From Candidatus Aldehydirespiratoraceae bacterium (lineage in GTDB: Bacteria; Actinomycetota; Acidimicrobiia; Acidimicrobiales; Aldehydirespiratoraceae): a DNA stretch of 64,000 bases. Positions 1 to 64,000 of the stretch are shown here, piece after piece (the first letter of the stretch is position 1; every line of letters starts with the position of its first letter). The stretch is taken from positions 3,021,800 through 3,085,799 of the forward strand of contig CBDFKX010000002.1 of NCBI GenBank assembly GCA_965249055.1, read 5' to 3'. The notes beneath the pieces were generated by a model. That model made no database searches. It was not told where the DNA came from and saw only the letters and a program-made list of their open reading frames with translations. The position numbers were made by a program, and so were the translations under genes.

Positions 1-140
1 GCTAGGTCGACAGCGCTCATAGCTCTCCCATCTTGCCTGTGACCTGCTCGCAATCTCTAGCGAAGACGCTCCACACGCCCGACACCTTAGTGCCGTGTCG
101 TGGCTTGGCGAACCAAGACGCGAGATACCTACTCGGACCA

Positions 141-218
141 TAGTTTGATTGTATATTATTTCAATATTTTTTATCATTTTCACTGTATTGTCATAGCCAT
201 TTGATACTATGAAAACTA
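141..218. other. AT-rich intergenic tract upstream of the HNH gene; a promoter is possible but not mapped
   Basis: Hand count of 141-240 gives about 20 G/C in 100 nt, against about 60% elsewhere. Runs of T/A (tatattatttcaatattttttatcatttt) lie directly 5' of the ATG at 219. Confidence 0.5.
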
Positions 219-1544
219 ATGAAATCTACAGTCGTAACCCAACCAAAACCGAGTACCGAAGACTCGTTTCATGTTGTCGAACTCGACGATGCAGGTGACG
301 CTTTAGAGATAGCAGCCAAGCTCGAATATGGTGGTTTGCCTGGTACTGTATTGGCTGATTCAACAGTGCGTGTCGCGGAGTTGAAAGCACAACTAGCGGC
401 GTTGGAATCTGAGATCGTTGCCGCTTATGACGCCTCGGGTGATTGGGAGGTTTCGGGTTACCGAACCGTTGGCGCAGCGTTGTCGCACCGTGCTCGAGTA
501 CGGCGCGCCGAAGCCAACCAGACGGTTCATCTGGCGCGTTCGCTCAAGGCAATGCCTGTCGTGTCTGACGCGCTCAGCAGCGGTGAGATCGGTCTCTGTC
601 ACGCACGTCGGCTGGCCAAAGCCTCCACACGCGACGGCTTCAGCGATGTTGAAGCGTTGTTGTGTGACCATGCCCGCGGACTCAGCTACACGGCTTTTGA
701 CAAAGTAGTGTCATATTGGGAACACCTCGTCGACACCAACGCAGCCGAACATGACGCGACGTTCAAAGAGCAACGCCGCGAGTTTCATGCATCGATGACA
801 TTCAACGGGATGGGACGCCTCGACGGATGGCTCGACCCGATCAGCTTCGAGGAGTTCCGCAACGCTTTGGACCGCATCGAAGCCGAACTGTTCAACAACG
901 ACCTACGAGACGCACAAGCCGACCACGTCGACAAACACGCCGCTGAACTATGGCGCACACCTGCACAAAGACGCGCTGATGCCCTAGTCGAGATGGCGCG
1001 GCGCGCCACCGCAGTGCCCGAAGACGCAAAGACCCCTGAACCGTTAGTAATCATCCACATGGACAAACCAACCTTCGAAACCGGCCTCAACCAAACCCTC
1101 GGCCTAACCCTGTTCACCAACACATCACCACCCAACCAACCCCCACCACCCGAAACCAACAGCGGTGACATGTCGACCAGCAGACCCAGCGAAACCAACA
1201 ACGGTGACATGTCGACCGGCAAACTCTGCGAAACAGACAGCGGGACGGTCATCACCCCAACCCAAGGCGTTGAACAAGCCCTCAAAGGCCACATCCGCCG
1301 CCTCGTCTACCAATCACCAGGCGTGATCTTAGACTACGGCCGCTCCACCCGACTCTTCACCGGAGCGCTACGCCAAGCCATACAAGCCCGAGACCGCACC
1401 TGCCGCCATCCCGGCTGCGACCTACCAGCCCGACAATGCGAAATCGACCACATCACCGAATGGCAACACGGCGGCACCACCACCCACACCAACGCCGCCA
1501 CCCGCTGCTCCTACCACCACCGCCACCACAAACCCCCCATATAA
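219..1544 (+). CDS. DUF222/HNH endonuclease domain protein (REP13E12-like)
   Basis: 441-aa ORF with a C-terminal HNH motif, CRHPGCDLPARQCEIDHITEWQHGGTT...CSYHHRHH. The N-terminal half looks like actinobacterial DUF222 (GEIGLCHARRLAKA). The coding strand is strongly C+A rich in the 3' half. Confidence 0.8.
   Translation: MKSTVVTQPKPSTEDSFHVVELDDAGDALEIAAKLEYGGLPGTVLADSTVRVAELKAQLAALESEIVAAYDASGDWEVSGYRTVGAALSHRARVRRAEANQTVHLARSLKAMPVVSDALSSGEIGLCHARRLAKASTRDGFSDVEALLCDHARGLSYTAFDKVVSYWEHLVDTNAAEHDATFKEQRREFHASMTFNGMGRLDGWLDPISFEEFRNALDRIEAELFNNDLRDAQADHVDKHAAELWRTPAQRRADALVEMARRATAVPEDAKTPEPLVIIHMDKPTFETGLNQTLGLTLFTNTSPPNQPPPPETNSGDMSTSRPSETNNGDMSTGKLCETDSGTVITPTQGVEQALKGHIRRLVYQSPGVILDYGRSTRLFTGALRQAIQARDRTCRHPGCDLPARQCEIDHITEWQHGGTTTHTNAATRCSYHHRHHKPPI
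1152..1244 (+). repeat. 39-bp in-frame tandem duplication (2 full units plus a partial third) inside the HNH gene
   Basis: gaaaccaacagcggtgacatgtcgaccagcagacccagc (1152-1190) is followed by gaaaccaacaacggtgacatgtcgaccggcaaactctgc (1191-1229) and then gaaacagacagcggg. The protein reads ETNSGDMSTSRPS / ETNNGDMSTGKLC / ETDSG. Confidence 0.75.
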
Positions 1545-1654
1545 AGTTCGGACCCACACCAGAATCACTACATGACCATGGCTGAGGCGGTCACGATCTT
1601 GTAGTGTGCCTTTGGTCAGTTGCTTGAGTTTCGGCTTGAGCCGTCTCGATCGGA

Positions 1655-4636
1655 ATGCTGTTGCTACGTCCTTGCTCCGTTAGGTCGCTTGTTGGTTGGT
1701 GTGGGTTGGTGGTGTGTTTGGCTGCGGGGTCGTTGACCGCGGCGTCGCCAGCGGCTGGTGTTGCCGGGTACGGAGATGTAGCCGACGATGAGTATTTCAC
1801 CAAGCCCGTTCAATGGTCGGTCGACAATGACATCGCCGGGATCGACGGGGATTGTTTTTTGCCTGACGCCCCGGTGTCTCGCGGAGAGGCTGCGGTTTAT
1901 ATCTGGAACATGGAAGGCCAGCCGTCTGCGCCTTCGCATTCGTTTGTTGACGTAACCAACGAAAACCAAAACACGGCCGTGTCGTGGATGTCTAAAAACC
2001 AGATCACTACAGGTAGCACCCCGACGACGTTCGAGCCCGACACCGCCTTGACGCGGGCGCATCTCGTCACGTTTTTGCATCGGCTGATTGGTGAGCCTGA
2101 GGCGCCAGCGCATCCCTTTGTCGATGTGCATGCCTCTTGGCAGCAAAACAGTGTTTCTTGGGCGTCTCACACAGGGATCACCACCGGTACTTCGCCGACG
2201 ACGTTCGAACCTGACAACACGTTGACACGGGCACATCTCGTCACGTTCCTGTGGCGTTACAAAGGCAAACCAGAAGTGACAGTCGACCCCGACACGCCAC
2301 GTTGCGATCCATCAAGCACCGACGAAACAGACACCAACGAAACAGACACCAACGAAACAGACACCAACGAAGCAACGGACACCAACGAAGCAACGGACAC
2401 CAACCGAGTGTTCACCGCGGTCTCCGTCGGCTCAGACCATTCGTGCGCAATAGACACCAACAACAAAATCGCATGCTGGGGACGAAATGACCATGGACAG
2501 GCTAATGCGCCACGCGGCGAGTTCACCATGGTCTCCGCCGGTCATGACCATTCGTGCGCGATACACACCAACGGCACGATCGAATGCTGGGGAGAAAACC
2601 ATCTTGGCGAGACAGATGCGCCCGACGGCGAATTCTCCACGGTCTCCACAGCCAGTTTTCATTCATGCGGGATACGCACCAACCGCACAATCGAATGCTG
2701 GGGACAAAACTATGTTGGGAGCACTGATCCTCCTCCCGGCGAGTTCATCACGCTCTCTGCCGGTGGCAACAGTTCATGTGGAATACGCACCAACAACAAA
2801 ACCGAATGCTGGGGCAGGAACAGTCACGGGCAGACTGATGCGCCAGACGGCAAATTCACCACAATCTCCGTCGGATCAGACCATTCATGCGCTGTAGACA
2901 CCAACAACAAAATCGAATGCTGGGGCAGGAACAGTCACGGGCAGACTGATGCGCCAGACGGCGAGTTCATCACAGTCTCCGCTGGCAGCAACCATTCGTG
3001 CGGAGTCCGTACCAGCGGGACAATCGAATGCTGGGGTTGGAACCTCAGCGGGCAGACTGATGCGCCGGACGGCGAGTTCATCACAGTCTCCGCTGGCAGC
3101 AACCATTCGTGCGGAGTCCGTACCAGCGGGACAATCGAATGCTGGGGCCCCAACTACCACGGACAGGCTGATGTGCCAGACGGCGAGTTCATCACAGTCT
3201 CCGCTGGCAGCAACCATTCGTGCGGAGTCCGTACCAGCGGGACAATCGAATGCTGGGGTTGGAACCTCAGCGGGCAGACTGATGCGCCGGACGGCGAGTT
3301 CATCACAGTCTCCGCTGGCAGCAACCATTCGTGCGGAGTCCGTACCAGCGGGACAATCGAATGCTGGGGCCCCAACTACCACGGACAGGCTGATGTGCCA
3401 GACGGCGAGTTCATCACAGTCTCCGCTGGCAGCTACCATTCGTGCGGAGTCCGTACCGACAGGACAATCCAATGCTGGGGTTGGAACCTCAGCGGGCAGA
3501 CTGATGCGCCGGACGGCGAGTTCATCACAGTCTCCGCTGGCTCAAACCATTCGTGCGGAGTCCGTACCAGCGGGACAATCGAATGCTGGGGTTGGGACAG
3601 TCATGGACTGTCCAGTGCGCCTGCGGGGGATTTCAGCACCGTTTCCGCTGGCTCAGGGCATTCGTGCGCGATAAGCACCAACAACAAAATCGAGTGCTGG
3701 GGCAGCAACTATTATGGACAGACCAGTGCGCCTGCGGGGGATTTCAGCACCGTTTCCGCTGGCTCAGAGCATTCGTGCGCGATAAGCACCAACAACAAAA
3801 TCGAATGCTGGCAATATCACTGGAACGGGCGGTCTGATGCGCCAGACGGCGAGTTCACCATGGTCTCCGCCGGCGGCCACCATTCGTGCGGAGTTCGCAC
3901 CGACGGCGCTATCGAGTGCTGGGGCGCCAACAGCAACGGTCGGGCTGATCCCCCGGTCAGCTACGAACCATCAGGCACAGCCCCAGAGGTGGTCACCGCG
4001 GTCCCTCCTGGCGATCACGACGTGATACAAGCGGTGTACGTAGTTCCGTCCGATAAGAGCCCGCTGGAAGGCCAGGACGCGGCGATCGCCCACGAGATCG
4101 GCGAGGTGCAGTCGTGGTTCGATGCCCAGACCGATGGCGCACATCCGGTGTTCGCCCGTGATGGGGACTCGATCTTGGTGACGACGGTCCAACTGTCCGG
4201 GTCGCTCGAGGAATTCGACACGGTCGCGCGGATACTAGACGAAATCCGCGCGACCGCGGATCAGCCCCTCTTACTGGTCGTGGAGGGCCGGTTGGACAAA
4301 GAGATTGACGCATGTGGCTGGACTGCCGGAACGGTGGTCGTGATTCCGATAGACAACTGCTCAAGCAGGCCATTGCGCGGTTCCGGATGGCCCTTGGGGG
4401 GGACATATCTGATCGCGCACGAACTAACCCACTTACTCGGCGCTGTTCCCTCCTGCGCCCCGAACTACGACGGCACCTCACACGTCGACGACGACAGGCG
4501 AGACATCCTATATTTGGGTGCCGGGGGGCGTGACTGGGACAACCTCGTGCTCGATTCCGGCAACGACGACTACTACAACCATGGGCGCGACGACTGCTTC
4601 GACATCGCCGACAGTCCTCTGCTCGGCAGTGACTGA
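1655..4636 (+). CDS. Secreted SLH-anchored protein with 14 RCC1-like blades and a C-terminal HExxH (zincin-like) domain
   Basis: 993-aa ORF with a hydrophobic signal-like N-terminus (VGWCGLVVCLAAGSL). It has three SLH-type repeats (FVDV..W....GITTG..PTTFEPD..LTRAHLVTFL.R) and a TD/TN acidic linker. Fourteen 37-aa units each carry HSCG/A...I(E/A)CWG.N..GQ.D.P, and the C-terminus contains IAHELTHLLG. The exact start is uncertain, because the paralogue suggests a start nearer VRSLVGW. Confidence 0.85.
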   Translation: MLLLRPCSVRSLVGWCGLVVCLAAGSLTAASPAAGVAGYGDVADDEYFTKPVQWSVDNDIAGIDGDCFLPDAPVSRGEAAVYIWNMEGQPSAPSHSFVDVTNENQNTAVSWMSKNQITTGSTPTTFEPDTALTRAHLVTFLHRLIGEPEAPAHPFVDVHASWQQNSVSWASHTGITTGTSPTTFEPDNTLTRAHLVTFLWRYKGKPEVTVDPDTPRCDPSSTDETDTNETDTNETDTNEATDTNEATDTNRVFTAVSVGSDHSCAIDTNNKIACWGRNDHGQANAPRGEFTMVSAGHDHSCAIHTNGTIECWGENHLGETDAPDGEFSTVSTASFHSCGIRTNRTIECWGQNYVGSTDPPPGEFITLSAGGNSSCGIRTNNKTECWGRNSHGQTDAPDGKFTTISVGSDHSCAVDTNNKIECWGRNSHGQTDAPDGEFITVSAGSNHSCGVRTSGTIECWGWNLSGQTDAPDGEFITVSAGSNHSCGVRTSGTIECWGPNYHGQADVPDGEFITVSAGSNHSCGVRTSGTIECWGWNLSGQTDAPDGEFITVSAGSNHSCGVRTSGTIECWGPNYHGQADVPDGEFITVSAGSYHSCGVRTDRTIQCWGWNLSGQTDAPDGEFITVSAGSNHSCGVRTSGTIECWGWDSHGLSSAPAGDFSTVSAGSGHSCAISTNNKIECWGSNYYGQTSAPAGDFSTVSAGSEHSCAISTNNKIECWQYHWNGRSDAPDGEFTMVSAGGHHSCGVRTDGAIECWGANSNGRADPPVSYEPSGTAPEVVTAVPPGDHDVIQAVYVVPSDKSPLEGQDAAIAHEIGEVQSWFDAQTDGAHPVFARDGDSILVTTVQLSGSLEEFDTVARILDEIRATADQPLLLVVEGRLDKEIDACGWTAGTVVVIPIDNCSSRPLRGSGWPLGGTYLIAHELTHLLGAVPSCAPNYDGTSHVDDDRRDILYLGAGGRDWDNLVLDSGNDDYYNHGRDDCFDIADSPLLGSD
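2324..2404 (+). repeat. Short in-frame tandem repeats encoding the acidic Thr/Asp/Asn/Glu linker
   Basis: gaaacagacaccaac occurs x3 (2324-2368) and gaagcaacggacaccaac x2 (2369-2404). The protein reads ETDTN x3 then EATDTN x2. Confidence 0.85.
2939..3604 (+). repeat. Six near-identical 111-bp tandem units (222-bp super-period) encoding RCC1-like blades
   Basis: Unit boundaries (GGG/GGA CAG codons) were checked by hand at 2939, 3050, 3161, 3272, 3383, 3494 and 3605. Units differ by only a few nt, alternating ...CWGWNLS and ...CWGPNYH subtypes. Confidence 0.9.
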
Positions 4637-4660
4637 CCGGTCCGCGCGAGGAACGTTTCG

Positions 4661-5980
4661 CTAAGGACTCTCGGAGTGATCGTCGGGTTCTGACTGGTGG
4701 CCGGGCCAGAACTCTCTGAGGCGGGCCTCGCGGCCGTGGTTCGTCGGTCTGTAGAACACCAGATCCGCAACTTCTGAGGGTCTGTAGTCCTGGGGCACCC
4801 AGCCGGAGGGATCGTCGTGGGGGTAGAGGTAACCGTCGCCATGGCCGAGGCTGGCGGCGCCCGAATAATGGGCGTCTCGTAGATGGACCGGAACCTCACC
4901 AGTCCCCGACCGTCTCGCAGCCTCACGGGCGGCACCCAAAGCGGTAGTCACCCGGTTCGATTTCGGGGCAGTGGCCAGATGCACCACAGCATGAGCCAGG
5001 TTGAGTTGGGCTTCTGGCAAGCCGACAAACTCAACTGCGTGGGCCGCCGCGTTGGCGATGAGCAGCGATTGTGGGTCGGCCATGCCGATGTCCTCAGATG
5101 CCAGGATCACCAGCCGCCGTGCAATGAACCGGGCATCCTCCCCCGCTTCGAGCATGCGAGCAAGCCAATACAGCCCAGAATCGGCATCGCTCCCCCGAAT
5201 CGACTTGATGAAGGCGCTGATCACGTCGTAGTGCCCGTCACGGCCATAGCGCACCGCCTTGGCGTCAACCGCGGCCTCGGCGTCGGCGAGCACAACATGG
5301 ATGGGACGACCACGATCAGCTGCCAGCGCGACTGCCACTTCGACACCGGTCAGCGCGTGGCGACCATCGCCGCCGCTACGGGCCGCAAGATGGGCGACGG
5401 CCTCTTCATCAGCAGTCGCTGACTCGATCTCAAGTCCTCGTCTGATGAGTTCTGCGACAGCCGGCTCGTCCAACGCATGCAGCCGGAACAGAGTCGATCT
5501 CGACATGAGGGGCGGGTTGACCTCGAAATGGGGATTCTCGGTGGTGGCCCCGATCAGCACAATCAGCCCTTCTTCGACCGCTGGCAACAGCGTGTCCTGT
5601 TGGGCTTTGTTGAAGCGGTGGACCTCGTCAAGGAACAGAATCGTTCCCATCTGCTGTTCACCGAGCCGCTGGCGAGCCCCAGCAATAATCTCACGGACAT
5701 CCTTGACCGAGGCCGCCACTGCCGAAAGTTCCTCAAAACGCTTGTTTGTGCTAGTCGCCACCAGACGAGCGAGCGAGGTCTTGCCGGTTCCCGGAGGTCC
5801 CCAAAGGATGACCGACGAAAGCCGGTCAGTCTCGATCAAAGCCCGTAACGGACGACCAGGAGCCAGCAAATGTTCTTGGCCGACGACATCGTCAAGGTTG
5901 CGGGGTCGCAGCCGGGCCGCCAGCGGCGAACGACTCCTCAGATGCTCTCGGGCCGCCTCAGAGAACAGGTCGCCGCTCAC
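4661..5980 (-). CDS. rarA: Replication-associated recombination protein A (AAA+ ATPase)
   Basis: 439 aa with Walker A GPPGTGKTSLARL, Walker B ILFLDEVHRFNK and the MgsA-type C-terminal helical region (YDVISAFIKSIRGSD, LYWLARML). Confidence 0.9.
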   Translation of the reverse strand: MSGDLFSEAAREHLRSRSPLAARLRPRNLDDVVGQEHLLAPGRPLRALIETDRLSSVILWGPPGTGKTSLARLVATSTNKRFEELSAVAASVKDVREIIAGARQRLGEQQMGTILFLDEVHRFNKAQQDTLLPAVEEGLIVLIGATTENPHFEVNPPLMSRSTLFRLHALDEPAVAELIRRGLEIESATADEEAVAHLAARSGGDGRHALTGVEVAVALAADRGRPIHVVLADAEAAVDAKAVRYGRDGHYDVISAFIKSIRGSDADSGLYWLARMLEAGEDARFIARRLVILASEDIGMADPQSLLIANAAAHAVEFVGLPEAQLNLAHAVVHLATAPKSNRVTTALGAAREAARRSGTGEVPVHLRDAHYSGAASLGHGDGYLYPHDDPSGWVPQDYRPSEVADLVFYRPTNHGREARLREFWPGHQSEPDDHSESP

Positions 5981-7728
5981 CGCGGGACGCGCAGGCCCAG
6001 CTCGGCGAGATGAGCGCTGTCGATCGGAGACGGGGCGTTGGTCAAAGGATCCGCTCCTGACTGGGTTTTGGGGAAGGCGATCACCTCACGGATGTTGGCT
6101 TCGCCTGCCAGTAGTGCCGTCAAGCGGTCGATGCCGAAAGCGAAACCGGCGTGAGGCGGCGCGCCGTAGCCGAAGGCGTCGAGCAGGAAGCCGAACTTCC
6201 GTTGCGCGTCGGCGGGTTCGATTCCCAAACAGGCGAATATCTGGTTCTGGATGTCCCGGCGATGGATCCGCACGCTCCCCGATCCGAGTTCCCAACCGTT
6301 GAGCACCAGGTCATAGGCTTGCGAACGGACGTCCAGCAGCGCTTCGCCACCCTTGGCAAGCAATTCCAAGTCGTCGGGATGGGGCATGGTGAACGGGTGA
6401 TGGGCCGGGATCGGGGAACCGTCGGCACCGAACCCCTCAAAGAGCGGGAAATCGACGACCCACAAGTAGTGCAAGCCACCTTCGTTGACTGGAGGCCGAC
6501 CAAGCTCGAGTCGCAACAGCCCCAGCACATGACGAACGAGGCGACGCTCATCAGCGACGAGGAACACCATGTCACCCACGCTCGCCTCCAGCGCGGAAAT
6601 GACTGCGACCGACTCTTCGGCACTCAAGAATTTGGCAACACCAGCATCAAGGACCGGCGAACCGTCACGCTCAGCGACCTTCATCCAGGCCAGGCCCTTG
6701 GCCCCCCAACGCTGGCAGGTCTCAACCAGAGCGTCGATTTGGTTGCGGCTGAGCGCATCGATGCCTCCCGGCATACAGATCCCCTTCACACACCGAGCCT
6801 GGAAGACACGGGCTTGGGTGCTTTCAAAGATGGGGGTGAGTTCGACGAGTTCCATCCCGAAACGAACATCGGGTTTATCGGAGCCATAACGCTCCATGGC
6901 GTCAAGCCAACTAATGCGGGGAAAGTCGGCCGGCCGGACGCCCGTTACCGCTTCGGTTGCCTCGGCAATGGCATGGGAGATGAACTCGAAAACATCATTT
7001 TGGCCGACAAAGCTCGCTTCGGCGTCGAGTTGCATGAATTCGAACTGACGGTCAGCACGAAGATCTTCATCGCGCAAACAACGAGCGATCTGGTAATAGC
7101 GATCGATACCGCCAACCATGCAGAGTTGCTTAAAAAGCTGGGGACTCTGTGGAAGCGCATAAAAACTCCCGGGTTCCTTGCGCGACGGAACCACGAAATC
7201 GCGCGCACCTTCTGGTGTTGACGCCATCAACATCGGTGTCTCGACCTCAACAAACCCTTGAGATTCCATGCCGCGGCGAATAGCGCTGTTCACTTGAGAA
7301 CGGATCCGCAAATTGCGCTGCATACGAGCCTTGCGCAGATCGACGTATCGATGACGAAGCCGGATTGTCTCATCGACCTCGGTGCGCTCATCAAGCGGGA
7401 ACGGTGGTGGCTCAGCCACCGACAGCACCTCGACACTGGAGATCTCGATCTCGATTTCTCCAGTAGTGAGGTCTGGATTCGCGGTGTCTTCGGGACGCCT
7501 ACGGACCTCGCCCGTCATTTGCACCACATATTCGCTGCGAAGATCGTGACTTCCGTCGACAACACACTGGACAACACCACTGTGATCACGCAGATCAATA
7601 AACACTAGGTGCTCGCCGTGCTTACGACGACGGTCGACCCACCCGCAAACAGTAACCACACTGCCGATATCAGAGGTGCCGACAAGGCCGCACATGTGAG
7701 TGCGCATCGAGGTTGAGAGATCCATCAC
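5977..7728 (-). CDS. aspS: Aspartate--tRNA ligase
   Basis: 583 aa with an OB-fold N-terminus (VTVCGWVDRRRKHGEHLVFIDLRDHSG) and class II motifs (FYALPQSPQLFKQ, QIARCLRDEDLRADRQ, GIDRL). It overlaps rarA by 4 bp. Confidence 0.93.
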   Translation of the reverse strand: MMDLSTSMRTHMCGLVGTSDIGSVVTVCGWVDRRRKHGEHLVFIDLRDHSGVVQCVVDGSHDLRSEYVVQMTGEVRRRPEDTANPDLTTGEIEIEISSVEVLSVAEPPPFPLDERTEVDETIRLRHRYVDLRKARMQRNLRIRSQVNSAIRRGMESQGFVEVETPMLMASTPEGARDFVVPSRKEPGSFYALPQSPQLFKQLCMVGGIDRYYQIARCLRDEDLRADRQFEFMQLDAEASFVGQNDVFEFISHAIAEATEAVTGVRPADFPRISWLDAMERYGSDKPDVRFGMELVELTPIFESTQARVFQARCVKGICMPGGIDALSRNQIDALVETCQRWGAKGLAWMKVAERDGSPVLDAGVAKFLSAEESVAVISALEASVGDMVFLVADERRLVRHVLGLLRLELGRPPVNEGGLHYLWVVDFPLFEGFGADGSPIPAHHPFTMPHPDDLELLAKGGEALLDVRSQAYDLVLNGWELGSGSVRIHRRDIQNQIFACLGIEPADAQRKFGFLLDAFGYGAPPHAGFAFGIDRLTALLAGEANIREVIAFPKTQSGADPLTNAPSPIDSAHLAELGLRVPR

Positions 7729-8999
7729 CGTGTCCGTTTCTCAATCAATTCGTCAATGAGCAATTCCTGCGCGACTCGACGCTGGCTACTGTCGCCCATA
7801 TCACGCAAAGTGACCTCGCCCGCAACGAGTTCATCTTCACCGATAATCACCGCGAAGTTTGCACCGGAACGGTCCGCCACCTTCATCTGGGCTTTCATAG
7901 ATCGCCCTCCGTAACTTCGGTCCGCGGCGATACCGGCTTTGCGCAGAAGGTCACAGACCTTCAGCGCCTCTGTACCTCCAGTGACATCGACCAAAAACAC
8001 TTCAACCGCGCTTTCAGAGGTCGCAAAAACCCCCTCCGTATCACAGGCCAACAGGATCCGGTCTACACCTAGGGCAAAGCCGATCCCGGGTGTGGGAGGA
8101 CCGCCGAGATCTTCAACGAGACCGTCGTAACGACCACCACCACCGACCGCGTTCTGCGCGCCCGGCAATCCAACGGCAGCAAACTCGAAGGTGGTGCGCG
8201 TGTAGTAGTCGAGGCCCCGCACCAAACGGGGGGAGATTTCATATGCAATTCCAACTGCGTCGAGCCCTGCTCTCACGGCAGCGAAGTGCGCTGCAGATTC
8301 ATCATCAAGGAAATCAACCATCACCGGAGCTTGGGCGACAACAGAGGAGTCCTGTTCACGTTTGGAGTCGAGCACCCGTAGAGGGTTGCGTTCCAATGTC
8401 ACAAGCGTTTGAGTCGACAAACGTGATCGGTTCTTGTTCAGATAGTCGCTGAGCGCCTGCTCATAGGCCTGACGACTGCCAAGATCACCTGGGCTGCCAA
8501 GACTGTTGAGAGCCAATTCGACTCGGCGCAAACCCAGCGACTCAAAGAAGCGGGCACCCAAGACGATGACGTCAATATCTGCCTGGGGGTCATCGGTTCC
8601 GAGTACCTCCACACCGACCTGCGTGAACTGTCGATAACGACCTGCTTGGGGCTGCTCATAACGGAACTGGGGGCCCTCGTACCACACTTTCCAGGGTGGT
8701 GTGGGTCGGTGCTCGGCATAGGCCCGACAGATGCTCGCTGTTAATTCCGGGCGTAGCGCAAGTTGCTGGGGAGGATCTCCCTTGTCGAAGAAATCAAACA
8801 TCTCTTTGGTGACCACATCGGTGGACTCACCAAGTCTCTTGAAAACTCCAAGATCCTCGAAGATTGGAGAGATGACTTCCCCAAATCCGCTGTGACCAGC
8901 CTGTAATGCGAACTCGTCGACGAGCGCGCGAAGACGCGTCGAGTCGGGTACAAAGATGTCGCGGGTGCCTTTGGGGGCACGAAACGTCGGCTCAGCCAC
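7725..8999 (-). CDS. hisS: Histidine--tRNA ligase
   Basis: 424 aa with APKGTRD near the N-terminus, the RPELTAS motif, GGGGRYD and a C-terminal anticodon-binding domain. It overlaps aspS by 4 bp. Confidence 0.93.
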   Translation of the reverse strand: MAEPTFRAPKGTRDIFVPDSTRLRALVDEFALQAGHSGFGEVISPIFEDLGVFKRLGESTDVVTKEMFDFFDKGDPPQQLALRPELTASICRAYAEHRPTPPWKVWYEGPQFRYEQPQAGRYRQFTQVGVEVLGTDDPQADIDVIVLGARFFESLGLRRVELALNSLGSPGDLGSRQAYEQALSDYLNKNRSRLSTQTLVTLERNPLRVLDSKREQDSSVVAQAPVMVDFLDDESAAHFAAVRAGLDAVGIAYEISPRLVRGLDYYTRTTFEFAAVGLPGAQNAVGGGGRYDGLVEDLGGPPTPGIGFALGVDRILLACDTEGVFATSESAVEVFLVDVTGGTEALKVCDLLRKAGIAADRSYGGRSMKAQMKVADRSGANFAVIIGEDELVAGEVTLRDMGDSSQRRVAQELLIDELIEKRTR

Positions 9000-9010
9000 A
9001 GCAAGTCAGG

Positions 9011-11323
9011 CTACCCGTGCGTTCCGGTAGTAGTCCGTCCGCTTGGAGCGGGTGTCGCTCTGGGAACAACACGGAATGCGTCGTATACAGCCTCGACCAC
9101 CAGCAAGGAAGACAGCACCGAGTCGAGTTGGCTCAGATCGGCGAGTTCAAACTCAAACTGCATCTTGGCAATAGCATCATTGCCGGTTTCTGCTTCCACA
9201 GCGGTGACATTGAGGCCGTGAGAGGAAAGAACTCTCGACACATCAACCAACAACTCAGCGCGATCAAGAGCGTGAACTTCGATGGTTGTGGCGAAGTGGC
9301 CGTCGTGTTCGGCGTCCCACTCAACTTCGATGAGCCGATCAGGCTGACCTTCTTGCAAGGTGGTGGCGTTGAGGCAATCCGTGCGATGAACAGACACGCC
9401 GCGGCCTCGGGTCACAAACCCCACGATCTCGTCGGGGGGAATCGGAGAACAGCACCGCGAGATGCGAATCATGATGTCGTCGAGACCCTCCACATGCACT
9501 CCCGCCGATCCTGGAGCCCGGCGCTTGCCCTCCACTCGCCCACTGACGGTCGTCGGTAGACGAGGCTGTCCTTTTTCGGGGGCATCCTCGCCTCTCATCT
9601 CTCGGGCAAGGCGATCCGCGACCGTCCGGGCGGCCACATGCCCTTCCCCAATCGCCGCGAAGAGCAGATCCTCGTCGGAATAGTTCATCTGCTCAGCGAC
9701 CTTAAGGAATACCTTTTCTTTAAGGATCCGTTGCGCTGGCAAGCCCTCCCGACGCAGTGCCTGGAGCAGATCGTCACGACCTTGCTCAATAGCGTCGGAT
9801 CGACGCTCCCTGGTGTACCACTGCTTGATTCGGTTGGCGGCACGCCGACTCGCGACAAAGGTCAGCCAATCTCGACTGGGTCCCGCCCCCTCAACTTTAG
9901 AGGTGAAGATCTCAACGGAGTCACCGGACCCGAGTCGAGTATCAAGGGGCATCAGCCGACCATTGATCTTCGAACCGACACAGCTATGTCCAACATCGGT
10001 GTGAATCGCGTAGGCAAAATCGACCGGCGTTGCCCCCACCGGCAGTTCGATCACTTTCCCTTTGGGCGTGAAGACGTAAACCTCGTCCTGGTCGAGATCG
10101 AACTTCAGGTTGGACATGAACTCTGACGGATCAGAGGTTTCCGATTGCCACTCAACGATGCGGCTCAACCACGCCATCTCACTACCAGGCTCTTCGTTTT
10201 TGTAGTCCCAGTGGGCCGCAACGCCGAACTCTGCGCGCTGATGCATCTCTTTGGTGCGAATCTGAACCTCAATCGACTTGCCCTGCGGACCTACCACCGT
10301 TGTGTGCAACGACTGGTAGAGGTTGAATTTCGGCATCGCGATGTAGTCCTTGAATCGCCCCTGTACTGGCCGCCAGGTTGCATGTATCGAGCCCAGCGCC
10401 GCGTAGCAGTCCCGCACCGAATCGACGATCACCCGGATACCCACAAGATCGAAGATCTCTTCGAAAGTCCGGCCCTTGACCACCATCTTCTCGTAGATGG
10501 ACCACAAGTGTTTGGGGCGACCATCGATCTCAGCCACAATCCCGAGTTCGGCTAGACGAGCTTGCACATTTCCGAGAACTTGAGCCAAGTACAGATCCCG
10601 CTCTGGAGCTCGCAACGCCAACATCTGGTCGATCTCTGCGTAACGCCGAGGATGAAGAGCTGCGAATGACAGATCCTCAAGCTGCTGCTTCAGATCGGCC
10701 ATGCCGAGCCGGTGAGCCAGCGGTGCGTACACATCAAGGGTTTCGCGTGCGATTCGCTCCTGCTTGAACTCGGGCAGCGCCGCCACCGTTCTGAGGTTGT
10801 GGAGGCGATCGGCAAGCTTGATGATCAACACCCGCAAATCCGAGGCGATCGCGACAATCATTTTGCGCATGGTCGCAGCCTGTTGCTGCTCTTTGGTGTC
10901 GTACTTGACACGATCGAGCTTGGTTACACCATCGACAATGTCGGCGAGGTCAACACCGAATTCCTCTTCAAGCTGCCGCAAACCAACGGTTGTGTCTTCC
11001 ACCGCGTCGTGAAGCAGAGCTCCTGCCACCGTTACATCGTCAATACCCTGGTGAGCGACGATGGTCGCAACAGCAACCGGGTGACGAATGTAGGGCTCTC
11101 CGGATTTTCGGTTCTGGCCTTCGTGGGCAGCATGAGCCAATTCGAAGGCTCGCTCAATCAAATCCGTGTCTGCTTTAGGGTGATGAGCGCGGTAAACACT
11201 CAGGAGTTGCGTGATCTCCGCAGAACTCGGACGATTAGCCGAACGGCGCCACGGCAAAACTCGAGTAACGGTTACCAACTCAGTTGCCTCCGAACACAAC
11301 CACGGACTCAACCGTGAAATCAC
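9011..11323 (-). CDS. relA: Bifunctional (p)ppGpp synthetase/hydrolase (RelA/SpoT homologue)
   Basis: 770 aa with an HD hydrolase domain (HPVAVATIVA...LLHDAVEDT), a synthetase domain, and TGS and ACT-like C-terminal domains. The annotated GTG start overlaps the apt 3' end, and a TTG at 11278 just after the apt stop is an alternative. Confidence 0.9.
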   Translation of the reverse strand: MISRLSPWLCSEATELVTVTRVLPWRRSANRPSSAEITQLLSVYRAHHPKADTDLIERAFELAHAAHEGQNRKSGEPYIRHPVAVATIVAHQGIDDVTVAGALLHDAVEDTTVGLRQLEEEFGVDLADIVDGVTKLDRVKYDTKEQQQAATMRKMIVAIASDLRVLIIKLADRLHNLRTVAALPEFKQERIARETLDVYAPLAHRLGMADLKQQLEDLSFAALHPRRYAEIDQMLALRAPERDLYLAQVLGNVQARLAELGIVAEIDGRPKHLWSIYEKMVVKGRTFEEIFDLVGIRVIVDSVRDCYAALGSIHATWRPVQGRFKDYIAMPKFNLYQSLHTTVVGPQGKSIEVQIRTKEMHQRAEFGVAAHWDYKNEEPGSEMAWLSRIVEWQSETSDPSEFMSNLKFDLDQDEVYVFTPKGKVIELPVGATPVDFAYAIHTDVGHSCVGSKINGRLMPLDTRLGSGDSVEIFTSKVEGAGPSRDWLTFVASRRAANRIKQWYTRERRSDAIEQGRDDLLQALRREGLPAQRILKEKVFLKVAEQMNYSDEDLLFAAIGEGHVAARTVADRLAREMRGEDAPEKGQPRLPTTVSGRVEGKRRAPGSAGVHVEGLDDIMIRISRCCSPIPPDEIVGFVTRGRGVSVHRTDCLNATTLQEGQPDRLIEVEWDAEHDGHFATTIEVHALDRAELLVDVSRVLSSHGLNVTAVEAETGNDAIAKMQFEFELADLSQLDSVLSSLLVVEAVYDAFRVVPRATPAPSGRTTTGTHG

Positions 11324-11816
11324 CTAAAAGGCTGCGACCCGACAAAAACTCCAACTCAATGAGTATCGAGAAACCAGCAACTGTGGCACCAGTAGCACCG
11401 ATGAGCGTTGCTGCGGCAAGCGCAGTACCAGCCGTTGCCAGCACATCGTCAACCACCAGCACACGGTCGCCGGGTCCAGTTGCGTCTGTGTGAACCTCTA
11501 TCGTGTCTGGGCCGTACTCCCGGTTGTAGTTCTGCGAGATGGCGTCAGAAGGCAACTTGCCCTGCTTGCGGATGGGCACGAACCCAACCGACAGGCGCTC
11601 GGCGATAGGTACACCGAAGATAAATCCGCGGGACTCAATACCGGCGACTTTGGTGATCTCTTTGCCTGGTTCTGCCGCTAGCCAAGGAGCCACCATGACA
11701 TCAATCGCCGAGTTGAAGGCATCCGGATCCAACAGCAGGGGCGTGATGTCCTTGTAGACGATCCCAGGCTCAGGAAAGTCTTCAACGTCACGAATCAAGT
11801 CGCAGATGACATCCAT
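11280..11816 (-). CDS. apt: Adenine phosphoribosyltransferase
   Basis: PRTase motif VLVVDDVLATAGT and an N-terminus DFPEPGIVYKDITPLL. The start was trimmed from the track ORF (12005) to the ATG at 11816 (MDVICDL), because the upstream extension overlaps secF. Confidence 0.88.
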   Translation of the reverse strand: MDVICDLIRDVEDFPEPGIVYKDITPLLLDPDAFNSAIDVMVAPWLAAEPGKEITKVAGIESRGFIFGVPIAERLSVGFVPIRKQGKLPSDAISQNYNREYGPDTIEVHTDATGPGDRVLVVDDVLATAGTALAAATLIGATGATVAGFSILIELEFLSGRSLLGDFTVESVVVFGGN

Positions 11817-11835
11817 ACTTGTCACCGTAGCCGCC

Positions 11836-12915
11836 TCAGCGCTTCTTCTTTTTCTTCCTCGGTCGAGGGGGGGCATGGGCCGGACGCACACGATCGGCGG
11901 TAGGGCGGGTTTTGATTGCCCCGAGAGCGGCATCTTCTGAAGCAACCATGCGCGTGCCTTCTTTGCCCCCGGACCGCAACCACACCTTGCGGGCAAGCGC
12001 AACATGGTGCGCCTCGCGCTCTTTCATCTGAGCCACTAACGCAGAAGCCACAAAGATCGAAGAATACGAGCCCACGATGATGCCGATCAGCAACGCCAGC
12101 GCAAACTCCTGGAGGGTCAACGCGCCAAGGAAGAACGAACCCACGACCAGCATTGAGAGCACCGGTAGAACTGAAGTGATCGAGGTGTTGATTGATCGCA
12201 TCAGCACCTGGTTGAGGGCCAGATTCATCATCTCGGTGTAGGTGTAGCGCTCGGTCGGACCCAACCTGCGCCCGATCTCGCGAACCTTGTCGTAGACAAC
12301 AATCGTGTCGTAGAGCGAATAACCCATGATCGTCAAAAAGGCGATCACAGTTGCCGGGGTGACCTCGAACTGGAACAACGAATAAAGGCCGACCGAGATG
12401 ATGATGTCGTGGGCGACCGCGACTAGCGCACCCACCGACATTCGCCACTCGAGCCGGATCGCGATGTAGAGGGCAATAATGATGAAGAACCAAACGAGGG
12501 CATTGCGGGCTTTGTTGGTTATCTGATCACCCCACGACGGGCCGACAGTAGTAACAGAGACTTCGCCGGTACCTACATCTGCTAGCACTGCTAGAGCTTG
12601 TGTGACTTCCGCGGTACCGCCGGCATCGTCTATATCTGCGCGGACACGAATGCTGTCGATACCGACAGTCTGGATCTTGCCTGCAGCCGCGCCAGTTCCG
12701 GCAAGGGCGTCTCGGGCCTCGGCGACCGAGGTATCGGGCGCGAGCACTTCCCAGGAAGTACCTCCCTCGAATTCAATTCCCAGGTTCAACCCCCGAAATG
12801 CCAGAGAACCCAAGCTCACCAGCACAAGCACGGCCGACCCGATCAGGGCTCTCTTCCATATCGCAGGAAAGTCGAACTGCTGCTCCCCGCGGTACAAACG
12901 GCCCACGATACTCAT
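11836..12915 (-). CDS. secF: Protein translocase subunit SecF
   Basis: 359 aa with six predicted TM segments and a SecD/SecF-family core (GIEFEGGTSWEV, YDTIVVYDKVRE). It overlaps secD by 4 bp. Confidence 0.9.
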   Translation of the reverse strand: MSIVGRLYRGEQQFDFPAIWKRALIGSAVLVLVSLGSLAFRGLNLGIEFEGGTSWEVLAPDTSVAEARDALAGTGAAAGKIQTVGIDSIRVRADIDDAGGTAEVTQALAVLADVGTGEVSVTTVGPSWGDQITNKARNALVWFFIIIALYIAIRLEWRMSVGALVAVAHDIIISVGLYSLFQFEVTPATVIAFLTIMGYSLYDTIVVYDKVREIGRRLGPTERYTYTEMMNLALNQVLMRSINTSITSVLPVLSMLVVGSFFLGALTLQEFALALLIGIIVGSYSSIFVASALVAQMKEREAHHVALARKVWLRSGGKEGTRMVASEDAALGAIKTRPTADRVRPAHAPPRPRKKKKKR

Positions 12916-14435
12916 GAGGTCACCTGCGAGGTCTTGGCATCAACAAACGGGATACCGAATCGCTTCGGGTGACTACTCATTGATTCTCTGCGGGCCATTC
13001 CTCGAATGACCGGACCCATGAAGAAGTAGGTCGCTATCAGGTCGAGCACCGTGGCCAAGCCGAGGAACAGCGCGAAGCCCTTCACCTGGCCAACGGTCAG
13101 GAAGTACAGCACCAACGCGGCAATCAAGCTGGCCACATCGGCTTTGACAATCGTCGAGAAGGCGATTGGGAAAGCCCGTTCCACCGCCGAACGCACCGTC
13201 CGACCAGCGCGAACATCTTCCTTCAAGTGTTCGAAATAGACGACGTTCGAGTCAACCGAAACGCCGATCGACACAATCAACCCGGTAACTCCAGCCAGCG
13301 TCAGCGCCAATCCCTGTGATTCACCGAGCCAGGAAATCATGGTCCACAGCATCGCTCCCGAAATTGCCAGGCTGGAGATGGCGACCACGCCCAAGAACCG
13401 GTAGTAGACAAGCAGGTACAGCGAGACCAGCGCCAAGCCGATGATTCCGGCGACGATGCCGGCGTCAAGGGCGTCTTCGCCCAGGGTTGACGAGACAATC
13501 CGGCTTTCCTGGGGGGTCAATTCGACAGGAAGCGAACCAAACCTCAACACCAATGCCAAGTCTTTGGCTACTTGCTCGGTCATAGCGCCACCAGAGATCA
13601 CGACCTCGCCGCGGTCAAAATTGGAGATGCCAACGGTCGGCGCGCTTTCCACGATCCCGTCGATCTCCACGGCAACTCGACCAACGGGAAGCCCCGTCCT
13701 GGGCGAGGTGCCGGTCGGAGGGCATACTTCGGTACCGCTGGCGCACTGCGCGGCGAGGGCGTTGAAATCGTCGATCCCCGGCGACCCGGACCTGAAGGAG
13801 ATATTGACGACCCATTCAATCTGCAGTCGTGCCGCAGCGGTGTCGAGAACTTCACCGGTCAGGCGGGCACCGGGGTTTTCCTGCTGATCCACGAGCAGCG
13901 GCGCGGGACCGAGCAGGTAACGAACAACCGGACCACCTCGGTCGACTGCGACCATGCATTCATCGGAATCCGCGTTGGGAGTCGGGTCGTGATACAACCC
14001 CGCCAAGGCTTCCTCGTCACCAGCTGATTCCGGCGCACACAAAGCGATGCTCTGAGACACAAAGTCCTCGTCGCCAAAAACCTCTTGATACAGCGGGCGG
14101 AAACGAAGCTCCGCGGTCTGGCCTACGAGTTCAATGGCCCGCTGCTGATCTTCGACACCGGGAATCTGGACCAAGATTGTCGAGCCTTGACGACTTATCT
14201 CCGGCTCGCGCACACCGAGACCATCGACTCGGTTGCGGATGATGTCCACCGCCTGGTCAAGCACTTCGTCAGAAATCTCAGAGCCGTCCTCGTTGGGTTC
14301 GGGCTCAAGCACCACCGAGGCTCCGCCCTGGAGGTCAAGCCCTAGCAACGGTTCGTTTCCGGACGTGATCGTGTAGACAACACCCGCAAGGGCGATGACT
14401 ATGATGCCGATAGCGAAAGTGAGTTGCCGACGCAT
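12912..14435 (-). CDS. secD: Protein translocase subunit SecD
   Basis: 507 aa with LGLDLQGGASVVLE near the N-terminus, a large periplasm-like loop and C-terminal TM bundle motifs (DSNVVYFEHLKED). Confidence 0.9.
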   Translation of the reverse strand: MRRQLTFAIGIIVIALAGVVYTITSGNEPLLGLDLQGGASVVLEPEPNEDGSEISDEVLDQAVDIIRNRVDGLGVREPEISRQGSTILVQIPGVEDQQRAIELVGQTAELRFRPLYQEVFGDEDFVSQSIALCAPESAGDEEALAGLYHDPTPNADSDECMVAVDRGGPVVRYLLGPAPLLVDQQENPGARLTGEVLDTAAARLQIEWVVNISFRSGSPGIDDFNALAAQCASGTEVCPPTGTSPRTGLPVGRVAVEIDGIVESAPTVGISNFDRGEVVISGGAMTEQVAKDLALVLRFGSLPVELTPQESRIVSSTLGEDALDAGIVAGIIGLALVSLYLLVYYRFLGVVAISSLAISGAMLWTMISWLGESQGLALTLAGVTGLIVSIGVSVDSNVVYFEHLKEDVRAGRTVRSAVERAFPIAFSTIVKADVASLIAALVLYFLTVGQVKGFALFLGLATVLDLIATYFFMGPVIRGMARRESMSSHPKRFGIPFVDAKTSQVTS

Positions 14436-14445
14436 CTACTGGGCG

Positions 14446-14754
14446 TCAGTTGGAACCGTCGGTGTCATCAGCGGCATCGATAGCGTCGTCTGCTGAATCG
14501 TCGGTTTGAGAAACAACCTGGACGATCGACGATTTTTGGACCTTCAGCTCGACCTCTGGTGCCACTTCGAGCCAGATGACACCGTCTTCAACCTCGGCTA
14601 CCGCACCGTAGATACCGGCGCTGGTGAGAACCTCGTCTCCCTCGTTCAGCGAGCTGAGGAGCTGACGATGGGTCTTCATCTTGCGCCGCTGTGGGGCGAT
14701 CATGAAGAAGTAGAGAAAGCCGACAATTAAGGCGGGAAAGAGAAGGGATTCCAT
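14446..14754 (-). CDS. yajC: Preprotein translocase subunit YajC
   Basis: A single TM segment followed by PQRRKMK and the motif GDEVLTSAGIYG. The start was trimmed to the ATG at 14754 (MESLLFP) so that it no longer overlaps the tgt 3' end. Confidence 0.85.
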   Translation of the reverse strand: MESLLFPALIVGFLYFFMIAPQRRKMKTHRQLLSSLNEGDEVLTSAGIYGAVAEVEDGVIWLEVAPEVELKVQKSSIVQVVSQTDDSADDAIDAADDTDGSN

Positions 14755-14791
14755 GCGAACATCCGAAAGTCTTGGGCGAACTGACGCAAGG

Positions 14792-15904
14792 CTATCGCCC
14801 CCAAGCGTCATGAACGCGGTACCGAAAGATCTCAAAGTTCCCAGCGCTGATCGCAAGCGACATTTGGTCCATGAATCTAAGCAACCAGGCCAGATTGTGC
14901 AGCGTCAATATCCGGGCCGCGGTGGGTTCCTTGGTCGCCAACAAGTGCCGCAAATAACCGCGGGACCAGCGATTGGCGGGACTCTTTTGCCAGGACCCGT
15001 CGAGCGGTTCGTCGCTGTCGGCGAATTCCGCACGGCGTAGATTGTACTTGCCTTCATCGGTGAGGACCGTGCCGTGACGGGCAAGGCGTGTGGGAAGAAC
15101 GCAGTCAAACATGTCAACGCCCCGCGCCACAGATTCGACGATCCCGATCGGATCCCCGAGGCCCATGAAATAGCGCGGCTGATCGCTCGGCAGCAGACCG
15201 ATGCAGGCGTCGAGGCCCCCCAGCATCTGCTCCCGGTCCTCCCCTACCGACAGCCCTCCGACCGCGTAACCGTCGAAGTCGATAGCGACGGTCCGTTCAG
15301 CAGACTCAACCCGTAACGCTTCGTCAGCTCCACCCTGGACTATCCCAAACTGGCTCTGATGCTGCGCTGCAAACGGATGCTCCAAGAAAGCCCGGCGTCC
15401 CCTACCCGCCCAGAGCGCGGTGCGCTCAACTGCCGAACGCAAGACCTCGTGCCCGGCGACTGCGGAGGGGCACACGTCGAGCACCATCTGGATGTCCGCC
15501 CCGATAAGAGCCTGCACAGCGACAGCTTTCTCAGGCGTCAGCCGGTGTTCGGAACCGTCGTAAACCGATTTGAAAGTGGCTCCATCGTCGTCTATCCGAG
15601 GCTTCAGAGAAAAGATCTGGTAGCCGCCCGAGTCCGTCAGAACATGGTTGTTGAAATCAACGAAACTATGTATCCCGCCCAACTCAGAGACGATCTCGGC
15701 ACCGGGTCGCAGCATCAGGTGGTAAGTGTTGGCCAAAATCACCTCAGCTCCGAGAGCCTCCAAGTCATCCGATGCCAAATGGCGAACCGCGCCCCGCGTT
15801 CCCACCGGCATGAACCGCGGCGTCGTGAATTGTCCCCGGGCCGTTGTGACGACACCCGTTCGGGCTGCTCCGTCACGTGCGGTCTGAACAAAAGTTGTCC
15901 TCAC
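14792..15904 (-). CDS. tgt: tRNA-guanine transglycosylase (queuine tRNA-ribosyltransferase)
   Basis: 370 aa with TPRFMPVGTRGAV, DSGGYQ and GLSVGE motifs. Confidence 0.92.
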   Translation of the reverse strand: MRTTFVQTARDGAARTGVVTTARGQFTTPRFMPVGTRGAVRHLASDDLEALGAEVILANTYHLMLRPGAEIVSELGGIHSFVDFNNHVLTDSGGYQIFSLKPRIDDDGATFKSVYDGSEHRLTPEKAVAVQALIGADIQMVLDVCPSAVAGHEVLRSAVERTALWAGRGRRAFLEHPFAAQHQSQFGIVQGGADEALRVESAERTVAIDFDGYAVGGLSVGEDREQMLGGLDACIGLLPSDQPRYFMGLGDPIGIVESVARGVDMFDCVLPTRLARHGTVLTDEGKYNLRRAEFADSDEPLDGSWQKSPANRWSRGYLRHLLATKEPTAARILTLHNLAWLLRFMDQMSLAISAGNFEIFRYRVHDAWGR

Positions 15905-15913
15905 ACAGTCAGA

Positions 15914-16924
15914 CTACGCGCGGCGTTCGCTGAGCATGGCGTCGCCGAAACTCAAAAACCGGTAGTCCTGTGCTAGCGCCTCGGCATAAATGTCTCGCCA
16001 ACGGGGGCCGACGAAGGCGTCGATCATGCACAGCAAGGTTGACGCCGGGAGATGGAAATTGGTCATCATCACGTCAACCAACGACCAGTCGAAGGGACGT
16101 CGAATAAACAGGTTGCTGCGGCCCTCGAACTGACCGCCGTGGCCCCAGGTTTCGAGCGCTCTGGCTGTGGTGGTGCCGATGGCTACAATCCGTTCGGCTG
16201 AGGAGATCAGTTGTTGGGTGGCCGCAGGAATCGAGTACCACTCGCTGTGCATCACATGGTCGTCGAGACGGTCGACCGCCATGGGCCTGAAGGTGTCAAG
16301 ACCGACGGCCAACTCGACCGTTCCAACATGCACCCCTTTCGCTTGCAAACCCGCGAACACATCCTCGGTCAGGTGCAGGCCGGCGGTAGGCGCAGCGGCC
16401 GATAACGGACGTTTCCCAAACACGGTTTGATAGCGCTCAGGGTCCGATATCTGCTGTTCGATATATGGAGGCAACGGTGGCAACCCGACTTCGTCCAACA
16501 CATCAAGGAGTCGGCGATTGCCCACCTCTGGTTTGACAATGCGCCGTCCCTCGCCGAGATCTTCCCCAATCACCACCGCCATCGAATCGTTTCGCACGAT
16601 CGAACCCGCCTTGAGCTTGCGTGAGGGCCTTACCAGCGCCTCCCAGCGCTGGTCATCCAACTGCTCCAACAACAGCACTTCCGCAGCGCCACCGGTGGAC
16701 CGGCGAAGAGGAATACGGGCCTGAAGCACTCGGGTGTTGTTGACCACGACGAGATCACCTTTGCGAAGAAGCTCCGGCAACGCCGTGACACGGCTATGGC
16801 GGATCTCAGTGCCGCAATCAACCAGCAAACGCGCCTCGTCGCGCCGCTCAAGCGGTGTTTGAGCTATCGAGGTGACTGGCAGTTCATAGCGGATGTCATC
16901 GAGGGTCTGCGGTGGGGGGTCCAC
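15914..16924 (-). CDS. queA: S-adenosylmethionine:tRNA ribosyltransferase-isomerase
   Basis: 336 aa with YELP..IAQ.P...RD..RLLV at the N-terminus, AAPTAGLHLT, and FLSFGDAML at the C-terminus. Confidence 0.9.
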   Translation of the reverse strand: MDPPPQTLDDIRYELPVTSIAQTPLERRDEARLLVDCGTEIRHSRVTALPELLRKGDLVVVNNTRVLQARIPLRRSTGGAAEVLLLEQLDDQRWEALVRPSRKLKAGSIVRNDSMAVVIGEDLGEGRRIVKPEVGNRRLLDVLDEVGLPPLPPYIEQQISDPERYQTVFGKRPLSAAAPTAGLHLTEDVFAGLQAKGVHVGTVELAVGLDTFRPMAVDRLDDHVMHSEWYSIPAATQQLISSAERIVAIGTTTARALETWGHGGQFEGRSNLFIRRPFDWSLVDVMMTNFHLPASTLLCMIDAFVGPRWRDIYAEALAQDYRFLSFGDAMLSERRA

Positions 16925-18015
16925 TAGGCCGACAAGTCGGTTTCGGGGTCGTCGAACAACCCGGGCACCGGTGGCGGGCCGACCGCCGGGACAGCCATTT
17001 TCAGATGCTCGAAAGCGGCCGGAGTGGCGACGCGGCCACGCGGAGTGCGCATTAGCAGCCCCTGTTGGATGAGATAGGGCTCGTATACATCTTCGACGGT
17101 TTCGGACGGTTCGCTGACTGCAATAGCCAGCGTCGACAACCCAACGGGTCCGCCGTCGAACCGCCGACAGACCGCATCGAGCACGGCTCGACTGGCTTTG
17201 TCGAGACCGAGTTCATCAACACCGAAGAACCGCAAACCGTGAGCCGCTACGTCTGCATCGATATGTCCGTCACGTTCAACTTCTGAGTAATCGCGCACTT
17301 GACGCAACAACCGGTTGGCGATGCGGGGTGTTCCTCTGGCACGGCGCGCGATCTCCCATGCTCCATTCTCGGTGATATCGACACCGAAAATCTGAGCGGA
17401 CCGCATGGTAATGGACTGGAGATCGTCAACGTCGTAGAAATCAAGGCGTGCGACCAAGCCGAATCGGTCCCGCAGCGGCCCCGTGATCAAGCCGGTACGG
17501 GTGGTGGCACCCACTAAGGTGAAGGGGGCCAACTCTAAAGGAATCGAACGGGCGGCCGGGCCTTTGCCCAAGACAATGTTGATCCTGAAGTCTTCCATCG
17601 CCGGGTACAGGACTTCCTCAACTGGTCGCGGCAGACGATGGATCTCATCAATGAACAGAACATCTCCGTCTTCGAGCTTCGACAGAATCGAGGCGAGGTC
17701 ACCGGATCGTTCCAACGCCGGGCCTGAAGTGACCAACAGATGCGACCCCATCTCGGCAGCAATAATGTGCGCCAAAGTAGTCTTGCCCAGCCCAGGCGGA
17801 CCCGCGAACAACAGATGGTCGACTGCATCACGACGTTTTGAGGCAGCGCCGAGAATCACCCGCAGGTGACTTTTCAGTTCTGCTTGGCCGACGAACTCAG
17901 CAAGGGTCCGCGGCCGCAGTCCAGGCTCAGCGAGCAGTTCGGTATCGGTTTCTGTCTCGCTTGGCGAAAGCAGGTCTGCTTCGGATTCGGACTCGTTGAG
18001 GAGTTCCTCGCGCAT
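16924..18015 (-). CDS. ruvB: Holliday junction branch migration helicase RuvB
   Basis: 363 aa with [12 protein letters not shown], Walker [12 protein letters not shown], Walker [10 protein letters not shown] and [16 protein letters not shown]. Confidence 0.95.
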
Positions 18016-18019
18016 CTAC

Positions 18020-18628
18020 TCAATCTCCCGATGCCAGGCGACGTAGCGCGTCTTTCAATAGCCGGCTGGTATCACCTTCTGTGGGCATCTCTACCAGTAC
18101 CGCGTGGATCTCTTCAGGGCCATAGCCGAGGCTCTCAAGCGCGGCTCTAACATCACTGTGGGTTCCCTGCGGGGTTGACGCATCCACTCCGTCTGCGAGG
18201 GCCCCGGCATAGCCACCACTGGGGAGGTCGAGCTTGCTTTTGAGTTCCATTACCAACCGAGCGGCTGTCTTGCGCCCTACCCCAGGCACTAGGCAAAGCG
18301 CAGCCAAGTCGTCTTGGGCTACTGCAACGCGCAAGGCAGCCGGACCATGAACCGACAAGATGGCAAGTCCCAGCGCAGGGCCGACCCCGTGAGCGCTGAT
18401 CAGAGATTCAAAGATCCGGCGTTCGTCAATAGTCGCGAAGCCATAGAGGGTGTCGCTGTCTTCGCGCACTGCATGATGCGTATGCACAAAAACCTCGCTG
18501 CCCGCAGATCCCAAAGACACTGCGGTGGAGGGAGTCACCTGCACCCGGTAGCCCAGACCTCCGACCTCTATCAACAGTTCTGATTCCGAGGTTCGGTCGA
18601 GCAGTTGCCCCCTCACGGAACCGATCAT
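18020..18628 (-). CDS. ruvA: Holliday junction DNA-binding protein RuvA
   Basis: MIGSVRGQL at the N-terminus and HhH motifs (GVGPALGLAILS, VPGVGRKTAARL). The start was trimmed to the ATG at 18628, giving a 4-bp overlap with ruvC. Confidence 0.9.
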   Translation of the reverse strand: MIGSVRGQLLDRTSESELLIEVGGLGYRVQVTPSTAVSLGSAGSEVFVHTHHAVREDSDTLYGFATIDERRIFESLISAHGVGPALGLAILSVHGPAALRVAVAQDDLAALCLVPGVGRKTAARLVMELKSKLDLPSGGYAGALADGVDASTPQGTHSDVRAALESLGYGPEEIHAVLVEMPTEGDTSRLLKDALRRLASGD

Positions 18629-19119
18629 CGCCGCGCTCCCTCGGCCCGGCGCGAGCCGATGTGAGCAGCATGACACAGCGCCACAGCGACAGCATCGGCG
18701 ACATCTGCCGGCTTCAGGCGTTTCGGCAAACCCAACAAAGTCTGAACCATCTGGCCAACCTCTTCTTTATCGGCGCCTCCCCAACCAGCCACAGCCTGTT
18801 TGACCTCATTGGGCGAGTACTCAACTACCGAGCAACCCGCTGACACCGCTTCAACCATGATTATCCCGCTGACCATACCTACCGACATCGCGGTCAGGGC
18901 GTTCTGTTGAAACAACACGCGTTCTATAGCCACTACTTCGGGCTTGAGTTCACCAATCAGAGCCCGGATCTCTCGTTGAATCTCCGCTAGCCGCAAGGGA
19001 CGCTCGACACCCGGATCTGTGCGAATCACACCTGCCGCGACTGCTCGGGGCTTGCGACCGTGTTCGACGCAGCCGTAACCACAGCGCGACAAACCAGGAT
19101 CGATTCCTAGCACGAACAT
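18625..19119 (-). CDS. ruvC: Crossover junction endodeoxyribonuclease RuvC
   Basis: 164 aa with an N-terminus VLGIDPGLSRCGYG and a conserved acidic catalytic pattern, located in the ruvCAB operon. Confidence 0.9.
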   Translation of the reverse strand: MFVLGIDPGLSRCGYGCVEHGRKPRAVAAGVIRTDPGVERPLRLAEIQREIRALIGELKPEVVAIERVLFQQNALTAMSVGMVSGIIMVEAVSAGCSVVEYSPNEVKQAVAGWGGADKEEVGQMVQTLLGLPKRLKPADVADAVAVALCHAAHIGSRRAEGARR

Positions 19120-19199
19120 ACGTACGACTCTAGTCGCCGTTGTCGACCTAGGCGCGGCATACGCCGACAGCTGCGTGCCGGCAAGACCGACCGCGGGAC

Positions 19200-19952
19200 T
19201 CAGCCTGCTCGGACAGACTCCATGAGGTCCGCAGCAGCCTCTGAATTGTCCTGAACGTCCTGAACATCATCAAGGTCATCGAGCACATCAATCAGGTTCA
19301 GCAGCTTCTTGAGATCACCGACATCGGTCATCTCAACTGTCGATGTGGGCAACATCGTCAGATCCGCGAACTCAACAGAAACCTCCGCTCCGTCGAGCGC
19401 GTCACGCACCTCATTGAGATCACCCGGTGCGGTGATAATCCGCCACATCTCCCCTTCGTCGACAATGTCTTCAGCGCCAGCGTCAACGGTGAGCATCATC
19501 AGATCTTCTTCATCAACCGAAATCGGTACGAGTACTACACCCTTGCGTTCGAACTGCCAAGACACTGCGCCCGGCTCGGCCAACGAACCACCGTGTTTAG
19601 TCAGCGTGGAGCGGACCTCGCTGGATGTACGGTTGCGGTTGTCGGTCAGGCATTCGATCAGCAGCGCAATTCCCCCCGGAGCATAGCCCTCATAGGTAAT
19701 TTGCTCATAGTTGACACCCTCCAGCTCGCCGGTTCCCCGCTTGACTGCCCGCTCTATCGTGTCGAGGGGCACTGAGTTGTCACGCGCTTTCTGGTACATC
19801 GTTCGCAGAGTCGGATTTGCGTCAAGGTCACCCCCGCCGGTGCGCGCCGCAACCTCTACCTGCTTGATCAACTTGGCGAAGAGCTTCCCCCGCTTGGCGT
19901 CTGCGGCGCCCTTGCGGTGCTTGATCGTTGCCCATTTGGAATGACCACTCAT
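19200..19952 (-). CDS. yebC: YebC/PmpR family DNA-binding transcriptional regulator
   Basis: 250 aa starting MSGHSKWATIKHRKGAADAKRGKLFAKL, which is diagnostic of the family. Confidence 0.92.
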   Translation of the reverse strand: MSGHSKWATIKHRKGAADAKRGKLFAKLIKQVEVAARTGGGDLDANPTLRTMYQKARDNSVPLDTIERAVKRGTGELEGVNYEQITYEGYAPGGIALLIECLTDNRNRTSSEVRSTLTKHGGSLAEPGAVSWQFERKGVVLVPISVDEEDLMMLTVDAGAEDIVDEGEMWRIITAPGDLNEVRDALDGAEVSVEFADLTMLPTSTVEMTDVGDLKKLLNLIDVLDDLDDVQDVQDNSEAAADLMESVRAG

Positions 19953-19988
19953 AAAAGAAAATCTACTCCTTTGGTGTTGCCGACGCGA

Positions 19989-20597
19989 CTATGACCTGGT
20001 CGCGTTGAGGTCTTCGGCAATACCTGCTTGTGACAACCAACGACGGTGAAGGCGATTATCACCGGATAGCTCTGGATGAAAGGCAGCAACGGTGACTGGG
20101 CCTTTACGGCACAAGACCGGGTAGCCGTCAACTTCGGCGAGCGGCTCGATATCGGGACCGAGCCGGGTAACGACCGGAGATCGAATAAACACTGCATGAA
20201 ATGGTGTGTCCAGCCCAACTATCTCGATGTCAGTCTCGAAACTGTCGATCTGGCGACCGTAGCGGTTGCGCGCCACCGTCATGTCGAGCACTCCCAAGGC
20301 GTGTTGATCATCTCGCCCGTCGCAAATCTCAGAGGCCATCAAAATCAAGCCGGCGCAAGTCCCGAATATCGGTAGACCCTGCTGTGCACGAACCCGCAGC
20401 GGGTCCAGCATCTGCGACCGCTCAAGCAGCATCGACATGGTTGTCGATTCGCCGCCGGGCACTACCAGCGCATCAACCGCTGTCAGCTGATCGGGTGTGC
20501 GGATCTGTTGCGTCGCACACCCCAAAGACTCGAGGATCACCGCGTGAGCGGCGAAGGCACCCTGAAGGGCAAGGACTCCAACTGTTGGTGCTACCAA
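19989..20597 (-). CDS. pdxT: Pyridoxal 5'-phosphate synthase glutaminase subunit PdxT
   Basis: 202 aa with [15 protein letters not shown], the catalytic Cys context GTCAG, and FHPE. Confidence 0.9.
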
Positions 20598-21493
20598 CCC
20601 CGTTCAGCCAACTTCATGTCGAGCTTTGAGATTTCTTGGCCGGCCATGGCATCGCCAAGGCCAGTCGACACCTTTAGCAAGATTGCTGGATCCTGGTAGT
20701 GAGTTGCCGCCTCCACGATTGCTGATGCCATTTTCGCGGGGCTACTACTCTTGAAAATACCAGAACCGACGAAGACCGCCTGAGCGCCAAGTTGCATCAC
20801 CAGCGAGGCGTCGGCGGGGGTGGCGATGCCGCCAGCGCAAAACATCGGCACTGGGAGCTGTCCGGTTTCGGCAATCTCCTGAATAAGCGGGAGCGGAGCT
20901 TGGAGTTGTTTCGCCCAGTCGAACAGTTCTGCGGAGTCCGCTTGGGTGATTTTGCCGATGTCGCCGACGATTGAGCGAAGATGACGAACCGCCTCCACGA
21001 CATTGCCGGTCCCCGCCTCGCCTTTGGAGCGAATCATGCAAGCCCCTTCGCTGATTCGCCGCAACGCCTCACCCAAATTTGTGGCACCACACACAAACGG
21101 AACCGTGAAAGCCCACTTGTCTATGTGGTGAGCTTCGTCAGCTGGTGTCAGCACCTCTGACTCGTCGATGTAGTCGACACCGATGGCCTCGAGCATCTGT
21201 GCTTCGGCAAAATGGCCGATGCGGGCTTTGGCCATGACCGGTATTGAGACCGCTGCCTGAATGCCCTGGATCATCTCGGGGTCGGACATGCGAGAAACTC
21301 CGCCGTCTTTGCGGATATCGGAGGGCACTCGCTCAAGGGCCATCACCGCGACCGCTCCCGCGTCTTCTGCAATCTTTGCGTGGTCGGCGTTTACGACATC
21401 CATAATGACGCCGCCCTTGAGCATCTCAGCCAAGCCCCGCTTCACGAGGGCTGTCCCAGTCTCGCGTTTGTTGTTCTGTCCCATGCTGACCAT
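20591..21493 (-). CDS. pdxS: Pyridoxal 5'-phosphate synthase lyase subunit PdxS
   Basis: 300 aa with [34 protein letters not shown] and [15 protein letters not shown]. Confidence 0.95.
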
Positions 21494-21564
21494 CTTATGA
21501 CCGTCGCGTCTTTACGACGCAGAAGATTTGTTTGCTCGCCCGCTAGGGCCACGGGCTTTCCCGC

Positions 21565-22731
21565 TCAGGCCAGTGGGCTAGCGGCCCGCGCTGTGTCCAG
21601 CCGTGCCGCGGCCTCCGCGGGATCAAACGTGGCGATGTGAGCCCCGGGGAAGCGAGAACCATCAGCCGCGGCGAGCATGAACCATGTTGAACCGGCCTGC
21701 AAACCAATGATCTCTCCGTTGAGGTCAGTCAAGTTCCACACCGGTGCTTGTTGAGATCGAGTCCAGGTGCCCTCCACGACCTGACCACGCGTAAATACCT
21801 GCACTGGACCGGTATCAAAAGACTGCGCTTCAGGCGATGCGGGATCGGCTGGCGACACCTCGTAGACAACGTGCAGAACCACCACATTCGCGGGAGCGAT
21901 CTCCACCTCTTCGTCACCTCTCAGCGCGGTATGAAGACTTCCGTCCTGCACTCGCACCCAGCCACCCACAGCTGGGTCCCACAGATGAGTGACCTGCCGT
22001 CCGAAACTGGCTTGGTAGGTGATCTCTACGCCTCCGATTTCAGAGCCCACACCTTCGGTAAGTTCGCCGTAGCTCAGCAACGCACTAGGCACGCCGGCAC
22101 CGCTGAAATCGATCATCTCCAAATCAACCCAGAGGTTGTAGGGAGCGGTGCGAGAACCCAGCCGGAAATACGGATCTAGACGTCGCAACGCACCCGCGTC
22201 CACAAAGACTCCCCTGTTTGCTGCCTTGCGTAATTCCGCAAGTGTCGGAGTGTTGGCACCAGAAAACACCAATGCGGGAGTTCCGAGACCGGCTAGCAGC
22301 TCAACATCAGTAGTTCTGGCCGACCGAACCGGTCCGGCCTGAAGAGGTACCTGAGATTGGAAGACAGCCGCGAAACGTGTCTTGAGACCTTCGATCAACT
22401 CTTCATAGACGATGTCGGCTTCCGCCAGTCCCATTTGAGGCCGAGACTGATCGTTGTTATTGCCAATCTTCACTACAAACGCAGAAGCGGTAGCGGCAAC
22501 CGGACTCGCGGCCGGAAGTCCGGTGAATGGCGCGACCGGACCCTCGTAGATAGTGGTGGTGACGACAGAATCTGCCAGCGTGGTGCTGGAAGCCGTGTCG
22601 GTTTGAGGTTCAACCGCTGATTCATCTTCAGGCGCAATGACCTCAACCCCATTTCCATCTCCAAGACACGCACCTGCAAAGAACGCGAACAACACGGTTA
22701 TTGCCAACAACTCGACCCTGGGGCGCATCAC
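21565..22731 (-). CDS. DUF3048-type lipoprotein
   Basis: 388 aa with a lipobox (FFAGAC) and the motif RPQMGLAEADIVYEELIEGLKTRFAAVF, typical of the YerB/DUF3048 family. Confidence 0.7.
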   Translation of the reverse strand: MMRPRVELLAITVLFAFFAGACLGDGNGVEVIAPEDESAVEPQTDTASSTTLADSVVTTTIYEGPVAPFTGLPAASPVAATASAFVVKIGNNNDQSRPQMGLAEADIVYEELIEGLKTRFAAVFQSQVPLQAGPVRSARTTDVELLAGLGTPALVFSGANTPTLAELRKAANRGVFVDAGALRRLDPYFRLGSRTAPYNLWVDLEMIDFSGAGVPSALLSYGELTEGVGSEIGGVEITYQASFGRQVTHLWDPAVGGWVRVQDGSLHTALRGDEEVEIAPANVVVLHVVYEVSPADPASPEAQSFDTGPVQVFTRGQVVEGTWTRSQQAPVWNLTDLNGEIIGLQAGSTWFMLAAADGSRFPGAHIATFDPAEAAARLDTARAASPLA

Positions 22732-23474
22732 AGCTCTCTCAGAGCGTCAATACGATCCTGCAGCGGTGGCTGCACTCCTTTTGTGCCGTCCAGTGGTCCA
22801 ATCATCCACAGATGCCGGGTGGCGCGAGTACCAGCAACACCACTGCCAAGCGCCGCCTTCTCGAAAGCTCCGGCCAGCGCAGGCGGGTATCTGGTCATTA
22901 GCACGCCCTGCACATCGGTGAGCGCTAGCCGCTGACTGTCCAGTTGAACTCGACGCATCGTCCTCGCCAACGGGCCGAGTAGCGGGCCGACCGATGCCAA
23001 AGTCGTGGCGGCATGAACACCAGCCCCGAACTGGGCTAGCTGGCGCGCTACCACCGCTTCAAGTTCCAATCTATTCAGTTGACGCAATGCCCCTGTCGTG
23101 ACCACAAATTGCGTGTCGTTACCTCGCCCGACCACAGCCGCGTCCAACGCTTGCGAATCGACCAAATGCAGGTTGGGCTCTGCGATTCCGTGACTTGCGC
23201 ACATGCTTGCCACGAGGCTCTCAAGACGCGGCTCCATCCCCTCTCCAAGTGGCTCAGCGCCCATAGTCGAAAGGATCGCTCGCGGGGCGCGTCGATCAAG
23301 GACCATCACCATCCCAACAACAGTCACAAGCCCAGCTAGGACACCGACAACAATCCTCAGGTCAAAAGGTGCTAGCAACGAAAAACCCACTGCCACGACC
23401 AAACCGACGACAACTGCCGGGATCAAAAAAACCAATCGGGGTGCCGCAGTGGGCATAGGGGGTACTCTCCGCAA
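22728..23474 (-). CDS. M48/HtpX-like membrane protein lacking the HExxH metal site (predicted pseudo-peptidase)
   Basis: 248 aa with two N-terminal TM helices. The sequence aligns by eye with HtpX, but HELSH is replaced by RQLAQ (LNRLELEAVVARQLAQ). The C-terminal HPP..ERI signature is degenerate (QPPLQDRIDALREL). Confidence 0.65.
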   Translation of the reverse strand: MRRVPPMPTAAPRLVFLIPAVVVGLVVAVGFSLLAPFDLRIVVGVLAGLVTVVGMVMVLDRRAPRAILSTMGAEPLGEGMEPRLESLVASMCASHGIAEPNLHLVDSQALDAAVVGRGNDTQFVVTTGALRQLNRLELEAVVARQLAQFGAGVHAATTLASVGPLLGPLARTMRRVQLDSQRLALTDVQGVLMTRYPPALAGAFEKAALGSGVAGTRATRHLWMIGPLDGTKGVQPPLQDRIDALREL

Positions 23475-23559
23475 GATCTGTCAGTCCGCGGTAATGAGGG
23501 CCGCGAGTCGGTTCGTGGTGTGCCTCAGAATATCGGCGTTCACCGCACTCAGCGCGGAC

Positions 23560-24630
23560 TCACCGCAGTAGTGCCGCGTAACGCCCTAGGTAGAGATCGG
23601 CGAGCCTGACCATCGAGAACTCATCAGCTCTCTCATTGGCCGAGGCAACAAGTTCGCAAACCCTGGTTTTGTCTCGCAGCAACTCGCCGATCACACCGGC
23701 TAGCGCCTTGTAATCGCCAGCGGGAAACAACAGCGCATCACGTCCATGCCTAGCCGCGTTGGCGTAACCACCGATATCAGAGGCGACTACAGGCGTGCCC
23801 GCCGCCATCCCCTCAAGTAGAACCAGCCCGAACGACTCGCCGAACAAGGAAGGGGCACAAAAGACGTCTGCACCGCGGAGCCGGGCGATCTTCTCGGTCT
23901 CGTCGATCGAACCCAACCACTCCAGCCTTGAGTCGTCGCCGTACTGCGTCTTTAGTTTCTGCGTCTCAGGGCCGCTGCCCGCGATCCAGACGCGAGTATC
24001 GGACGGAAGCAACTTCACTGCCTCAAGCAGAACTTGCAGTCCTTTTCGCTCTTCGTGTCGACCTATGAACAACACGGTGGGACGATCGGTGGCGTAAGCC
24101 GGACTCTTCCGATAACGGCTGACCTCAACCCCATTGAAGAGAATGTGATACTCACCACCAAGATGTTCCATAGCGAGCTTGCGAGCATCCTCAGAGACCA
24201 CCACACGATCGTCTAGCCGACGAGCCAGATAGCGCACCGCCTTGGGCATCAGTTCGTACGACAATGATCGGCCCGCGGCATGAAACGTGCCGATCAACGG
24301 CGCGGGGTGGGTCAGCAACGCAGTCGTCGTCGGCCCCGGCGCGAGCGGCTCATGCAAGTGAATGACATCGAAAGCTTCATCGCGCATCGCTCGAATGACA
24401 CGAAGCTGAGCGGAGGGATCTGGTGCCACCGGGGCGATCGATCCGTTAGCCGACGCCGGCAAACTCAGACCCAGCGGAGTCACGCCCGCGTCCGGTGGCG
24501 GTCCATCGCAAGGCGCCAACACCCGTACCGCGTGACCGCGACGCCGCAACGCCCGGGCCAACGCCAACACTTGCGATTGAACCCCGCCGGGCATAGTCAG
24601 GCTGTAGGGACAGATCAATCCAATGCGCAT
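23560..24630 (-). CDS. pimA: GT4 glycosyltransferase, phosphatidylinositol alpha-mannosyltransferase-like
   Basis: 356 aa with a GT-B/GT4 E-x7-E region (GESFGLVLLEGMAAGTPVVAS). It lies directly downstream of the pgsA and acyltransferase genes, as in the actinobacterial PIM cluster. Confidence 0.75.
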   Translation of the reverse strand: MRIGLICPYSLTMPGGVQSQVLALARALRRRGHAVRVLAPCDGPPPDAGVTPLGLSLPASANGSIAPVAPDPSAQLRVIRAMRDEAFDVIHLHEPLAPGPTTTALLTHPAPLIGTFHAAGRSLSYELMPKAVRYLARRLDDRVVVSEDARKLAMEHLGGEYHILFNGVEVSRYRKSPAYATDRPTVLFIGRHEERKGLQVLLEAVKLLPSDTRVWIAGSGPETQKLKTQYGDDSRLEWLGSIDETEKIARLRGADVFCAPSLFGESFGLVLLEGMAAGTPVVASDIGGYANAARHGRDALLFPAGDYKALAGVIGELLRDKTRVCELVASANERADEFSMVRLADLYLGRYAALLR

Positions 24631-25538
24631 CAGAGTTCCCGCAAGTGCTCGGGCAGTGGCAGGCCGAGTAGCTCATAGTCACTGGGCCAGTTAGGCGACA
24701 GCATGTGCCATTGCTCTGGTGCCTGTGATATCAGAAACTCAAAATCTCTCGCCAAATCCTGAGTTACACGGGCGATGTCTTGGCGAAGCTTGCCGCGTCG
24801 TGTGGTATCGAGCGGCGGGGTGGAAATGGCATGCCGAGTGTTATCGCGCCAATACACCGCCGAGGGAATCAGCGGCGATCCAGTCCTCAAAGCCAAAGTT
24901 GCGGGTCCGGCTGGGAGCGTGGTTTTTTCGCCGAAGAACTCAACCGGGATGCCGTTGCCCTGAATGTCTCGATCCGCCAACAGGCACAACACTTGACCCT
25001 GTTTCAGCGCTTGAATGCTGGTCTTGGCGGCGTCGGGTCCGAGGGGCACGATATTCATGCCCAACGACTCGCGGAATCCAACGAACCACTCAAACAATTC
25101 TGGCGGCTCGAGCGGCTCCACCACTGCGGTGACCTTGAATTCAGGCACCAGGGCCAGCCACCATGCCGCCCATTCCCAGGTCCCGAGATGGGGCAACGCC
25201 AGAATCGGCCCTTGACCGCGTTCCACAGCCGCGGCGATCTCACCGAACCCCTCGAAACCGAATCCCCGATCGATTTCCTCGACCGGCACACTCGGCAAAC
25301 GGAAACTCTCGGCGTAATAGCGGGTGTACCACTCGAAGGTCTTGGCGACGCGACGACGCGTCTCGGTAGAAGACATGGGTCGCCTGAGCACCCGCTCAAG
25401 ATTACGAGCCGCGACCAGTCGCTTCTGCCCAGTGTTCGCCGAAGCAGCCCCCACAGCACGCGCCACCGCGTTTTGGACGACAACCGGCACATGGCGGGCC
25501 AACAGCGACCCCGCCCGATAGGCGGAGACCGATGCCAC
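24630..25538 (-). CDS. patA: HtrB/LpxL-family acyltransferase (PIM acyltransferase-like)
   Basis: 302 aa lysophospholipid acyltransferase-like protein (ILALPHLGTWEWA). It sits between pgsA and pimA, the same position as M. tuberculosis Rv2611c. Confidence 0.65.
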   Translation of the reverse strand: MASVSAYRAGSLLARHVPVVVQNAVARAVGAASANTGQKRLVAARNLERVLRRPMSSTETRRRVAKTFEWYTRYYAESFRLPSVPVEEIDRGFGFEGFGEIAAAVERGQGPILALPHLGTWEWAAWWLALVPEFKVTAVVEPLEPPELFEWFVGFRESLGMNIVPLGPDAAKTSIQALKQGQVLCLLADRDIQGNGIPVEFFGEKTTLPAGPATLALRTGSPLIPSAVYWRDNTRHAISTPPLDTTRRGKLRQDIARVTQDLARDFEFLISQAPEQWHMLSPNWPSDYELLGLPLPEHLREL

Positions 25539-25540
25539 GG

Positions 25541-26236
25541 TCAGCCTTCGCGCAGTGTCCGACGTTCACGCATTCGCTGAGCCCAAGCCGACTCGTTGCG
25601 TCTACGCGAGCGTTGGCGAGGCTGGCGCCGAGGCCGACGGGCCGGAAGGGGTCTGTCTATGGACGCCTGACGCCATACCTTGACGAAACGCTGCAGCGCA
25701 GTAACCCCAGTGAGGGCGAGCATGATCCACAGGATCGGTATGAGGACCTCGGGGAACAGCAGGGCCAAAGCAAGCATGATGACGCGCTCGGCCCGTTCCA
25801 TGATCCCGCCTTTGGCCTCATAACCGAGCGACTCGGCCTTGGCCCGCTGGTACGAGACAAACATCGCCAAAGCCATGATCGCCACCGGCAACATCATGAT
25901 TCGACCCGGCTCGGTGCTAGCTAGGTGCCAGGCGACTCCACCGAACAAGAGAGCATCGGTCAGCCGGTCAGAGACAGAATCGAAATAGGCACCCCTATCG
26001 GACCCGGAATCAGCGGCGCGCGCCACTGCTCCATCAAGAGCGTCAGAGATGCCGGTGATCAACAGGAAAAGCAAGCCGATTCGGAGATAGCCGGCACCGA
26101 TCGTCACTGCTGCGACGGTCGCCATGACAATCCCGACGATTGTGATGACGTCGGGGGTGACGCCTGTGCGACGCAAACTGTGACCAATGGGGGTGAGGCT
26201 TCGGTCAACTGCCGTGCGCCAGTTTCCGTCGAACAT
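25541..26236 (-). CDS. pgsA: CDP-alcohol phosphatidyltransferase (phosphatidylinositol-phosphate synthase-like)
   Basis: 231 aa polytopic membrane protein with the CDP-alcohol motif DALDGAVAR...G...D...D. Confidence 0.85.
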   Translation of the reverse strand: MFDGNWRTAVDRSLTPIGHSLRRTGVTPDVITIVGIVMATVAAVTIGAGYLRIGLLFLLITGISDALDGAVARAADSGSDRGAYFDSVSDRLTDALLFGGVAWHLASTEPGRIMMLPVAIMALAMFVSYQRAKAESLGYEAKGGIMERAERVIMLALALLFPEVLIPILWIMLALTGVTALQRFVKVWRQASIDRPLPARRPRRQPRQRSRRRNESAWAQRMRERRTLREG

Positions 26237-26293
26237 GAAACGCTCCTCGCGGGGACGATTTCACGATAGCAGCACGTTGGGCACGATCCCAGG

Positions 26294-27070
26294 GTGCCGC
26301 TGACGCAGCCGCGTGAGGGACTCCCAGATTGGCTGGAGTTGCAACGGTTTAGCCGGTCTTCTAGGTATTTCACTGGGCCTGTTCAGTGGTCGGTTGACAA
26401 TGACATCAGCAATATTGGCGGGAATTGTTTTCTGCCCGATGAGCCAGTGTCTCGTGGCGAGACGGCGCTCTATCTCTGGAGCATGGAAGGCCAACCCGCG
26501 TTTGAATTTGGACATTCGTTCGTAGATGTGACTGTCGAAGCCCAGAATACTGCAATTACCTGGTTGTCCGAGACCGAAATAACCACCGGAACCTCCGACA
26601 CTGAGTTCTCGCCTCAAAACACCTTGAGGCGTGCTGAGATAGCGGCGTTTTTGCATCGTTTGGCCGGCGAACCGGACGCAGACCCGCATCCGTTCGTTGA
26701 TGTCCTAGCCGGTTGGCAACAAGCACCCGTTTCGTGGCTGGTAGCTTCTGGAATCACCACCGGAACGTCGCCGACAACGTTTTCGCCTGACGACAGGCTG
26801 ACCCGCGCTCAACTCGTCACGTTGTTGTGGCGCTACCAAGGCAAACCGGAAGTGACCGTCGATCCCTCCTCGCCAGTGTGTGATTCCAGGTTCAATGCCG
26901 TCAGCGCCGGTTGGTATCACAGTTGTGGTTTGCGCAGCGACGACTCAATCATCTGCTGGGGCGCCAACCTCTCAGGGCGGGCTGACGCACCCGAGGGCAG
27001 CTTCAAAGCCATCGCCACCGGAACGACTCAATCATCTGCTGGGGGCCGGTACCTACACCGCGGGGTGTGA
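26294..27070 (+). pseudogene. Truncated remnant of the SLH/RCC1-blade family, lacking a signal peptide and broken in the second blade
   Basis: Homology to the other two family members begins only at about 26370 (YFTGPVQWSVDNDI), so the signal peptide and first residues are missing. Three SLH repeats are retained. After one blade (WYHSCGLRSDDSIICWGANLSGRADAPEGSF) the frame breaks: acgactcaatcatctgctgggg at 27011 repeats 26939 in another frame. A stop follows at 27068. Confidence 0.7.
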
Positions 27071-27083
27071 GATGGTTGTGATC

Positions 27084-27623
27084 TCAGGTGCGTAGGTTGG
27101 TCCAGTCTTCGGGGTTCTGTTCGACGAATCTGTCGATGATCTCACCGTCGATACCGTCTACTAGCACCAGTCCCCGATGTGTCGGCGAAGGTTCGTTGCT
27201 GTAGAGAAGCACCCTCCAGGTGGGCCGACTCCGTAGACCTCGCCATCCAAGCTGCGCCGACGCGTGACCAACCGGGAAACCAACGTCACGCGCCGCTGCC
27301 TGCAACGCCTGCTCCTCGTCGAAGGACAGATCCCAACCACCCTGAGCGTGATAAAGACCCACCAGGATCAAAATAATCCCAGCCACGAGCACTCCGTTGT
27401 TGACGAACGAGTCCTTCACAACGGGCGTGTCTTCGCCGACCGTGAGGCTCCCCAGGACGCAAACGGTGCCGATCAACACGTACAAAACCGCCGGAATACG
27501 ACGCCTGCTGTTGTTCGGAAAAAGATACGGCTCCGCAACCGCGCTGGGGTCAAGATCCGCCGGAAGCGAATCGCGGAGTTCGTCATCTCGTTTTGTTTCG
27601 CCCGTAGCGTGGTCGTCGTTCAC
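27084..27623 (-). CDS. Hypothetical membrane protein (two predicted TM helices)
   Basis: 179-aa ORF on the backbone strand. Hydrophobic segments IPAVLYVLIGTVCVLGSL and GVLVAGIILILVGLY are present, but I recognise no family motif. Confidence 0.5.
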   Translation of the reverse strand: MNDDHATGETKRDDELRDSLPADLDPSAVAEPYLFPNNSRRRIPAVLYVLIGTVCVLGSLTVGEDTPVVKDSFVNNGVLVAGIILILVGLYHAQGGWDLSFDEEQALQAAARDVGFPVGHASAQLGWRGLRSRPTWRVLLYSNEPSPTHRGLVLVDGIDGEIIDRFVEQNPEDWTNLRT

Positions 27624-27724
27624 GGAAGTGAGCCTAGCTTTAGCCTGGTTTCATTGATGCTCGGGCCATGACCGTGTTGGGAGTAGTGTCTTCGCGGTTC
27701 GATTCCATTGAGTTTTGAGGGACG

Positions 27725-29188
27725 GTGGTGATGCGGGTTCGGTTGGTGGGTTGGTGTGGGTTGGTGTTGTGTTTGGCGGCGTCTTCGCTGTTGGTGGCGG
27801 CACCGGCGGGCGCGGTCGCGGGTTACGGTGACGTAGCCGAGGATCGGTATTACACCGAGCCGGTCCAGTGGTCAGTCGACAACGACATCACCGATCTTTC
27901 CGGGAATTGCTTTGGCCCAGACGCTCCGGTGTCACGCGGAGAAACCGCGGTGTATTTCTGGAACATGGAAGGCCAACCCTCCGCTGTGGCTCATTCGTTC
28001 AGCGACATAGGAGTCCAAGCCCAAAACGATGCTGTTTCCTGGATGGCAGCCGCGGGTATCACCACCGGAACCTCACCAACCACGTTCTCTCCCGATGAGA
28101 CCTCGACGCGCGCTCAACTAGCAGCGTTCTTGCATCAGCTAGCAGGTCAACCAGCCACCGGGGCGCATTCCTTTGTTGATGTGGTCGAAGGTTGGCAACA
28201 CGCCCCCGTTTCTTGGCTGGCGACTTCTGGCATCACCACCGGAACCTCACCAACCACGTTCTCTCCCGATGAGACCTTGACGCGCGCTGACCTGGTCACG
28301 TTCCTGTACCGCTATCAGGGCGGACCTGATGTCACCGTAGACCCCCTCACGCCAACATGTGACCCCAGTGCGTTTCTAGCCATTGCCGCAGGCGGGTTGC
28401 ATTCGTGTGGGGTGCGCACAGACAACATCATCGCCTGCTGGGGCGACAACTACTGGGGGCAGACATATGCTCCTGCGGGAACATTTCAACACGTGTCCAC
28501 TGGCGCGAGTCACTCGTGCGCGATCCGCACAGACAACACGATCACTTGCTGGGCCAACAACCACAGAGGTCAATCCGATGCGCCGGCGGGAGAGTTCCAA
28601 AACGTCGCCACCGGAGCAAGCCACTCGTGCGCGATCCGCACAGACGACACCATCACTTGCTGGGGCGACGAAGAACACGGTGAAACGGATGCCCCCGCCA
28701 CAACATTTCTTACCGTCACCGCCGGAGCGAGCCACTCGTGCGCGATCCGCACAGACAACACGATTACCTGCTGGGGCAACAACCACAGAGGTCAATCCGA
28801 TGCGCCCGCGGGAGAGTTCCTAACCGTCAGCGCCAGCTACGAGCATTCATGTGGTTTGCGCACAGACAACACCATCACCTGCTGGGGCTGGAATTCTTAT
28901 GGACAAACAAACGCACCTACCGGAACGTTCCAAAATATCACCACCGGCACGTCGCATTCTTGTGCGATCCGCACAGACAACACCATCACCTGCTGGGGCT
29001 GGAATTCTTATGGACAAACAAACGCACCTACCGGAACGTTCCAGAATGTCACGACCGGCGCGTTCCATTCTTGTGCGATCCGCACAGACAACACCATCAC
29101 CTGCTGGGGCTGGAATTTCCACGGGCAAACAGAATCACCCACCCGCAACTGGTGGCCAGGCAGCGACGATCTGGTGCCAGGTATCTGA
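27725..29188 (+). CDS. Secreted SLH-anchored protein with 7 RCC1-like blades
   Basis: 487 aa with a signal-like N-terminus (LVGWCGLVLCLAASSLLVAAPAGA), three SLH repeats and seven 37-aa blades (HSCAIRTDNTITCWG.N..GQ.(D/N)AP.G.F). It is a clear paralogue of 1655-4636 without the HExxH domain. Confidence 0.85.
   Translation: MVMRVRLVGWCGLVLCLAASSLLVAAPAGAVAGYGDVAEDRYYTEPVQWSVDNDITDLSGNCFGPDAPVSRGETAVYFWNMEGQPSAVAHSFSDIGVQAQNDAVSWMAAAGITTGTSPTTFSPDETSTRAQLAAFLHQLAGQPATGAHSFVDVVEGWQHAPVSWLATSGITTGTSPTTFSPDETLTRADLVTFLYRYQGGPDVTVDPLTPTCDPSAFLAIAAGGLHSCGVRTDNIIACWGDNYWGQTYAPAGTFQHVSTGASHSCAIRTDNTITCWANNHRGQSDAPAGEFQNVATGASHSCAIRTDDTITCWGDEEHGETDAPATTFLTVTAGASHSCAIRTDNTITCWGNNHRGQSDAPAGEFLTVSASYEHSCGLRTDNTITCWGWNSYGQTNAPTGTFQNITTGTSHSCAIRTDNTITCWGWNSYGQTNAPTGTFQNVTTGAFHSCAIRTDNTITCWGWNFHGQTESPTRNWWPGSDDLVPGI
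28859..29117 (+). repeat. Near-identical 111-bp tandem units (about 2.3 copies) encoding blades 5-7
   Basis: ggacaaacaaacgcacctacc recurs at 28901 and 29012, exactly 111 bp apart. cgcacagacaacaccatcacctgctggggctggaatt recurs three times. An additional 222-bp-spaced pair lies at about 28505-28605 and 28727-28827. Confidence 0.85.
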
Positions 29189-29653
29189 GAGCGTCTCGGG
29201 CATCACCCGCACATTGGCGACCGAAGTCATGAAGTTGGTGTCGCCGGCGAAGCGTGGCACGACATGAACATGGAGATGATCCGGCACACCCGCCCCTGAG
29301 CCTCGGCCAAGATTGGCGCCAACGTTGATGCCGTGGGGCTGATAAGCGGCCGTAACCGCCAGCGTGGCACTGCGGACCGCGGCCCAGAGTTCGCTGTGTT
29401 CATCGGTCGTCAGGTCGCCGAGCGCGGTGACTGGCCGATTGGGGACCACCAGCAGATGGCCTCGCGCGTACGGATAGATGTTGAGCACCGCGAAGCAGAG
29501 TCCGCCCCGCCAAACTATGTAGGTCTGCGCATCAGGCAGTTCGCTGTCAACAAGGGCCTCGAACAGCGTCTTGCCCTCTGGCACCACCAACTCAGTGTCA
29601 ACACCAGCTTCAGCAACCGGTATGCGCCACCCGGCCCAAAGGCGCTCAACCAT
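29135..29653 (-). CDS. HIT family protein (Ap4A phosphorylase-like)
   Basis: 172 aa with the histidine triad HLHVHVVPR, located downstream of thrS as in the M. tuberculosis Rv2613c position. Confidence 0.85.
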   Translation of the reverse strand: MVERLWAGWRIPVAEAGVDTELVVPEGKTLFEALVDSELPDAQTYIVWRGGLCFAVLNIYPYARGHLLVVPNRPVTALGDLTTDEHSELWAAVRSATLAVTAAYQPHGINVGANLGRGSGAGVPDHLHVHVVPRFAGDTNFMTSVANVRVMPETLSDTWHQIVAAWPPVAGG

Positions 29654-29690
29654 GGAGAGTCACGACCATCTCGAGATTAGGCACCTGGGC

Positions 29691-31676
29691 TCAGAGCGGG
29701 CCAGCGGCTTCTGCCGCAAGCTGTTCGGCAAATTCGACCACCGGCACGTCGCGTTCAGGCGCGTTCTGGTCTCGGCGGTTGACTCCGACCGTGTCGTTTC
29801 CCACGTCATCGTCGCCCACAACGAGGATGTAAGGGATCTTCTGGACCTTGCCGTTGCGGACACGTTTGCCGAGCGGCTCAACCGCATCAGCCACCTCAAC
29901 GCGAGCACCCACGCCACGCAGGCGGCTGGCAACGGTGTGGGCATAATCGTTGTGGACCGCGGCCACCGGCAGGACACTTACTTGAGTTGGTGCCAGCCAG
30001 GTGGGAAAGGCGCCGGCATAGTGCTCGAGCAAGACCCCGAAGAACCTCTCCACCGATCCGAACAGAGCCCGATGAATCATCACCGGACGCTTACGTGACC
30101 CGTCAGCCGAGATGTACTCCAGATCGAAGCGCTCTGGAAGGTTGAAGTCGAGTTGCACAGTCGAGAGCTGCCAGGAACGACCGATCGCGTCACCTACGTC
30201 GACATCGATCTTGGGGCCATAAAATGCGCCTCCACCTTCATCAACCACGTAGTCCAAGCCACAGGCATCGAGAGCATCGCGCAGACCATCGGTGGCTTGT
30301 GACCACAGTTCGTCTTCACCAACCGACTTGTCAGGCGGACGGGTCGAGAGTTTGGCGACAAAGTCATCGAAGCCGAATGCACGAAGCACGCTGAGCACAA
30401 AATCGAGCAGCGAAGCCAACTCAGCCGCAATGTCTTCTTGAGCACAAAAAATGTGGCTGTCATCCACCGTGAATCCACGGCTCCGCATCAAACCGTGAAC
30501 CGCTCCCGATAGTTCGTAGCGATACACCGCCCCCAACTCGAATAGACGCAGAGGTAACTCACGGTAGCTGCGTTGACCCGAGCGATAAATCATCACATGA
30601 AACGGACAATTCATCGGCTTGGGGTAATACGACGTGCCGTCGAGATCCATAGGCGGATACATCGAGTCGGCGTAGAAATCGAGATGTCCAGAGGTCTCCC
30701 ACAGCACCGACTTGGCCAAATGCGGTGTGAAGACAAAGTCATAACCGCCTTGTTCGTGACGCTTGCGGCTGTAGTCCTCCATCAGCTTGCGGACCAGAGC
30801 ACCCTTGGGATGCCACACAGCCAAACCGGGACCCAACTCCTCGGGCCAACTAAGAAGATCGAGATCGACCGCAAGGCAACGATGATCCCGCTTGGCTGCC
30901 TCGGCCAACATCTGCAGATGGGTTTTCAGTTCCTTGCGCGACGACCATGCGGTGCCATACACCCGCTGAAGCATCGGACGCGAAACATCGCCCCGCCAAT
31001 AGGCCCCCGCAACAGACTGGAGCTTGAAAGCTCCGAGCCGGCCTGTGCTGGGCACATGGGGACCGGTACACATGTCGCGGAAAGTGCCATCACTGTGGAT
31101 GTCGCCGTTTGCGTAATAGCTTATTGACGACGCGTCTGCGACCTCGCCAGTGTCTTCACCTGTCGCCGCGCCCGACACGACACGCTCAATAATCTCGGCC
31201 TTGTACATATCATCGGCAAAGAAGGACGCCGCTTCTTTGGCGTCTAGCTCGTGTCGCACGAAAGGTTGATCCTCAGCGACGATCTCTGCCATGCGCGCCT
31301 CGATCCGCTCCAAATCAGTCTCGGAAAGCGCCTGGCCACCGGGCAGTTCGACGTCGTAGTAGAAGCCATGTTCGATCGGCGGACCGATCGCAAGTTGGGT
31401 ACCGGGGTAAAGGTCACCAATGGCCTGCGCCAATACGTGGGCGGTTGAATGACGGATAGTACGAAGACCAGCTTCGGACTGAGGTGTGACGATTTCGACT
31501 GTTGACCCATCGCGTAGCGCCACGTTGAGATCCTGTTCGACTCCATCGACAACCGCTATCAGCGCGACCGAAGCGAGGCGAGGACTAATTGACGCAGCCA
31601 GATCAGCAGCCGACGACCCGACGCTGAGTTGTCGCTCGGATCCATCTAGCAGTCGAACGGAGATCAAATCAGACAT
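29691..31676 (-). CDS. thrS: Threonine--tRNA ligase
   Basis: 661 aa with a TGS domain at the N-terminus, an editing-domain HSTAHVLAQA, class II catalytic motifs and an anticodon-binding C-terminus. Confidence 0.93.
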   Translation of the reverse strand: MSDLISVRLLDGSERQLSVGSSAADLAASISPRLASVALIAVVDGVEQDLNVALRDGSTVEIVTPQSEAGLRTIRHSTAHVLAQAIGDLYPGTQLAIGPPIEHGFYYDVELPGGQALSETDLERIEARMAEIVAEDQPFVRHELDAKEAASFFADDMYKAEIIERVVSGAATGEDTGEVADASSISYYANGDIHSDGTFRDMCTGPHVPSTGRLGAFKLQSVAGAYWRGDVSRPMLQRVYGTAWSSRKELKTHLQMLAEAAKRDHRCLAVDLDLLSWPEELGPGLAVWHPKGALVRKLMEDYSRKRHEQGGYDFVFTPHLAKSVLWETSGHLDFYADSMYPPMDLDGTSYYPKPMNCPFHVMIYRSGQRSYRELPLRLFELGAVYRYELSGAVHGLMRSRGFTVDDSHIFCAQEDIAAELASLLDFVLSVLRAFGFDDFVAKLSTRPPDKSVGEDELWSQATDGLRDALDACGLDYVVDEGGGAFYGPKIDVDVGDAIGRSWQLSTVQLDFNLPERFDLEYISADGSRKRPVMIHRALFGSVERFFGVLLEHYAGAFPTWLAPTQVSVLPVAAVHNDYAHTVASRLRGVGARVEVADAVEPLGKRVRNGKVQKIPYILVVGDDDVGNDTVGVNRRDQNAPERDVPVVEFAEQLAAEAAGPL

Positions 31677-31767
31677 AGGCAGTTAACGATACCGGCCGCG
31701 TCTGGGCCGTAGGTCGCAATATTCGCCAACCAAGCTCTCGCACCGGGTGCTCATCAGCAGCCAGAGA

Positions 31768-32559
31768 TCAGCTCGCCAAAGCAGTCGATTTCAGCACCTC
31801 AGTAGATGAGCGGCGCGGCAACATCTCTGGATCAGTAGCCGCATGCGTTTGCTCGGCGGACTGAGTGGGACGCTTCGTGGCGTACTCATCGACGTAGTCC
31901 TGCCCAGTCAGGTTTCCGATCTCAAACATCAACTCGTCGGTCAACTGGCGCAAACGAAGCCGCCTATTCGTCGCAGTTCCGCTCGGCTCACCCACGATCG
32001 GCTTGCCAAACCGAACCTCAATGGGCCGAAACGGTTTTGGGGCTTTGGCATCGGGGGGCTGCACCGCGCGAGTCCCGAGAATCCCCACCGGGATGATTGG
32101 CGCACCGGTCTGGATAGCGAGTCGCGCCGCGCCGGTGTGCCCTTTGTGGAGAAAACCGTCACGGGCCCTAGTCCCCTCGGGGTAAATTCCAAAGAGTTCC
32201 CCGTCCTCAAGCAGTCGGGCCGCGGTATCGAGCGCGCGAGCCGAGGCGTTGCCGCCACCGCGATCAATCGGGATCATTCCGAGCGCCGGAAACAAGCGCC
32301 GAGTCTTCCAATCGTCGAGATACTCCGACTTGCCAACGAACGTGATCCGACGCGGCAGCGTGGCGGGCAAGAAGAAGCTATCTATCACCGATGCATGATT
32401 CGGCGCCAAGATGGCAGGACCGTCAACAGGCACATTGTCGAGTCCCACCGAGGTGATCCGCCACAAAGCAGAAAATACCGGACGCAGGACGATCTTCGCG
32501 GCGGTCTGTAGCTGTCCCTGCTCCCGGTTCATGGCCAGAGCATTATAGGACGACGCCAA
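31768..32559 (-). CDS. 1-acyl-sn-glycerol-3-phosphate acyltransferase family protein
   Basis: 263 aa with the HX4D motif NHASVIDS and a PlsC-type EGTR motif (YPEGTRARDG). Confidence 0.8.
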   Translation of the reverse strand: MASSYNALAMNREQGQLQTAAKIVLRPVFSALWRITSVGLDNVPVDGPAILAPNHASVIDSFFLPATLPRRITFVGKSEYLDDWKTRRLFPALGMIPIDRGGGNASARALDTAARLLEDGELFGIYPEGTRARDGFLHKGHTGAARLAIQTGAPIIPVGILGTRAVQPPDAKAPKPFRPIEVRFGKPIVGEPSGTATNRRLRLRQLTDELMFEIGNLTGQDYVDEYATKRPTQSAEQTHAATDPEMLPRRSSTEVLKSTALAS

Positions 32560-33664
32560 TAAGTGCGGCAGCGGCGCTCACTCCCTGTCGTTGTGCCACA
32601 GCTTCGTCAATCACCTTGAGCGCGGCTGGCACATCTAGGTCATCATCGAGATGTGCCCGCACTTCGTTGATCGCCGCGTCCCCAGCGCCTGCGGTACGCC
32701 ACTGTTCGAGACGCTCAGCAGCATCTGACATCAACTGATCACTCCAATTCCAGGGGCGGCGATAATGATGAGCACTCAATGCCAAACGGATCGCCATCGG
32801 GTCATATTCAGATCGAAGCTCATGCACAAAGATCAGGTTTTGAGTCGACTTCGACATTTTGCGACCGTTGAGGTACACCATCGACTGATGCAACCAGTGC
32901 CTCACAAACGGCTCTCCGGTTGCCGCTTCGCTCTGAGCCCTGACGCACTCATGATGCGGGTACAGCAGATCTATGCCACCTCCGTGAAGATCGATTGATG
33001 CTCCGAGTTCGCGCAACGCCAGCGCAGTGCATTCAATGTGCCATCCAGGGCGACCGGGACCCCACCGCGATTCCCAAGCAGGCTCACCGGGTCCAGACGG
33101 ACGCCACATCAAAAAGTCGAGGGGATCACGTTTCTGAGGATCATTGGGATCCTCGCGCCATTCCAATCCAAGACGTTGCATCCGTTCGCGGCCCAACGAG
33201 CCGAGAGACCCGAAGTCTTTGGCTGCACGAGTGTCGAAATACACAGTGCCGTTGACGACGTAAGCCATTTGACGCTCGAGGATCGTTTCGATCACCCCTC
33301 TGATATCGGGAATCGCGCCGGTGGCCCTCGGCGCCGACCACGCCGGGAGCACGTTGAGTGCCTCCATATCGTCGTCGAAGCGAGCCGTCTCCCCGAATGC
33401 CAGATCGAGATAGTGGACTCCGCGTTGTTGCGCAGCGGCGAGGATGTCGTCGTCGACATCGGTGATGTTGCGGACACAGCGAGTCTCGTGCCCCAGGTCG
33501 CGCAGACGGCGCTGCAGAACGTCGTAGGTGACGTATGTGGCGGCGTGGCCTAGATGAGTGGCGTCATAGGGCGTGATGCCGCATACGTACATGGTCACGA
33601 CCGGACCAGGAGCGAATCCAACAGTCGCGCCCCGGTGAGTGTCGTAGAGCTGCATCGGCTCCAT
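32543..33664 (-). CDS. mshC: L-cysteine:1D-myo-inositol 2-amino-2-deoxy-alpha-D-glucopyranoside ligase (mycothiol ligase)
   Basis: 373 aa with TMYVCGITPYDATHLGHAATYVT and a KMSKS motif. GPGRPGWHIECTA and GGG.DL.(Y/F)PHHE match my recollection of M. tuberculosis MshC more closely than CysS. The protein is short and lacks the CysS C-terminal anticodon domain. Confidence 0.8.
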   Translation of the reverse strand: MEPMQLYDTHRGATVGFAPGPVVTMYVCGITPYDATHLGHAATYVTYDVLQRRLRDLGHETRCVRNITDVDDDILAAAQQRGVHYLDLAFGETARFDDDMEALNVLPAWSAPRATGAIPDIRGVIETILERQMAYVVNGTVYFDTRAAKDFGSLGSLGRERMQRLGLEWREDPNDPQKRDPLDFLMWRPSGPGEPAWESRWGPGRPGWHIECTALALRELGASIDLHGGGIDLLYPHHECVRAQSEAATGEPFVRHWLHQSMVYLNGRKMSKSTQNLIFVHELRSEYDPMAIRLALSAHHYRRPWNWSDQLMSDAAERLEQWRTAGAGDAAINEVRAHLDDDLDVPAALKVIDEAVAQRQGVSAAAALIGVVL

Positions 33665-33680
33665 GGGCGCTCAACGACTG

Positions 33681-34352
33681 CTAGGCGTGCGGATCATCGT
33701 CAATTCCCGCTAGCTGCAACGCGACCCGTGTCTGGTAACGAACATTCAGCTGCAACAACACCGCGGTGAACGCCTCAATGGCCGTGGCGTTGGACAATTC
33801 GCCTGCGTCCAGAGGCCTCATTCCAGGGATCTGACTGCAGAGATCAGAGATCGTAACAGTTGCACGCTGATGGTCTGAACAGATCAAGATGTCCGACACA
33901 ACCGGGCAGTCGATGCGGCCGAGTTCGGTAGCAGGCACGTGGTGAAACGCGGCGGCAACGTAGGAGTCGCGCAGTTCGGCTTGCACGCTGGCACTAACCG
34001 AACCGCGAGGCGGGACTAGAGGCTGAAATTCACGACCAACCTTCGACAGTGCGTTGCTCATGCAAACGACCACCTTGCCGCGAAGTTTCGGACGCACGCT
34101 GTGGGCAGTTTCGGTAGCAGCGTTCCACGGCGTGGCGATCACCACCACTTCTCCCTCCGCCGCTCCGAGGTTGTCGGCGCTGTCGATGTGCAGTTCGGAG
34201 CGCGGCCATTTGTCGATGATCGAATCACGCACTTCCATGGCGCGATACTTCGAACGGGACCCGATAGTGACCTCATGCCCAACCGAAGCCAGTCTCGCCG
34301 CTAATGCAGTCCCAGCAGGACCTGTAGCGCCCAGTAATCCGATGTGCATCAC
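33681..34352 (-). CDS. npdG: NADPH-dependent F420 reductase family protein
   Basis: 223 aa with an N-terminal Rossmann motif IGLLGATGPAGTALAARLA..GHEVTIGSRS, typical of the F420:NADP oxidoreductase family. Confidence 0.65.
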   Translation of the reverse strand: MMHIGLLGATGPAGTALAARLASVGHEVTIGSRSKYRAMEVRDSIIDKWPRSELHIDSADNLGAAEGEVVVIATPWNAATETAHSVRPKLRGKVVVCMSNALSKVGREFQPLVPPRGSVSASVQAELRDSYVAAAFHHVPATELGRIDCPVVSDILICSDHQRATVTISDLCSQIPGMRPLDAGELSNATAIEAFTAVLLQLNVRYQTRVALQLAGIDDDPHA

Positions 34353-34400
34353 AGTGAGGGTACGGTGTCGTTGCAGACTCCGGCGCAGTAAGGGAGAAAC

Positions 34401-35168
34401 GTGGGTCTATTGGACGGAAAACGAATAGTGGTAACAGGCGTCCTCACCGACGCTTCTTTGGCGTTCGGGGTGGCGACCCGAGCCCAAGCGGAGGGTGCCG
34501 AGATCGTACTCACAGGCGCAGGCCGCGGTTTGCGACTTACGCAACGAACTGCCCGCAAATTACCTACTGAACCCGAAGTGCTTGAGTTCGACGTCACCGA
34601 GCCGAGCCATGCCGAGAGCTTGCGTAACGCTCTCGAAGCAAAATGGGGTCGCGTAGACGGTGCCCTTCATGCCATCGGTTTCGCTCCCGAAGCCTGCCTG
34701 GGTGAGGACTTCATGGGAGCTACCTGGGATGACGTGAAAGTGGCCATTGAGATCTCAACCTATTCACTGAAGCTGCTAGCCGACGCCGTGGCGCCACTGA
34801 TGACAAACGGAGGCTCGATTGTCGCTCTCGACTTCGATGCGACAGTTACCTGGCCTGCCTACAACTGGATGGGAGTCGCCAAGGCGGCTCTGGAGTCGAC
34901 CAACCGTTATCTCGCCCGCGAGCTTGGGCCGGCTCAGATCCGCTGCAACCTCATAGCCGCTGGGCCGATTCGGACGATGGCGGCTAAGTCCATCCCCGGG
35001 TTTTCAGCTTTTGAAGAAGTCTGGGACGACCGTGCACCGCTCGGCTGGGATGTCGGAGATTCCAGCGCCGTAGCAGAGACAACCGTTGCTCTGTTGTCTG
35101 ACTGGTTTCGCGCCACGACAGGTTCGATGATCCACGTCGACGGCGGTTACCACATCATCGGTGCCTGA
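34401..35168 (+). CDS. fabI: Enoyl-[acyl-carrier-protein] reductase (NADH), InhA/FabI type
   Basis: 255 aa. The N-terminus [24 protein letters not shown] closely resembles InhA ([21 protein letters not shown]), within an SDR fold. Confidence 0.85.
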   Translation: [255 protein letters not shown]

Positions 35169-35179
35169 TACGGCCGCGA

Positions 35180-36244
35180 CTAGGCCTCCTGGTCGGTTTC
35201 GTCGCGGATATCGCCTACTAGGGCCTCCAAAACGTCTTCAAGGGTGACCATGCCGAGCAGCTGACCGTCCGGTGTCTGCACCAGAGCCGCGTGGCAACGG
35301 TGCAACCGCATCGACCACATGAGGTCGCGCACTGGCTGATCGGGATCGACTATGAGCATCCGGCGGATCATCTCCAACGGAACCTGATCAAGATGGGAAG
35401 CTCCATTGCCAGCGAGGTCGGGCAGACGCAACAAATCCTTCGAGTGAACAAATCCGACGATGTTGTCGGGTCGGATGCCCTCCATGGGAATCCGACTGTG
35501 ACCCGAGGAGGCGACGATCTCTTCGATCTCGTGGACCGCTGTGGAGCGCGGCACCGACACCATCGCCGCCGCTGGCACCATGATCGACCCAGCCGTGCGA
35601 TCTCTGAATGCGAGGGCCCCCGCAAGCAGATCGTGCTCGGTGTCCTCGATCTTGCCTTTCTCGAGGACACCGTCAAAAAGGGTGTGGAACTCGTTGACGG
35701 TCAGCGCCGTGTTGATCTCATCCACCGGCTCAGTTCCAAGCATCCTCACGATGCCGTTGGAGACGGCATTGAGCGTCCACACCACTGGTCTGAACACGAT
35801 TAGGTAGAAAGCATGGATCGGGGCGATCACCCGAGCGACGCGTTCCGGGTTGGAGATCGCCAAATTCTTGGGAAGCATCTCCCCCACCACCATGTGTGCA
35901 GTGACAACGAGTCCCATGGACAGCACAAACGAGATTGTGTGGAGCAGGCCGCTGGGCAACTCTACGAACGCCTCAACCGCTGATTCGATCAGCGAGGCCA
36001 CCAGAGGCTCGGCCACATAGCCAAGACCCAGAGACGCCATGGTGATTCCAAGCTGAGCACCGACGAGCTGCGGTTGCAGGTCCTGAACGGCTTCGAGAGC
36101 AGCCGAAGCGCCGGCGTCATCTCCGCCTTCCGCCATCGGTTCCAGCCTCGTAACCCGACTCGCCAGCAAGGCGAATTCCGCAGCGACGAAGAAACCATTG
36201 ACGGCAATCAACAAGACAGAGACTGCCAAGAGTCCAACAGTCAT
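35180..36244 (-). CDS. CNNM/DUF21 + CBS-pair membrane protein (hemolysin-family, no CorC_HlyC tail)
   Basis: The start was trimmed to the ATG at 36244 (MTVGLLAVSVLLIAVNGFFVAAEFAL), giving an ATGA overlap with the upstream gene stop. A DUF21 TM domain is followed by tandem CBS motifs. Confidence 0.8.
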   Translation of the reverse strand: MTVGLLAVSVLLIAVNGFFVAAEFALLASRVTRLEPMAEGGDDAGASAALEAVQDLQPQLVGAQLGITMASLGLGYVAEPLVASLIESAVEAFVELPSGLLHTISFVLSMGLVVTAHMVVGEMLPKNLAISNPERVARVIAPIHAFYLIVFRPVVWTLNAVSNGIVRMLGTEPVDEINTALTVNEFHTLFDGVLEKGKIEDTEHDLLAGALAFRDRTAGSIMVPAAAMVSVPRSTAVHEIEEIVASSGHSRIPMEGIRPDNIVGFVHSKDLLRLPDLAGNGASHLDQVPLEMIRRMLIVDPDQPVRDLMWSMRLHRCHAALVQTPDGQLLGMVTLEDVLEALVGDIRDETDQEA

Positions 36245-37545
36245 GACGTGCCCTTTGCCGGTGCCACTACCCGCACCGAGGTGACGCGCAGACGCTCCAT
36301 CGCCACCACTTCGAGGCGCCAACCATCCACCGTGCACATCTCGCCGGTATCGGGGATGTGTCCCAGCCGGTCCAGCACTAGCCCCGCGAGCGTTTCGTAT
36401 TCGCCTTCGGGCATCACAAAACCAGTCGCGTCGCGAACCTCGTCGGGATGCAACGAGGCCAACACGACCGTTGAGCCGCTCGCTTCCACTTTGGTCAAAG
36501 CGGCGGACTCGTGGTCGTATTCGTCGTCGATCTCTCCGACGATCTCTTCAAGCACATCTTCTAAAGTGATGATCCCGGCGGTGCCACCATGTTCATCAAT
36601 CACCACCGCCAGTTGTTGGCCGCCTTCGCGCAGATCAACGAGCAGGTCATCAAGCGCACGAGCTTCCGGTACTGCAAGAACCGGTGCCATCAACGCCACC
36701 ACCCGGGTTGTCTCGCGATCCTTGACAGCGACGGTGTGAACCGACTTCACATGGACGACTCCGACAACATCGTCGAGGCCGTCGCCCATCACCGGAAATC
36801 GCGAGTGCCCCGTTTCAATCGCCAACGAAACCAAGGAATCGATGGTTGCGGTTTTGTCAATTGTCACCATGCGAACTCTCGGCACCATGGCATCGTCGGC
36901 GGACTTCCCCGCCAAGCGAATGGACCGTGTCAACAACTCGACCTCGCCCGCATCAAGCGTGCCTTTCTCGCCCGACGAGCGAATCAGTAACTCGATCTCT
37001 TCACGATCGCGTATCGATTCAAGTCCATCGGTCGGTTCGACTCCCAGCGCCCGCGTCAGTCGTAGGGCTAGTCCGTCGAGCAGCGCCACGACGGGTCGGG
37101 CCAAGATCCCATAGACCGCCGTCGGTCGGGCCAGCAGCATTGAGGCTTCCAACGGATGGCTCGTCGCTAGAGACTTTGGAACCAGTTCACCGATCACCAT
37201 TTGCACGACTGTTGCGATCAACAACGCCAGCACGATCGACCACGCCTGAGAATCAACCCCAGAAACCTGTTCAAGCGCCGGTTCGATCGCGGAGGCGACC
37301 GCCGGCTCAGCCACTGCGCCCAGCAGCAGCGAGGTCACGGTAATACCAAGTTGTGCGCCCGACAGGTGATAGGAGAGTCGGCTCAGCAGGCGTTGGACCT
37401 GTCGGGCTGAGCCTCCCTGTTGCTTGGCACGCTCGTCGACCTTTGTGCGGTCAACTGAAACCAGGGCGAACTCGGCTGCCACGAAACCGGCGTTGGCGAC
37501 AATCAAGCCCAGCGCGGCGAAGAGTCGCAGGGCAATGGGGATCAC
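36241..37545 (-). CDS. CNNM/DUF21 + CBS-pair + CorC_HlyC membrane protein
   Basis: Family homology starts at IPIALRLFAALGLIVANAGFVAAEFALVSVDR, and I place the start at the GTG at 37545. The remaining 852 nt of the track ORF (to 38397) overlap the plus-strand ABC exporter and have a low-complexity His/Arg-rich translation. Confidence 0.75.
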   Translation of the reverse strand: MIPIALRLFAALGLIVANAGFVAAEFALVSVDRTKVDERAKQQGGSARQVQRLLSRLSYHLSGAQLGITVTSLLLGAVAEPAVASAIEPALEQVSGVDSQAWSIVLALLIATVVQMVIGELVPKSLATSHPLEASMLLARPTAVYGILARPVVALLDGLALRLTRALGVEPTDGLESIRDREEIELLIRSSGEKGTLDAGEVELLTRSIRLAGKSADDAMVPRVRMVTIDKTATIDSLVSLAIETGHSRFPVMGDGLDDVVGVVHVKSVHTVAVKDRETTRVVALMAPVLAVPEARALDDLLVDLREGGQQLAVVIDEHGGTAGIITLEDVLEEIVGEIDDEYDHESAALTKVEASGSTVVLASLHPDEVRDATGFVMPEGEYETLAGLVLDRLGHIPDTGEMCTVDGWRLEVVAMERLRVTSVRVVAPAKGTS

Positions 37546-37569
37546 AATCTCAAAATGTAGCCGTAGGTT

Positions 37570-39477
37570 GTGACGATGCCTGCCGTGCGTTCTGTCTCTG
37601 AGTCTGTGGGGCTCTCGAAGATTGCTTCGCGACCCACACGGCCTCCGCTGCGGAGTCGCTATCCCGAACCGCCTTGCAGTATTGATCCTGACGAATCGAA
37701 GGGTTGGCTTCGCAGGGTATGGCCTGTGGTTTGGCAGCAGAAGTACATTTTCGTCAGCGGTGTTCTCTTCGGGTTGCTGGCCACTGTCGCCACAGTACTC
37801 GTGCCTCTGACCGTCGGACGCGGCATCGATGCCATCGTCACCGACGACAGTCCAACACCGTTTGTAATCACCCTGGTGGTGCTTGCGGTCATGCGTTTCG
37901 GGTTTGGTTTCGGCTATCGCTTCAACCTCTTTCGGGCCGCGCTCCAGATTGAGAACGACCTTCGAAATCTGATCTTCGCGCGGCTCACGGAACTGTCGTT
38001 CAGCTACTGGGACCGGGTACAGAGCGGCCAGATCATCAGTCGCGCCAACACCGATATCCGGTCGATTCAGTTGCTTTTTGCCTTCGGGCCGTTGATCGCA
38101 ATGCAACTCGTGCTGTTGACGATGGCTCTGGTGGTGATGTTGGTGACAGACGCTGCTCTCACTGTCGTGGCATTGGCCGGACTGCCGCTGGTGTTCATCA
38201 TCGGTGTGAAATTGCGAAAACAGATCTTTCCGCTCTCCTGGGTGGCGCAAGCCCGCCAAGCCGAAGTGGCCACAATTGTTGACGAGAACATTCAAGGCGC
38301 TCGTGTCGTCAAGGCGTTCGCGCAGGAGAAGGGGCAGGTGCAGACTCTGGCTTTGGCATCGCATCGGCTTCGCTGGGTTGGGATCGAGGTGGCTCACACG
38401 CGGGCTCGTTATGCCCCCGCGATGGAGGCTTTGCCGCGGATGGGACTGGCGTTGGTGCTGTGGTATGGAGGCATAAAGACCATCAATGGCGATATCGGGA
38501 TCGGTGACCTGGTGGTATTCAGCACTTACGTCGTGCTGTTAGCCACACCCTTTCGAATGGTCGGGTTCATGCTCTTGCAGTGGCAACGTGCCGCGGCCGC
38601 AGCGCTGCGCGTGTACGAGATTCTTGATGAACAACCCGCTGTGGTCGAACCCGCTGATCCAGTGCCTCTGCGAGAGCCTGAGGGGCGGATCGAGTTCGAG
38701 AATGTCTCTTTCTCCTATTCGGGTTCGGACGGTTCGCTGGTACTCGACGAGATGAGCTTCACGGTTGAACCGGGTGAGACGATCGCCATTGTCGGTCCGA
38801 CCGGATGCGGCAAGTCGACCATCACGCGGTTGATCCCCCGTTTCTACGACGCCGACTCGGGTGTGATTCGCGTCGATGGCTCCGACGTCACAGAGTTGTC
38901 TCTGAAGGATCTGCGCAATGCCGTCAATGTAGTGACCGACGATCCATTCCTGTTCGACACCAGCGTGTACGACAATGTCGCTTTTGCCCGCCCGACCGCA
39001 GAACCCGACGTCGTCGACGCCGCCATCGCCGATGCTGTTGCTGCTGAGTTTGTTGCCGAACTCCCCAACGGTGTGCTGACCGAGGTCGGTGAGCGGGGTT
39101 TCTCTTTGTCGGGAGGTCAACGCCAGCGAATCGCTCTTGCAAGGGGATTGTTGGCCGATCCCGCGGTGTTGGTGCTCGACGATGCCACCAGCGCCATCGA
39201 CGTGACCGTTGAGCAGAGAATCCACGACGCCATCAGGCGACGACGCTCACACCGCACCACGATTCTCATCGCGCATCGACTGTCGACCATCGCTTTGGCT
39301 GACCGGGTGCTACTGATGGACGAGGGGCGAATCGTCGCAGCAGGTGACCACTATGAGCTGTTGTTGAGCAACCCTGCCTACGCCTCAATTCTCGCCGACA
39401 CCACAACAGACGCCGCCGCCATTTCCGATCTCGGCTCCTCGAACGGGTCCGGCCCAGATCACGCCGGGACACGCTGA
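37570..39477 (+). CDS. ABC exporter, fused permease/ATPase subunit (heterodimer partner 1)
   Basis: 635 aa with a six-TM type-I exporter domain, Walker A GPTGCGKST, signature LSGGQRQR and Walker B LVLDDATSAID. The start is uncertain, because it lies only 24 bp from the divergent gene start. Confidence 0.85.
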   Translation: MTMPAVRSVSESVGLSKIASRPTRPPLRSRYPEPPCSIDPDESKGWLRRVWPVVWQQKYIFVSGVLFGLLATVATVLVPLTVGRGIDAIVTDDSPTPFVITLVVLAVMRFGFGFGYRFNLFRAALQIENDLRNLIFARLTELSFSYWDRVQSGQIISRANTDIRSIQLLFAFGPLIAMQLVLLTMALVVMLVTDAALTVVALAGLPLVFIIGVKLRKQIFPLSWVAQARQAEVATIVDENIQGARVVKAFAQEKGQVQTLALASHRLRWVGIEVAHTRARYAPAMEALPRMGLALVLWYGGIKTINGDIGIGDLVVFSTYVVLLATPFRMVGFMLLQWQRAAAAALRVYEILDEQPAVVEPADPVPLREPEGRIEFENVSFSYSGSDGSLVLDEMSFTVEPGETIAIVGPTGCGKSTITRLIPRFYDADSGVIRVDGSDVTELSLKDLRNAVNVVTDDPFLFDTSVYDNVAFARPTAEPDVVDAAIADAVAAEFVAELPNGVLTEVGERGFSLSGGQRQRIALARGLLADPAVLVLDDATSAIDVTVEQRIHDAIRRRRSHRTTILIAHRLSTIALADRVLLMDEGRIVAAGDHYELLLSNPAYASILADTTTDAAAISDLGSSNGSGPDHAGTR

Positions 39478-41393
39478 TGTTCACGATCGGGGGTGGGTTC
39501 AGCCCACGAAGCGGTGCTCCCACTTCGATGGAAGCCAACGCGGCAGCCGGGCTCCCCCACGCGGATGTGCCCGGCGACTTGCGGGAAAAGGTCATCAAGG
39601 TCCTCGAACACGAACCTGACCACACAATTGCCGAGGTTCCGTGGAGACACGACCAGTGGGATCGGCGACCGTTCACCCTGGTCCGGTTCCTATGGCCGCA
39701 CCGGTTCCGGTTAGCAGCAGCAATCGTGTTGGTGTTGATTGAGACAGTTGCTCTGCAAATGGGACCCGTCCTCACCCAGATCGGTATCGACGACGGTGTT
39801 CGCCAAGGTCGACGAGACGTTCTCGTCACCGCTGCTGTCGTATATGTCGCTTCGGTGCTCGTGGCGGGAGCACTCGGTCGTCTGCGTGTCTCATACACCG
39901 GAAATCTCGGTGAGCGCCTCAACGACAACCTGCGGATTCGGGTCTTCAGCCACATGCAACGCCAGAGCATCGACTATTACAACGAGGAGAAGGCTGGCGT
40001 TCTCATCACCCGAATGACCTCAGACATAGAGGCCCTCGCCGTCCTGTTCCAAGAGGGCATCGTGAACCTGCTGGTGCAGATCTTCACCCTGCTGGTCATT
40101 ACTAGTGCGCTGTTCTTCTATGACCCCCTTTTGGCCGTGATCACCCTGGCGGTGGCCGTGCCACCCACGTTGATCACCTCGCTGTGGTTCCGTGATGTTT
40201 CGGCCCGTTCTTATCTGGTCGTGCGCGACCGTATTGCCGCGTTGCTTGCCAACCTTGCCGAGTCACTCGCTGGGATCCGCGTGATCGCCGCTCACAACCG
40301 CAGGTCGGTCAACCTGGCGATGCACAGCGATTTGGTCGGCGAGCACCGCGATGGGGCTGTGGCCGCTGCGAAAGCCAACTCCACTTACGCTCCGGCCACT
40401 GAATTCGTAGGGATTTGCACGCAGGCTGTGTTGCTCGGAGTAGGCGGTGCGATGGTTGTCAACGGACGCATCAGCATCGGCGAAATGGCCGCCTTCCTGC
40501 TGTTTCTTACATCGTTTTTCGCCCCGATCCAGACGCTTGTCCAGTTGTACAACTCCTACCAACAGGGCGGCGCGGCCATCGTCAAACTGCGTGAACTGCT
40601 GGGCACCGAGTCCTCGGTGGTACAAGCCCCGGATGCCTATCGGTTGCCTCCGATCGAGGGTGAAATAGAGCTTCGCGACGTGACTTTCGGATACGCCGAT
40701 GAGCGTCCGGTGCTTCACAACGTGTCGCTGCGCATCGCAGCGGGGGAAACGGTGGCTTTCGTTGGCGAGACCGGCGCCGGCAAGTCGACAGTCGCGCAAC
40801 TGCTGATGCGTTTCTACGACCCCCAAGAAGGATCGCTCTTGATCGACGGCCACGACCTCCGCACCGTCGAGATCGCCAGCCTGCGTTCACAACTCGGAGT
40901 AGTTCCCCAAGAGCCGTTCCTGTTTGCTGGTGTGGTGCGTGACAACCTCGCGTTCGCCCAGCGAGATGCAAGCGACCGCACTCTCTGGGCGGCGTTGCAG
41001 GCGGTAGGCATAGACGATCTCGTGGAACGGCTGGGTGGGCTCGACGCGGTGGTGCATGAACGGGGAGCATCCTTATCGGCTGGTGAGCGACAACTCTTGG
41101 CGCTGGCACGTGCCTTGGTTGCTCGGCCCCGAGTGTTGATTCTCGACGAAGCGACCAGCAACCTCGACCTCGTCTCGGAGTCTCGTGTCGAACAGGCCCT
41201 TGATGTCGTGCTTGAGAGCCGCACGGCGGTAATCATCGCCCATCGCTTGGCTACTGCCCGTCGAGCTGACCGGATCGCAGTGGTTCACGACGGTGAAATC
41301 GTCGAACTAGGATCGCATGACGATCTTGTGGCCTTAGGGGGCCGATATGGGGACATGTATGCGACTTGGGTCACCCATGGCGGGGCGAAGTGA
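39477..41393 (+). CDS. ABC exporter, fused permease/ATPase subunit (heterodimer partner 2)
   Basis: 638 aa with Walker A GETGAGKST, signature LSAGERQL and Walker B LILDEATSNLD. The TGATG overlap with the upstream subunit suggests translational coupling. Confidence 0.88.
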   Translation: MFTIGGGFSPRSGAPTSMEANAAAGLPHADVPGDLREKVIKVLEHEPDHTIAEVPWRHDQWDRRPFTLVRFLWPHRFRLAAAIVLVLIETVALQMGPVLTQIGIDDGVRQGRRDVLVTAAVVYVASVLVAGALGRLRVSYTGNLGERLNDNLRIRVFSHMQRQSIDYYNEEKAGVLITRMTSDIEALAVLFQEGIVNLLVQIFTLLVITSALFFYDPLLAVITLAVAVPPTLITSLWFRDVSARSYLVVRDRIAALLANLAESLAGIRVIAAHNRRSVNLAMHSDLVGEHRDGAVAAAKANSTYAPATEFVGICTQAVLLGVGGAMVVNGRISIGEMAAFLLFLTSFFAPIQTLVQLYNSYQQGGAAIVKLRELLGTESSVVQAPDAYRLPPIEGEIELRDVTFGYADERPVLHNVSLRIAAGETVAFVGETGAGKSTVAQLLMRFYDPQEGSLLIDGHDLRTVEIASLRSQLGVVPQEPFLFAGVVRDNLAFAQRDASDRTLWAALQAVGIDDLVERLGGLDAVVHERGASLSAGERQLLALARALVARPRVLILDEATSNLDLVSESRVEQALDVVLESRTAVIIAHRLATARRADRIAVVHDGEIVELGSHDDLVALGGRYGDMYATWVTHGGAK

Positions 41394-41420
41394 AGGTTGG
41401 ATGAAGCCTGAGATGAAGCG

Positions 41421-42143
41421 ATGAACGTCGAACCCGAGATCATTGTCGTCGCCGTGGTGATTATGGCCGTGGCTTCATGTGTGCAGGGTTCGATTGGATT
41501 TGGCTGTGGGTTGTTGGCGATTCCCCTGTTCGCTCTGCTTGACCCCGATCTGGTGCCCGGACCGATCTTTGTGGGTAACGCGGTGCTGACCACCTCCACA
41601 GCACTTCGCGAACGTCAGGACATCGACTGGTCGGCGGTCAGATGGGGAACCGCGGGCCGCCTTCCCGGAACCATCGCCGGTTCGCTGGTTTTGGCGCGCG
41701 CTACTGACACGAGCCTGCAGCTTTTGGTGGCAATTGTCATTTTGTTGGCTGTGGCGTTGTCGATTGGCCCTTTGAGAGTCCCAACCAACGCGCGGACATT
41801 GTTGGGAGCGGGAGGTTTTTCGGGGTTCAGTTCCACTTCGGTGGGTTTCGGTGGACCGCCGATGGCGCTGCTGTTGCAGCACCGTCCGGGGCCGCAATTT
41901 CGTTCAACGATGGGCATGTACTTCACGGTCGGCCTGTTCATGGTTGTTCCCGGAATTGCGCTCGCTGGTCGCCTCGGAGTTGACGAGTTGATTGTCGGAG
42001 CCGCTCTCGTCCCCGGTGCAATTGCTGGGTTTGCTGCATCTGGACCGTTACGCAAGCATGTCGATGCCCGCAGTCTGGCTCCGATTGTGCTTATGGGGGC
42101 GACAGCAGCCGCCTTCGCTCTGCTGGTGCGGGTCTTGACCTAG
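41421..42143 (+). CDS. TauE/SafE (TSUP) family anion exporter-like membrane protein
   Basis: 240 aa polytopic protein with an N-terminal GSIGFGCGLLAIPL motif, typical of the TSUP family. Confidence 0.7.
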   Translation: MNVEPEIIVVAVVIMAVASCVQGSIGFGCGLLAIPLFALLDPDLVPGPIFVGNAVLTTSTALRERQDIDWSAVRWGTAGRLPGTIAGSLVLARATDTSLQLLVAIVILLAVALSIGPLRVPTNARTLLGAGGFSGFSSTSVGFGGPPMALLLQHRPGPQFRSTMGMYFTVGLFMVVPGIALAGRLGVDELIVGAALVPGAIAGFAASGPLRKHVDARSLAPIVLMGATAAAFALLVRVLT

Positions 42144-42953
42144 ATGGCCGAGACGCATGCGCTCAAGGGAGTTCCCACGGTGCTGGATCTGCGCGCAGTG
42201 CAACGCACGATTGATGGCGTGGAGGTTCTGCGTGACATTCATTGGTGCGTCGAGCCTCAACAGCACTGGGTGGTTCTCGGTCCCAACGGTTCGGGGAAAA
42301 CGACTCTGATGCAGATTGCCTCGATGTGGCTTCATCCCTCAGCCGGTGAGGTAACCGTGCTCGGTCAGCGACTCGGGCATACCGATGTCCGAACGCTGCG
42401 GTCGCGCATCGGGTTTTCTAGCGCTGCTCTAGCCAAGATGTTGCGTCCACACTTGCTGGTGTCCGACGTGGTGATGACCGCTTTGAACGCCGCTCTGGAA
42501 CCTTGGTGGCACGAATACCGCGACGAAGACCACGCCAACGCCCAGCGAGTTCTTGATCGAGTCGGTGCGGGTCACCTTAGTCAGAGACGGTTCGGGGCGT
42601 GCTCAGATGGCGAACGACAACGGGTGCTGGTGGCACGTTCGTTGATGACCGATCCTGAGCTGGTTCTGTTGGACGAACCAACAGCGGCTCTTGACCTGGC
42701 TGGCCGCGAACAATTCATCTTGATGCTCAACGACCTGGCCAGCGATCCCGCCAACCCTCCGATGGTGCTGGTAACCCATCATGTTGAAGAGATTCCAGAT
42801 CGTTTCAGCCACTGCCTGCTGCTTCGTGACGGGCGAACTTTGGCCCAGGGTCCTCTTAGCGAAGTGCTCACTGATGAGCTGCTCAGTTCCTGTTTCGGCC
42901 TACCCCTCACTATTGAACAGCGGAACCGGCGTTGGACGGCATGGACGAACTGA
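42144..42953 (+). CDS. Stand-alone ABC transporter ATP-binding protein
   Basis: 269 aa with Walker A GPNGSGKTT, a degenerate signature CSDGERQRV, Walker B LVLLDEPTAALD and an H-loop VTHHVEE. There is no adjacent permease on the same strand. Confidence 0.8.
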   Translation: MAETHALKGVPTVLDLRAVQRTIDGVEVLRDIHWCVEPQQHWVVLGPNGSGKTTLMQIASMWLHPSAGEVTVLGQRLGHTDVRTLRSRIGFSSAALAKMLRPHLLVSDVVMTALNAALEPWWHEYRDEDHANAQRVLDRVGAGHLSQRRFGACSDGERQRVLVARSLMTDPELVLLDEPTAALDLAGREQFILMLNDLASDPANPPMVLVTHHVEEIPDRFSHCLLLRDGRTLAQGPLSEVLTDELLSSCFGLPLTIEQRNRRWTAWTN

Positions 42954-43581
42954 TTGCGATCACCACGCCTGATTCGACTCTGATCGTCGGCGCGTCGACG
43001 ACGGCTCGGTTGGAAATCCCGAGCGCCACCAGGCCGGGAAGATCTGCATCAACGAGGGGGTATCTCAAATTGGTGGTGGTCACTCCCGTTGCCGTTCCGC
43101 CGACGGCGTGAAGCGCCAGCGGTTCGCCCGCCACCAGCGGAATAGTTCGCTCGTCGACACCGTGTACAACCCAGACCCGATGCTCCCCCACAACCGCGTC
43201 AATGTCGGCTTGTTGCCAACGCTTTGACGCGAGCACCAACAGATTGGCCAGTTGATGATCGAGACGACCTCCGTCTCGTAGCACCACATGTATCCTTTGA
43301 ACCCCGCTGTTGATTGCAGCGGACAAGGCGAGTTCAAGATCTGACTCGTCCTTGTCGCGCCGATGTTGCGCGATCTCTGAGCCGGCAGCAGTAGCCGCCG
43401 AAAGAGCCTCCGCTGAGACAGAGTCCAGGTCGCCGACCACCAAATCGACAGGTCTGTGTGCAGCCAACAGCACTTCCAGCCCCGCGTCGGCTGCTATCAC
43501 GAGGTCTGTTTGCGGGGCGCGCTCAACGGCTGGTTGAGGTGCCCCCGAGGCGACTACCAGAGCACTAGTAGCAGAGCGCAT
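42910..43581 (-). CDS. thiN: Thiamine pyrophosphokinase
   Basis: 223 aa with IAADAG...VVGDLDS, RDKDESDLELAL, DGGRLDH and a C-terminal thiamine-binding region (TTTNLRYPL). It overlaps the convergent ABC ATPase gene by 44 bp. Confidence 0.7.
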   Translation of the reverse strand: MRSATSALVVASGAPQPAVERAPQTDLVIAADAGLEVLLAAHRPVDLVVGDLDSVSAEALSAATAAGSEIAQHRRDKDESDLELALSAAINSGVQRIHVVLRDGGRLDHQLANLLVLASKRWQQADIDAVVGEHRVWVVHGVDERTIPLVAGEPLALHAVGGTATGVTTTNLRYPLVDADLPGLVALGISNRAVVDAPTIRVESGVVIAISSSMPSNAGSAVQ

Positions 43582-44966
43582 CAGGTGCCAAGCAATAGCA
43601 GCAAACCGATGACGGTGTAGGCGACCATCACCAGCAGCATCGGATATTGGGAGCGCAACGCTGTTTCACGTTGATACCGATCGATCGCCCGATCGTGCGC
43701 TGCGGCCACCGCAAGCACATGCCCTACCGCGATAGCAACAGCTTGAACCCAAGCAATCTGCTGGGGACTGACCAGAGTCCAGTTGATCGCATAGTCCCTG
43801 GTACCGAACAGGTCCCAGCCGTGCCCGAAGGGATCGGACAACAAGTTGATCAACACTTGCCCGTCCAGCAAGAGGGCGCTGAAATAGTGGGCTACCGCAT
43901 AGGCCACCACGATCGGCACGAGCGTTGGGGCGAACTCTTTGGCCAGGTCTCGGGTTGAATCACCAGTGACAACCGCCATCACTTTGATGGCCAGCGTGTA
44001 GAGCATCGCTACGAACGCGATGATCACGCCTAGACCGATCGTGTTCGTGAACACCGATTCCCAGCCGGTGAGGTCGCCGGCCAGGTCAAGCCAGATGGAG
44101 CTGCGGGTGAAGCCGTCGAATGTCGTCGCCCCGAGCACCGTCAAGATGAAAGCGACGCTGTACAGGCCACCACCCAAGGTGGTGAGTCCCGAGAGCGGGG
44201 TCCGCAGCCGCAGATCCTTGGCGTCGTCACGATATACCGGCGCGATCAGCGAGATTTTCTTGAACAACACCGCAAAACCGTCGGCAGAACGCACCCAGCC
44301 ACGTCCGAATGCGCCGGCACCGACAAGCATCACAGCTGAGTACACGGTCAAGAACACCGCAACCGAGCGGGGTGAATCGGTGCTGTGGTAGGCCAACTCA
44401 AACCAGAGGTAAGCCGCGATCGCCGCTACCGCAACCCACCCCACGAAATGGCCACCAGCTCCATGAGTCGCCGATGACATTGCGGTCTTGGCGATTCTGG
44501 CCTTCAGCCATGCTGCCGCATCGGCGATGGTCGTGTACGGGTTGAAGGCGCTCCAAACATCACCGACCAGCACAGACACCAGTTGCAATCCAACCCAGAA
44601 CCAGATCAGCAAAGCGGTTGGGGCGATGTTGACCGCTGCAGTGGGCTTACCCCACCAAGCTGCAAAGATCACCACCGCGAATCCCAAAACCCCAATGAGT
44701 TTGCAAACAACCGTGATGAACCTTGCAGGCGGAGACACCAGCGAGACAACCCGACGACCGGCGGCCGCCGCGGCCAGTCGTGGCTTGTCCCAAAAGGTTC
44801 CGAGCGCCACGAAAGACACAATCACCGAGAACGCCGCGGCCCAAGCCATCTGCCAAGCCGGCAGAGGAAGATCGGTGCGGCTTCCGGTGCCATGAGCGGC
44901 CACAGGTTGCGCTGCGCTCAGCAACCACGCACCCAAAACCAACCCGAAAAGCCAACGACGGATCAT
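43581..44966 (-). CDS. Polytopic membrane protein of unknown function (about 10-12 TM helices, signal-like N-terminus)
   Basis: The start was trimmed to the ATG at 44966 (MIRRWLFGLVLGAWLLSAAQPVAAHGTGS). The protein is hydrophobic throughout. A TGATG overlap joins it to the downstream thiamine pyrophosphokinase gene. Confidence 0.65.
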   Translation of the reverse strand: MIRRWLFGLVLGAWLLSAAQPVAAHGTGSRTDLPLPAWQMAWAAAFSVIVSFVALGTFWDKPRLAAAAAGRRVVSLVSPPARFITVVCKLIGVLGFAVVIFAAWWGKPTAAVNIAPTALLIWFWVGLQLVSVLVGDVWSAFNPYTTIADAAAWLKARIAKTAMSSATHGAGGHFVGWVAVAAIAAYLWFELAYHSTDSPRSVAVFLTVYSAVMLVGAGAFGRGWVRSADGFAVLFKKISLIAPVYRDDAKDLRLRTPLSGLTTLGGGLYSVAFILTVLGATTFDGFTRSSIWLDLAGDLTGWESVFTNTIGLGVIIAFVAMLYTLAIKVMAVVTGDSTRDLAKEFAPTLVPIVVAYAVAHYFSALLLDGQVLINLLSDPFGHGWDLFGTRDYAINWTLVSPQQIAWVQAVAIAVGHVLAVAAAHDRAIDRYQRETALRSQYPMLLVMVAYTVIGLLLLLGT

Positions 44967-45055
44967 GGGATGGCAGGGTAGTCCGGTTCGACAGCCGCTC
45001 ACGACGCGGCAAATGTACCTCTGTGACCGAAACAGCGAACGACGAATACCGCGAC

Positions 45056-46093
45056 ATGGCCGAGCCGCTTGCGGCCTGGTTGACCACCCACCTTGATGGC
45101 GCTACCCACGTCGAGGTCGGCGCTTTTGATCGGCCGAGCGGCGGGTACTCCGCCGAGACACTGATCGTGCCGATCACAGTGACGACGTCTGCCTCAACCG
45201 AAGATCGCGCCATTGTGCTGCGCCGAGAAATGCCTGAACCACCCGTCTACCCGGTCCAGGTTGCTGTCGACAACGAGATAGAGATCCAGTGGCGAGTCAT
45301 GTCGGCATTGGCCGAGCATGCCGATGTTCCGATCGCTTCGCTGCTTGGATACGAGACTGACCCCGCGGTGCTCGGCTCGCCGTTTTTCGTGATGGACTTC
45401 GTGAGCGGAGACATACCCCGCGAAGACCCGGCCTACGTGTTGGCGGGGTTCTACGCAGACACGGGCCCCGTCGAGCGCGAACTCATGGCCAGCAGGTGCA
45501 TCGATGTCATGGCTGGAGTGCATGCGGTCGACATTGAGGCGGCCAATCTGGGTTGGCTGTCAGGCAGCCACATCAACGACGGACATCGCCAACTCAAGAT
45601 TTGGCGGGACTACGCTGAGCGGGAACTCGACGGGCGACCTCATGACTTGATGATGGCAGCATTTGACCGGGTTGCCGACGAACTACCCAAGACTGATACG
45701 ACCGTACTTACCTGGGGAGACGCCCGACTCGGCAATGTGATCTGGCAGAACTTCCGACCTGCGTGCCTGACTGACTTCGAAGCCGCAGCCTTGGCGCCAC
45801 CCGAGATGGATCTCGGCTGGTGTTTGATGTTTGAACAGTGGTCCCACGCGCTCGCTGGAATCGAACTGCTCCCCGGCATACCGAGCCTTGAGCATCAGGT
45901 TGAGTACTACGCGGCAGTGAGCAACCATGAAGTCGCAGACATCGGCCCCTGGGTCTTATTCGCTGCCGCGCGTTACGCCGCGATCGTCGTGCGGATCATG
46001 AATCGCTGGGTTGACCGGGGACTGCTCGATGCCGACCAGACCGTTTACCTGGATCCGATCGCGCCGGTGCTCAAACCTTTATTGGACGCTTGA
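45056..46093 (+). CDS. Phosphotransferase (APH/choline-kinase-like) family protein
   Basis: Kinase-like motifs LTWGDARLGNVIW and LTDFEAAALAPPEMDLGW. The start is placed at the ATG at 45056 (MAEPLAAWL) and a GTG at 45023 is an alternative. The track ORF start at 44723 overlaps the divergent membrane-protein gene. Confidence 0.75.
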   Translation: MAEPLAAWLTTHLDGATHVEVGAFDRPSGGYSAETLIVPITVTTSASTEDRAIVLRREMPEPPVYPVQVAVDNEIEIQWRVMSALAEHADVPIASLLGYETDPAVLGSPFFVMDFVSGDIPREDPAYVLAGFYADTGPVERELMASRCIDVMAGVHAVDIEAANLGWLSGSHINDGHRQLKIWRDYAERELDGRPHDLMMAAFDRVADELPKTDTTVLTWGDARLGNVIWQNFRPACLTDFEAAALAPPEMDLGWCLMFEQWSHALAGIELLPGIPSLEHQVEYYAAVSNHEVADIGPWVLFAAARYAAIVVRIMNRWVDRGLLDADQTVYLDPIAPVLKPLLDA

Positions 46094-46453
46094 GTCCTCG
46101 CGGTAGGAGGGGTTGGAGACGGCGAGTTTGTCGAGGGTGGTCGCCCATAATGCCTCGGCGAGTTCAGCCCTGCGGTCGTCGAGTAGGCCGTTGCGGATCG
46201 CCTCTGTCAGTTCCTGTTCGCTGCTGACACCAAGGCTCCGCAGTCGCTCGGCGTGAGCGGCGCGGTCTTGGGGAGCCGAACGCGCCTCGCGTGCCGCAAT
46301 GGTCAACGCATTCGCAGCGATTCGCAGCATCCAGCGATCGCGCCCTTCGGCGCGGGGACCCAGATCGTCGCTGAGATAGTCGCGCACGCTCTTGAGCAGT
46401 TCCTCGGCATCGGGCAGATCGTGGGGCCAGTCCCTGGGGAGTTCTGTGCTCAT
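46079..46453 (-). CDS. Small helical protein, DUF6285-like
   Basis: 124 aa whose pattern (ELLKSVRDYL...RIAANALTIAAREA) resembles the DUF6285 proteins I recall next to actinobacterial phosphotransferase genes. It overlaps the upstream kinase gene by 4 bp. Confidence 0.5.
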   Translation of the reverse strand: MSTELPRDWPHDLPDAEELLKSVRDYLSDDLGPRAEGRDRWMLRIAANALTIAAREARSAPQDRAAHAERLRSLGVSSEQELTEAIRNGLLDDRRAELAEALWATTLDKLAVSNPSYREDSSVQ

Positions 46454-47442
46454 GTGTTGGCCTTCGCTAGTAGTTCCGGCCTCAATAGGAGCATCACGTC
46501 GTACTCCGTTTCCACGACTCGCCGCCCGATCACAGCCTGTTCCAGGGAGCGTTTTCCGCCCCGACGATGATCGTCAACCATCGCCATGGTGACCACGCCC
46601 CAGCGAAGGCAGGCCAACATCTCCCACCAGCGCAGTTCGTCGAGGGTGACGGCTTCGCCTCCGTTGGCCTGATAGGCGTCGAGCAACTCGCTTCTCGAAC
46701 CGATTCCACCGACCTCCCCCGCACCTCCGAAACGCCAGGCTCGCGCTACCAGCCATCCCAGATCGAAGGCAGGATCACCGAGGTACGCAAGTTCCCAGTC
46801 CAGCACCGCTGCGAGTCCCTCGCTATCGACCAGCACGTTACCCATACGGAAATCGCCATGAACAACGCACGGCTGCCGGGCTTGCGGTCGACGCTCGTCA
46901 AGCCACCGAAAAGCCAGGTCAAAGACCGGGTGCGGATCCTCGAAAGCCTCATACAGCGTTCGTTGAACAGCCAACGGATCGTCGATGGTCGCGATTTGAT
47001 CCACCGAGGTCGTCTCCAGGCGATGTATCGCTGCCAGTTCTCGAGCAAAGTCGGCGACCAAGCCTCGGCGTGCTTTCTCAAACGTGTCGTCGCGCAGAAT
47101 CTTGCGGGGAATCGACTCCCCTTCGATTCGTAGGCTGATCATGAACGGTGCACCGATCGGGTTGGTGTCATCAGTTTCTGACGCCACGATCTCTGGCGCC
47201 GTGACACCACCGCTGCGGGCTCGTCGAAGCAGCGCCGCTTCGTCGAGTCCAGTCCGGAGCCGCGAGGCCGCAGATCGGTGACGCTGCAGAATCAACCGCT
47301 GAGATTCGTTCGTGGACACCGCGGTGAAAGACCACGTCTCGCGGCTGGCACCTGCAGACAAACGCTGTAGGTCGTTGATCTTGACGTCACCGAGTGGACC
47401 GGCAAGCGAGACGGCGAGTGCTTTCGCCAAATCAGCGCTCAT
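46450..47442 (-). CDS. Phosphotransferase (APH-like) family protein
   Basis: 330 aa with motifs VVHGDFRMGNVLV and VLDWELAYLGDPAFDLGW. Confidence 0.8.
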   Translation of the reverse strand: MSADLAKALAVSLAGPLGDVKINDLQRLSAGASRETWSFTAVSTNESQRLILQRHRSAASRLRTGLDEAALLRRARSGGVTAPEIVASETDDTNPIGAPFMISLRIEGESIPRKILRDDTFEKARRGLVADFARELAAIHRLETTSVDQIATIDDPLAVQRTLYEAFEDPHPVFDLAFRWLDERRPQARQPCVVHGDFRMGNVLVDSEGLAAVLDWELAYLGDPAFDLGWLVARAWRFGGAGEVGGIGSRSELLDAYQANGGEAVTLDELRWWEMLACLRWGVVTMAMVDDHRRGGKRSLEQAVIGRRVVETEYDVMLLLRPELLAKANT

Positions 47443-47458
47443 CAGAGCCCCATGCCGG

Positions 47459-48484
47459 TCATCTCATGTCGGTGCCGATGGGACGACCGTCGACGATCTG
47501 ATCGAGGTACTCGCTCATCCCCATGCCGACGCGACCGTTGCACTCGTAGCGGGTCATCGCCTCAGTGATGCGGGTATGGAGTTGTTCTCCATCATCGGTG
47601 GAGCGACGGTTGCGCAAAGGAATCATCGACAACACCCGGCCGGTGATCTTATATTCTTCGTGGTCTGTTGCCGCCCAGCACCGTATAGCGGTGTGGTAGT
47701 CGTCTGAGTCCCACTCGGATTCGATCCTGCAATCTCGAATCAGCGAGTATTCGCCGTCTACCAGCACCATGCCGCTGCGAGCAGGGGTGCCGTCGCGGTC
47801 GACTATGGACAGCATCATGGCGAAGTCGGGGCCGAAGATCATCGGCAACCAGCGGTACCAACGCAGCGCTTGCCAATAGCGGGGCCCCCATGATTTGTCA
47901 CGCAAACCCAAGCCGTCGAGCTCGATCGTCTCTTGGCCCAACTCGACTGTGCCTACAACTGCGGTGTGTTGTTCGTAGTGCGCCTTGGCAAAACTCTTGG
48001 TGGAGTCGGTCTCGAGCGGGCTGCCGTCTTCGTATTGCGGCATACCTCCATACATTGGCGATATGCCGGTCACGTCGAGGCGCACTGAACAGTCGACGAA
48101 GGGGTTGTCGCGAAACGCCACACGAGGGTTCGTCATCTGTTTGGGTTCTTCGAGCAGACACACCTTGCCGTCGTAGTTGATAGTCAAATGCTCAAACGGT
48201 TTTTCGACTTTGATCTCAAGCCCACCAGCACGCATCTCGTCGTTGTTGGTGATTTCAGGTCGCCCGTAAAGGAAACCGACCCGGCCGTCGGGCAGATAGA
48301 TGCAGACTGTCATCTCTGCGTAACCCTCGTTGACCCGGTTACCGATCCTGAACCACGCGCCCAATTCGCGTTCCAGGTCGAAACCGTTGAGATACATCGA
48401 CTCGTTGTAGTTCGAAACCGGATCCGGTTCGTGGGTGTATTCGTCCTCCGGTCTCAAGACGGTGACGATCTTGGTTTCGCTCAT
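47459..48484 (-). CDS. Conserved hypothetical protein (beta-rich, soluble)
   Basis: The start was trimmed to the ATG at 48484 (MSETKIV). Coding-like composition extends throughout and I recognise no catalytic motif. LGLRDKSWGPRYW is the most distinctive segment. Confidence 0.55.
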   Translation of the reverse strand: MSETKIVTVLRPEDEYTHEPDPVSNYNESMYLNGFDLERELGAWFRIGNRVNEGYAEMTVCIYLPDGRVGFLYGRPEITNNDEMRAGGLEIKVEKPFEHLTINYDGKVCLLEEPKQMTNPRVAFRDNPFVDCSVRLDVTGISPMYGGMPQYEDGSPLETDSTKSFAKAHYEQHTAVVGTVELGQETIELDGLGLRDKSWGPRYWQALRWYRWLPMIFGPDFAMMLSIVDRDGTPARSGMVLVDGEYSLIRDCRIESEWDSDDYHTAIRCWAATDHEEYKITGRVLSMIPLRNRRSTDDGEQLHTRITEAMTRYECNGRVGMGMSEYLDQIVDGRPIGTDMR

Positions 48485-48488
48485 CGGT

Positions 48489-49031
48489 TCAGCGCTCCGA
48501 ACTCTGCGCGCCCTTGGAGTTCTGCTCGCCCTTAGAGAAGGCCGCACGCAGATCTTCCAGACCCGCAGGGAGTTCGATTGGCGGGTCTGGCAACTGCTCG
48601 ACGCCGCGATCGGCCAACCAGCGCCGCATGGAGTCCATGTCTTCGCTCCACGAACGAGGGTCGCCCATCATGACTTCGTAGAGCTCGACACCTTCGGGTC
48701 CCGCAACAAACGGGCCGAATGAGGCTCCCAGCGGCAGTTCAATATGGCCACCCGGACCCAGCTCAACATCACCGCAGGTGAACGAACCGGACAGGACAGT
48801 GAGAGTGTGCGGGCTGTAGTGCCCGTGATGCCGCACGATCATGCCCGGATCCCAACGCGCGAACAATGCCAGGTAGAGAGGCTCTACCGAAAAAGCGACC
48901 CATTTCTCCCACACATGAGACTCCGAGCCATCGGCGTTGCGCTGGCTGCGCACCGCGATGAAAGGAATGTCACCATCGTCGATGTTGGTGAAAGTGGGTT
49001 CTAGTCCCGCAATACGCGGTGTATCGCTCAT
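48489..49031 (-). CDS. Cupin-like small protein
   Basis: 180 aa with a His-rich beta-barrel-like core (IVRHHGHYSPHTLTVLSGSF...GGHIELP). The family assignment is tentative. Confidence 0.45.
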   Translation of the reverse strand: MSDTPRIAGLEPTFTNIDDGDIPFIAVRSQRNADGSESHVWEKWVAFSVEPLYLALFARWDPGMIVRHHGHYSPHTLTVLSGSFTCGDVELGPGGHIELPLGASFGPFVAGPEGVELYEVMMGDPRSWSEDMDSMRRWLADRGVEQLPDPPIELPAGLEDLRAAFSKGEQNSKGAQSSER

Positions 49032-49051
49032 CCGCGGTCTACGCCGCGAAC

Positions 49052-49963
49052 CTAGGCGAGTGCTGCTTCGAGCGCTTCTACAGAAGGAGCGAAGTAGAAC
49101 GAACCCGAGGCCGGAGTGGAGTAGTTGGTGATGGCGTCATGTGCCTGGCCATTGATTCCATACATGGCGTCCATGCGCTCACGCATCGGTGCCTGAGTCT
49201 TACAGAAGCCCATGAAATAGAGACCGACGGTGCCCTCGTGGAACGCATAGGGAGTAGACCGGCGAACCATCTCACCCCGCTTCGGGGTTGACTCATCGGC
49301 GGTTGCGCCTTCGCGTAGTTCGACGTGAGACAGATGCGAAGTCGGTACCTGGGCGTCGAGCTTGACTGAGTCGGGCTTGGTGCGCCCGAAGGTGTTCTCT
49401 TCCTCTTCGAGCGAGAGCGTGGCCCAGTAGTCCATGTCGTGCACCCAACGCTGGGCTATGCAGTAGCTGCCACCTTCGCCTGGCTGGCCGTCATCGACAA
49501 TGCCCCGGTCCTGCTGGTCTTCGGGCTCCGGGTTGCCGGTGCCGTCAATGTGGCCTGTGAGATCGAGGCTGTTCTTGTAGATGAACGTCGGGGTTTCGCG
49601 GGCCACTTCGAGGTGACCGGCTACGGCCTTACGGAAGGTGTGCTGCACCTCCCAGATCAGATCCTTGTCGGCGTGATGGAGCCACATGAGGAGCTCTTCT
49701 TGGGTTCCCTTGGCGACGCGGGAACCGTCGGGTGACTCGTAGCCGGGGTATCCCTGGAAATCGTCGGTTTCGATTCCGAGGTCGTCGGCCAGCGTCGGAC
49801 CAAAGAGAACACAAAGGTTGACTCCCTGTGCCGCGGCGTCGGCAAGGCTGTCCTGTATCGCACTCTTGATGAGGCCGAGATCGGCGTTTTCGGTACGACT
49901 CATGTGGACGTACCACTGGTACTTCTGAAGATCCATGAGGATCGCGGGCTGCGAAGTTGCCAT
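49052..49963 (-). CDS. Dye-decolorizing (DyP-type) peroxidase
   Basis: The start was trimmed to the ATG at 49963, with GAGGA 8 nt upstream. DyP motifs are GHIDGTGNPE, FGRTKPDS, HLSHV and RRSTPY....GLYFMGF. Confidence 0.8.
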   Translation of the reverse strand: MATSQPAILMDLQKYQWYVHMSRTENADLGLIKSAIQDSLADAAAQGVNLCVLFGPTLADDLGIETDDFQGYPGYESPDGSRVAKGTQEELLMWLHHADKDLIWEVQHTFRKAVAGHLEVARETPTFIYKNSLDLTGHIDGTGNPEPEDQQDRGIVDDGQPGEGGSYCIAQRWVHDMDYWATLSLEEEENTFGRTKPDSVKLDAQVPTSHLSHVELREGATADESTPKRGEMVRRSTPYAFHEGTVGLYFMGFCKTQAPMRERMDAMYGINGQAHDAITNYSTPASGSFYFAPSVEALEAALA

Positions 49964-50095
49964 TAGATGATTCCTCTGTCGATTGATAGTGAATGACGAT
50001 TCTGAGGCTAGACGATTGATACCCGCACGAGGCAAGGCAAGTACCGGATTTTGCGCATTCTCCGTTTGTAGAGATCCAGGTTCGGTCGCGGAGGT

Positions 50096-50905
50096 CTAGG
50101 TTGCGGGTCCTACGACGCTGAATCCGTCCTCGCTGAAACCGACTTCCACGCCGCGATTGATCGAAACCCAGTCGCGAGCCTCAAGATATGGGCGGAAAGT
50201 GCTGGCGATGACCCGTTCGTCGTCTTTGGTCTTGGGACGCTGGATCTCGTAGAGGTGCGGAAACTCAAGCCAACCGCAAACCGTGTCCCAAAGACGCAGA
50301 GCCGCGTCGTCGAGAGGCGGATCCACCAAGACCGGGCCGAAGATTGTCTGCTCGCTGCCGTCGTCGCCCGCGAAGAACATGGTCGGCACTCCATAGCCCG
50401 ACGCTGCGACAACCTTGTCGTGTTCGGCTTTCACCTCGTCATGAGTGGTCGGGTCGGCGATTGCGGCGTCGACAATCCCGGGATCGAATCCGAGCTGCTC
50501 CAACAGGTGCCGAGCCACATCGGGCTCGTGGGGTTTGTTGCCGTCTTCGTGAAGTGCTTTGCCCGCGGCTGCGTACCAGGCGTCGAGATGGGCCATATCG
50601 ATACGTCGGAGAGCAGCGCCGATACGCATCATCGACCAGCCATAGGACCACTCGCGCTCCCACGGGTGTTTCTTGCCCTCCACTCTGTTGATCTCCTCAA
50701 GGCTGAAGAAACGCCAGTTGACCGTGAGGTCGGTTTGTTCGCGTACGGCTCGTATCCAGCGTGAGGTCTGGTAGGCGTACGGGCACATGACATCGAAGTG
50801 GAAGTCCACGCAAGTCGGTCGATCCATGACGAAACCATATTGCATGTCACCGGCCGGCCCACCGAGACGCCCGAACTTCATTTGCCTCTGTTGCCGTACC
50901 GGCAC
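50096..50905 (-). CDS. DsbA/thioredoxin-fold protein with a monothiol CPYA active-site motif
   Basis: The segment [17 protein letters not shown] is typical of DsbA-like/HCCA-isomerase-like proteins, with the second Cys replaced by Ala. The start is uncertain, with in-frame ATGs also at about 50845 and 50827. Confidence 0.6.
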
Positions 50906-50938
50906 CGCTTTCGGTTACTGTCCAGCGCCGACCGGTAG

Positions 50939-52351
50939 TCAGGACTTGGGGGTCAGGTCGAACAGCACCCGGGTTCCTCCGGGTAGTTCCGTTCGTTGGC
51001 GAACATCGAAACGCTCGTTGATCTGCGCTTCGATGACCGAAAGCGTGTAGGCGTCATGGGTACCTGCACGCTTGTGGCTCTTGAGTTCCTTCACCTTCTG
51101 GTCTGATTCAGCGGGCACCTCCAGAACCACTTCAGCGTCGAGGTGGAAGAAAAAGTCGAGGATCGCCGCGGTCGGCACATTGTGGGTGAGAGCCAGGTGA
51201 TGGATCACCGCGAGGGCGAGCACCAACTCAGGTTTAGAACGGTCGGTGAGCGGCGGACGTTCGGTACCGCGCCAACCGATCCCAGGGGTCGGGTCCGCGA
51301 AGTTGACTACCAGCGGAATGATGCCTTCGGTGCCGACTTCGCGAAGTGACCGGTACAGGCGGTCTACGACTAGGGCATCGGCATCTAGGGCGAGCACAAC
51401 ATCGGCGTGCTCAACGGCAATCCGGCTGAACATCCCGTCGTTGGCGCCGATGTCCCAGACCTGCGAACGATGGCGTTGCGCCACAACTCCGCGCACGAAA
51501 TCGGCTTTGCTGAGCAGGTCGTTCGATGCGTAATGGCTCCGCTTCGAGTAGTCGGCCCACTCAGAATCAGAACGATTCCAGCTCAAGTTGTCGACAAGCT
51601 TGCGGAGCCGGTCGACCAAACCAACGTAGATCTTCTTGTTGTATCCGGCTCGTTTCAAGTCGTTGACGGTGTCTGCAGATCCTCCGCTGAAACGTCTGTC
51701 GGCCTTGGCGTGCAACCACACATGCGGGATCAGTCCTTTGCTGGAGTGGCGCCGACCCTGCAGCACCCGCCGAGCCTGCTCCGGGGTGATGCCGTCAATC
51801 GCACCACGCATCCATGGCTGGTGTGGGAGGTCCTTGTACGCCGTGAACAGCAACGGATACAGAAACATCTGACAGAACTGCCGGTAACCCCACCAAGGCT
51901 CGCCTTTCCGGTAGGGCTCAAATGAGGCGATGTCGATGAATGTCGGCTTCGCCCCGACGAATTGGACGTTGTATGGCGTGGCGTCCTTGCTGGTCATGTC
52001 TTCGTCGATCGCAGCTCGGACCAACTTGAGGGTGAGACTCGCGGCGTCCTGCAGCATTGAGAACGACCACTCGTGGGCGTACGTGATCACCTCGATAACG
52101 GAATGCTCAAGCACCAATGCCCAGTCAGATCCGTCGGGGGCCACAGCTTCAACCGGCTCGCAGCTGACCACATCTCCGGCCTTGCACGCTCCTCGATAGA
52201 AATTCGTGGCGGTCAACGCGGCGAAGTCCGTTGCCGCGGTCTCGTTGAGACCACGCAGCACGCGGCGGCCGTCACGCCACACACGCGAGTTCGGATCACG
52301 AAACGATCCGCTGTCGTAAACCGACTCCGGGCCGCTACCCGGGATCATCAC
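50939..52351 (-). CDS. Class I SAM-dependent methyltransferase with a large N-terminal domain (NoeA-like)
   Basis: 470 aa. The C-terminal half has SAM-binding motif I (VWDIGANDGMFS) and an acidic post-I residue (ALDAD). The N-terminal half has the YAHEWSF...LKLV...KDATPYNVQF...FIDIASFE pattern I associate with NoeA-type methyltransferases. Confidence 0.6.
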   Translation of the reverse strand: MMIPGSGPESVYDSGSFRDPNSRVWRDGRRVLRGLNETAATDFAALTATNFYRGACKAGDVVSCEPVEAVAPDGSDWALVLEHSVIEVITYAHEWSFSMLQDAASLTLKLVRAAIDEDMTSKDATPYNVQFVGAKPTFIDIASFEPYRKGEPWWGYRQFCQMFLYPLLFTAYKDLPHQPWMRGAIDGITPEQARRVLQGRRHSSKGLIPHVWLHAKADRRFSGGSADTVNDLKRAGYNKKIYVGLVDRLRKLVDNLSWNRSDSEWADYSKRSHYASNDLLSKADFVRGVVAQRHRSQVWDIGANDGMFSRIAVEHADVVLALDADALVVDRLYRSLREVGTEGIIPLVVNFADPTPGIGWRGTERPPLTDRSKPELVLALAVIHHLALTHNVPTAAILDFFFHLDAEVVLEVPAESDQKVKELKSHKRAGTHDAYTLSVIEAQINERFDVRQRTELPGGTRVLFDLTPKS

Positions 52352-52551
52352 TGTGTGATTTCGTCGGTCTCGCCGACTCCTTCAGAGTCGTCTGTTTCTT
52401 CGTAGATCGGGGTTTCATTGGAGGACTTGTTCTTGCCAAACCCCAACTTGGAGAGCACTGCCCTGCCAGCAACCGCAATGCCCGCTCCGCCTGCTGCCAC
52501 TGCGCCGATGATCGCGCTGCCAGATGCCGGGTCCAGATATGCGCTGATCAT
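52348..52551 (-). CDS. Small membrane peptide (67 aa) with an N-terminal YLDPASGS motif
   Basis: GGGGGTGA lies 7 nt upstream of the ATG at 52551. One Gly/Ala-rich TM helix is followed by a basic patch (KLGFGKNK) and an acidic tail. Its stop overlaps the methyltransferase start (GTGATG). Confidence 0.5.
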   Translation of the reverse strand: MISAYLDPASGSAIIGAVAAGGAGIAVAGRAVLSKLGFGKNKSSNETPIYEETDDSEGVGETDEITQ

Positions 52552-52864
52552 CTTTTGTCACCCCCGATTTGGTTTCCGGAACCCTACAGGCGCATCAAAG
52601 CAAGCGCCATCGTGGCCGCATTACCCGCTGTTCGAGCACCAGGCCTCTCCGTGCCGCTTGAGGAGTCGGTGTGCACGGTGACGCACTGAACTCAGTTGAC
52701 TCTCGCCAGCGGGTCCGAAACGCCTGGAGTTATTATTAGATGACATGGGATAAGATGTGAGTCTGCTCGGGGAGGCAAGTCAGAAAAAGACGTAACCCCG
52801 GCCGTTTGCCGAAGCATTGACGGTTCCGGGGCTTTCACGAGCAAGCTTACAGGCGGCGGAGGCA

Positions 52865-53557
52865 ATGTCAAGCATCTACAACCAAACAGTTGCTCAACGC
52901 CTCACGCGAGAGCGACTCAGTTCGTACCTTTCGGAGACCGGCGGAGATCTTCGAGAAGCGCTGGGCCTCTACGACTGGAACATCCGAGCGGGCGCAGCCA
53001 TGCATGAGGACATCGGTCGTTTCGAGGTGGTTTTCCGGAACATCGTCGCGGACACACTCGTCGAACACGGCGAGATCAGTGGCTGGGAAGGCCCCTGGTA
53101 TCAGCAGCACCACCTGTTTCGCGGCAAGCAGCACGAACCGATGAGCCAAGCCATCGCTAGGGCTCGCGATCGGGCCACCCGACATCATCGGCCCGAGGTC
53201 TATGGCAAGGTCATCGCCGAGTTGAACCTCGGGTTCTGGCGATACCTGTGCCATAAGAGATACCTCACCTCGTTGTGGGTCCCAACGATTGGGTCTGCAT
53301 TCCCCCTGCACCCGGAGACCGGGAACCCCTATCAGATCCGACGAGAGGTCGAGAATCGAATGGAGAAGTTCCACTTCACGCGCAACCGCATCGCACATCA
53401 CGAGCCGATTCACCGTCGGGACTTGAACCTTCAACACGAATATTTGTTAGAAACCATCGGTTGGATGTGTGCCGACAGCAGATCTTGGATCAAGGACACG
53501 AGCCGGACCCCAAGCGTCTTGGCCGCACGACCGACGCTGGAGGGGTATCGGAAATGA
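52865..53557 (+). CDS. Abi_2 (AbiD/AbiF-like) family protein with a HEPN Rx4H motif
   Basis: The N-terminal pattern is RLSSYL...ALGLYDWNIRAGAAMHEDIGRFEVVFRNIV and the C-terminal pattern is LNLGFWRYL...TRNRIAHHEPI (Rx4H at 53381-53398). The start is placed at the ATG at 52865, whereas the track uses a TTG at 52817. Confidence 0.7.
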   Translation: MSSIYNQTVAQRLTRERLSSYLSETGGDLREALGLYDWNIRAGAAMHEDIGRFEVVFRNIVADTLVEHGEISGWEGPWYQQHHLFRGKQHEPMSQAIARARDRATRHHRPEVYGKVIAELNLGFWRYLCHKRYLTSLWVPTIGSAFPLHPETGNPYQIRREVENRMEKFHFTRNRIAHHEPIHRRDLNLQHEYLLETIGWMCADSRSWIKDTSRTPSVLAARPTLEGYRK

Positions 53558-53609
53558 TCAATCGAGAGAAGTGGGGTTTGGGATCTGAGTTGGTTGGGTC
53601 GGTGCGCTG

Positions 53610-54263
53610 ATGGCACCGCCGGTTGTTCTGATTCACGGGTTCGCTACTTCGACGGAACGGACCTGGCGCGAACCTGGGTGGTTTGACCTGCTCAAAGATG
53701 CCCGTCGGCGTGCCATCGGCATTGATCTGTTGGGCCACGGTGACGCGCCCAAACCCACCGACCCTGAGGCCTACGACGACCTGGTGACACCCGTGTTGGA
53801 GCGGTTCCCCGACTCGCCGGCCGATGTGATCGGCTACTCGCTCGGAGCCCACACAGCGCTGGGTATCGCCATGTCATATCCAGAACGCGTGAACCGGTTG
53901 GTCCTCGCCGCGATCTGGCGCAACGTCGTCGATTTCGGTGACAGCCGGCCCTTGGAAGGCAACGTGGAGGCCCGATTCGAGTCGTTGATAACCGCTCCGG
54001 GCAACGACTCTGAAGCCCTTCGAGCCTGCCTCGCACGAGAGCGGCGGCCTTTCACTGTTGAACAACTGGGGAAGGTTCAGGCACCTTGTTTGATAGTTAT
54101 CGGAAGTGAGGACTTCGCGGGGCCGCCCGAGCCTCTCGCCGATGCGCTGCCAAACGCCACGGTGAAAGTAATCGCAGGTATCGACCACTTCGGACTGCCC
54201 AAGCAATTCGGTTTCATCGACGCCGCGCTCGAGTTCATCGACGCCGTCCCCCAATGGGATTGA
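53610..54263 (+). CDS. Alpha/beta hydrolase fold protein
   Basis: 217 aa with an oxyanion HGF motif (VVLIHGFA), a nucleophile elbow GYSLGA and a C-terminal His context GIDHFG. Confidence 0.75.
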   Translation: MAPPVVLIHGFATSTERTWREPGWFDLLKDARRRAIGIDLLGHGDAPKPTDPEAYDDLVTPVLERFPDSPADVIGYSLGAHTALGIAMSYPERVNRLVLAAIWRNVVDFGDSRPLEGNVEARFESLITAPGNDSEALRACLARERRPFTVEQLGKVQAPCLIVIGSEDFAGPPEPLADALPNATVKVIAGIDHFGLPKQFGFIDAALEFIDAVPQWD

Positions 54264-54313
54264 TCGCTCACTAACCGGGCCACGGCGCTGTTTTCTGTGC
54301 GGGAATGCTGTGA

Positions 54314-56896
54314 GTGGGTCACACTTCTCGTGTGAAGACGCTGCTGTGGCGAATCGTTCATTTGCTAGTGCTCGCTACCTTGGCGATCAGCCAACCGTTG
54401 CTGAGCATCCTGGGCGAGAACCCAACCTTCTTCACTGCCCACTCGAGTTCACCGGGCCAGATTGTGGCGTTCGCAATCTTGGTCGCGCTAGTACCCACGT
54501 TTGTGCTCAGCGCGGTGATGCTCGGCGGACACGCCCACTCGCAGCGGGTCGGCCGACACATCTTCCGGGGCGCTATGGCAGCGCTGACCTTCCTGTTCGT
54601 CATTCAGGTGGTCGACGTGATCGGCGGGCCAGCTTTGCTAGTCATAGCAATCGCCATCGCCAGCACATATGGCCTCATGGCGGTCTATGTGAGGCACGAA
54701 CGGGTGCGCTCAGCGGTGTCGGTGTTGGCTGTGCTGCCTCCTTTAGTCGTCATCCATTTCCTGTTTGTCTCAGCTGCCAGCAGTGTCGTTTTCCCAGACG
54801 ATGTTGAGGCGGTAACGCTCGAAACGCTGCTCGGGGCAGATCTGGACGACATTGCGCATCCAGCAGATCAAGACAGACTCGAAAGCGCTGCCACTGACAA
54901 GGTAGACCCGGCCAACACCAGCACCAGACAAGACGACTCCGACAACGCTGCGGTCGGCCCAGATACCGTTGAGCAAGCCTCGCTGGTCGAGCGGCTGAAC
55001 GACCGGTTTCCACCGATCCATCTACTCGTATTCGATGAGCTGCCGTGGCACTCGCTGCTTGACGAGAGAGGCCAAATCGACTCGGTTCGCTACCGCAATT
55101 TCGCTCGGCTCGCTGAAACTTCACATGTCTTCAACAACGCCACTACGGATGGATTCACGACGGAGTTGGCGGTGCCTGCCTTGCTGGCAAGCACACTTCA
55201 GACTCAGCCCGCTCCGGTCTATTCGATGTATCCCAACAACCTGTTCACCTTGTTGGGCGGGGTGTACGACGTCTCGTCTTGGGATCCGCTTGTTGATCTC
55301 TGCCCCGACTCCGTATGCAACGGCTCAGCGCCGGAGCAGGTTCTCGAACTGATCGCGGTCGACGGAACTGTCTCCACCTCCACGACTGCCGCACCCGCAA
55401 TCACCGTCTCCGCCAGTTCAACAACAAACCCAACTACATCAACCACAGTTTCCACGACTTCAAGCGATGCGCCGCTGTCCGAGCCGACACACCACGAAAC
55501 GGGGGGTGACGACAAAGGCTCGCTCTCACTGTTGCTCCAAGATGCCGCGATCGTGTTCGGGCATCTCGCGGCACCGGAAGGGACGGATTTTGGCCTTCCG
55601 TCAATCGGAGCCGGATGGGGCAATTTTGGACGGGGTTTGACCACCGCGACAACCCCGACCGCTACCACCACCGCCAGCACCACAACCACCCAGAACGGCA
55701 CGACCACCACGGCAAACACCACAACAAGCACTCGGGTAGCGACCACAACCACTCAGCCATCATCGGACACCAGCCAAACCACGACCACACTGCAGATCGC
55801 CACCGACGTGGAAATCACTGATGGCACCGACCCCGTCGACCCGGAGCGCATAGCCGAGGAACGAACCGCATTTCTCGACAGCCTGATCTCTCTCGACACA
55901 CGCGTCTTCGACTTTCGAAGAGAGATTGCTGCGATCGAGGCAGGTGATCTCCCCCGCCTACATTTCATGCACACATTGTTGCCGCACGTGCCTTGGCGAC
56001 TGAGGCCCGATGGCTCAAGCTATGCCGATATCGGTCTGCCGGGGTATTTCTCCAAATGGGACGACGATCAAGACAAGGCACGATTCGGACAACAACGCCA
56101 CCTTCTGCAACTCGGCTTCGCAGACCATCTCCTAGGCGAGTATCTGGACCGCCTCGAAGCGATCGGAGACCTGGATCGCGCCATGGTGATCGTGACCGCG
56201 GACCACGGGATCTCGTTTGTGCCGGGTGAGCGATCCAGAGGAGTCAACGATGTCAACGTAGATGGCATCGCGGGTGTTCCGCTGATTCTCAAAGAACCAA
56301 ACCAGAAGACCGGGACGGTTCAACCCCAGCCTGTCCGGTTGATCGACATCGTGCCCACGATCGCCGCGCTGCTCGGGGTTGATGCGCCATGGGATTTCGC
56401 TGGGCGCAACATGTTCAGCGCGCAACCGGCGGTAGACCGTGCTGTTGGCGGAACTGGAGGTTCGGTGAAGGTGCCGGAGGACTTCACGACAATCACCAAC
56501 GAATTGGCTGCCGACATGCACGAAGTGTTCGGCGACGGGACCTCGGGCAGTCTCTACGGACTCGGCGGAGCGCACGATCTGATCGGCGCCCCGGCGCGGG
56601 ATTGGGCGACCAACCAATCCGCGCACTGCTGGGTCAAAGAACGGCCAACAACGATTCCTGACGCTGACGGATCGATCGGCTACGTGTTCGGGCTCATCGA
56701 CGCCCCACCGGGCGCGTCGATCGCCTTCGCAATTGTGGTAGACGGAATCGTGGCTGGTACGGCCAGGTCTTTTGAAGACGGCCCAGCTCACCGTGTCTTC
56801 GCCATTGGCGATTCGCAGTACTGGCAAGGCGAGGATCCAGCCGTCGAACTCCACGAGATCATCAATTCCCGCCTAGCCCCGATTCCACGCTGCTAG
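54314..56896 (+). CDS. Membrane-anchored sulfatase/alkaline-phosphatase-superfamily protein (LtaS/EptA-like) with Thr-rich inserts
   Basis: 860 aa with about five N-terminal TM helices. The extracytoplasmic domain carries LLVFDELPW, NATTDGFTTE, HTLLPHVPW and VIVTADHGISF motifs. Two Thr/Ser-rich low-complexity tracts lie at 55371-55466 and 55640-55795. Confidence 0.65.
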   Translation: MGHTSRVKTLLWRIVHLLVLATLAISQPLLSILGENPTFFTAHSSSPGQIVAFAILVALVPTFVLSAVMLGGHAHSQRVGRHIFRGAMAALTFLFVIQVVDVIGGPALLVIAIAIASTYGLMAVYVRHERVRSAVSVLAVLPPLVVIHFLFVSAASSVVFPDDVEAVTLETLLGADLDDIAHPADQDRLESAATDKVDPANTSTRQDDSDNAAVGPDTVEQASLVERLNDRFPPIHLLVFDELPWHSLLDERGQIDSVRYRNFARLAETSHVFNNATTDGFTTELAVPALLASTLQTQPAPVYSMYPNNLFTLLGGVYDVSSWDPLVDLCPDSVCNGSAPEQVLELIAVDGTVSTSTTAAPAITVSASSTTNPTTSTTVSTTSSDAPLSEPTHHETGGDDKGSLSLLLQDAAIVFGHLAAPEGTDFGLPSIGAGWGNFGRGLTTATTPTATTTASTTTTQNGTTTTANTTTSTRVATTTTQPSSDTSQTTTTLQIATDVEITDGTDPVDPERIAEERTAFLDSLISLDTRVFDFRREIAAIEAGDLPRLHFMHTLLPHVPWRLRPDGSSYADIGLPGYFSKWDDDQDKARFGQQRHLLQLGFADHLLGEYLDRLEAIGDLDRAMVIVTADHGISFVPGERSRGVNDVNVDGIAGVPLILKEPNQKTGTVQPQPVRLIDIVPTIAALLGVDAPWDFAGRNMFSAQPAVDRAVGGTGGSVKVPEDFTTITNELAADMHEVFGDGTSGSLYGLGGAHDLIGAPARDWATNQSAHCWVKERPTTIPDADGSIGYVFGLIDAPPGASIAFAIVVDGIVAGTARSFEDGPAHRVFAIGDSQYWQGEDPAVELHEIINSRLAPIPRC

Positions 56897-56953
56897 TCGC
56901 CCGAACGACACACCCGGGAGTGGTTCGGATGTGTTTCAGCCGGCGCAATCGGT

Positions 56954-59356
56954 TTAAAGGGTCACGTCCGCAGTAGCGCGAAGGTCGGTGGCAGAGGCGG
57001 CAAGGGTGACCGAGTAGGAGCCAGGATCGACCACCCAGTCGTGCACCGCTGGGTCCCAGCGGGCGAAGCAACGGTCCTTCAAATTGATGCGGGCAGTTCC
57101 GGTCGCACCGGGGGCCAGATCGAGCTTGGCGAAACCAGCGAGTTCCTTCACCGGACGAGGGACGACACTCTGGGCGGGCGCTACATACACCTGTACTACT
57201 TCGCTGCCGGCACGCTCTGTTGTGTTGGTGATCGAAACTTCGACACTCAAGTCCGTGCCAGTGCCTTTGATCGTGGGTTCGCCCCATTCGAAGGTGGCGT
57301 AGGACCCGCCGTGACCGAAAGGGATCATCGGTTCGATGCCGCGAGCGTCATAGGAGCGGTAGCCGACAAAAATCCCTTCGCCGTAACGCACCACACCAGC
57401 CTCGCCCGGATAGTTCAAGAACGCTGGCGTGTCACGCTCGTCACGGGCCCAGGTGGTGGGCATCCGTCCCGCTGGTTCGGCGTCGCCGGTCAGCACATCG
57501 GTGATCGCGTAACCTGCTTCCTGGCCCGGGTACCAGGCCAAAATGACGGCCGGAGCGTCGTCGAGCCACGGAAGCGACATGGGTGCACCACAATTGAGGA
57601 CCACAACCGTTTTCGGATTGGCCGCAATGACCCGCCGAACGAGTTCGTCCTGCTGGTTCGGTAGATCGATGGAGTCGCGATCGGATCCCTCTGATTCCCA
57701 CTCGGCGCTCGATCCCACCACCACCACAGCGGTGTCGGCTTGAGCGGCAAGATCCGCAGCTTGGTCGAGACCGGCGCGCGGGTCGAAATCGGCCAGTTCA
57801 ACACCAGCGTCGACAATACTGACCAATTGCCTTGCGTCGCGAGGCAGATGGTCCAATCGGATCCGGTAATTCCGACCGGCCTCAAGGTCCATGAAGCCAT
57901 CACCACCATGCAACCCCAACCCCGCGCTGAACGTCTTGACCGAGTTGTCAGCAACCAGTTCCTCGTCGACGAACAACGCTGCATGAGCGAAACCGAGGGC
58001 GCAGAAGCGGTGACGGCCCGATGTCGTCGGGGTCATGGTGAAACTCAACCGCACCGACATCGTGTCTATCCCCTCCGGCCAACCCTCGCCGAACCAAACG
58101 TTGAACACCGAAGATCTGGTCTCGACCTTGAAGGGTCCGTTGTCGAAACCTATTCCCTCGAACAGCTCAAAGCGCACCTCGCCACCATCGATCCACTCAG
58201 GAGGAATCGCCGCGGCTCGACGGCGCATGTCGACCCCCGGTACAACTCCGACCACGCGGTCACCGATCCGTTCCTGCATTGCTTGCGCAACCGTCGTTGT
58301 ACGGTGCGGTTCCAGACTGGCCGAGCCCCCACCAAGGATGGCGGTCTCTGCAACACCGGGACCGATCAACGCGACTGTCCCGTCACCTACGAGAGGCAAC
58401 AGGCCACGGTCGTTCTTGAGCAGGACCATCGACTCCGTAGCAGCGCGCCGTGCCAACACCCGATGCTCTGATCGTTCAACGTTCCGTTCGTTGTGGTCTG
58501 TCGGGGTGCCGATTCGACCTGCCCAGTCGAGGAAACTGACAATGCGGCGCACCTTGTCGTCGATCAGGTCTTCGGCAACTTCGCCCGATTCCACCGCGGC
58601 CTGAAGTTGCCCTCGACCCCAGAAGCGCCCTGGTCCAGGCATCTCAAGGTCGAGGCCGTAGCGAGCCGGGGCAACCGTCTCTTTGATTGCTGCCCAGTCC
58701 GACACAACAAAACCGTCGAATTCCCATTCGTTCTTCAAGAGGTCAACCAAGTAATCCTGATGCGCGCAGGCATGCTGACCGTTCACGAAGTTGTAAGCGC
58801 CCATCACACTGCGCACACCAGCCTGTTTGACCGCGGCTTCGAAGGGAGGCAGATAGATTTCGCGAAGACTTCGCTCGTCAACTTCCACGTTGATCGTATG
58901 GCGCTCGAATTCCTGGTCATTGGCCACAAAGTGCTTGACGCAAGCGCCTACACCTTGACTCTGTACGCCGGTGATGTAGGCGACCGCGATTACTGAGCTG
59001 AGCTGAGGATCCTCGCTGTAGGACTCGAAGTGGCGTCCGCCGCGAGGCGAGCGGTGTAGGTTCACGGTCGGCGCGAGCAGCACATCCACGCCGCGGTCTT
59101 TGGCTTCAACACCGAGCGCCACGCCCAGCTTCTCGACCAGACCGGGGTTCCATGTCGCGGCGATGGCTGATGGCCCCGGGATCACCAGACCTGGACCCAT
59201 CATTCTGCCGCGGACGCCGACGGGGCCGTCGCTGAGGCACCACTCAGGGATTTGCAGACGTTCGCAGCCCTTGACGATCCAGGCCGTCTCACCCACGACC
59301 ATGGTGCACTTCTCTTCTAGAGTCATCTGCGCGATCAGCGCGTCGATGTCGGTCAT
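56954..59356 (-). CDS. Glycoside hydrolase family 3 beta-glucosidase-like enzyme with an inserted PA14-like domain
   Basis: 800 aa without a signal peptide. GH3 motifs are GRHFESYSEDP, KHFVANDQE and the nucleophile context GFVVSDW. A PA14-like segment (SVRLSFTMTPTTSGRHRF...GRNYRIRLDH) and an Fn3-like C-terminus are present. Confidence 0.85.
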   Translation of the reverse strand: MTDIDALIAQMTLEEKCTMVVGETAWIVKGCERLQIPEWCLSDGPVGVRGRMMGPGLVIPGPSAIAATWNPGLVEKLGVALGVEAKDRGVDVLLAPTVNLHRSPRGGRHFESYSEDPQLSSVIAVAYITGVQSQGVGACVKHFVANDQEFERHTINVEVDERSLREIYLPPFEAAVKQAGVRSVMGAYNFVNGQHACAHQDYLVDLLKNEWEFDGFVVSDWAAIKETVAPARYGLDLEMPGPGRFWGRGQLQAAVESGEVAEDLIDDKVRRIVSFLDWAGRIGTPTDHNERNVERSEHRVLARRAATESMVLLKNDRGLLPLVGDGTVALIGPGVAETAILGGGSASLEPHRTTTVAQAMQERIGDRVVGVVPGVDMRRRAAAIPPEWIDGGEVRFELFEGIGFDNGPFKVETRSSVFNVWFGEGWPEGIDTMSVRLSFTMTPTTSGRHRFCALGFAHAALFVDEELVADNSVKTFSAGLGLHGGDGFMDLEAGRNYRIRLDHLPRDARQLVSIVDAGVELADFDPRAGLDQAADLAAQADTAVVVVGSSAEWESEGSDRDSIDLPNQQDELVRRVIAANPKTVVVLNCGAPMSLPWLDDAPAVILAWYPGQEAGYAITDVLTGDAEPAGRMPTTWARDERDTPAFLNYPGEAGVVRYGEGIFVGYRSYDARGIEPMIPFGHGGSYATFEWGEPTIKGTGTDLSVEVSITNTTERAGSEVVQVYVAPAQSVVPRPVKELAGFAKLDLAPGATGTARINLKDRCFARWDPAVHDWVVDPGSYSVTLAASATDLRATADVTL

Positions 59357-60795
59357 CGTGGTGCTCCTACTGGTTGGCGCAACGCCAATCCGTGCATGAA
59401 GGCGTGATACGCCGGTTTCGGTCTGAGGTCTCGGTCAAAGAGTAGGGGTTGGTTCGGACCCTCAGAATCGAAGGGTGGGAAGTGGTCGAGCCAGCTATGG
59501 CTGTCGGCTGCGCCCCAGAGCATGACGCCACGGACTGCTGGGACCCCGGCGAAAGTCTCAGCCAGCATGTTGTAGGCGTCGGCCTGTGCACCGAGAGGGT
59601 CTGAATCATCGGAAAACAGACCGATTCTCATGTCCATCTCGGTGACCTCGATGAACGGTCCCAGATCTGAAAGTCGTCGAAGGAAACGGTCCAAGGACTT
59701 CGGATCGGGGACTCCCATAAGCATGTGGCCCTGGAGTCCGACGCCGTCTATCGGCACGCTTTGATCCAGGAGCCTTCGCACGAAGTCGATGAACTCGGTT
59801 GCGCTCAGCCCGTCGTATTCGTTCCACGAGATCTGTTCGTTGAGCACAAGTTCGGCGTCGGGGTCGACTTCGCGGGCAAGTCGGAACGACTCAGCTACAT
59901 AATCTTCGCCGAGAGTTTCAAAGAAGACGTTCTTGTCGAGCCCTTCGCCGCTGTAGGCCATCGGTTCGTTCACCACATCCCACACAGCGACCTTGCCCCG
60001 GTAACGGCCGGCAACTGTTGATATGTGCTCACGCATCAACTTGAGCAGGGTCTTTTGTGGATCACTGCTGGCACGAAGGGTCGATTCAAGATTGTGGGGC
60101 CGACCGCCGCGACCCCAGATGAGGGTATGGCCGCGCAGACGCATGTCGTGGCGCTCGGCATAGTCGGCAAAGGCATCGGCCAGCGTGAAGTCGTAGTCGC
60201 CGACGAGTCGCGCCAGGCGGTTCCATTTGAAGGCGTTCTCGGCACCGATTCCGTTGAATTCGTGACGCACCAGTTCTGCTTCTGGGCCTGTTGGCGCTGG
60301 GATCGCCGCCCCGATGTAGAAGTCGCGCGCTGCGGCCACTTGGCGCAGACTTTCCGGCGTTGGCAAGCGTTCTGCCAGACGAGCCTCCCAGCGTTGTAGC
60401 GACGGCGAGTCTTGCGGGCTCAGGTACCCCATTGATCCAGACGATTTGACCTGGGAGGCCGAGGACTTGCGAGGTGACATGAGTGACCCGAACGCCGACA
60501 TCGCCATCAGATCGCCTTCGATACGCATCCGGCCTTCCATGAACGCCTTCATCGAGTCGAACCGGCCAGAGAATATGAGCGGCGCGTCTTGGGGTGTAGT
60601 AATGACGGTCGATGTGGCATCGCCTTCGCCTACGAGCAGTTCGCATCGGCCATCGACGATGACCAACCGGTAGGCGTCTCGACCGTCGGGCCGGTCGATC
60701 ACGAACTGGTAGGTGGCGGTGACATCGCTGTTGCGCTCGTTGATCTTGCGAGCGGTTCTCTCCAAGACCGCTCTCAGCGACTCTGAATCAGACAT
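59353..60795 (-). CDS. SCP2 sterol-carrier-like domain fused to a GH10 endo-beta-1,4-xylanase-like domain
   Basis: 480 aa without a signal peptide. The N-terminal 105 aa look like SCP2 (ATYQFVI....AYRLVIVDG.....MKAFMEGRMRIEGDLMAM). The GH10 motifs are ENAFKWN, GHTLIWG, WDVVNEP, VLNEQ, GLQGHM and VTEMD. It overlaps the GH3 gene start by 4 bp. Confidence 0.8.
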   Translation of the reverse strand: MSDSESLRAVLERTARKINERNSDVTATYQFVIDRPDGRDAYRLVIVDGRCELLVGEGDATSTVITTPQDAPLIFSGRFDSMKAFMEGRMRIEGDLMAMSAFGSLMSPRKSSASQVKSSGSMGYLSPQDSPSLQRWEARLAERLPTPESLRQVAAARDFYIGAAIPAPTGPEAELVRHEFNGIGAENAFKWNRLARLVGDYDFTLADAFADYAERHDMRLRGHTLIWGRGGRPHNLESTLRASSDPQKTLLKLMREHISTVAGRYRGKVAVWDVVNEPMAYSGEGLDKNVFFETLGEDYVAESFRLAREVDPDAELVLNEQISWNEYDGLSATEFIDFVRRLLDQSVPIDGVGLQGHMLMGVPDPKSLDRFLRRLSDLGPFIEVTEMDMRIGLFSDDSDPLGAQADAYNMLAETFAGVPAVRGVMLWGAADSHSWLDHFPPFDSEGPNQPLLFDRDLRPKPAYHAFMHGLALRQPVGAPR

Positions 60796-60875
60796 TCATG
60801 TTCTTCCCACTGGACATTTCCTACCATCGGTATATTATCTCGCCAAGTGACCAGCGTCACCGCAGGGGAGACACC

Positions 60876-62327
60876 ATGAAAACCACTGAACGCACGCTTC
60901 GAGCCACGGCAGCTCTCTTGGCTCTCTGTTTGTTTGTCGCCGCCTGTACCACGGGCGACAGCGACGACGACACCGCTGAACCGACCACGACAACGACGAC
61001 CGCAGCGCCCGAACCCGACGACGAACCCGAGGCGGACGAACCCCAGCCTGAGGCGTCCGAACCCGAACCCGACCAAGCCGACGCGGACGAACCCGAGCCT
61101 GAGCCCGAACCAGTCATTGAGGAACCACGCACAGCAAGTTTCAGGGGTATCACTGAAGACACGATCCAGATCGGTGTGGGGTTTTGGGACACCAGCGTCT
61201 TTGGATTCGGCTTCTTCGGTGATCCTGACTTGGTTTGGTCCGCACTCACCGGAGCGGTCAACGCCAGAGGCGGCGTCAACGGCAGAAACCTCGAATACTC
61301 CATTGCCGGATTCAACCCCGCCTCCAATGAACAGATGCTCGCGGCATGTATCTCCTTGACTGAAGACGCGCAGGTGTTCGCGGTTCTCGGAGGAATGCGC
61401 GGCGACGCCAACTACTGCGTGTTCGAACAGCACGAGACAATCCACCTCGGCTCACAGGTGAATGCCGAAGGCGAAGCATTCGAGCGGGCAAGGGCCCCGA
61501 TTGCCGGGTTCTTCCCTGCGGGCAACGTGCGTGAAAGTTCTTTCATTGCAGAACTGGAAGCAATGGGTTGGTTTGACGGTGCCCAGTCCATCGGAGTCCA
61601 CTACGACGGCGACTCAACCGCTGGTCGTCTCTCGGATGCAGTCGCAACAGAGTTGAGCGAACTCGGGCTCGATCTGGCCTTGACCCTCAACATCGACGAC
61701 CTGGTGCTCGACGAAGACACCCTTGAGTCACAAACCGACATCATGCGTGAGCAGGCCCGGGCCGCGGATCTAGACCGGATCATCATCTTCGGCGCGGCAG
61801 CAACCGGCCTGATCACCTATGGCGAACTCGATGTGGACCTCGCGGCGGTTGATTCCAACAACTTCACCACAGCTATCAACTCAGGTATCGACCCGGCCGA
61901 CATAGACGGCACGATCGCCACTACCTCCCGCATCAGTTTGGAATCGGACCCGATCGATGCCACCACCCAACAGTGTCTCGACGATGCCCAAGCCGCTATC
62001 GGCGACGTTCGTTTCGAACGGCCGGGCCCAGGCGTAGTCAACAATGCCGACGACCCGAACTATTGGAGCTACACCGTGCTGGCGTGCCGTGACCTGGACC
62101 TGTTCGTGCAGGCAGCGGGCGCGGCTGGGGTCAACCCGACCAACGACAGCTTCAGAACCGGGATCGAATCGCTCACCAACATCTCGCTGCCCGAGATTCC
62201 GTTCGTCTCGTTCGCAGAGGGGAAATACAACGGTGGAGACACACTCCGCCTAGTGATGTTCGATGCCGACGCCGATGAGGACGGCGAACTAATTCCCCTC
62301 GGCGAGCCCGTCGACCTCACTCCGTGA
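60876..62327 (+). CDS. Solute-binding lipoprotein (ABC-type, branched-chain amino acid/Peripla_BP_6-like) with an acidic Pro/Glu-rich linker
   Basis: The start is placed at the ATG at 60876, with GGGGAG upstream. A signal peptide with a lipobox (LFVAAC) is followed by a DSDDD...EPEPDEPEADEPQPE linker and then a two-lobe binding-protein-like body. The family assignment is tentative. Confidence 0.6.
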   Translation: MKTTERTLRATAALLALCLFVAACTTGDSDDDTAEPTTTTTTAAPEPDDEPEADEPQPEASEPEPDQADADEPEPEPEPVIEEPRTASFRGITEDTIQIGVGFWDTSVFGFGFFGDPDLVWSALTGAVNARGGVNGRNLEYSIAGFNPASNEQMLAACISLTEDAQVFAVLGGMRGDANYCVFEQHETIHLGSQVNAEGEAFERARAPIAGFFPAGNVRESSFIAELEAMGWFDGAQSIGVHYDGDSTAGRLSDAVATELSELGLDLALTLNIDDLVLDEDTLESQTDIMREQARAADLDRIIIFGAAATGLITYGELDVDLAAVDSNNFTTAINSGIDPADIDGTIATTSRISLESDPIDATTQQCLDDAQAAIGDVRFERPGPGVVNNADDPNYWSYTVLACRDLDLFVQAAGAAGVNPTNDSFRTGIESLTNISLPEIPFVSFAEGKYNGGDTLRLVMFDADADEDGELIPLGEPVDLTP

Positions 62328-62354
62328 GCAACCCGAACCCACTCTGCTCCCTCC

Positions 62355-64000
62355 GTGACCGCCGCCGACACCGACGATCCCACCAACGACAGTGAACGGT
62401 CCGGGTTTTCGGAACTGACCCAAGCAGTACTGGCAGAGCAGGCCGCCCGCGAAAGCGCCGCGGCGCAAGTCGACGCGACCAAGATTCGGTCCGATGAGGA
62501 ACTCCCGGGTGTCGGTGACAAACCGATGTTGTTTCGCGAGGGAGTTGCCGCCGGTGGCGTCGGTGTCATCGCGGTGCTGGGCACGCTCGACGCTACCGAC
62601 GCGCTCCAGATCGCCATTCCCAGCCTGCTAGGACCCGAGATCCAAACCAGCCTAGGAGTATCGGACACAGGCCTCGCCGTCGTCGGCATCGGCGGGTTGA
62701 TCAGCGCCACGCTGTGCGCAGTGCCGATGGGGCGACTAGCCGACCGGATCGACCGGATGAAGCTGGTCGGTTGGGCCACGCTCTTTTGGAGCCTGGCGAT
62801 GTTTTTTCGCGGTTTTCAAGCAACGGCGTTCGGTTTCTTCTTGATCGGCGTGCTGATGGGAATAGGTTCGTCAAATACCTTCCCGGTGCAGGGCGCGGTG
62901 CTAGCGGATGCCTATCCGATTCAGGCCCGTGGCCGAATCTACGCCGTGAAGAACGTATTGGGCCGGGCAGGAGAACGCATCGCCCCTCTGCTCGTCGGCG
63001 GACTCATGCTCATCGTGGACAACAACTGGCGATGGGCCTACTGGGTGTTCGCCTGGCCGATAGTTGCGCTCGGAATCTGGTCCCTTTTTGTTCCTGATCC
63101 ACCGCGGGGCCAATTCGAGCAGCTTTCGACGATCGGGGAGGTGATGGAGGAAGACCCCGACCGGCCCAAGGTCTCGCTCAGCGCTGTGTGGCATCGTCTG
63201 ATGGCAATCCGCACTCTGAAACTGGCCTGGATCTCATTCAGCATCATCGTCTTTTCGATGATCGGGCAAGGCTTCCTCGTCAACCTGTTCTTGGACGACC
63301 GCTGGGGGTTGTCTCCTTTCCAGCGGGCGATGATCGGCTTCGTACCCGGCATGCTCGCGTTCGCCGCCGCGCCCTGGGCCGCCGTCCGCTACGACAAGCT
63401 GTACCAACAGAGTCCGGCCAAAGCGCTCGCCTGGGTCGGGGCACTGTTCTTCCCCATGGCCGCGGTGATTCCAATCCAGTTCTACATGCCCCACCCTGTG
63501 CTCTTCGCGATCGTTGGCATCGTTCCGTCGGTACTCGCCGTTGTGGTCTTCGGGATGATTTCGCCGCTTCTGGTAGGCGTAGTGCCATATCGCCTGCGAG
63601 CCCAGTCCACCGCACTGTCGATCATGGTCATCTTTCTGGGTGGCGGTGTGCTCGGGCCGATCGTCGCCGGTCTGCTGTCGGACGCCACTTCAGAGCGCAC
63701 CGCGATCTTGCTCGTGGCGATCCCCTTCAAGATTCTCGGAGGGTCGCTGCTTATCTGGGGGGCCCGCCATATCCGCCACGATCTGTCTCTGGTCGTAGAC
63801 GAGATCGAGAAAGACAAGGCCGAACTCGATTGGCGCGCCGCTCACCCTGACGACATTCCCGCCGTGTCGCTGCGCGATATCGACTTCTCATATGGCCCAG
63901 TTCAGGTGCTGTTCGGGATCGATCTGCGTGTCGAGCCGGGCGAGACGTTGGCTCTGCTCGGGACCAACGGCGCAGGCAAATCAACGATCCTTCGGGTGAT
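62355..64000 (+). CDS. MFS transporter domain fused in frame to an ABC ATPase domain (partial, continues beyond the window)
   Basis: This ORF is not in the supplied track because it has no stop inside the window. I translated it by hand from the GTG at 62355 (or the ATG at 62526) to 64000 without meeting a stop. MFS motif A is present (PMGRLADRIDRMK) with about 10-12 TM segments. After LVVDEIEKDKAEL comes VSLRDIDFSYGPVQVLFGIDLRVEPGETLALLGTNGAGKST (Walker A). Confidence 0.75.
   Translation, partial: MTAADTDDPTNDSERSGFSELTQAVLAEQAARESAAAQVDATKIRSDEELPGVGDKPMLFREGVAAGGVGVIAVLGTLDATDALQIAIPSLLGPEIQTSLGVSDTGLAVVGIGGLISATLCAVPMGRLADRIDRMKLVGWATLFWSLAMFFRGFQATAFGFFLIGVLMGIGSSNTFPVQGAVLADAYPIQARGRIYAVKNVLGRAGERIAPLLVGGLMLIVDNNWRWAYWVFAWPIVALGIWSLFVPDPPRGQFEQLSTIGEVMEEDPDRPKVSLSAVWHRLMAIRTLKLAWISFSIIVFSMIGQGFLVNLFLDDRWGLSPFQRAMIGFVPGMLAFAAAPWAAVRYDKLYQQSPAKALAWVGALFFPMAAVIPIQFYMPHPVLFAIVGIVPSVLAVVVFGMISPLLVGVVPYRLRAQSTALSIMVIFLGGGVLGPIVAGLLSDATSERTAILLVAIPFKILGGSLLIWGARHIRHDLSLVVDEIEKDKAELDWRAAHPDDIPAVSLRDIDFSYGPVQVLFGIDLRVEPGETLALLGTNGAGKSTILRV

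Follow-up and report, generated by a model that had tools for sequence, protein, structure and literature searches.

A candidate SLH-anchored double-propeller metalloprotease in the Acidimicrobiia

Proteins in which a signal peptide is followed by three tandem S-layer homology (SLH) domains are known from Firmicutes, such as Sap, EA1 and BSL of B. anthracis and SpaA and SlhA of Paenibacillus alvei, where a conserved Trp, Gly and TRAE-motif Arg are found and several paralogs per genome carry different functional domains. Many of the SLH- and CWB2-anchored enzymes of Firmicutes are wall hydrolases. The CWP proteins of Clostridioides difficile consist of three CWB2 domains and a variable effector and follow the same logic, with a constant triple wall-binding module and swappable cargo. 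For the SLH domain, the residues that contact the ligand are SLH-Trp13, Gly29 of the GIIxG motif and Arg43 of the TRAE motif (PMC6081394).

[quoted passage not shown] The CRINKLY4 proteins (ACR4/PpCR4; 7a0j, 7a0k), which are plant transmembrane receptor kinases, have a seven-bladed propeller of ~37–39-aa repeats with two Cys and one disulfide per blade (10.1101/2020.08.10.245050), in addition to a TNFR-like cysteine-rich domain and a pore-filling N-terminal strand. Metzincins, among them fragilysin (BFT) and MPII of Bacteroides fragilis, adamalysin/ADAMTS, ulilysin and the O-glycopeptidases OgpA and Amuc_1438, place an HExxHxxG helix after a five-stranded sheet and two helices. The secondary structure elements of the metzincin N-subdomain follow the order beta1-alphaA-beta2-alphaB-beta3-beta4-beta5-alphaC.

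Here, we analysed a protein whose parts resemble all three of these kinds, encoded at 1655–4636 in a 64-kb stretch of DNA (hereafter the window) from an actinobacterial host of the class Acidimicrobiia. Its nearest genomes fall within the family Aldehydirespiratoraceae, some members of which live in symbiosis with sponges. The reading frame is unbroken over 993 codons and encodes, in this order, a signal-peptide-like N-terminus, three SLH domains, a linker, 14 RCC1_2 units and an HExxH domain (Table 1). Every element of this layout, as proposed in a preliminary description of the window, was recovered with Pfam, repeat analysis, AF2 and Foldseek. Unlike the Firmicutes SLH proteins, it has SRGE, TRAH and TRAH in its SLH domains and a BLIP-II-type double propeller with an HExxH passenger; the likeness to the CWP proteins, which use CWB2 instead of SLH as the anchor, is an analogy of design and not homology of the whole protein. 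Neither a characterised protein with the SLH anchor-propeller-HExxH layout nor a paper describing one was found in the literature and among characterised proteins, as the preliminary description had supposed. Its designation of the protein as the “founding member” of a family does not hold, since the identical architecture is already present in public metagenome-assembled genomes (MAGs), in which the copies are annotated as “hypothetical protein” or “S-layer homology domain-containing protein” (e.g., MYD06094.1, with 71% identity). The layout is real and, though unstudied, common in marine and sponge-associated Acidimicrobiia, and the protein is assembled mostly from known kinds of parts. The best reading, in which we have moderate confidence, is that of an SLH-anchored, surface-displayed putative metalloprotease in which the propellers serve for binding or as spacers.

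Table 1 Features of the SLH-propeller protein and its paralogs, with positions in the 64-kb window
Feature	Position	Strand	Evidence
Complete ORF, 993 aa + stop, ATG start	1655..4636	+	ORF listing, translation, Pfam
Sec-type signal-peptide-like N-terminus, ~residues 1–34 (cleavage site inferred)	1655..1756	+	Sequence and hydropathy
Three tandem SLH domains, residues 39–92, 97–150 and 155–208	1769..2278	+	Pfam, PDB sequence matches
Acidic Thr/Asp/Asn/Glu linker, residues 209–250	2279..2404	+	TRF, ortholog alignment
Predicted propeller 1, units 1–7, ~residues 251–504	2405..3166	+	AF2 model m9d83fa88f0de, Foldseek
Predicted propeller 2, units 8–14, ~residues 505–765	3167..3949	+	Repeat analysis, AF2, Foldseek
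C-terminal domain, residues 766–993 (228 aa)	3950..4633	+	AF2, Foldseek, family alignment
HELTH (HExxH motif), residues 922–926	4418..4432	+	Sequence, AF2, family alignment
Paralog A, 258 aa: SLH region without signal peptide, ~1.5 units, then stop	26294..27070	+	
Paralog B, 487 aa: signal peptide, SLH and exactly 7 units, without cargo domain	27725..29188	+	

The signal-like N-terminus of the preliminary description is supported by two Arg residues (R5 and R10) followed by a hydrophobic core of 15 residues (LVGWCGLVVCLAAGSL; Kyte-Doolittle ~2.0) and an Ala/Ser/Pro/Gly-rich stretch (TAASPAAG), whereas neither a good lipobox nor a twin-Arg motif was seen in the sequence. This type of start is kept in paralog B and in the orthologs, and the syntenic ortholog (L001) shares the beginning MLLLRPCSVRS. 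[quoted passage not shown] As read from the sequence, all three copies retain SLH-Trp13, the GIIxG glycine (AGIDG, ITTG and GITTG in SLH 1–3) and the TRAE arginine (SRGE, TRAH and TRAH). The occurrence of such anchors in this organism had been presented as unusual; they are indeed uncommon in Actinobacteria but were already known there, with 33 species in Pfam in 2018 (PMC6081394), and a few Actinobacteria have been reported to retain SLH/CsaB (10.1101/2021.05.31.446380). Among the 38 ORFs scanned within the window, none matched the pyruvyltransferase csaB (PS_pyruv_trans).

The acidic TD/TN linker, also recognised earlier, contains a microsatellite that encodes (TDTNE)n (a 15-bp tandem repeat at 2317–2389 with 4.7 copies according to TRF), and its length differs among orthologs from 5 to ~8–10 units in the ortholog alignment. 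At the start of the linker, the conserved Cys217 may form a disulfide with Cys67 of SLH1. The mature protein has 34 Cys, every one of them at a conserved position, and this even number would fit an oxidised extracytoplasmic protein.

Slicing residues 246–763 every 37 aa gave 14 units in perfect register with zero indels, all of which carry (H/S)SC(G/A)...CW(G/Q), with a total of 28 Cys or two per unit. Pfam RCC1_2 matched 14 stretches (E = 1.7e-99, 323.9 bits vs. a cut-off of 22) and WD40_RLD also exceeded its threshold (177 bits vs. 150). The AF2 model of the 14-unit region is predicted with high confidence (mean pLDDT 86.6, mostly >90), with three strands per 37-aa unit and a dip in confidence at the boundary of units 7 and 8. 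Foldseek matched the region to BLIP-II (3qhy_B, TMt 0.80, rmsd 3.7 Å, 27% identity) and to ACR4 (7a0j, TMt 0.78, rmsd 3.3 Å), in alignments that each span about half of the 14-unit query model. At the sequence level, phmmer related the repeats to BLIP-II (E = 6e-15), and ACR4 was their best PDB match (E = 2.7e-23), with the cysteines of CG. and CWG aligned. The 14 units are thus predicted with high confidence to fold into two propellers of the BLIP-II/CRINKLY4 subtype, each made of seven three-stranded blades, as the preliminary description had anticipated from the number of units. The resemblance to BLIP-II is one of predicted fold and sequence and gives no evidence of beta-lactamase binding. 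Both Cys of the blade occur without exception in 17 homologs and coincide in the alignment with the ACR4 pair, and by analogy with CRINKLY4 we infer one disulfide per blade in both propellers. Canonical RCC1 (PF00415) was rejected, as it gave no match and has units of 51–68 aa with four strands, so that the earlier term “RCC1-like” stands as far as the RCC1_2 match is concerned but not for the canonical repeat.

The middle of the array contains a 259-bp exact DNA repeat at 2953 and 3175 (offset 222 bp), which is common to units 6–7 and 8–9. Units 8–9 are DNA copies of units 6–7, with 100% identity of unit 9 to unit 7 along 111 bp. This part of the array was therefore either recently homogenised or is vulnerable to mis-assembly, and owing to the repeat the exact sequence of units 6–9 is uncertain. 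A more radical explanation would attribute part of the ORF to faulty assembly, or see in it a decaying gene, with blades mis-assembled and the true gene broken. Public copies are often partial and end at contig ends, some are split into N- and C-terminal ORFs (e.g., on a contig with 6x coverage, L056), and a short-read MAG has an ortholog with 13 units. We consider this explanation extremely unlikely, because the 993 codons are uninterrupted, AF2 folds both halves of the array confidently, and a chromosome-level MAG of the Aldehydirespiratoraceae (4.15 Mb) has an intact syntenic ortholog with 14 units that is 95–96% identical in the SLH and C-terminal domains on either side of the array. The number of units also obeys a rule of multiples of seven in the family, since the numbers found in 120 relatives have their maxima at 7 (n = 15), 14 (n = 47) and 21 (n = 21).

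Residues 766–993 gave no match at threshold in Pfam, NCBIfam, PHROG or PADLOC, and the sole NCBIfam signal was fragilysin, far below its cut-off (13.4 bits vs. 190.7). The AF2 model of this domain has a pLDDT of 75.8, with 85–96 in the core and 45–72 in the last third, where the third zinc ligand must lie. The top Foldseek matches (fragilysin/MPII, OgpA, Amuc_1438, ADAMTS4/5 and ulilysin) all belong to the metzincin clan and have probabilities of 0.97–1.0, at a TM of only ~0.4 and 8–19% identity. A profile search against the PDB found MPII (4on1, E = 0.0049) across a strand and the active-site helix. In the model, HELTH is part of the helix predicted to hold the active site (domain helix 152–162) and is continued by LLG to give HExxHxxG, and the succession of predicted strands and helices fits the metzincin N-subdomain, with HELTH on its last helix. 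The domain differs from the metzincins in several respects. The third ligand of the canonical HExxHxxGxxH/D is absent, as HELTHLLGAVP has Pro in its place, no ligand is found at Gly+3, and an 11-residue loop that contains CAP precedes the next invariant residues, His at +21 and Asp at +28. No Met follows the motif and a Met-turn is not conserved; the only candidate column (+30) holds L in 56%, I in 20% and M in 17% of 163 family members and Leu in this protein. An evident propeptide is lacking, and the C-terminal sub-domain is distinctive and Asp-rich, with LDxGNDDY. The zincin of the preliminary description is thus a prediction from the HExxH motif and the metzincin-like structural matches, and the domain has no match to a curated peptidase model, no canonical third His and no conserved Met-turn.

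With 1601 representative clusters, the C-terminal domain defines a sizeable unnamed family with a predicted metzincin-like fold. Among the 163 members aligned, HExxHxxG is conserved in 99%, H+21 in 98% and D+28, D+45 and Y+51 in 100%; the invariant residues are H922, E923, H926, G929, H943, D950, D967, D971, D972 and Y973, and the conserved Cys are found at 887, 902, 934 and 981. In 40 diverse members, its fusion partners are modules of wall-binding or extracellular type, namely RCC1_2 (11/40), CWB2 (10/40) and SLH (5/40), as well as fn3 and FG-GAP. The recurrent fusion to the wall-binding modules CWB2 and SLH could point to a metallopeptidase that remodels the cell wall, acting as an autolysin on the stem peptides or cross-bridges of its own or a neighbour's wall with the SLH domains positioning it on the substrate, and an HExxH motif with a downstream His or Asp is compatible with the hydrolysis of peptide bonds in any substrate. 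Such a role appears unlikely given that none of the structural neighbours, all of which are metzincin-clan proteases or glycoproteases, is of the LAS, M15 or M23 type, and that ~520 residues of propeller and the spacer direct the domain away from the wall. The cargo of sister proteins, which includes S8, trypsin-like, CAP and PLD domains, is likewise not directed at the wall.

More than 2500 relatives have the same repeats, and most of them also have SLH domains. Among 120 relatives, the C-terminal tails on the scaffold belong to at least 15 different families. The commonest alternative tail on the SLH-double-propeller scaffold (33 of 72 tails) carries HELIHNLGLLD and has a sub-threshold match to immune inhibitor A (Peptidase M6). 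This HExxH tail on the same scaffold makes the anchor-propeller-zincin a recurrent design, although the M6-like tail and the C-terminal domain studied here are not demonstrably homologous (hhalign probability 4%). The protein is one of many lineage-specific SLH-propeller scaffolds with interchangeable cargo, mostly proteases. A conserved anchor and repeat scaffold that delivers a variable C-terminal toxin, in this case a metallopeptidase, to competitors would also account for the diversity of tails, and a Hint module, a feature of polymorphic toxins (PMC3482391), lies upstream in one protein of the C-terminal domain family. We regard such an antagonistic effector as very unlikely: no gene resembling an immunity gene is adjacent, with the convergent rarA beginning 25 bp downstream, and no conserved small neighbour is common to the 55 loci compared. 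Instead, at least nine genomes have the gene in the same housekeeping neighbourhood (DUF222 / gene / rarA-aspS-hisS-relA). The protein matched neither the Tox-MPTase models of Pfam nor PADLOC, and has no specialised secretion (trafficking) domain.

Of the three copies that had been counted as a family in the window, three loci are indeed present, but paralog A is truncated and probably a gene remnant. Paralog B is 56% identical to residues 12–508 of the protein. Like many relatives, paralog B has a propeller without cargo, and this raises the alternative that the protein chiefly acts as an adhesin or “eukaryote-like” host-interaction protein, whose propellers bind a host or matrix ligand while the HExxH domain is non-catalytic or accessory. 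The propellers of BLIP-II and CRINKLY4 are protein- or ligand-binding domains, and the family is much expanded in lineages that include sponge symbionts. Divergence between orthologs is also uneven, with 54–84% identity in the central blades and 95–100% in the outer ones, which would fit a changing binding surface. A protein that is mainly an adhesin is nevertheless rather improbable, as H, E, H, G, H and D are 98–100% conserved in the 163 diverse members aligned, which speaks for a catalytic site that has been maintained. The two functions, binding and catalysis, could also coexist.

For the surface-displayed putative metalloprotease, the following mechanism can be proposed. The N-terminal signal peptide would direct export via Sec, after which the three SLH domains may assemble into the pseudo-trimer typical of such repeats and attach non-covalently to their presumed ligand, a polysaccharide of the wall, through the Trp, Gly and Arg seen at the contact positions. 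The acidic (TDTNE)n linker of variable length would act as a spacer from the wall, and the tandem propellers, with a putative disulfide in each blade, may provide a rigid stalk and a platform for ligands or substrates, by analogy with CRINKLY4 and BLIP-II. The distal C-terminal domain would be a zinc metallopeptidase with a metzincin-like fold, as the motif, conservation and fold prediction suggest. H922 and H926 would bind the zinc, with E923 as the general base and either H943 or D950 as the third ligand, shifted from the canonical position by the Cys-containing loop. The protein probably serves to cleave extracellular proteins on the surface of the cell. If true, such surface proteolysis could serve the acquisition of nutrients or the remodelling of host or extracellular matrix.

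The open reading frame (ORF) at window positions 1655-4636 (+) runs for 993 codons from an ATG start without interruption, in a region of unremarkable composition (local GC 0.56-0.59 vs ~0.60 for the whole window), and promoter and terminator scans over window positions 1400-4800 gave background levels only. The modules listed in the preliminary description, i.e., a signal-like N-terminus, three S-layer homology (SLH) copies, an acidic linker, 14 repeat units and a HELTH motif, were all recovered from the sequence and with Pfam, which matched RCC1_2 in 14 stretches (E = 1.7e-99) and SLH in three (E = 2.4e-16); the Pfam RCC1-like-domain model also scored over its own cut-off. Two Arg residues, a hydrophobic core of 15 residues and an Ala/Ser/Pro-rich segment make up the N-terminus. 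A lipoprotein reading was dropped, since LVVC is a poor lipobox and no convincing one is present at the N-terminus.

Features of the main ORF and its paralogs. Signed positions are counted from the first His of HExxH, and conservation was scored over 163 members of the C-terminal domain family.
Feature	Location	Strand	Description
SLH copies 1-3	residues 39-92, 97-150, 155-208	+	Pfam SLH; PDB match to B. anthracis Sap SLH trimer
Acidic linker (TDTNE)n	window 2317-2389	+	15-bp microsatellite
Exact direct repeat, 259 bp	window 2953-3433; copies start at 2953 and 3175	+	offset 222 bp; units 6-7 and 8-9 near-identical
HELTH	residues 922-926	+	HExxH motif
Positions 0, +1, +4, +7	H922, E923, H926, G929		99% each
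Positions +12 to +14	C934-A-P		about 90%
Position +21	H943		98%
Position +28	D950		100%
Position +45	D967		100%
Positions +49, +50	D971, D972		98-99%
Position +51	Y973		100%
Paralog	window 26294-27070	+	SLH 65-67% identical to main protein; no signal peptide; stop after ~1.5 units
Paralog	window 27725-29188	+	signal peptide, SLH and exactly seven units; no cargo domain

In SpaA of Paenibacillus alvei, the Trp, the second Gly of GIIxG and the Arg of TRAE contact pyruvylated ManNAc (PMC6081394). All three SLH copies keep the Trp, the GIIxG Gly (AGIDG, ITTG, GITTG) and the TRAE Arg (SRGE, TRAH, TRAH), and the putative ligand is a wall polymer; a pyruvyltransferase gene (csaB) was not found among the scanned ORFs of the 64-kb window. 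The preliminary description named Firmicutes, cyanobacteria and Thermotogae as the classical sources of SLH anchors. In Actinobacteria they are uncommon, with SLH/CsaB reportedly kept in “a few examples within Actinobacteria” (10.1101/2021.05.31.446380), but they are not new there, as Pfam already listed 33 actinobacterial species with SLH in 2018 (PMC6081394). The (TDTNE)n linker that follows varies in copy number among close relatives, from ~5 in the window to 8-10 in the orthologs at loci L001 and L002, and would form a spacer of variable length separating the anchor from the propellers. Two cysteines, C67 in SLH1 (nt 1853-1855) and C217 at the linker start (nt 2303-2305), recur in the two paralogs as well as in distant homologs such as P0065; a disulfide between them may tie the linker back onto the SLH trimer.

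Cut every 37 residues, residues 246-763 fall into 14 units in perfect register, and the 28 cysteines of the array amount to exactly two per unit. Modelled in AlphaFold2 from a 17-sequence alignment, residues 240-780 reach a mean pLDDT of 86.6 and show three strands per 37-aa unit, with the sole internal dip in confidence at the junction of units 7 and 8. In Foldseek searches, half of the model was superimposed on the whole seven-bladed propeller of BLIP-II (3qhy_B; TMt 0.80, rmsd 3.7 Å, 283 columns) and likewise half was covered by the ectodomain of the plant receptor ACR4 “CRINKLY” (7a0j; TMt 0.78, rmsd 3.3 Å, 273 columns), whereas RCC1/UVR8 propellers with their four-stranded blades fitted more poorly. 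ACR4 was also the best PDB sequence match of the repeats (E = 2.7e-23), with BLIP-II second. The 14 units are thus confidently predicted to fold as two BLIP-II/CRINKLY-type propellers, which bears out the two seven-bladed propellers proposed earlier and replaces the RCC1-like blades proposed with them by a three-stranded 37-aa subtype distinct from canonical RCC1. The repeat counts of 120 relatives independently back units of seven, as they cluster at 7 (15 proteins), 14 (47) and 21 (21). The CG. and CWG sub-motifs of CRINKLY4 (7a0j) align with the invariant HSCG... and ...CWG cysteines of the bacterial units in residues 246-763. In CRINKLY4, the aligned cysteines form one disulfide per blade, a trait described as unique to that receptor (10.1101/2020.08.10.245050). 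In our alignment, the pattern of two cysteines per blade is invariant in the large bacterial family of the main protein, and by analogy its blades would carry similar intrablade disulfides; the presence of the cysteine pair in bacterial blades qualifies the published claim of uniqueness to plant receptors.

An exact-sequence lookup did not find the main protein in public collections. Its architecture is already public in MYD06094.1 and its cluster mates from Acidimicrobiaceae MAGs (970 aa, 71% identity, 100% query coverage), labelled “hypothetical protein” or “S-layer homology domain-containing protein”, and in an ortholog of 1,015 aa at locus L001 on OZ240616.1, a 4.15-Mb chromosome-level “Candidatus Aldehydirespiratoraceae” MAG, so the protein cannot stand as the founding member of its family. 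The window and the L001 locus are 92-96% identical in DNA and share the gene order DUF222 gene / main gene / convergent rarA-aspS-hisS-relA. The L001 ortholog has the same start, three SLH copies, 14 units and a longer (TDTNE)n linker, and its C-terminal domain is 96% identical to that of the main protein; blade identity reaches 95-100% for the outer blades and just 54-84% for the central ones. The 259-bp repeat, which stems from either gene conversion specific to the lineage or a weak point of the assembly, is absent from this ortholog, which has another pair of near-identical blades. An assembly artefact is an unlikely origin for the long ORF as such, since a syntenic ortholog is intact and blade counts follow multiples of seven. 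Near-duplicate blades that differ per ortholog point to intragenic conversion or amplification that is still under way while the total stays at 14, which agrees with a report that RCC1/BLIP-II propellers tend to re-amplify from single blades (PMC9218822). At the same rarA-aspS-hisS-relA locus, other genomes (L004, L005, L009, L010) have a one-propeller gene with seven blades (688-716 aa), and the 14-blade form therefore arose by propeller duplication; the 7- and 14-blade genes represent a whole-propeller duplication polymorphism. Public copies are often partial or in two ORFs, in fragmented or low-coverage assemblies, and annotation of the family is poor and fragmented as a result. The gene is split into ORFs or cut at contig edges in locus L056 (ERZ25071132 contig, 6x coverage) and in the homologs P0151, P0153, P0156 and P0157, and split copies consist of an N-terminal ORF of 256-261 aa, with a frameshift in the linker, and a C-terminal ORF of 258 aa.

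For the C-terminal domain (residues 766-993), nothing reached threshold in Pfam or NCBIfam (searched to E up to 1), PHROGs or PADLOC, and the sole hint from curated models was a sub-threshold match to NCBIfam fragilysin (13 bits). A word-indexed homology search with the domain alone returned just 16 proteins and missed full-length orthologs; an exhaustive profile search yielded 1,601 representative clusters at E ≤ 1e-3, 914 of them at E ≤ 1e-10 (clusters counted at 50% identity). According to a scan of GTDB species genomes, the domain occurs mainly in Acidimicrobiia, with relatives at 26-33% identity in Chloroflexota, Thermoleophilia, Myxococcota, some Proteobacteria and one archaeal MAG. Its members share a conserved HExxHxxG...H...D set and, likewise, four cysteines. 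The AF2 model of the domain (pLDDT 75.8 overall, 85-96 in the core) has an order of strands and helices that we take to fit the upper sub-domain of metzincins, in which the last helix carries HELTH. All Foldseek leaders belong to the metzincin clan (fragilysin/BFT, MPII, OgpA, Amuc_1438, ADAMTS-4/5, ADAM22, ulilysin), with probabilities of 0.97-1.0 and a TM of just ~0.4, and the family profile matched MPII (4on1) over a strand and the active-site helix (E = 0.0049). Metzincins, however, have their third ligand at Gly+3, where the main protein has Pro, and a Met-turn, for which the family has no conserved counterpart: the only candidate column is Leu in the main protein and Met in 17% of members. 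Since both features are missing, we treat the domain as a predicted metzincin-like zincin of an unnamed family outside the known peptidase families. The zincin proposed initially is a prediction: the HExxH domain is present, but a Gly+3 ligand, a conserved Met-turn and a curated peptidase match are not. The third zinc ligand would most likely be H943 or D950. An aspzincin identity, considered for GNDDYY, was rejected for wrong spacing and the lack of Tyr-Gly; the aspzincin motif is GTxDxxYG.

Among 40 diverse members, the domain is fused to RCC1_2 (11/40), CWB2 (10/40) or SLH (5/40), more rarely to fn3, FG-GAP, PD40 or CAP, and in one case to Hint; such wall-binding and extracellular partners fit a putative extracytoplasmic enzyme. 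We propose, as the best-supported reading, that the protein would be exported by Sec and anchored by SLH, and that the double-propeller stalk would hold a zinc metallopeptidase off the wall and probably bind a substrate or partner. The fusions to CWB2 and SLH make a wall-remodelling peptidase possible, but this reading is disfavoured by the distal placement of the domain and by its structural neighbours, which belong to the metzincin clan. A role chiefly in adhesion and host interaction is also possible and compatible with catalysis. We dropped a polymorphic toxin as unlikely, given the housekeeping context, the missing immunity gene and the lack of a conserved neighbour common to 55 loci. The DUF222 gene (window 219-1544, +) lies directly upstream of the main ORF, and DUF222 homologs adjoin C-terminal-domain genes in 10/55 fetched loci, which may merely mirror the high copy number of what we take to be an HNH-associated, often multicopy actinobacterial family. 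In the polymorphic-toxin literature, “RCC1” in PMC3482391 is only a virus strain name.

More than 2,500 proteins match the main protein at E ≤ 1e-20. A similar N-terminal region of ~240 aa is present in 98 of the top 120 relatives, and in 72 the C-terminal tail measures 80 aa or more; these 72 fall into 15 tail families. The commonest tail (33 proteins, e.g., P0065, and also on OZ240616.1) is 419 aa long with HELIHNLGLLD and a sub-threshold Peptidase_M6 match, and looks like a second unnamed zincin-type domain; homology between it and the HExxH domain of the main ORF, which is the second commonest tail (15 proteins), could not be demonstrated (hhalign probability 4%). As other relatives pair propellers with S8 subtilases, trypsin-like, CAP, PLD, cytochrome b5 or fn3 domains, “anchor-propeller-protease” is a recurrent design of which the main ORF is one instance. 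All three copies reported in the window are real but not equal: the shortest paralog, 655 bp upstream of the intact seven-blade one, is probably a decaying remnant because it has no signal peptide and stops early. The anchored “bare” propeller of the intact paralog suggests a putative binding function of the propeller itself. Elsewhere in the window, positions 54314-60795 contain a cluster of candidate glycan-degradation genes unrelated to the main ORF; they encode a large protein (860 aa) with a sulfatase domain, a GH3, and a GH10 that carries a fused SCP2 domain. Three long ORFs of 470-509 aa, 43581-45002 (-), 50939-52351 (-) and 60798-62327 (+), had no Pfam match at E ≤ 1e-6 to 1e-8; the first overlaps an APH-family ORF on the + strand and may be spurious.

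Sponge-symbiont lineages are found in Aldehydirespiratoraceae (formerly UBA11606) and Poriferisodalaceae (TK06) (PMC11706023), and several MAGs with matches belong to such taxa. Surveys of “eukaryote-like” proteins in these symbionts omit RCC1-type repeats and SLH (PMC11706023), and this class of putative host- or matrix-interaction proteins has therefore been overlooked. Our literature search found nothing relevant on RCC1 or SLH in sponge-associated Acidimicrobiia or symbionts, and no paper on the module combination, the unnamed zincin family or an SLH-propeller expansion in Acidimicrobiia; in line with the preliminary description, it also found no characterised protein with an anchor-propeller-zincin layout. 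SLH anchors, BLIP-II/CRINKLY-type propellers and SLH-anchored enzymes as a kind of system are known. New are the specific module combination, a predicted zincin family of fair size whose metal-site layout is non-canonical, and an expansion, not previously reported, of SLH-propeller proteins among Acidimicrobiia akin to sponge symbionts. No established concept is overturned, as all module types save the C-terminal domain are known.

A wider reading, which we put forward tentatively and consider rather doubtful, is that Acidimicrobiia including sponge symbionts own a lineage-specific surface-display system, in which swapped cargo (two unrelated zincin types, S8, trypsin-like, CAP, PLD) would be mounted on a constant SLH anchor with a stalk of one to three CRINKLY/BLIP-II-type propellers stapled by disulfides. 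The cargo of the main ORF would then found a new metzincin-related peptidase family, in which a disulfide-tied CAP loop shifts the third zinc ligand to His+21 (or Asp+28) and another residue has taken the place of the Met-turn methionine. The per-blade cysteine pattern would be an extracellular adaptation widespread in bacteria, from which the plant CRINKLY4 ectodomain possibly evolved. Should the C-terminal domain prove to be an active peptidase, it would represent a sizeable unnamed metallopeptidase family (~1,600 clusters) with a non-canonical metal site, and would give a function to one branch of a very large group of SLH-propeller surface proteins that lack annotation and occur in marine and sponge-associated Acidimicrobiia.

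What the first reader, a model, noticed from the sequence alone, without database searches (positions are those of the whole stretch)
26237..29190. Opposite-strand SLH/RCC1 genes wedged into the conserved HIT / pgsA-acyltransferase-pimA cluster
The order thrS-HIT-pgsA-acyltransferase-pimA is a conserved actinobacterial unit (M. tuberculosis Rv2614c-Rv2610c, from memory), in which HIT and pgsA are adjacent. Here about 2.9 kb separates them. That gap holds a decayed SLH/RCC1 remnant (+), a small membrane protein (-) and an intact 7-blade SLH/RCC1 gene (+). Both SLH genes run against the otherwise uniform minus-strand transcription of about 30 kb. This is the signature of secondary insertion or duplication of the family into a core operon, with one copy already degenerating. 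It also breaks any thrS-to-pimA co-transcription.
Basis: partly seen in the sequence, partly recalled or inferred. Interest (0 to 1): 0.6.

Follow-up and report, generated by a model that had tools for sequence, protein, structure and literature searches.

The report
Surface-protein genes wedged into lipid operon
In a sponge-linked Acidimicrobiia genome, two members of a large family of wall-anchored propeller proteins sit backwards on either side of a native membrane-protein gene inside the thrS-HIT-PIM lipid cluster, and one is a decaying pseudogene; this is a well-documented but ordinary case of gene-family gain and loss at a variable spot.

Summary
Between pgsA (25541-26236, -) and HIT (29135-29653, -) lie an SLH/RCC1 remnant (26294-27070, +), a 179-aa membrane protein (27084-27623, -) and an intact 7-blade SLH/RCC1 gene (27725-29188, +).

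- **Correction:** the small membrane protein ("P3") is not part of any insertion. It is a conserved, Acidimicrobiia-specific gene. The native order is thrS-HIT-P3-pgsA-acyltransferase-pimA, so HIT and pgsA are not adjacent in this lineage.
- **Two insertions:** two separate SLH/RCC1 genes were inserted antisense, one at HIT|P3 (site B) and one at P3|pgsA (site A).
- **Site B:** filled in one whole clade of the genus and under purifying selection. Blade number varies from 3 to 8 between orthologues.
- **Site A:** filled only in the closest relatives. It is intact in one genome and broken by different deletions in four others. In this genome the start codon, signal peptide and more than five blades are gone.
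- **Family size:** 16 SLH+RCC1 genes here, not three.
- **Mechanism:** no transposon features and no close donor were found, so the origin of both copies is unresolved.
- **Hotspot:** in other species of the genus, site B holds other surface-protein genes or has lost HIT.

Verdict: ordinary birth-and-death of a surface-protein family at a plastic locus.

The parts
23560..24630 (-). pimA-like GT4 mannosyltransferase, a native cluster gene
   Evidence: Pfam Glycos_transf_1 and Glyco_transf_4. Syntenic in all relatives.
24630..25538 (-). Phosphatidylinositol mannoside acyltransferase, a native cluster gene
   Evidence: NCBIfam NF005919, 243 bits against a cut-off of 209. Pfam Lip_A_acyltrans.
25541..26236 (-). 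pgsA-type CDP-alcohol phosphatidyltransferase, PIP-synthase-like, a native cluster gene
   Evidence: Pfam PF01066. Best NCBIfam hits are inositol-phosphate synthases, below their cut-offs.
26295..27083 (+). Site A insert: what remains of an SLH/RCC1 gene (ORF 26294-27070). It is a pseudogene lacking its start codon, its signal peptide and more than 5 of 7 blades, and it has a frameshifted 3' end.
   Evidence: Aligned to the intact orthologue in G015, it shows deletions of 186 bp (ATG plus signal peptide), 444 bp (4 blades) and 139 bp (frameshift). The left boundary follows the conserved ...GATCCCAGGG. The right boundary is at the P3 stop codon.
27084..27623 (-). P3: native, Acidimicrobiia-specific membrane protein of 179 aa with 2 TM helices and an alpha/beta C-terminal domain. 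Function unknown.
   Evidence: Present in 38 of 41 relatives. 6,357 homologues, none named and none with a Pfam domain among the 120 listed. Found in 10 of 10 other Acidimicrobiia and 0 of 140 other Actinomycetota. Lies between HIT and pgsA in relatives. Model and fold search gave no significant match.
27624..27730 (.). Divergent intergenic region between the P3 start and the site B gene start. It must hold the site B promoter, and a P3 promoter if P3 has its own. Native sequence ends at about 27637 (...GAGCCTAG).
   Evidence: Junction comparison of empty and filled sites. The promoter scan found nothing here.
27638..29149 (+). Site B insert carrying the intact SLH/RCC1 gene. The ORF is 27725-29188, with the likely start at the ATG at 27731. 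It encodes a signal peptide, 3 SLH motifs and a 7-blade BLIP-II-like propeller.
   Evidence: Pfam. Orthologues in all clade Y genomes. omega 0.16-0.26. Model with best fold match BLIP-II, TMt 0.78-0.82. Boundaries.
29135..29188 (.). 54-nt convergent overlap of the site B gene and HIT. The HIT stop and its last 4 codons (29135-29149) lie in insert-side sequence. The last 13 codons of the SLH/RCC1 ORF (29150-29188) are antisense to native HIT codons.
   Evidence: In G005 and G006 the two genes merely abut, with overlapping stop codons (CTAA). The G000 subclade is about 35 nt shorter at this junction and lacks both stops.
29135..29653 (-). HIT-family protein, similar to actinobacterial ATP adenylyltransferase, a native cluster gene
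   Evidence: Pfam HIT. NF052622, 141.6 bits, below its cut-off of 290.
29691..31676 (-). Threonyl-tRNA synthetase, a native cluster gene
   Evidence: Pfam TGS, tRNA_SAD, tRNA-synt_2b and HGTP_anticodon.

Best explanation
The native gene order in class Acidimicrobiia is thrS-HIT-P3-pgsA-PIM acyltransferase-pimA, all on one strand. Within one genus of Ca. Aldehydirespiratoraceae, two different members of a large family were inserted antisense into the two short spacers beside P3. That genus has sponge-associated members. The family encodes secreted proteins with an SLH wall anchor and a compact BLIP-II/RCC1-like propeller.

**Site B (HIT|P3).** This copy is older. It is kept in a whole clade and is under purifying selection, so it probably makes a surface-displayed binding protein. 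Recombination among its 111-bp repeats makes it gain and lose blades.

**Site A (P3|pgsA).** This copy is found only in the closest relatives and is being lost. It was inactivated at least twice independently and then eroded by further deletions. In this genome nothing exportable is left.

**Locus behaviour.** The locus is a plastic spot where surface-protein genes come and go. This most likely happens by illegitimate recombination, with homologous recombination through the flanking core genes, and not by a mobile element.

**What is shown and what is inferred.** Shown: gene content, the native order, the derived state of the inserts, the decay of site A, selection on site B, and the fold. Inferred: the insertion mechanism, surface display, the binding function, and any effect on transcription of the operon.
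For: **Native order**
- P3 lies between HIT and pgsA in other genera and families (L022, L024, L027, L029, L030).
- Gap tallies outside the genus: HIT-to-P3 is 200 bp or less in 54 of 58 loci, and P3-to-pgsA is 200 bp or less in 38 of 59.
- P3 is in 38 of 41 relatives and is specific to Acidimicrobiia.

**Family**
- The SLH/RCC1 family is confined to family f1 and expanded in the genus: 24 of 24 f1 genomes against 0 of 16 in the other families of the order.
- This genome has 16 SLH+RCC1 ORFs.

**History of the two sites**
- The species tree combined with locus maps puts site B in all of clade Y and site A only in the G000 subclade.
- Site A is intact in G015. G017 and G011 share a 1-bp frameshift and a 333-bp deletion. 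G000 has deletions of 186, 444 and 139 bp. G012 has deletions of 646 and 444 bp.
- dS is 0.13 for site A and 0.15 for site B, within the 0.03-0.20 range of flanking genes. This fits vertical descent within the subclade. Site B omega is 0.16-0.26.

**Protein**
- Signal peptide ending AGA|VAGYGDV, shared across paralogues.
- 7 RCC1_2 repeats. Propeller model with BLIP-II as top match, rmsd 2.1 A, TMt 0.82.
- A CsaB-type pyruvyl transferase is present in the genome.

**Against a mobile element**
- No terminal inverted repeats or target-site duplication.
- No shared flank motif among paralogues.

**Hotspot behaviour at site B**
- G003 and G001 carry an SLH-X gene; G001 also carries a 2,267-aa S8 subtilase protein.
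- G012 carries both SLH/RCC1 and SLH-X, with a duplicated HIT 3' fragment.
- The HIT orthologue was not found in G009, G007 or G008.
Against: - No insertion mechanism was identified.
- The source of the site A copy is unknown. No paralogue above 65% identity exists in five genomes searched.
- AU tests cannot reject site A plus site B as one clade (p = 0.25), or site B plus the G008 gene as one clade (p = 0.33).
- Polarity inside the genus is ambiguous. The basal G008 already has a divergent P3/SLH-RCC1 pair. The empty site in G016 is nested among filled or deleted ones, so either several gains or several losses are needed.
- dN/dS of the site A remnant is still low (0.15-0.43 on 7-17 changes). 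Relaxed selection is therefore not demonstrated by substitutions, only by the deletions.
- There are no expression data.
- All comparison genomes are MAGs, so some rearrangements (for example in G014) could be assembly errors.
Confidence: 0.8

Rival explanations
1. The SLH/RCC1 genes are the ancestral content of these junctions, and the tight HIT-P3-pgsA arrangement seen elsewhere results from repeated clean deletions.
For: The basal genus member G008 has a divergent P3/SLH-RCC1 pair, and orthology with site B is not rejected (p-AU 0.33). G005 and G006 have an unusually short P3|pgsA spacer that lacks the conserved GATCC..AGGG segment, which would fit a past deletion.
Against: The family was not found outside family f1 (0 of 16 genomes in the other families). 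Other genera of f1 and other families have spacers of 15-170 bp at both junctions. This model would need dozens of clean, independent losses.
Confidence: 0.04
2. The genes are cargo of a mobile or site-specific cassette system that targets the 3' ends of operon genes. This would explain why both inserts abut the stop codon of the upstream gene (HIT or P3) and alter its last 4-5 codons.
For: Both inserts sit in the same relative configuration: antisense, 3' end against the 3' end of the upstream operon gene, with 0-3 nt between the stops. The last 4-5 residues of HIT and P3 differ between filled and empty sites. G012 has a duplication of about 110 bp of the HIT 3' end flanking an extra cassette. 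Small tandem duplications cluster at these junctions in G005, G006, G007 and G017.
Against: No inverted or direct terminal repeats. No conserved sequence upstream or downstream of the 13 paralogues compared. No integrase or transposase ORF in the gap. Convergent abutment is also what selection for compactness would leave.
Confidence: 0.07
3. The antisense wedge is kept because it regulates the operon. Convergent transcription from the site B gene into HIT and thrS, and read-through of thrS-HIT antisense to the SLH/RCC1 gene, would couple surface-protein expression with thrS, HIT and PIM expression.
For: There is a 54-nt overlap of convergent ORFs with no room for a terminator. No convincing intrinsic terminator lies on either strand between 27623 and 29653. 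Orientation is conserved in all filled sites.
Against: In G005 and G006 the genes only abut, so the overlap is a recent deletion of about 35 nt and not a conserved feature. HIT is dispensable in the genus: not found in three genomes and carrying a nonsense codon in one. The same junction holds unrelated genes in other species.
Confidence: 0.1

Closest known systems
Mycobacterium tuberculosis thrS-Rv2613c(HIT)-pgsA1-Rv2611c-pimA cluster (Rv2614c-Rv2610c; recalled from memory, not tested here)
   Same: The same set and order of thrS, HIT, CDP-alcohol phosphatidyltransferase, PIM acyltransferase and a GT4 mannosyltransferase, all co-directional.
   Different: Acidimicrobiia have an extra conserved membrane-protein gene (P3) between HIT and pgsA. 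P3 was not found in 140 other Actinomycetota genomes. This genus additionally carries antisense surface-protein genes on both sides of P3.
BLIP-II, the beta-lactamase inhibitor protein II of Streptomyces exfoliatus (PDB 1jtd, 3qhy, 3qi0)
   Same: A secreted actinobacterial 7-bladed propeller with short blades of about 37-40 aa. It is the top fold match: E = 1e-22, TMt 0.78-0.82, rmsd 2.1-4.0 A, 25-27% identity.
   Different: BLIP-II is a free propeller with no SLH anchor. No beta-lactamase-binding function is implied here. Blade number varies from 3 to 8 among orthologues of the site B gene.
SLH-anchored surface proteins of Firmicutes (for example B. anthracis Sap/EA1), which depend on CsaB-pyruvylated wall polymer (from general knowledge)
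   Same: An N-terminal signal peptide followed by three SLH motifs. A PS_pyruv_trans (CsaB-type) gene is present in the genome, next to another SLH protein.
   Different: The host is an Acidimicrobiia bacterium. The passenger domain is a propeller, not an S-layer crystallisation domain. Anchoring was not tested.
Flexible or replacement genomic islands that hold alternative surface-structure genes between conserved core genes (a general concept from population genomics, from memory)
   Same: Alternative surface-protein genes occupy the same junction in different species of one genus, flanked by conserved core genes and without mobile-element hallmarks. They are SLH/RCC1, an SLH-X HExxH-type protein and an S8 subtilase giant.
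   Different: The scale is very small, at 1-10 kb and one or two genes. Exchange by homologous recombination is inferred, not shown.
Eukaryote-like repeat proteins enriched in sponge symbionts, including the Aldehydirespiratoraceae genus UBA11606 (PMC11706023)
   Same: A repeat-protein family expanded in a sponge-linked Acidimicrobiia lineage. Record titles of relatives point to sponge MAGs. The paper describes the family's symbiotic clade.
   Different: That paper does not mention RCC1 or SLH (0 occurrences). These proteins are wall-anchored, not obviously secreted effectors.

Membership tests
Actinobacterial PIM-biosynthesis cluster (thrS-HIT-pgsA-acyltransferase-pimA) | PIM acyltransferase (Rv2611c type) present | tested here: met
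   NF005919 equivalog, 243 bits against a cut-off of 209.
Actinobacterial PIM-biosynthesis cluster (thrS-HIT-pgsA-acyltransferase-pimA) | Phosphatidylinositol phosphate synthase (pgsA1 type) | tested here: inconclusive
   Pfam CDP-OH_P_transf is above its cut-off. NF045883 PIPSynth scores 138 bits against a cut-off of 170, and NF040950 scores 150 against 180.
Actinobacterial PIM-biosynthesis cluster (thrS-HIT-pgsA-acyltransferase-pimA) | HIT and pgsA directly adjacent | tested here: not met
   P3 lies between them in this genome and in relatives across the order.
SLH-domain cell-wall-anchored proteins | Signal peptide plus tandem SLH motifs | tested here: met
   PF00395 at E = 5e-21 with 2 stretches scored. 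Three repeats of about 58 aa are visible in residues 34-215. The signal peptide is MRVRLVGWCGLVLCLAASSLLVAAPAGA.
SLH-domain cell-wall-anchored proteins | Pyruvylated wall polymer machinery (CsaB) in the genome | tested here: met
   PF04230 match of 85 bits, above its cut-off, at G000:C2:2314136-2314978.
RCC1-like / BLIP-II-like 7-bladed propeller | Seven blades closing into a propeller | tested here: met
   7 RCC1_2 stretches at E = 8e-59. The model has 7 x 3 strands at pLDDT 70-95. BLIP-II and UVR8/RCC1 are the top fold matches.
Pseudogene (site A copy, 26294-27070) | Disabling lesions relative to an intact orthologue | tested here: met
   Compared with G015, it has lost the ATG and signal peptide (186 bp) and 4 blades (444 bp), and it has a 139-bp frameshifting deletion.
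Pseudogene (site A copy, 26294-27070) | Relaxed selection on substitutions | tested here: inconclusive
   dN/dS is 0.15-0.43 on only 7-17 differences.
Transposon, integron-like cassette or other mobile element | Terminal repeats, target-site duplication, a recombinase gene, or conserved cassette ends | tested here: not met
   No TIR or TSD. No shared flank motifs among paralogues. No recombinase-like ORF in the gap.

The most novel reading that the evidence does not exclude
The two spacers beside P3 act as a dedicated exchange site. Alternative SLH-anchored surface-protein genes (BLIP-II-like propellers with variable blade number, an HExxH-type SLH protein, a giant subtilase) would be swapped between co-occurring sponge-symbiont lineages by homologous recombination through thrS/HIT and pgsA. 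This would give strain-level surface variation. The antisense, stop-to-stop arrangement would tie their expression to the thrS-PIM envelope operon.
Probability: 0.15. Interest if true: 0.5.

Novelty: new member of a known kind. Interest (0 to 1): 0.3.

Why it matters
The finding mainly serves as a correction and as a clean worked example.
- It shows that the Acidimicrobiia PIM cluster contains an extra, class-specific and wholly uncharacterised membrane-protein gene (P3). P3 is a better candidate for follow-up in envelope biology than the insertion itself.
- It documents step by step how a repeat-rich surface-protein family is born, trimmed blade by blade and erased within one genus. This is useful for people who study sponge-symbiont surface proteins and repeat-protein evolution.
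- It does not reveal a new mechanism.

Tried and rejected
- **RNA evidence.** Co-transcription, promoters and antisense effects could not be tested.
- **Promoter and terminator scan.** The consensus scan of 25400-29900 found no more than shuffled controls and nothing in the key spacers.
- **Shared motifs.** A search for shared upstream or downstream motifs among 13 paralogues found none, apart from recent duplicate pairs.
- **Repeats at the insert boundaries.** Only the internal 111-nt blade repeats and SLH similarity turned up.
- **Donor search for the site A copy.** In G015, G005, G006, G016 and G008 nothing exceeded 65% identity.
- **Family tree and AU tests.** The aim was to decide between local duplication and import. 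The backbone is unresolved, and none of three groupings is rejected (p = 0.25-0.34).
- **dN/dS on the remnant.** There are too few changes to show relaxation.
- **P3 function.** No Pfam or NCBIfam family, no PDB sequence relative and no significant fold match.
- **SLH module structure.** It was not modelled with confidence: pLDDT is below 35 for residues 1-213 with a 4-sequence alignment.
- **Literature.** No paper links RCC1 or SLH to this lineage.


Full report
**What is in the sequence.**
- ORF listing and Pfam/NCBIfam scans confirm a minus-strand run of cluster genes:
  - a pimA-like GT4 at 23560-24630;
  - a PIM acyltransferase at 24630-25538 (NF005919, above its cut-off);
  - a pgsA-type CDP-alcohol phosphatidyltransferase at 25541-26236;
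  - a HIT protein at 29135-29653;
  - thrS at 29691-31676.
- The 2,898 bp between pgsA and HIT hold three ORFs:
  - a plus-strand 258-aa ORF at 26294-27070, with SLH motifs, one RCC1_2 blade and no signal peptide;
  - a minus-strand 179-aa ORF at 27084-27623, called P3 here, with two hydrophobic helices;
  - a plus-strand 487-aa ORF at 27725-29188, with a signal peptide, three SLH motifs and seven RCC1_2 repeats.
- The surrounding minus-strand run extends from about 4661 to 34352. One further plus-strand gene, a FabI-like SDR at 34401-35168, ends it.

**Organism and family.**
- Relatives of P3 carry record titles of Acidimicrobiales / Ca. Aldehydirespiratoraceae MAGs.
- That family contains a sponge-symbiotic clade (PMC11706023).
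- The window's genome (3.59 Mb) has 16 ORFs with both SLH and RCC1-like parts. They range from 258 to 1,206 aa. It also has 14 SLH-only ORFs and 2 RCC1-only ORFs.
- Some other paralogues are also damaged at the N-terminus.
- The family was found in 24 of 24 genomes of the same taxonomic family and in 0 of 16 genomes of the other families of the order. It is strongly expanded in this genus.

**The native gene order.**
- P3 is not cargo. It is present in 38 of 41 relatives across the order.
- It has 6,357 database homologues, none named and none with a Pfam domain among those listed.
- With a profile, it was found in all 10 other Acidimicrobiia sampled and in none of 140 genomes of other classes of Actinomycetota.
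- In other genera and families, and in one species of the same genus (G016), the order is thrS-HIT-P3-pgsA-acyltransferase-pimA on one strand.
- Among 68 Acidimicrobiales loci outside the genus:
  - the HIT-to-P3 gap is 200 bp or less in 54 of 58;
  - the P3-to-pgsA gap is 200 bp or less in 38 of 59;
  - 13 of 59 have more than 1 kb at P3|pgsA, filled with other, partly opposite-strand genes such as an EF-G-like GTPase.
- HIT and pgsA are therefore not adjacent in this lineage.
- The gap consists of two independent insertions on either side of a native gene.

**Site B (HIT|P3).**
- A species tree from seven flanking proteins gives:
  - G008 as basal;
  - clade X as (G003,(G009,(G001,G007,G016)));
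  - clade Y as ((G005,G006),((G012,G015),(G000,(G017,G014)))).
- Orthologues of the 487-aa gene form a clade with 100/99 support. They occupy site B in every clade Y genome.
- Between G000 and G015 or G017, dS is 0.11-0.15, similar to the flanking genes at 0.03-0.20. omega is 0.16-0.26. This fits a vertically inherited, functional gene.
- Blade number is nevertheless unstable. It is 7 in G000, G015, G017 and G005, 8 in L041, 5 in G012, 4 in G011 and 3 in G014. All changes are in-frame multiples of 111 bp.
- The native left flank ends at ...GAGCCTAG, at about 27637.
- On the right, G005 and G006 have the two convergent genes abutting with overlapping stop codons (CTAA).
- The G000 subclade is about 35 nt shorter there and has lost both stops, so each ORF now runs 54 nt into the antisense of the other.
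  - HIT takes its last four codons and its stop from insert-side sequence.
  - The SLH/RCC1 protein takes its last 13 residues from antisense HIT.
- Elsewhere in the genus the same junction holds other genes or has lost HIT:
  - an SLH-X gene with an HExxH-like motif in G003 and G001;
  - an additional 2,267-aa S8 subtilase protein in G001;
  - both SLH/RCC1 and SLH-X, separated by a duplicated fragment of about 110 bp of the HIT 3' end, in G012.
- The HIT orthologue was not found in G009, G007 or G008. It carries an in-frame TGA in G016.
- Site B is thus a plastic spot for surface-protein genes.

**Site A (P3|pgsA).**
- Site A is filled only in the G000 subclade. The copies form their own clade with 100/100 support.
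- G015 has an intact gene of 475 aa from its ATG, with a signal peptide and seven blades.
- The lesions in the other genomes, from alignment to G015, are:

| Genome | Lesions relative to G015 |
|---|---|
| G017 and G011 | shared 1-bp frameshift in the signal peptide and a shared 333-bp (3-blade) deletion |
| G011 | one further blade lost |
| G017 | a 77-bp duplication gained |
| G000 | 186 bp lost (ATG plus signal peptide); 444 bp lost (4 blades); 139 bp lost (frameshift) |
| G012 (sister of G015) | 646 bp and 444 bp lost |

- G000's larger deletions span the sites of the lesions shared by G017 and G011.
- The simplest reading is one inactivation in the G000/G011/G017 ancestor, a second in G012, and continued erosion afterwards.
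- Substitution-based relaxation is not demonstrable. dN/dS is 0.15-0.43 on 7-17 changes.
- The insert begins right after the conserved ...GATCCCAGGG, at 26294/26295. It ends at the P3 stop. P3's last four residues differ between filled genomes (NLRT) and empty ones (SPRN or DSRN).

**Origin and mechanism.**
- Site A and site B copies are only 62-66% identical in the SLH region. No closer paralogue exists in five genomes searched.
- The backbone of the SLH tree is a polytomy.
- AU tests reject none of site A + site B, site B + the G008 gene, or site B + SLH-X as single clades (p = 0.25-0.34).
- Local duplication, import from another locus, and exchange with an unsampled relative all remain possible.
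- There are no terminal or flanking repeats, no shared flank motifs among paralogues and no recombinase ORF. A classical mobile element is therefore not supported.
- Small tandem duplications cluster at these junctions, which suggests error-prone local recombination:
  - an 18-nt unit x5 in G005;
  - a 16-nt unit x5 in G007;
  - about 70 bp in G006;
  - 77 bp in G017.

**What the intact gene probably does.**
- The product has a Sec-type signal peptide ending AGA|VAGYGDV, which is conserved across paralogues.
- It has a three-motif SLH module.
- Its propeller is modelled at pLDDT 70-95 as seven 3-stranded blades. The best structural match is the secreted Streptomyces inhibitor BLIP-II (TMt 0.78-0.82, rmsd 2.1-4.0 A), followed by UVR8, CRINKLY4 and RCC1.
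- A CsaB-type pyruvyl transferase is encoded in the genome.
- I infer a wall-anchored binding protein displayed on the surface. Its ligand is unknown.

**Consequences for the operon (inferred only).**
- After the insertions, P3 and pgsA-pimA are separated from thrS-HIT by genes transcribed the other way.
- I found no convincing terminators or promoters.
- Other Acidimicrobiales families already tolerate 3.5-5.6 kb of foreign genes at P3|pgsA. Independent transcription of the PIM genes would therefore not be exceptional.

**Verdict.**
- This is lineage-specific birth-and-death of a large surface-protein family at a plastic locus inside a conserved envelope and translation cluster. It is a new member of a known kind.
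- The most useful by-products are three:
  - recognition of P3 as a conserved, class-specific, uncharacterised member of the PIM cluster;
  - the stepwise record of pseudogene erosion;
  - the blade-number change between orthologues.
- Earlier notes of this scan on the same window described the decaying copy, the 54-bp overlap and the related 14-blade paralogue. They agree with what I found.

Noticed in passing
window 27084-27623 (-): P3 is a conserved, Acidimicrobiia-specific protein with 2 TM helices and an alpha + 4-strand C-terminal domain. It has 6,357 homologues, no Pfam or NCBIfam family and no significant PDB fold match. It is almost always encoded between HIT and the PIP-synthase gene, so it is a candidate uncharacterised partner of PIM or envelope biosynthesis.
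   Followed up: partly
L019 (G009), L020 (G007), L023 (G008), L022 (G016): The Rv2613c-like HIT gene is being lost in the genus. No orthologue was found in G009, G007 or G008, only a 30-34% identical paralogue. G009 keeps about 20 nt of the HIT 3' end, and G007 keeps the HIT-P3 spacer. G016 has an in-frame TGA replacing a Gly codon.
   Followed up: partly
L033, L034, L035, L036, L038, L041 (site B orthologues): The number of 37-aa blades in orthologues of the 487-aa gene ranges from 3 to 8 among closely related genomes, always in frame (units of 111 bp). Three- to five-blade versions may not close a propeller.
   Followed up: partly
L113 3779-10582 (+) and 10908-12809 (-) (G001); L014 10550-12430 (+) (G012); L021 (G003): The same HIT|P3 junction holds other surface-protein genes in other species. 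One is a 2,267-aa protein with an S8 subtilase domain. Another is an 'SLH-X' protein of 575-633 aa with an SLH module and an HELAHNFGL (HExxH-like) motif. G012 carries SLH-X behind a duplicated fragment of about 110 bp of the HIT 3' end.
   Followed up: partly
L017 (G005), L020 (G007), L032 (G006), L013 (G017) at the P3 3' and 5' ends: Short tandem duplications cluster at the junctions. An 18-nt unit x5 in G005 and a 16-nt unit x5 in G007 cover the P3 stop region. A duplication of about 70 bp in G006 covers the P3 start. A 77-bp duplication in G017 lies upstream of the site A gene.
   Followed up: no
L114 and L117 (G014:C2, about 2.711 Mb and about 0.812 Mb): In G014, P3 is not followed by pgsA within 18 kb. 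Fragments of pgsA (aa 1-106 and 104-231), acylT (aa 1-176) and the P3 C-terminus lie scrambled about 1.9 Mb away. This is either a real rearrangement with its breakpoint at site A or an assembly artefact.
   Followed up: partly
L088, L095, L108 (other Acidimicrobiales families), between P3 and pgsA: Several other families have 3.5-5.6 kb between P3 and pgsA. It holds opposite-strand genes such as an EF-G-like GTPase and DinB-like proteins, so this junction is variable across the order.
   Followed up: no
G000:C2:2314136-2314978 (+), locus L116: A CsaB-type polysaccharide pyruvyl transferase (PF04230, 85 bits) lies next to a 916-aa SLH protein (C2:2310457-2313207). It is the likely machinery for SLH anchoring in this Acidimicrobiia genome.
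   Followed up: no
G000:C2:1136937-1138100 (-) and C2:2946308-2949616 (+): Other family members also look damaged at the N-terminus. One has a scrambled signal-peptide region and the other has no signal peptide, so decay is not limited to the copy in this window.
   Followed up: no
window 34401-35168 (+): A FabI-like enoyl-ACP reductase / SDR (PF13561, E = 2e-70) is the only other plus-strand gene near the long minus-strand run.
   Followed up: yes
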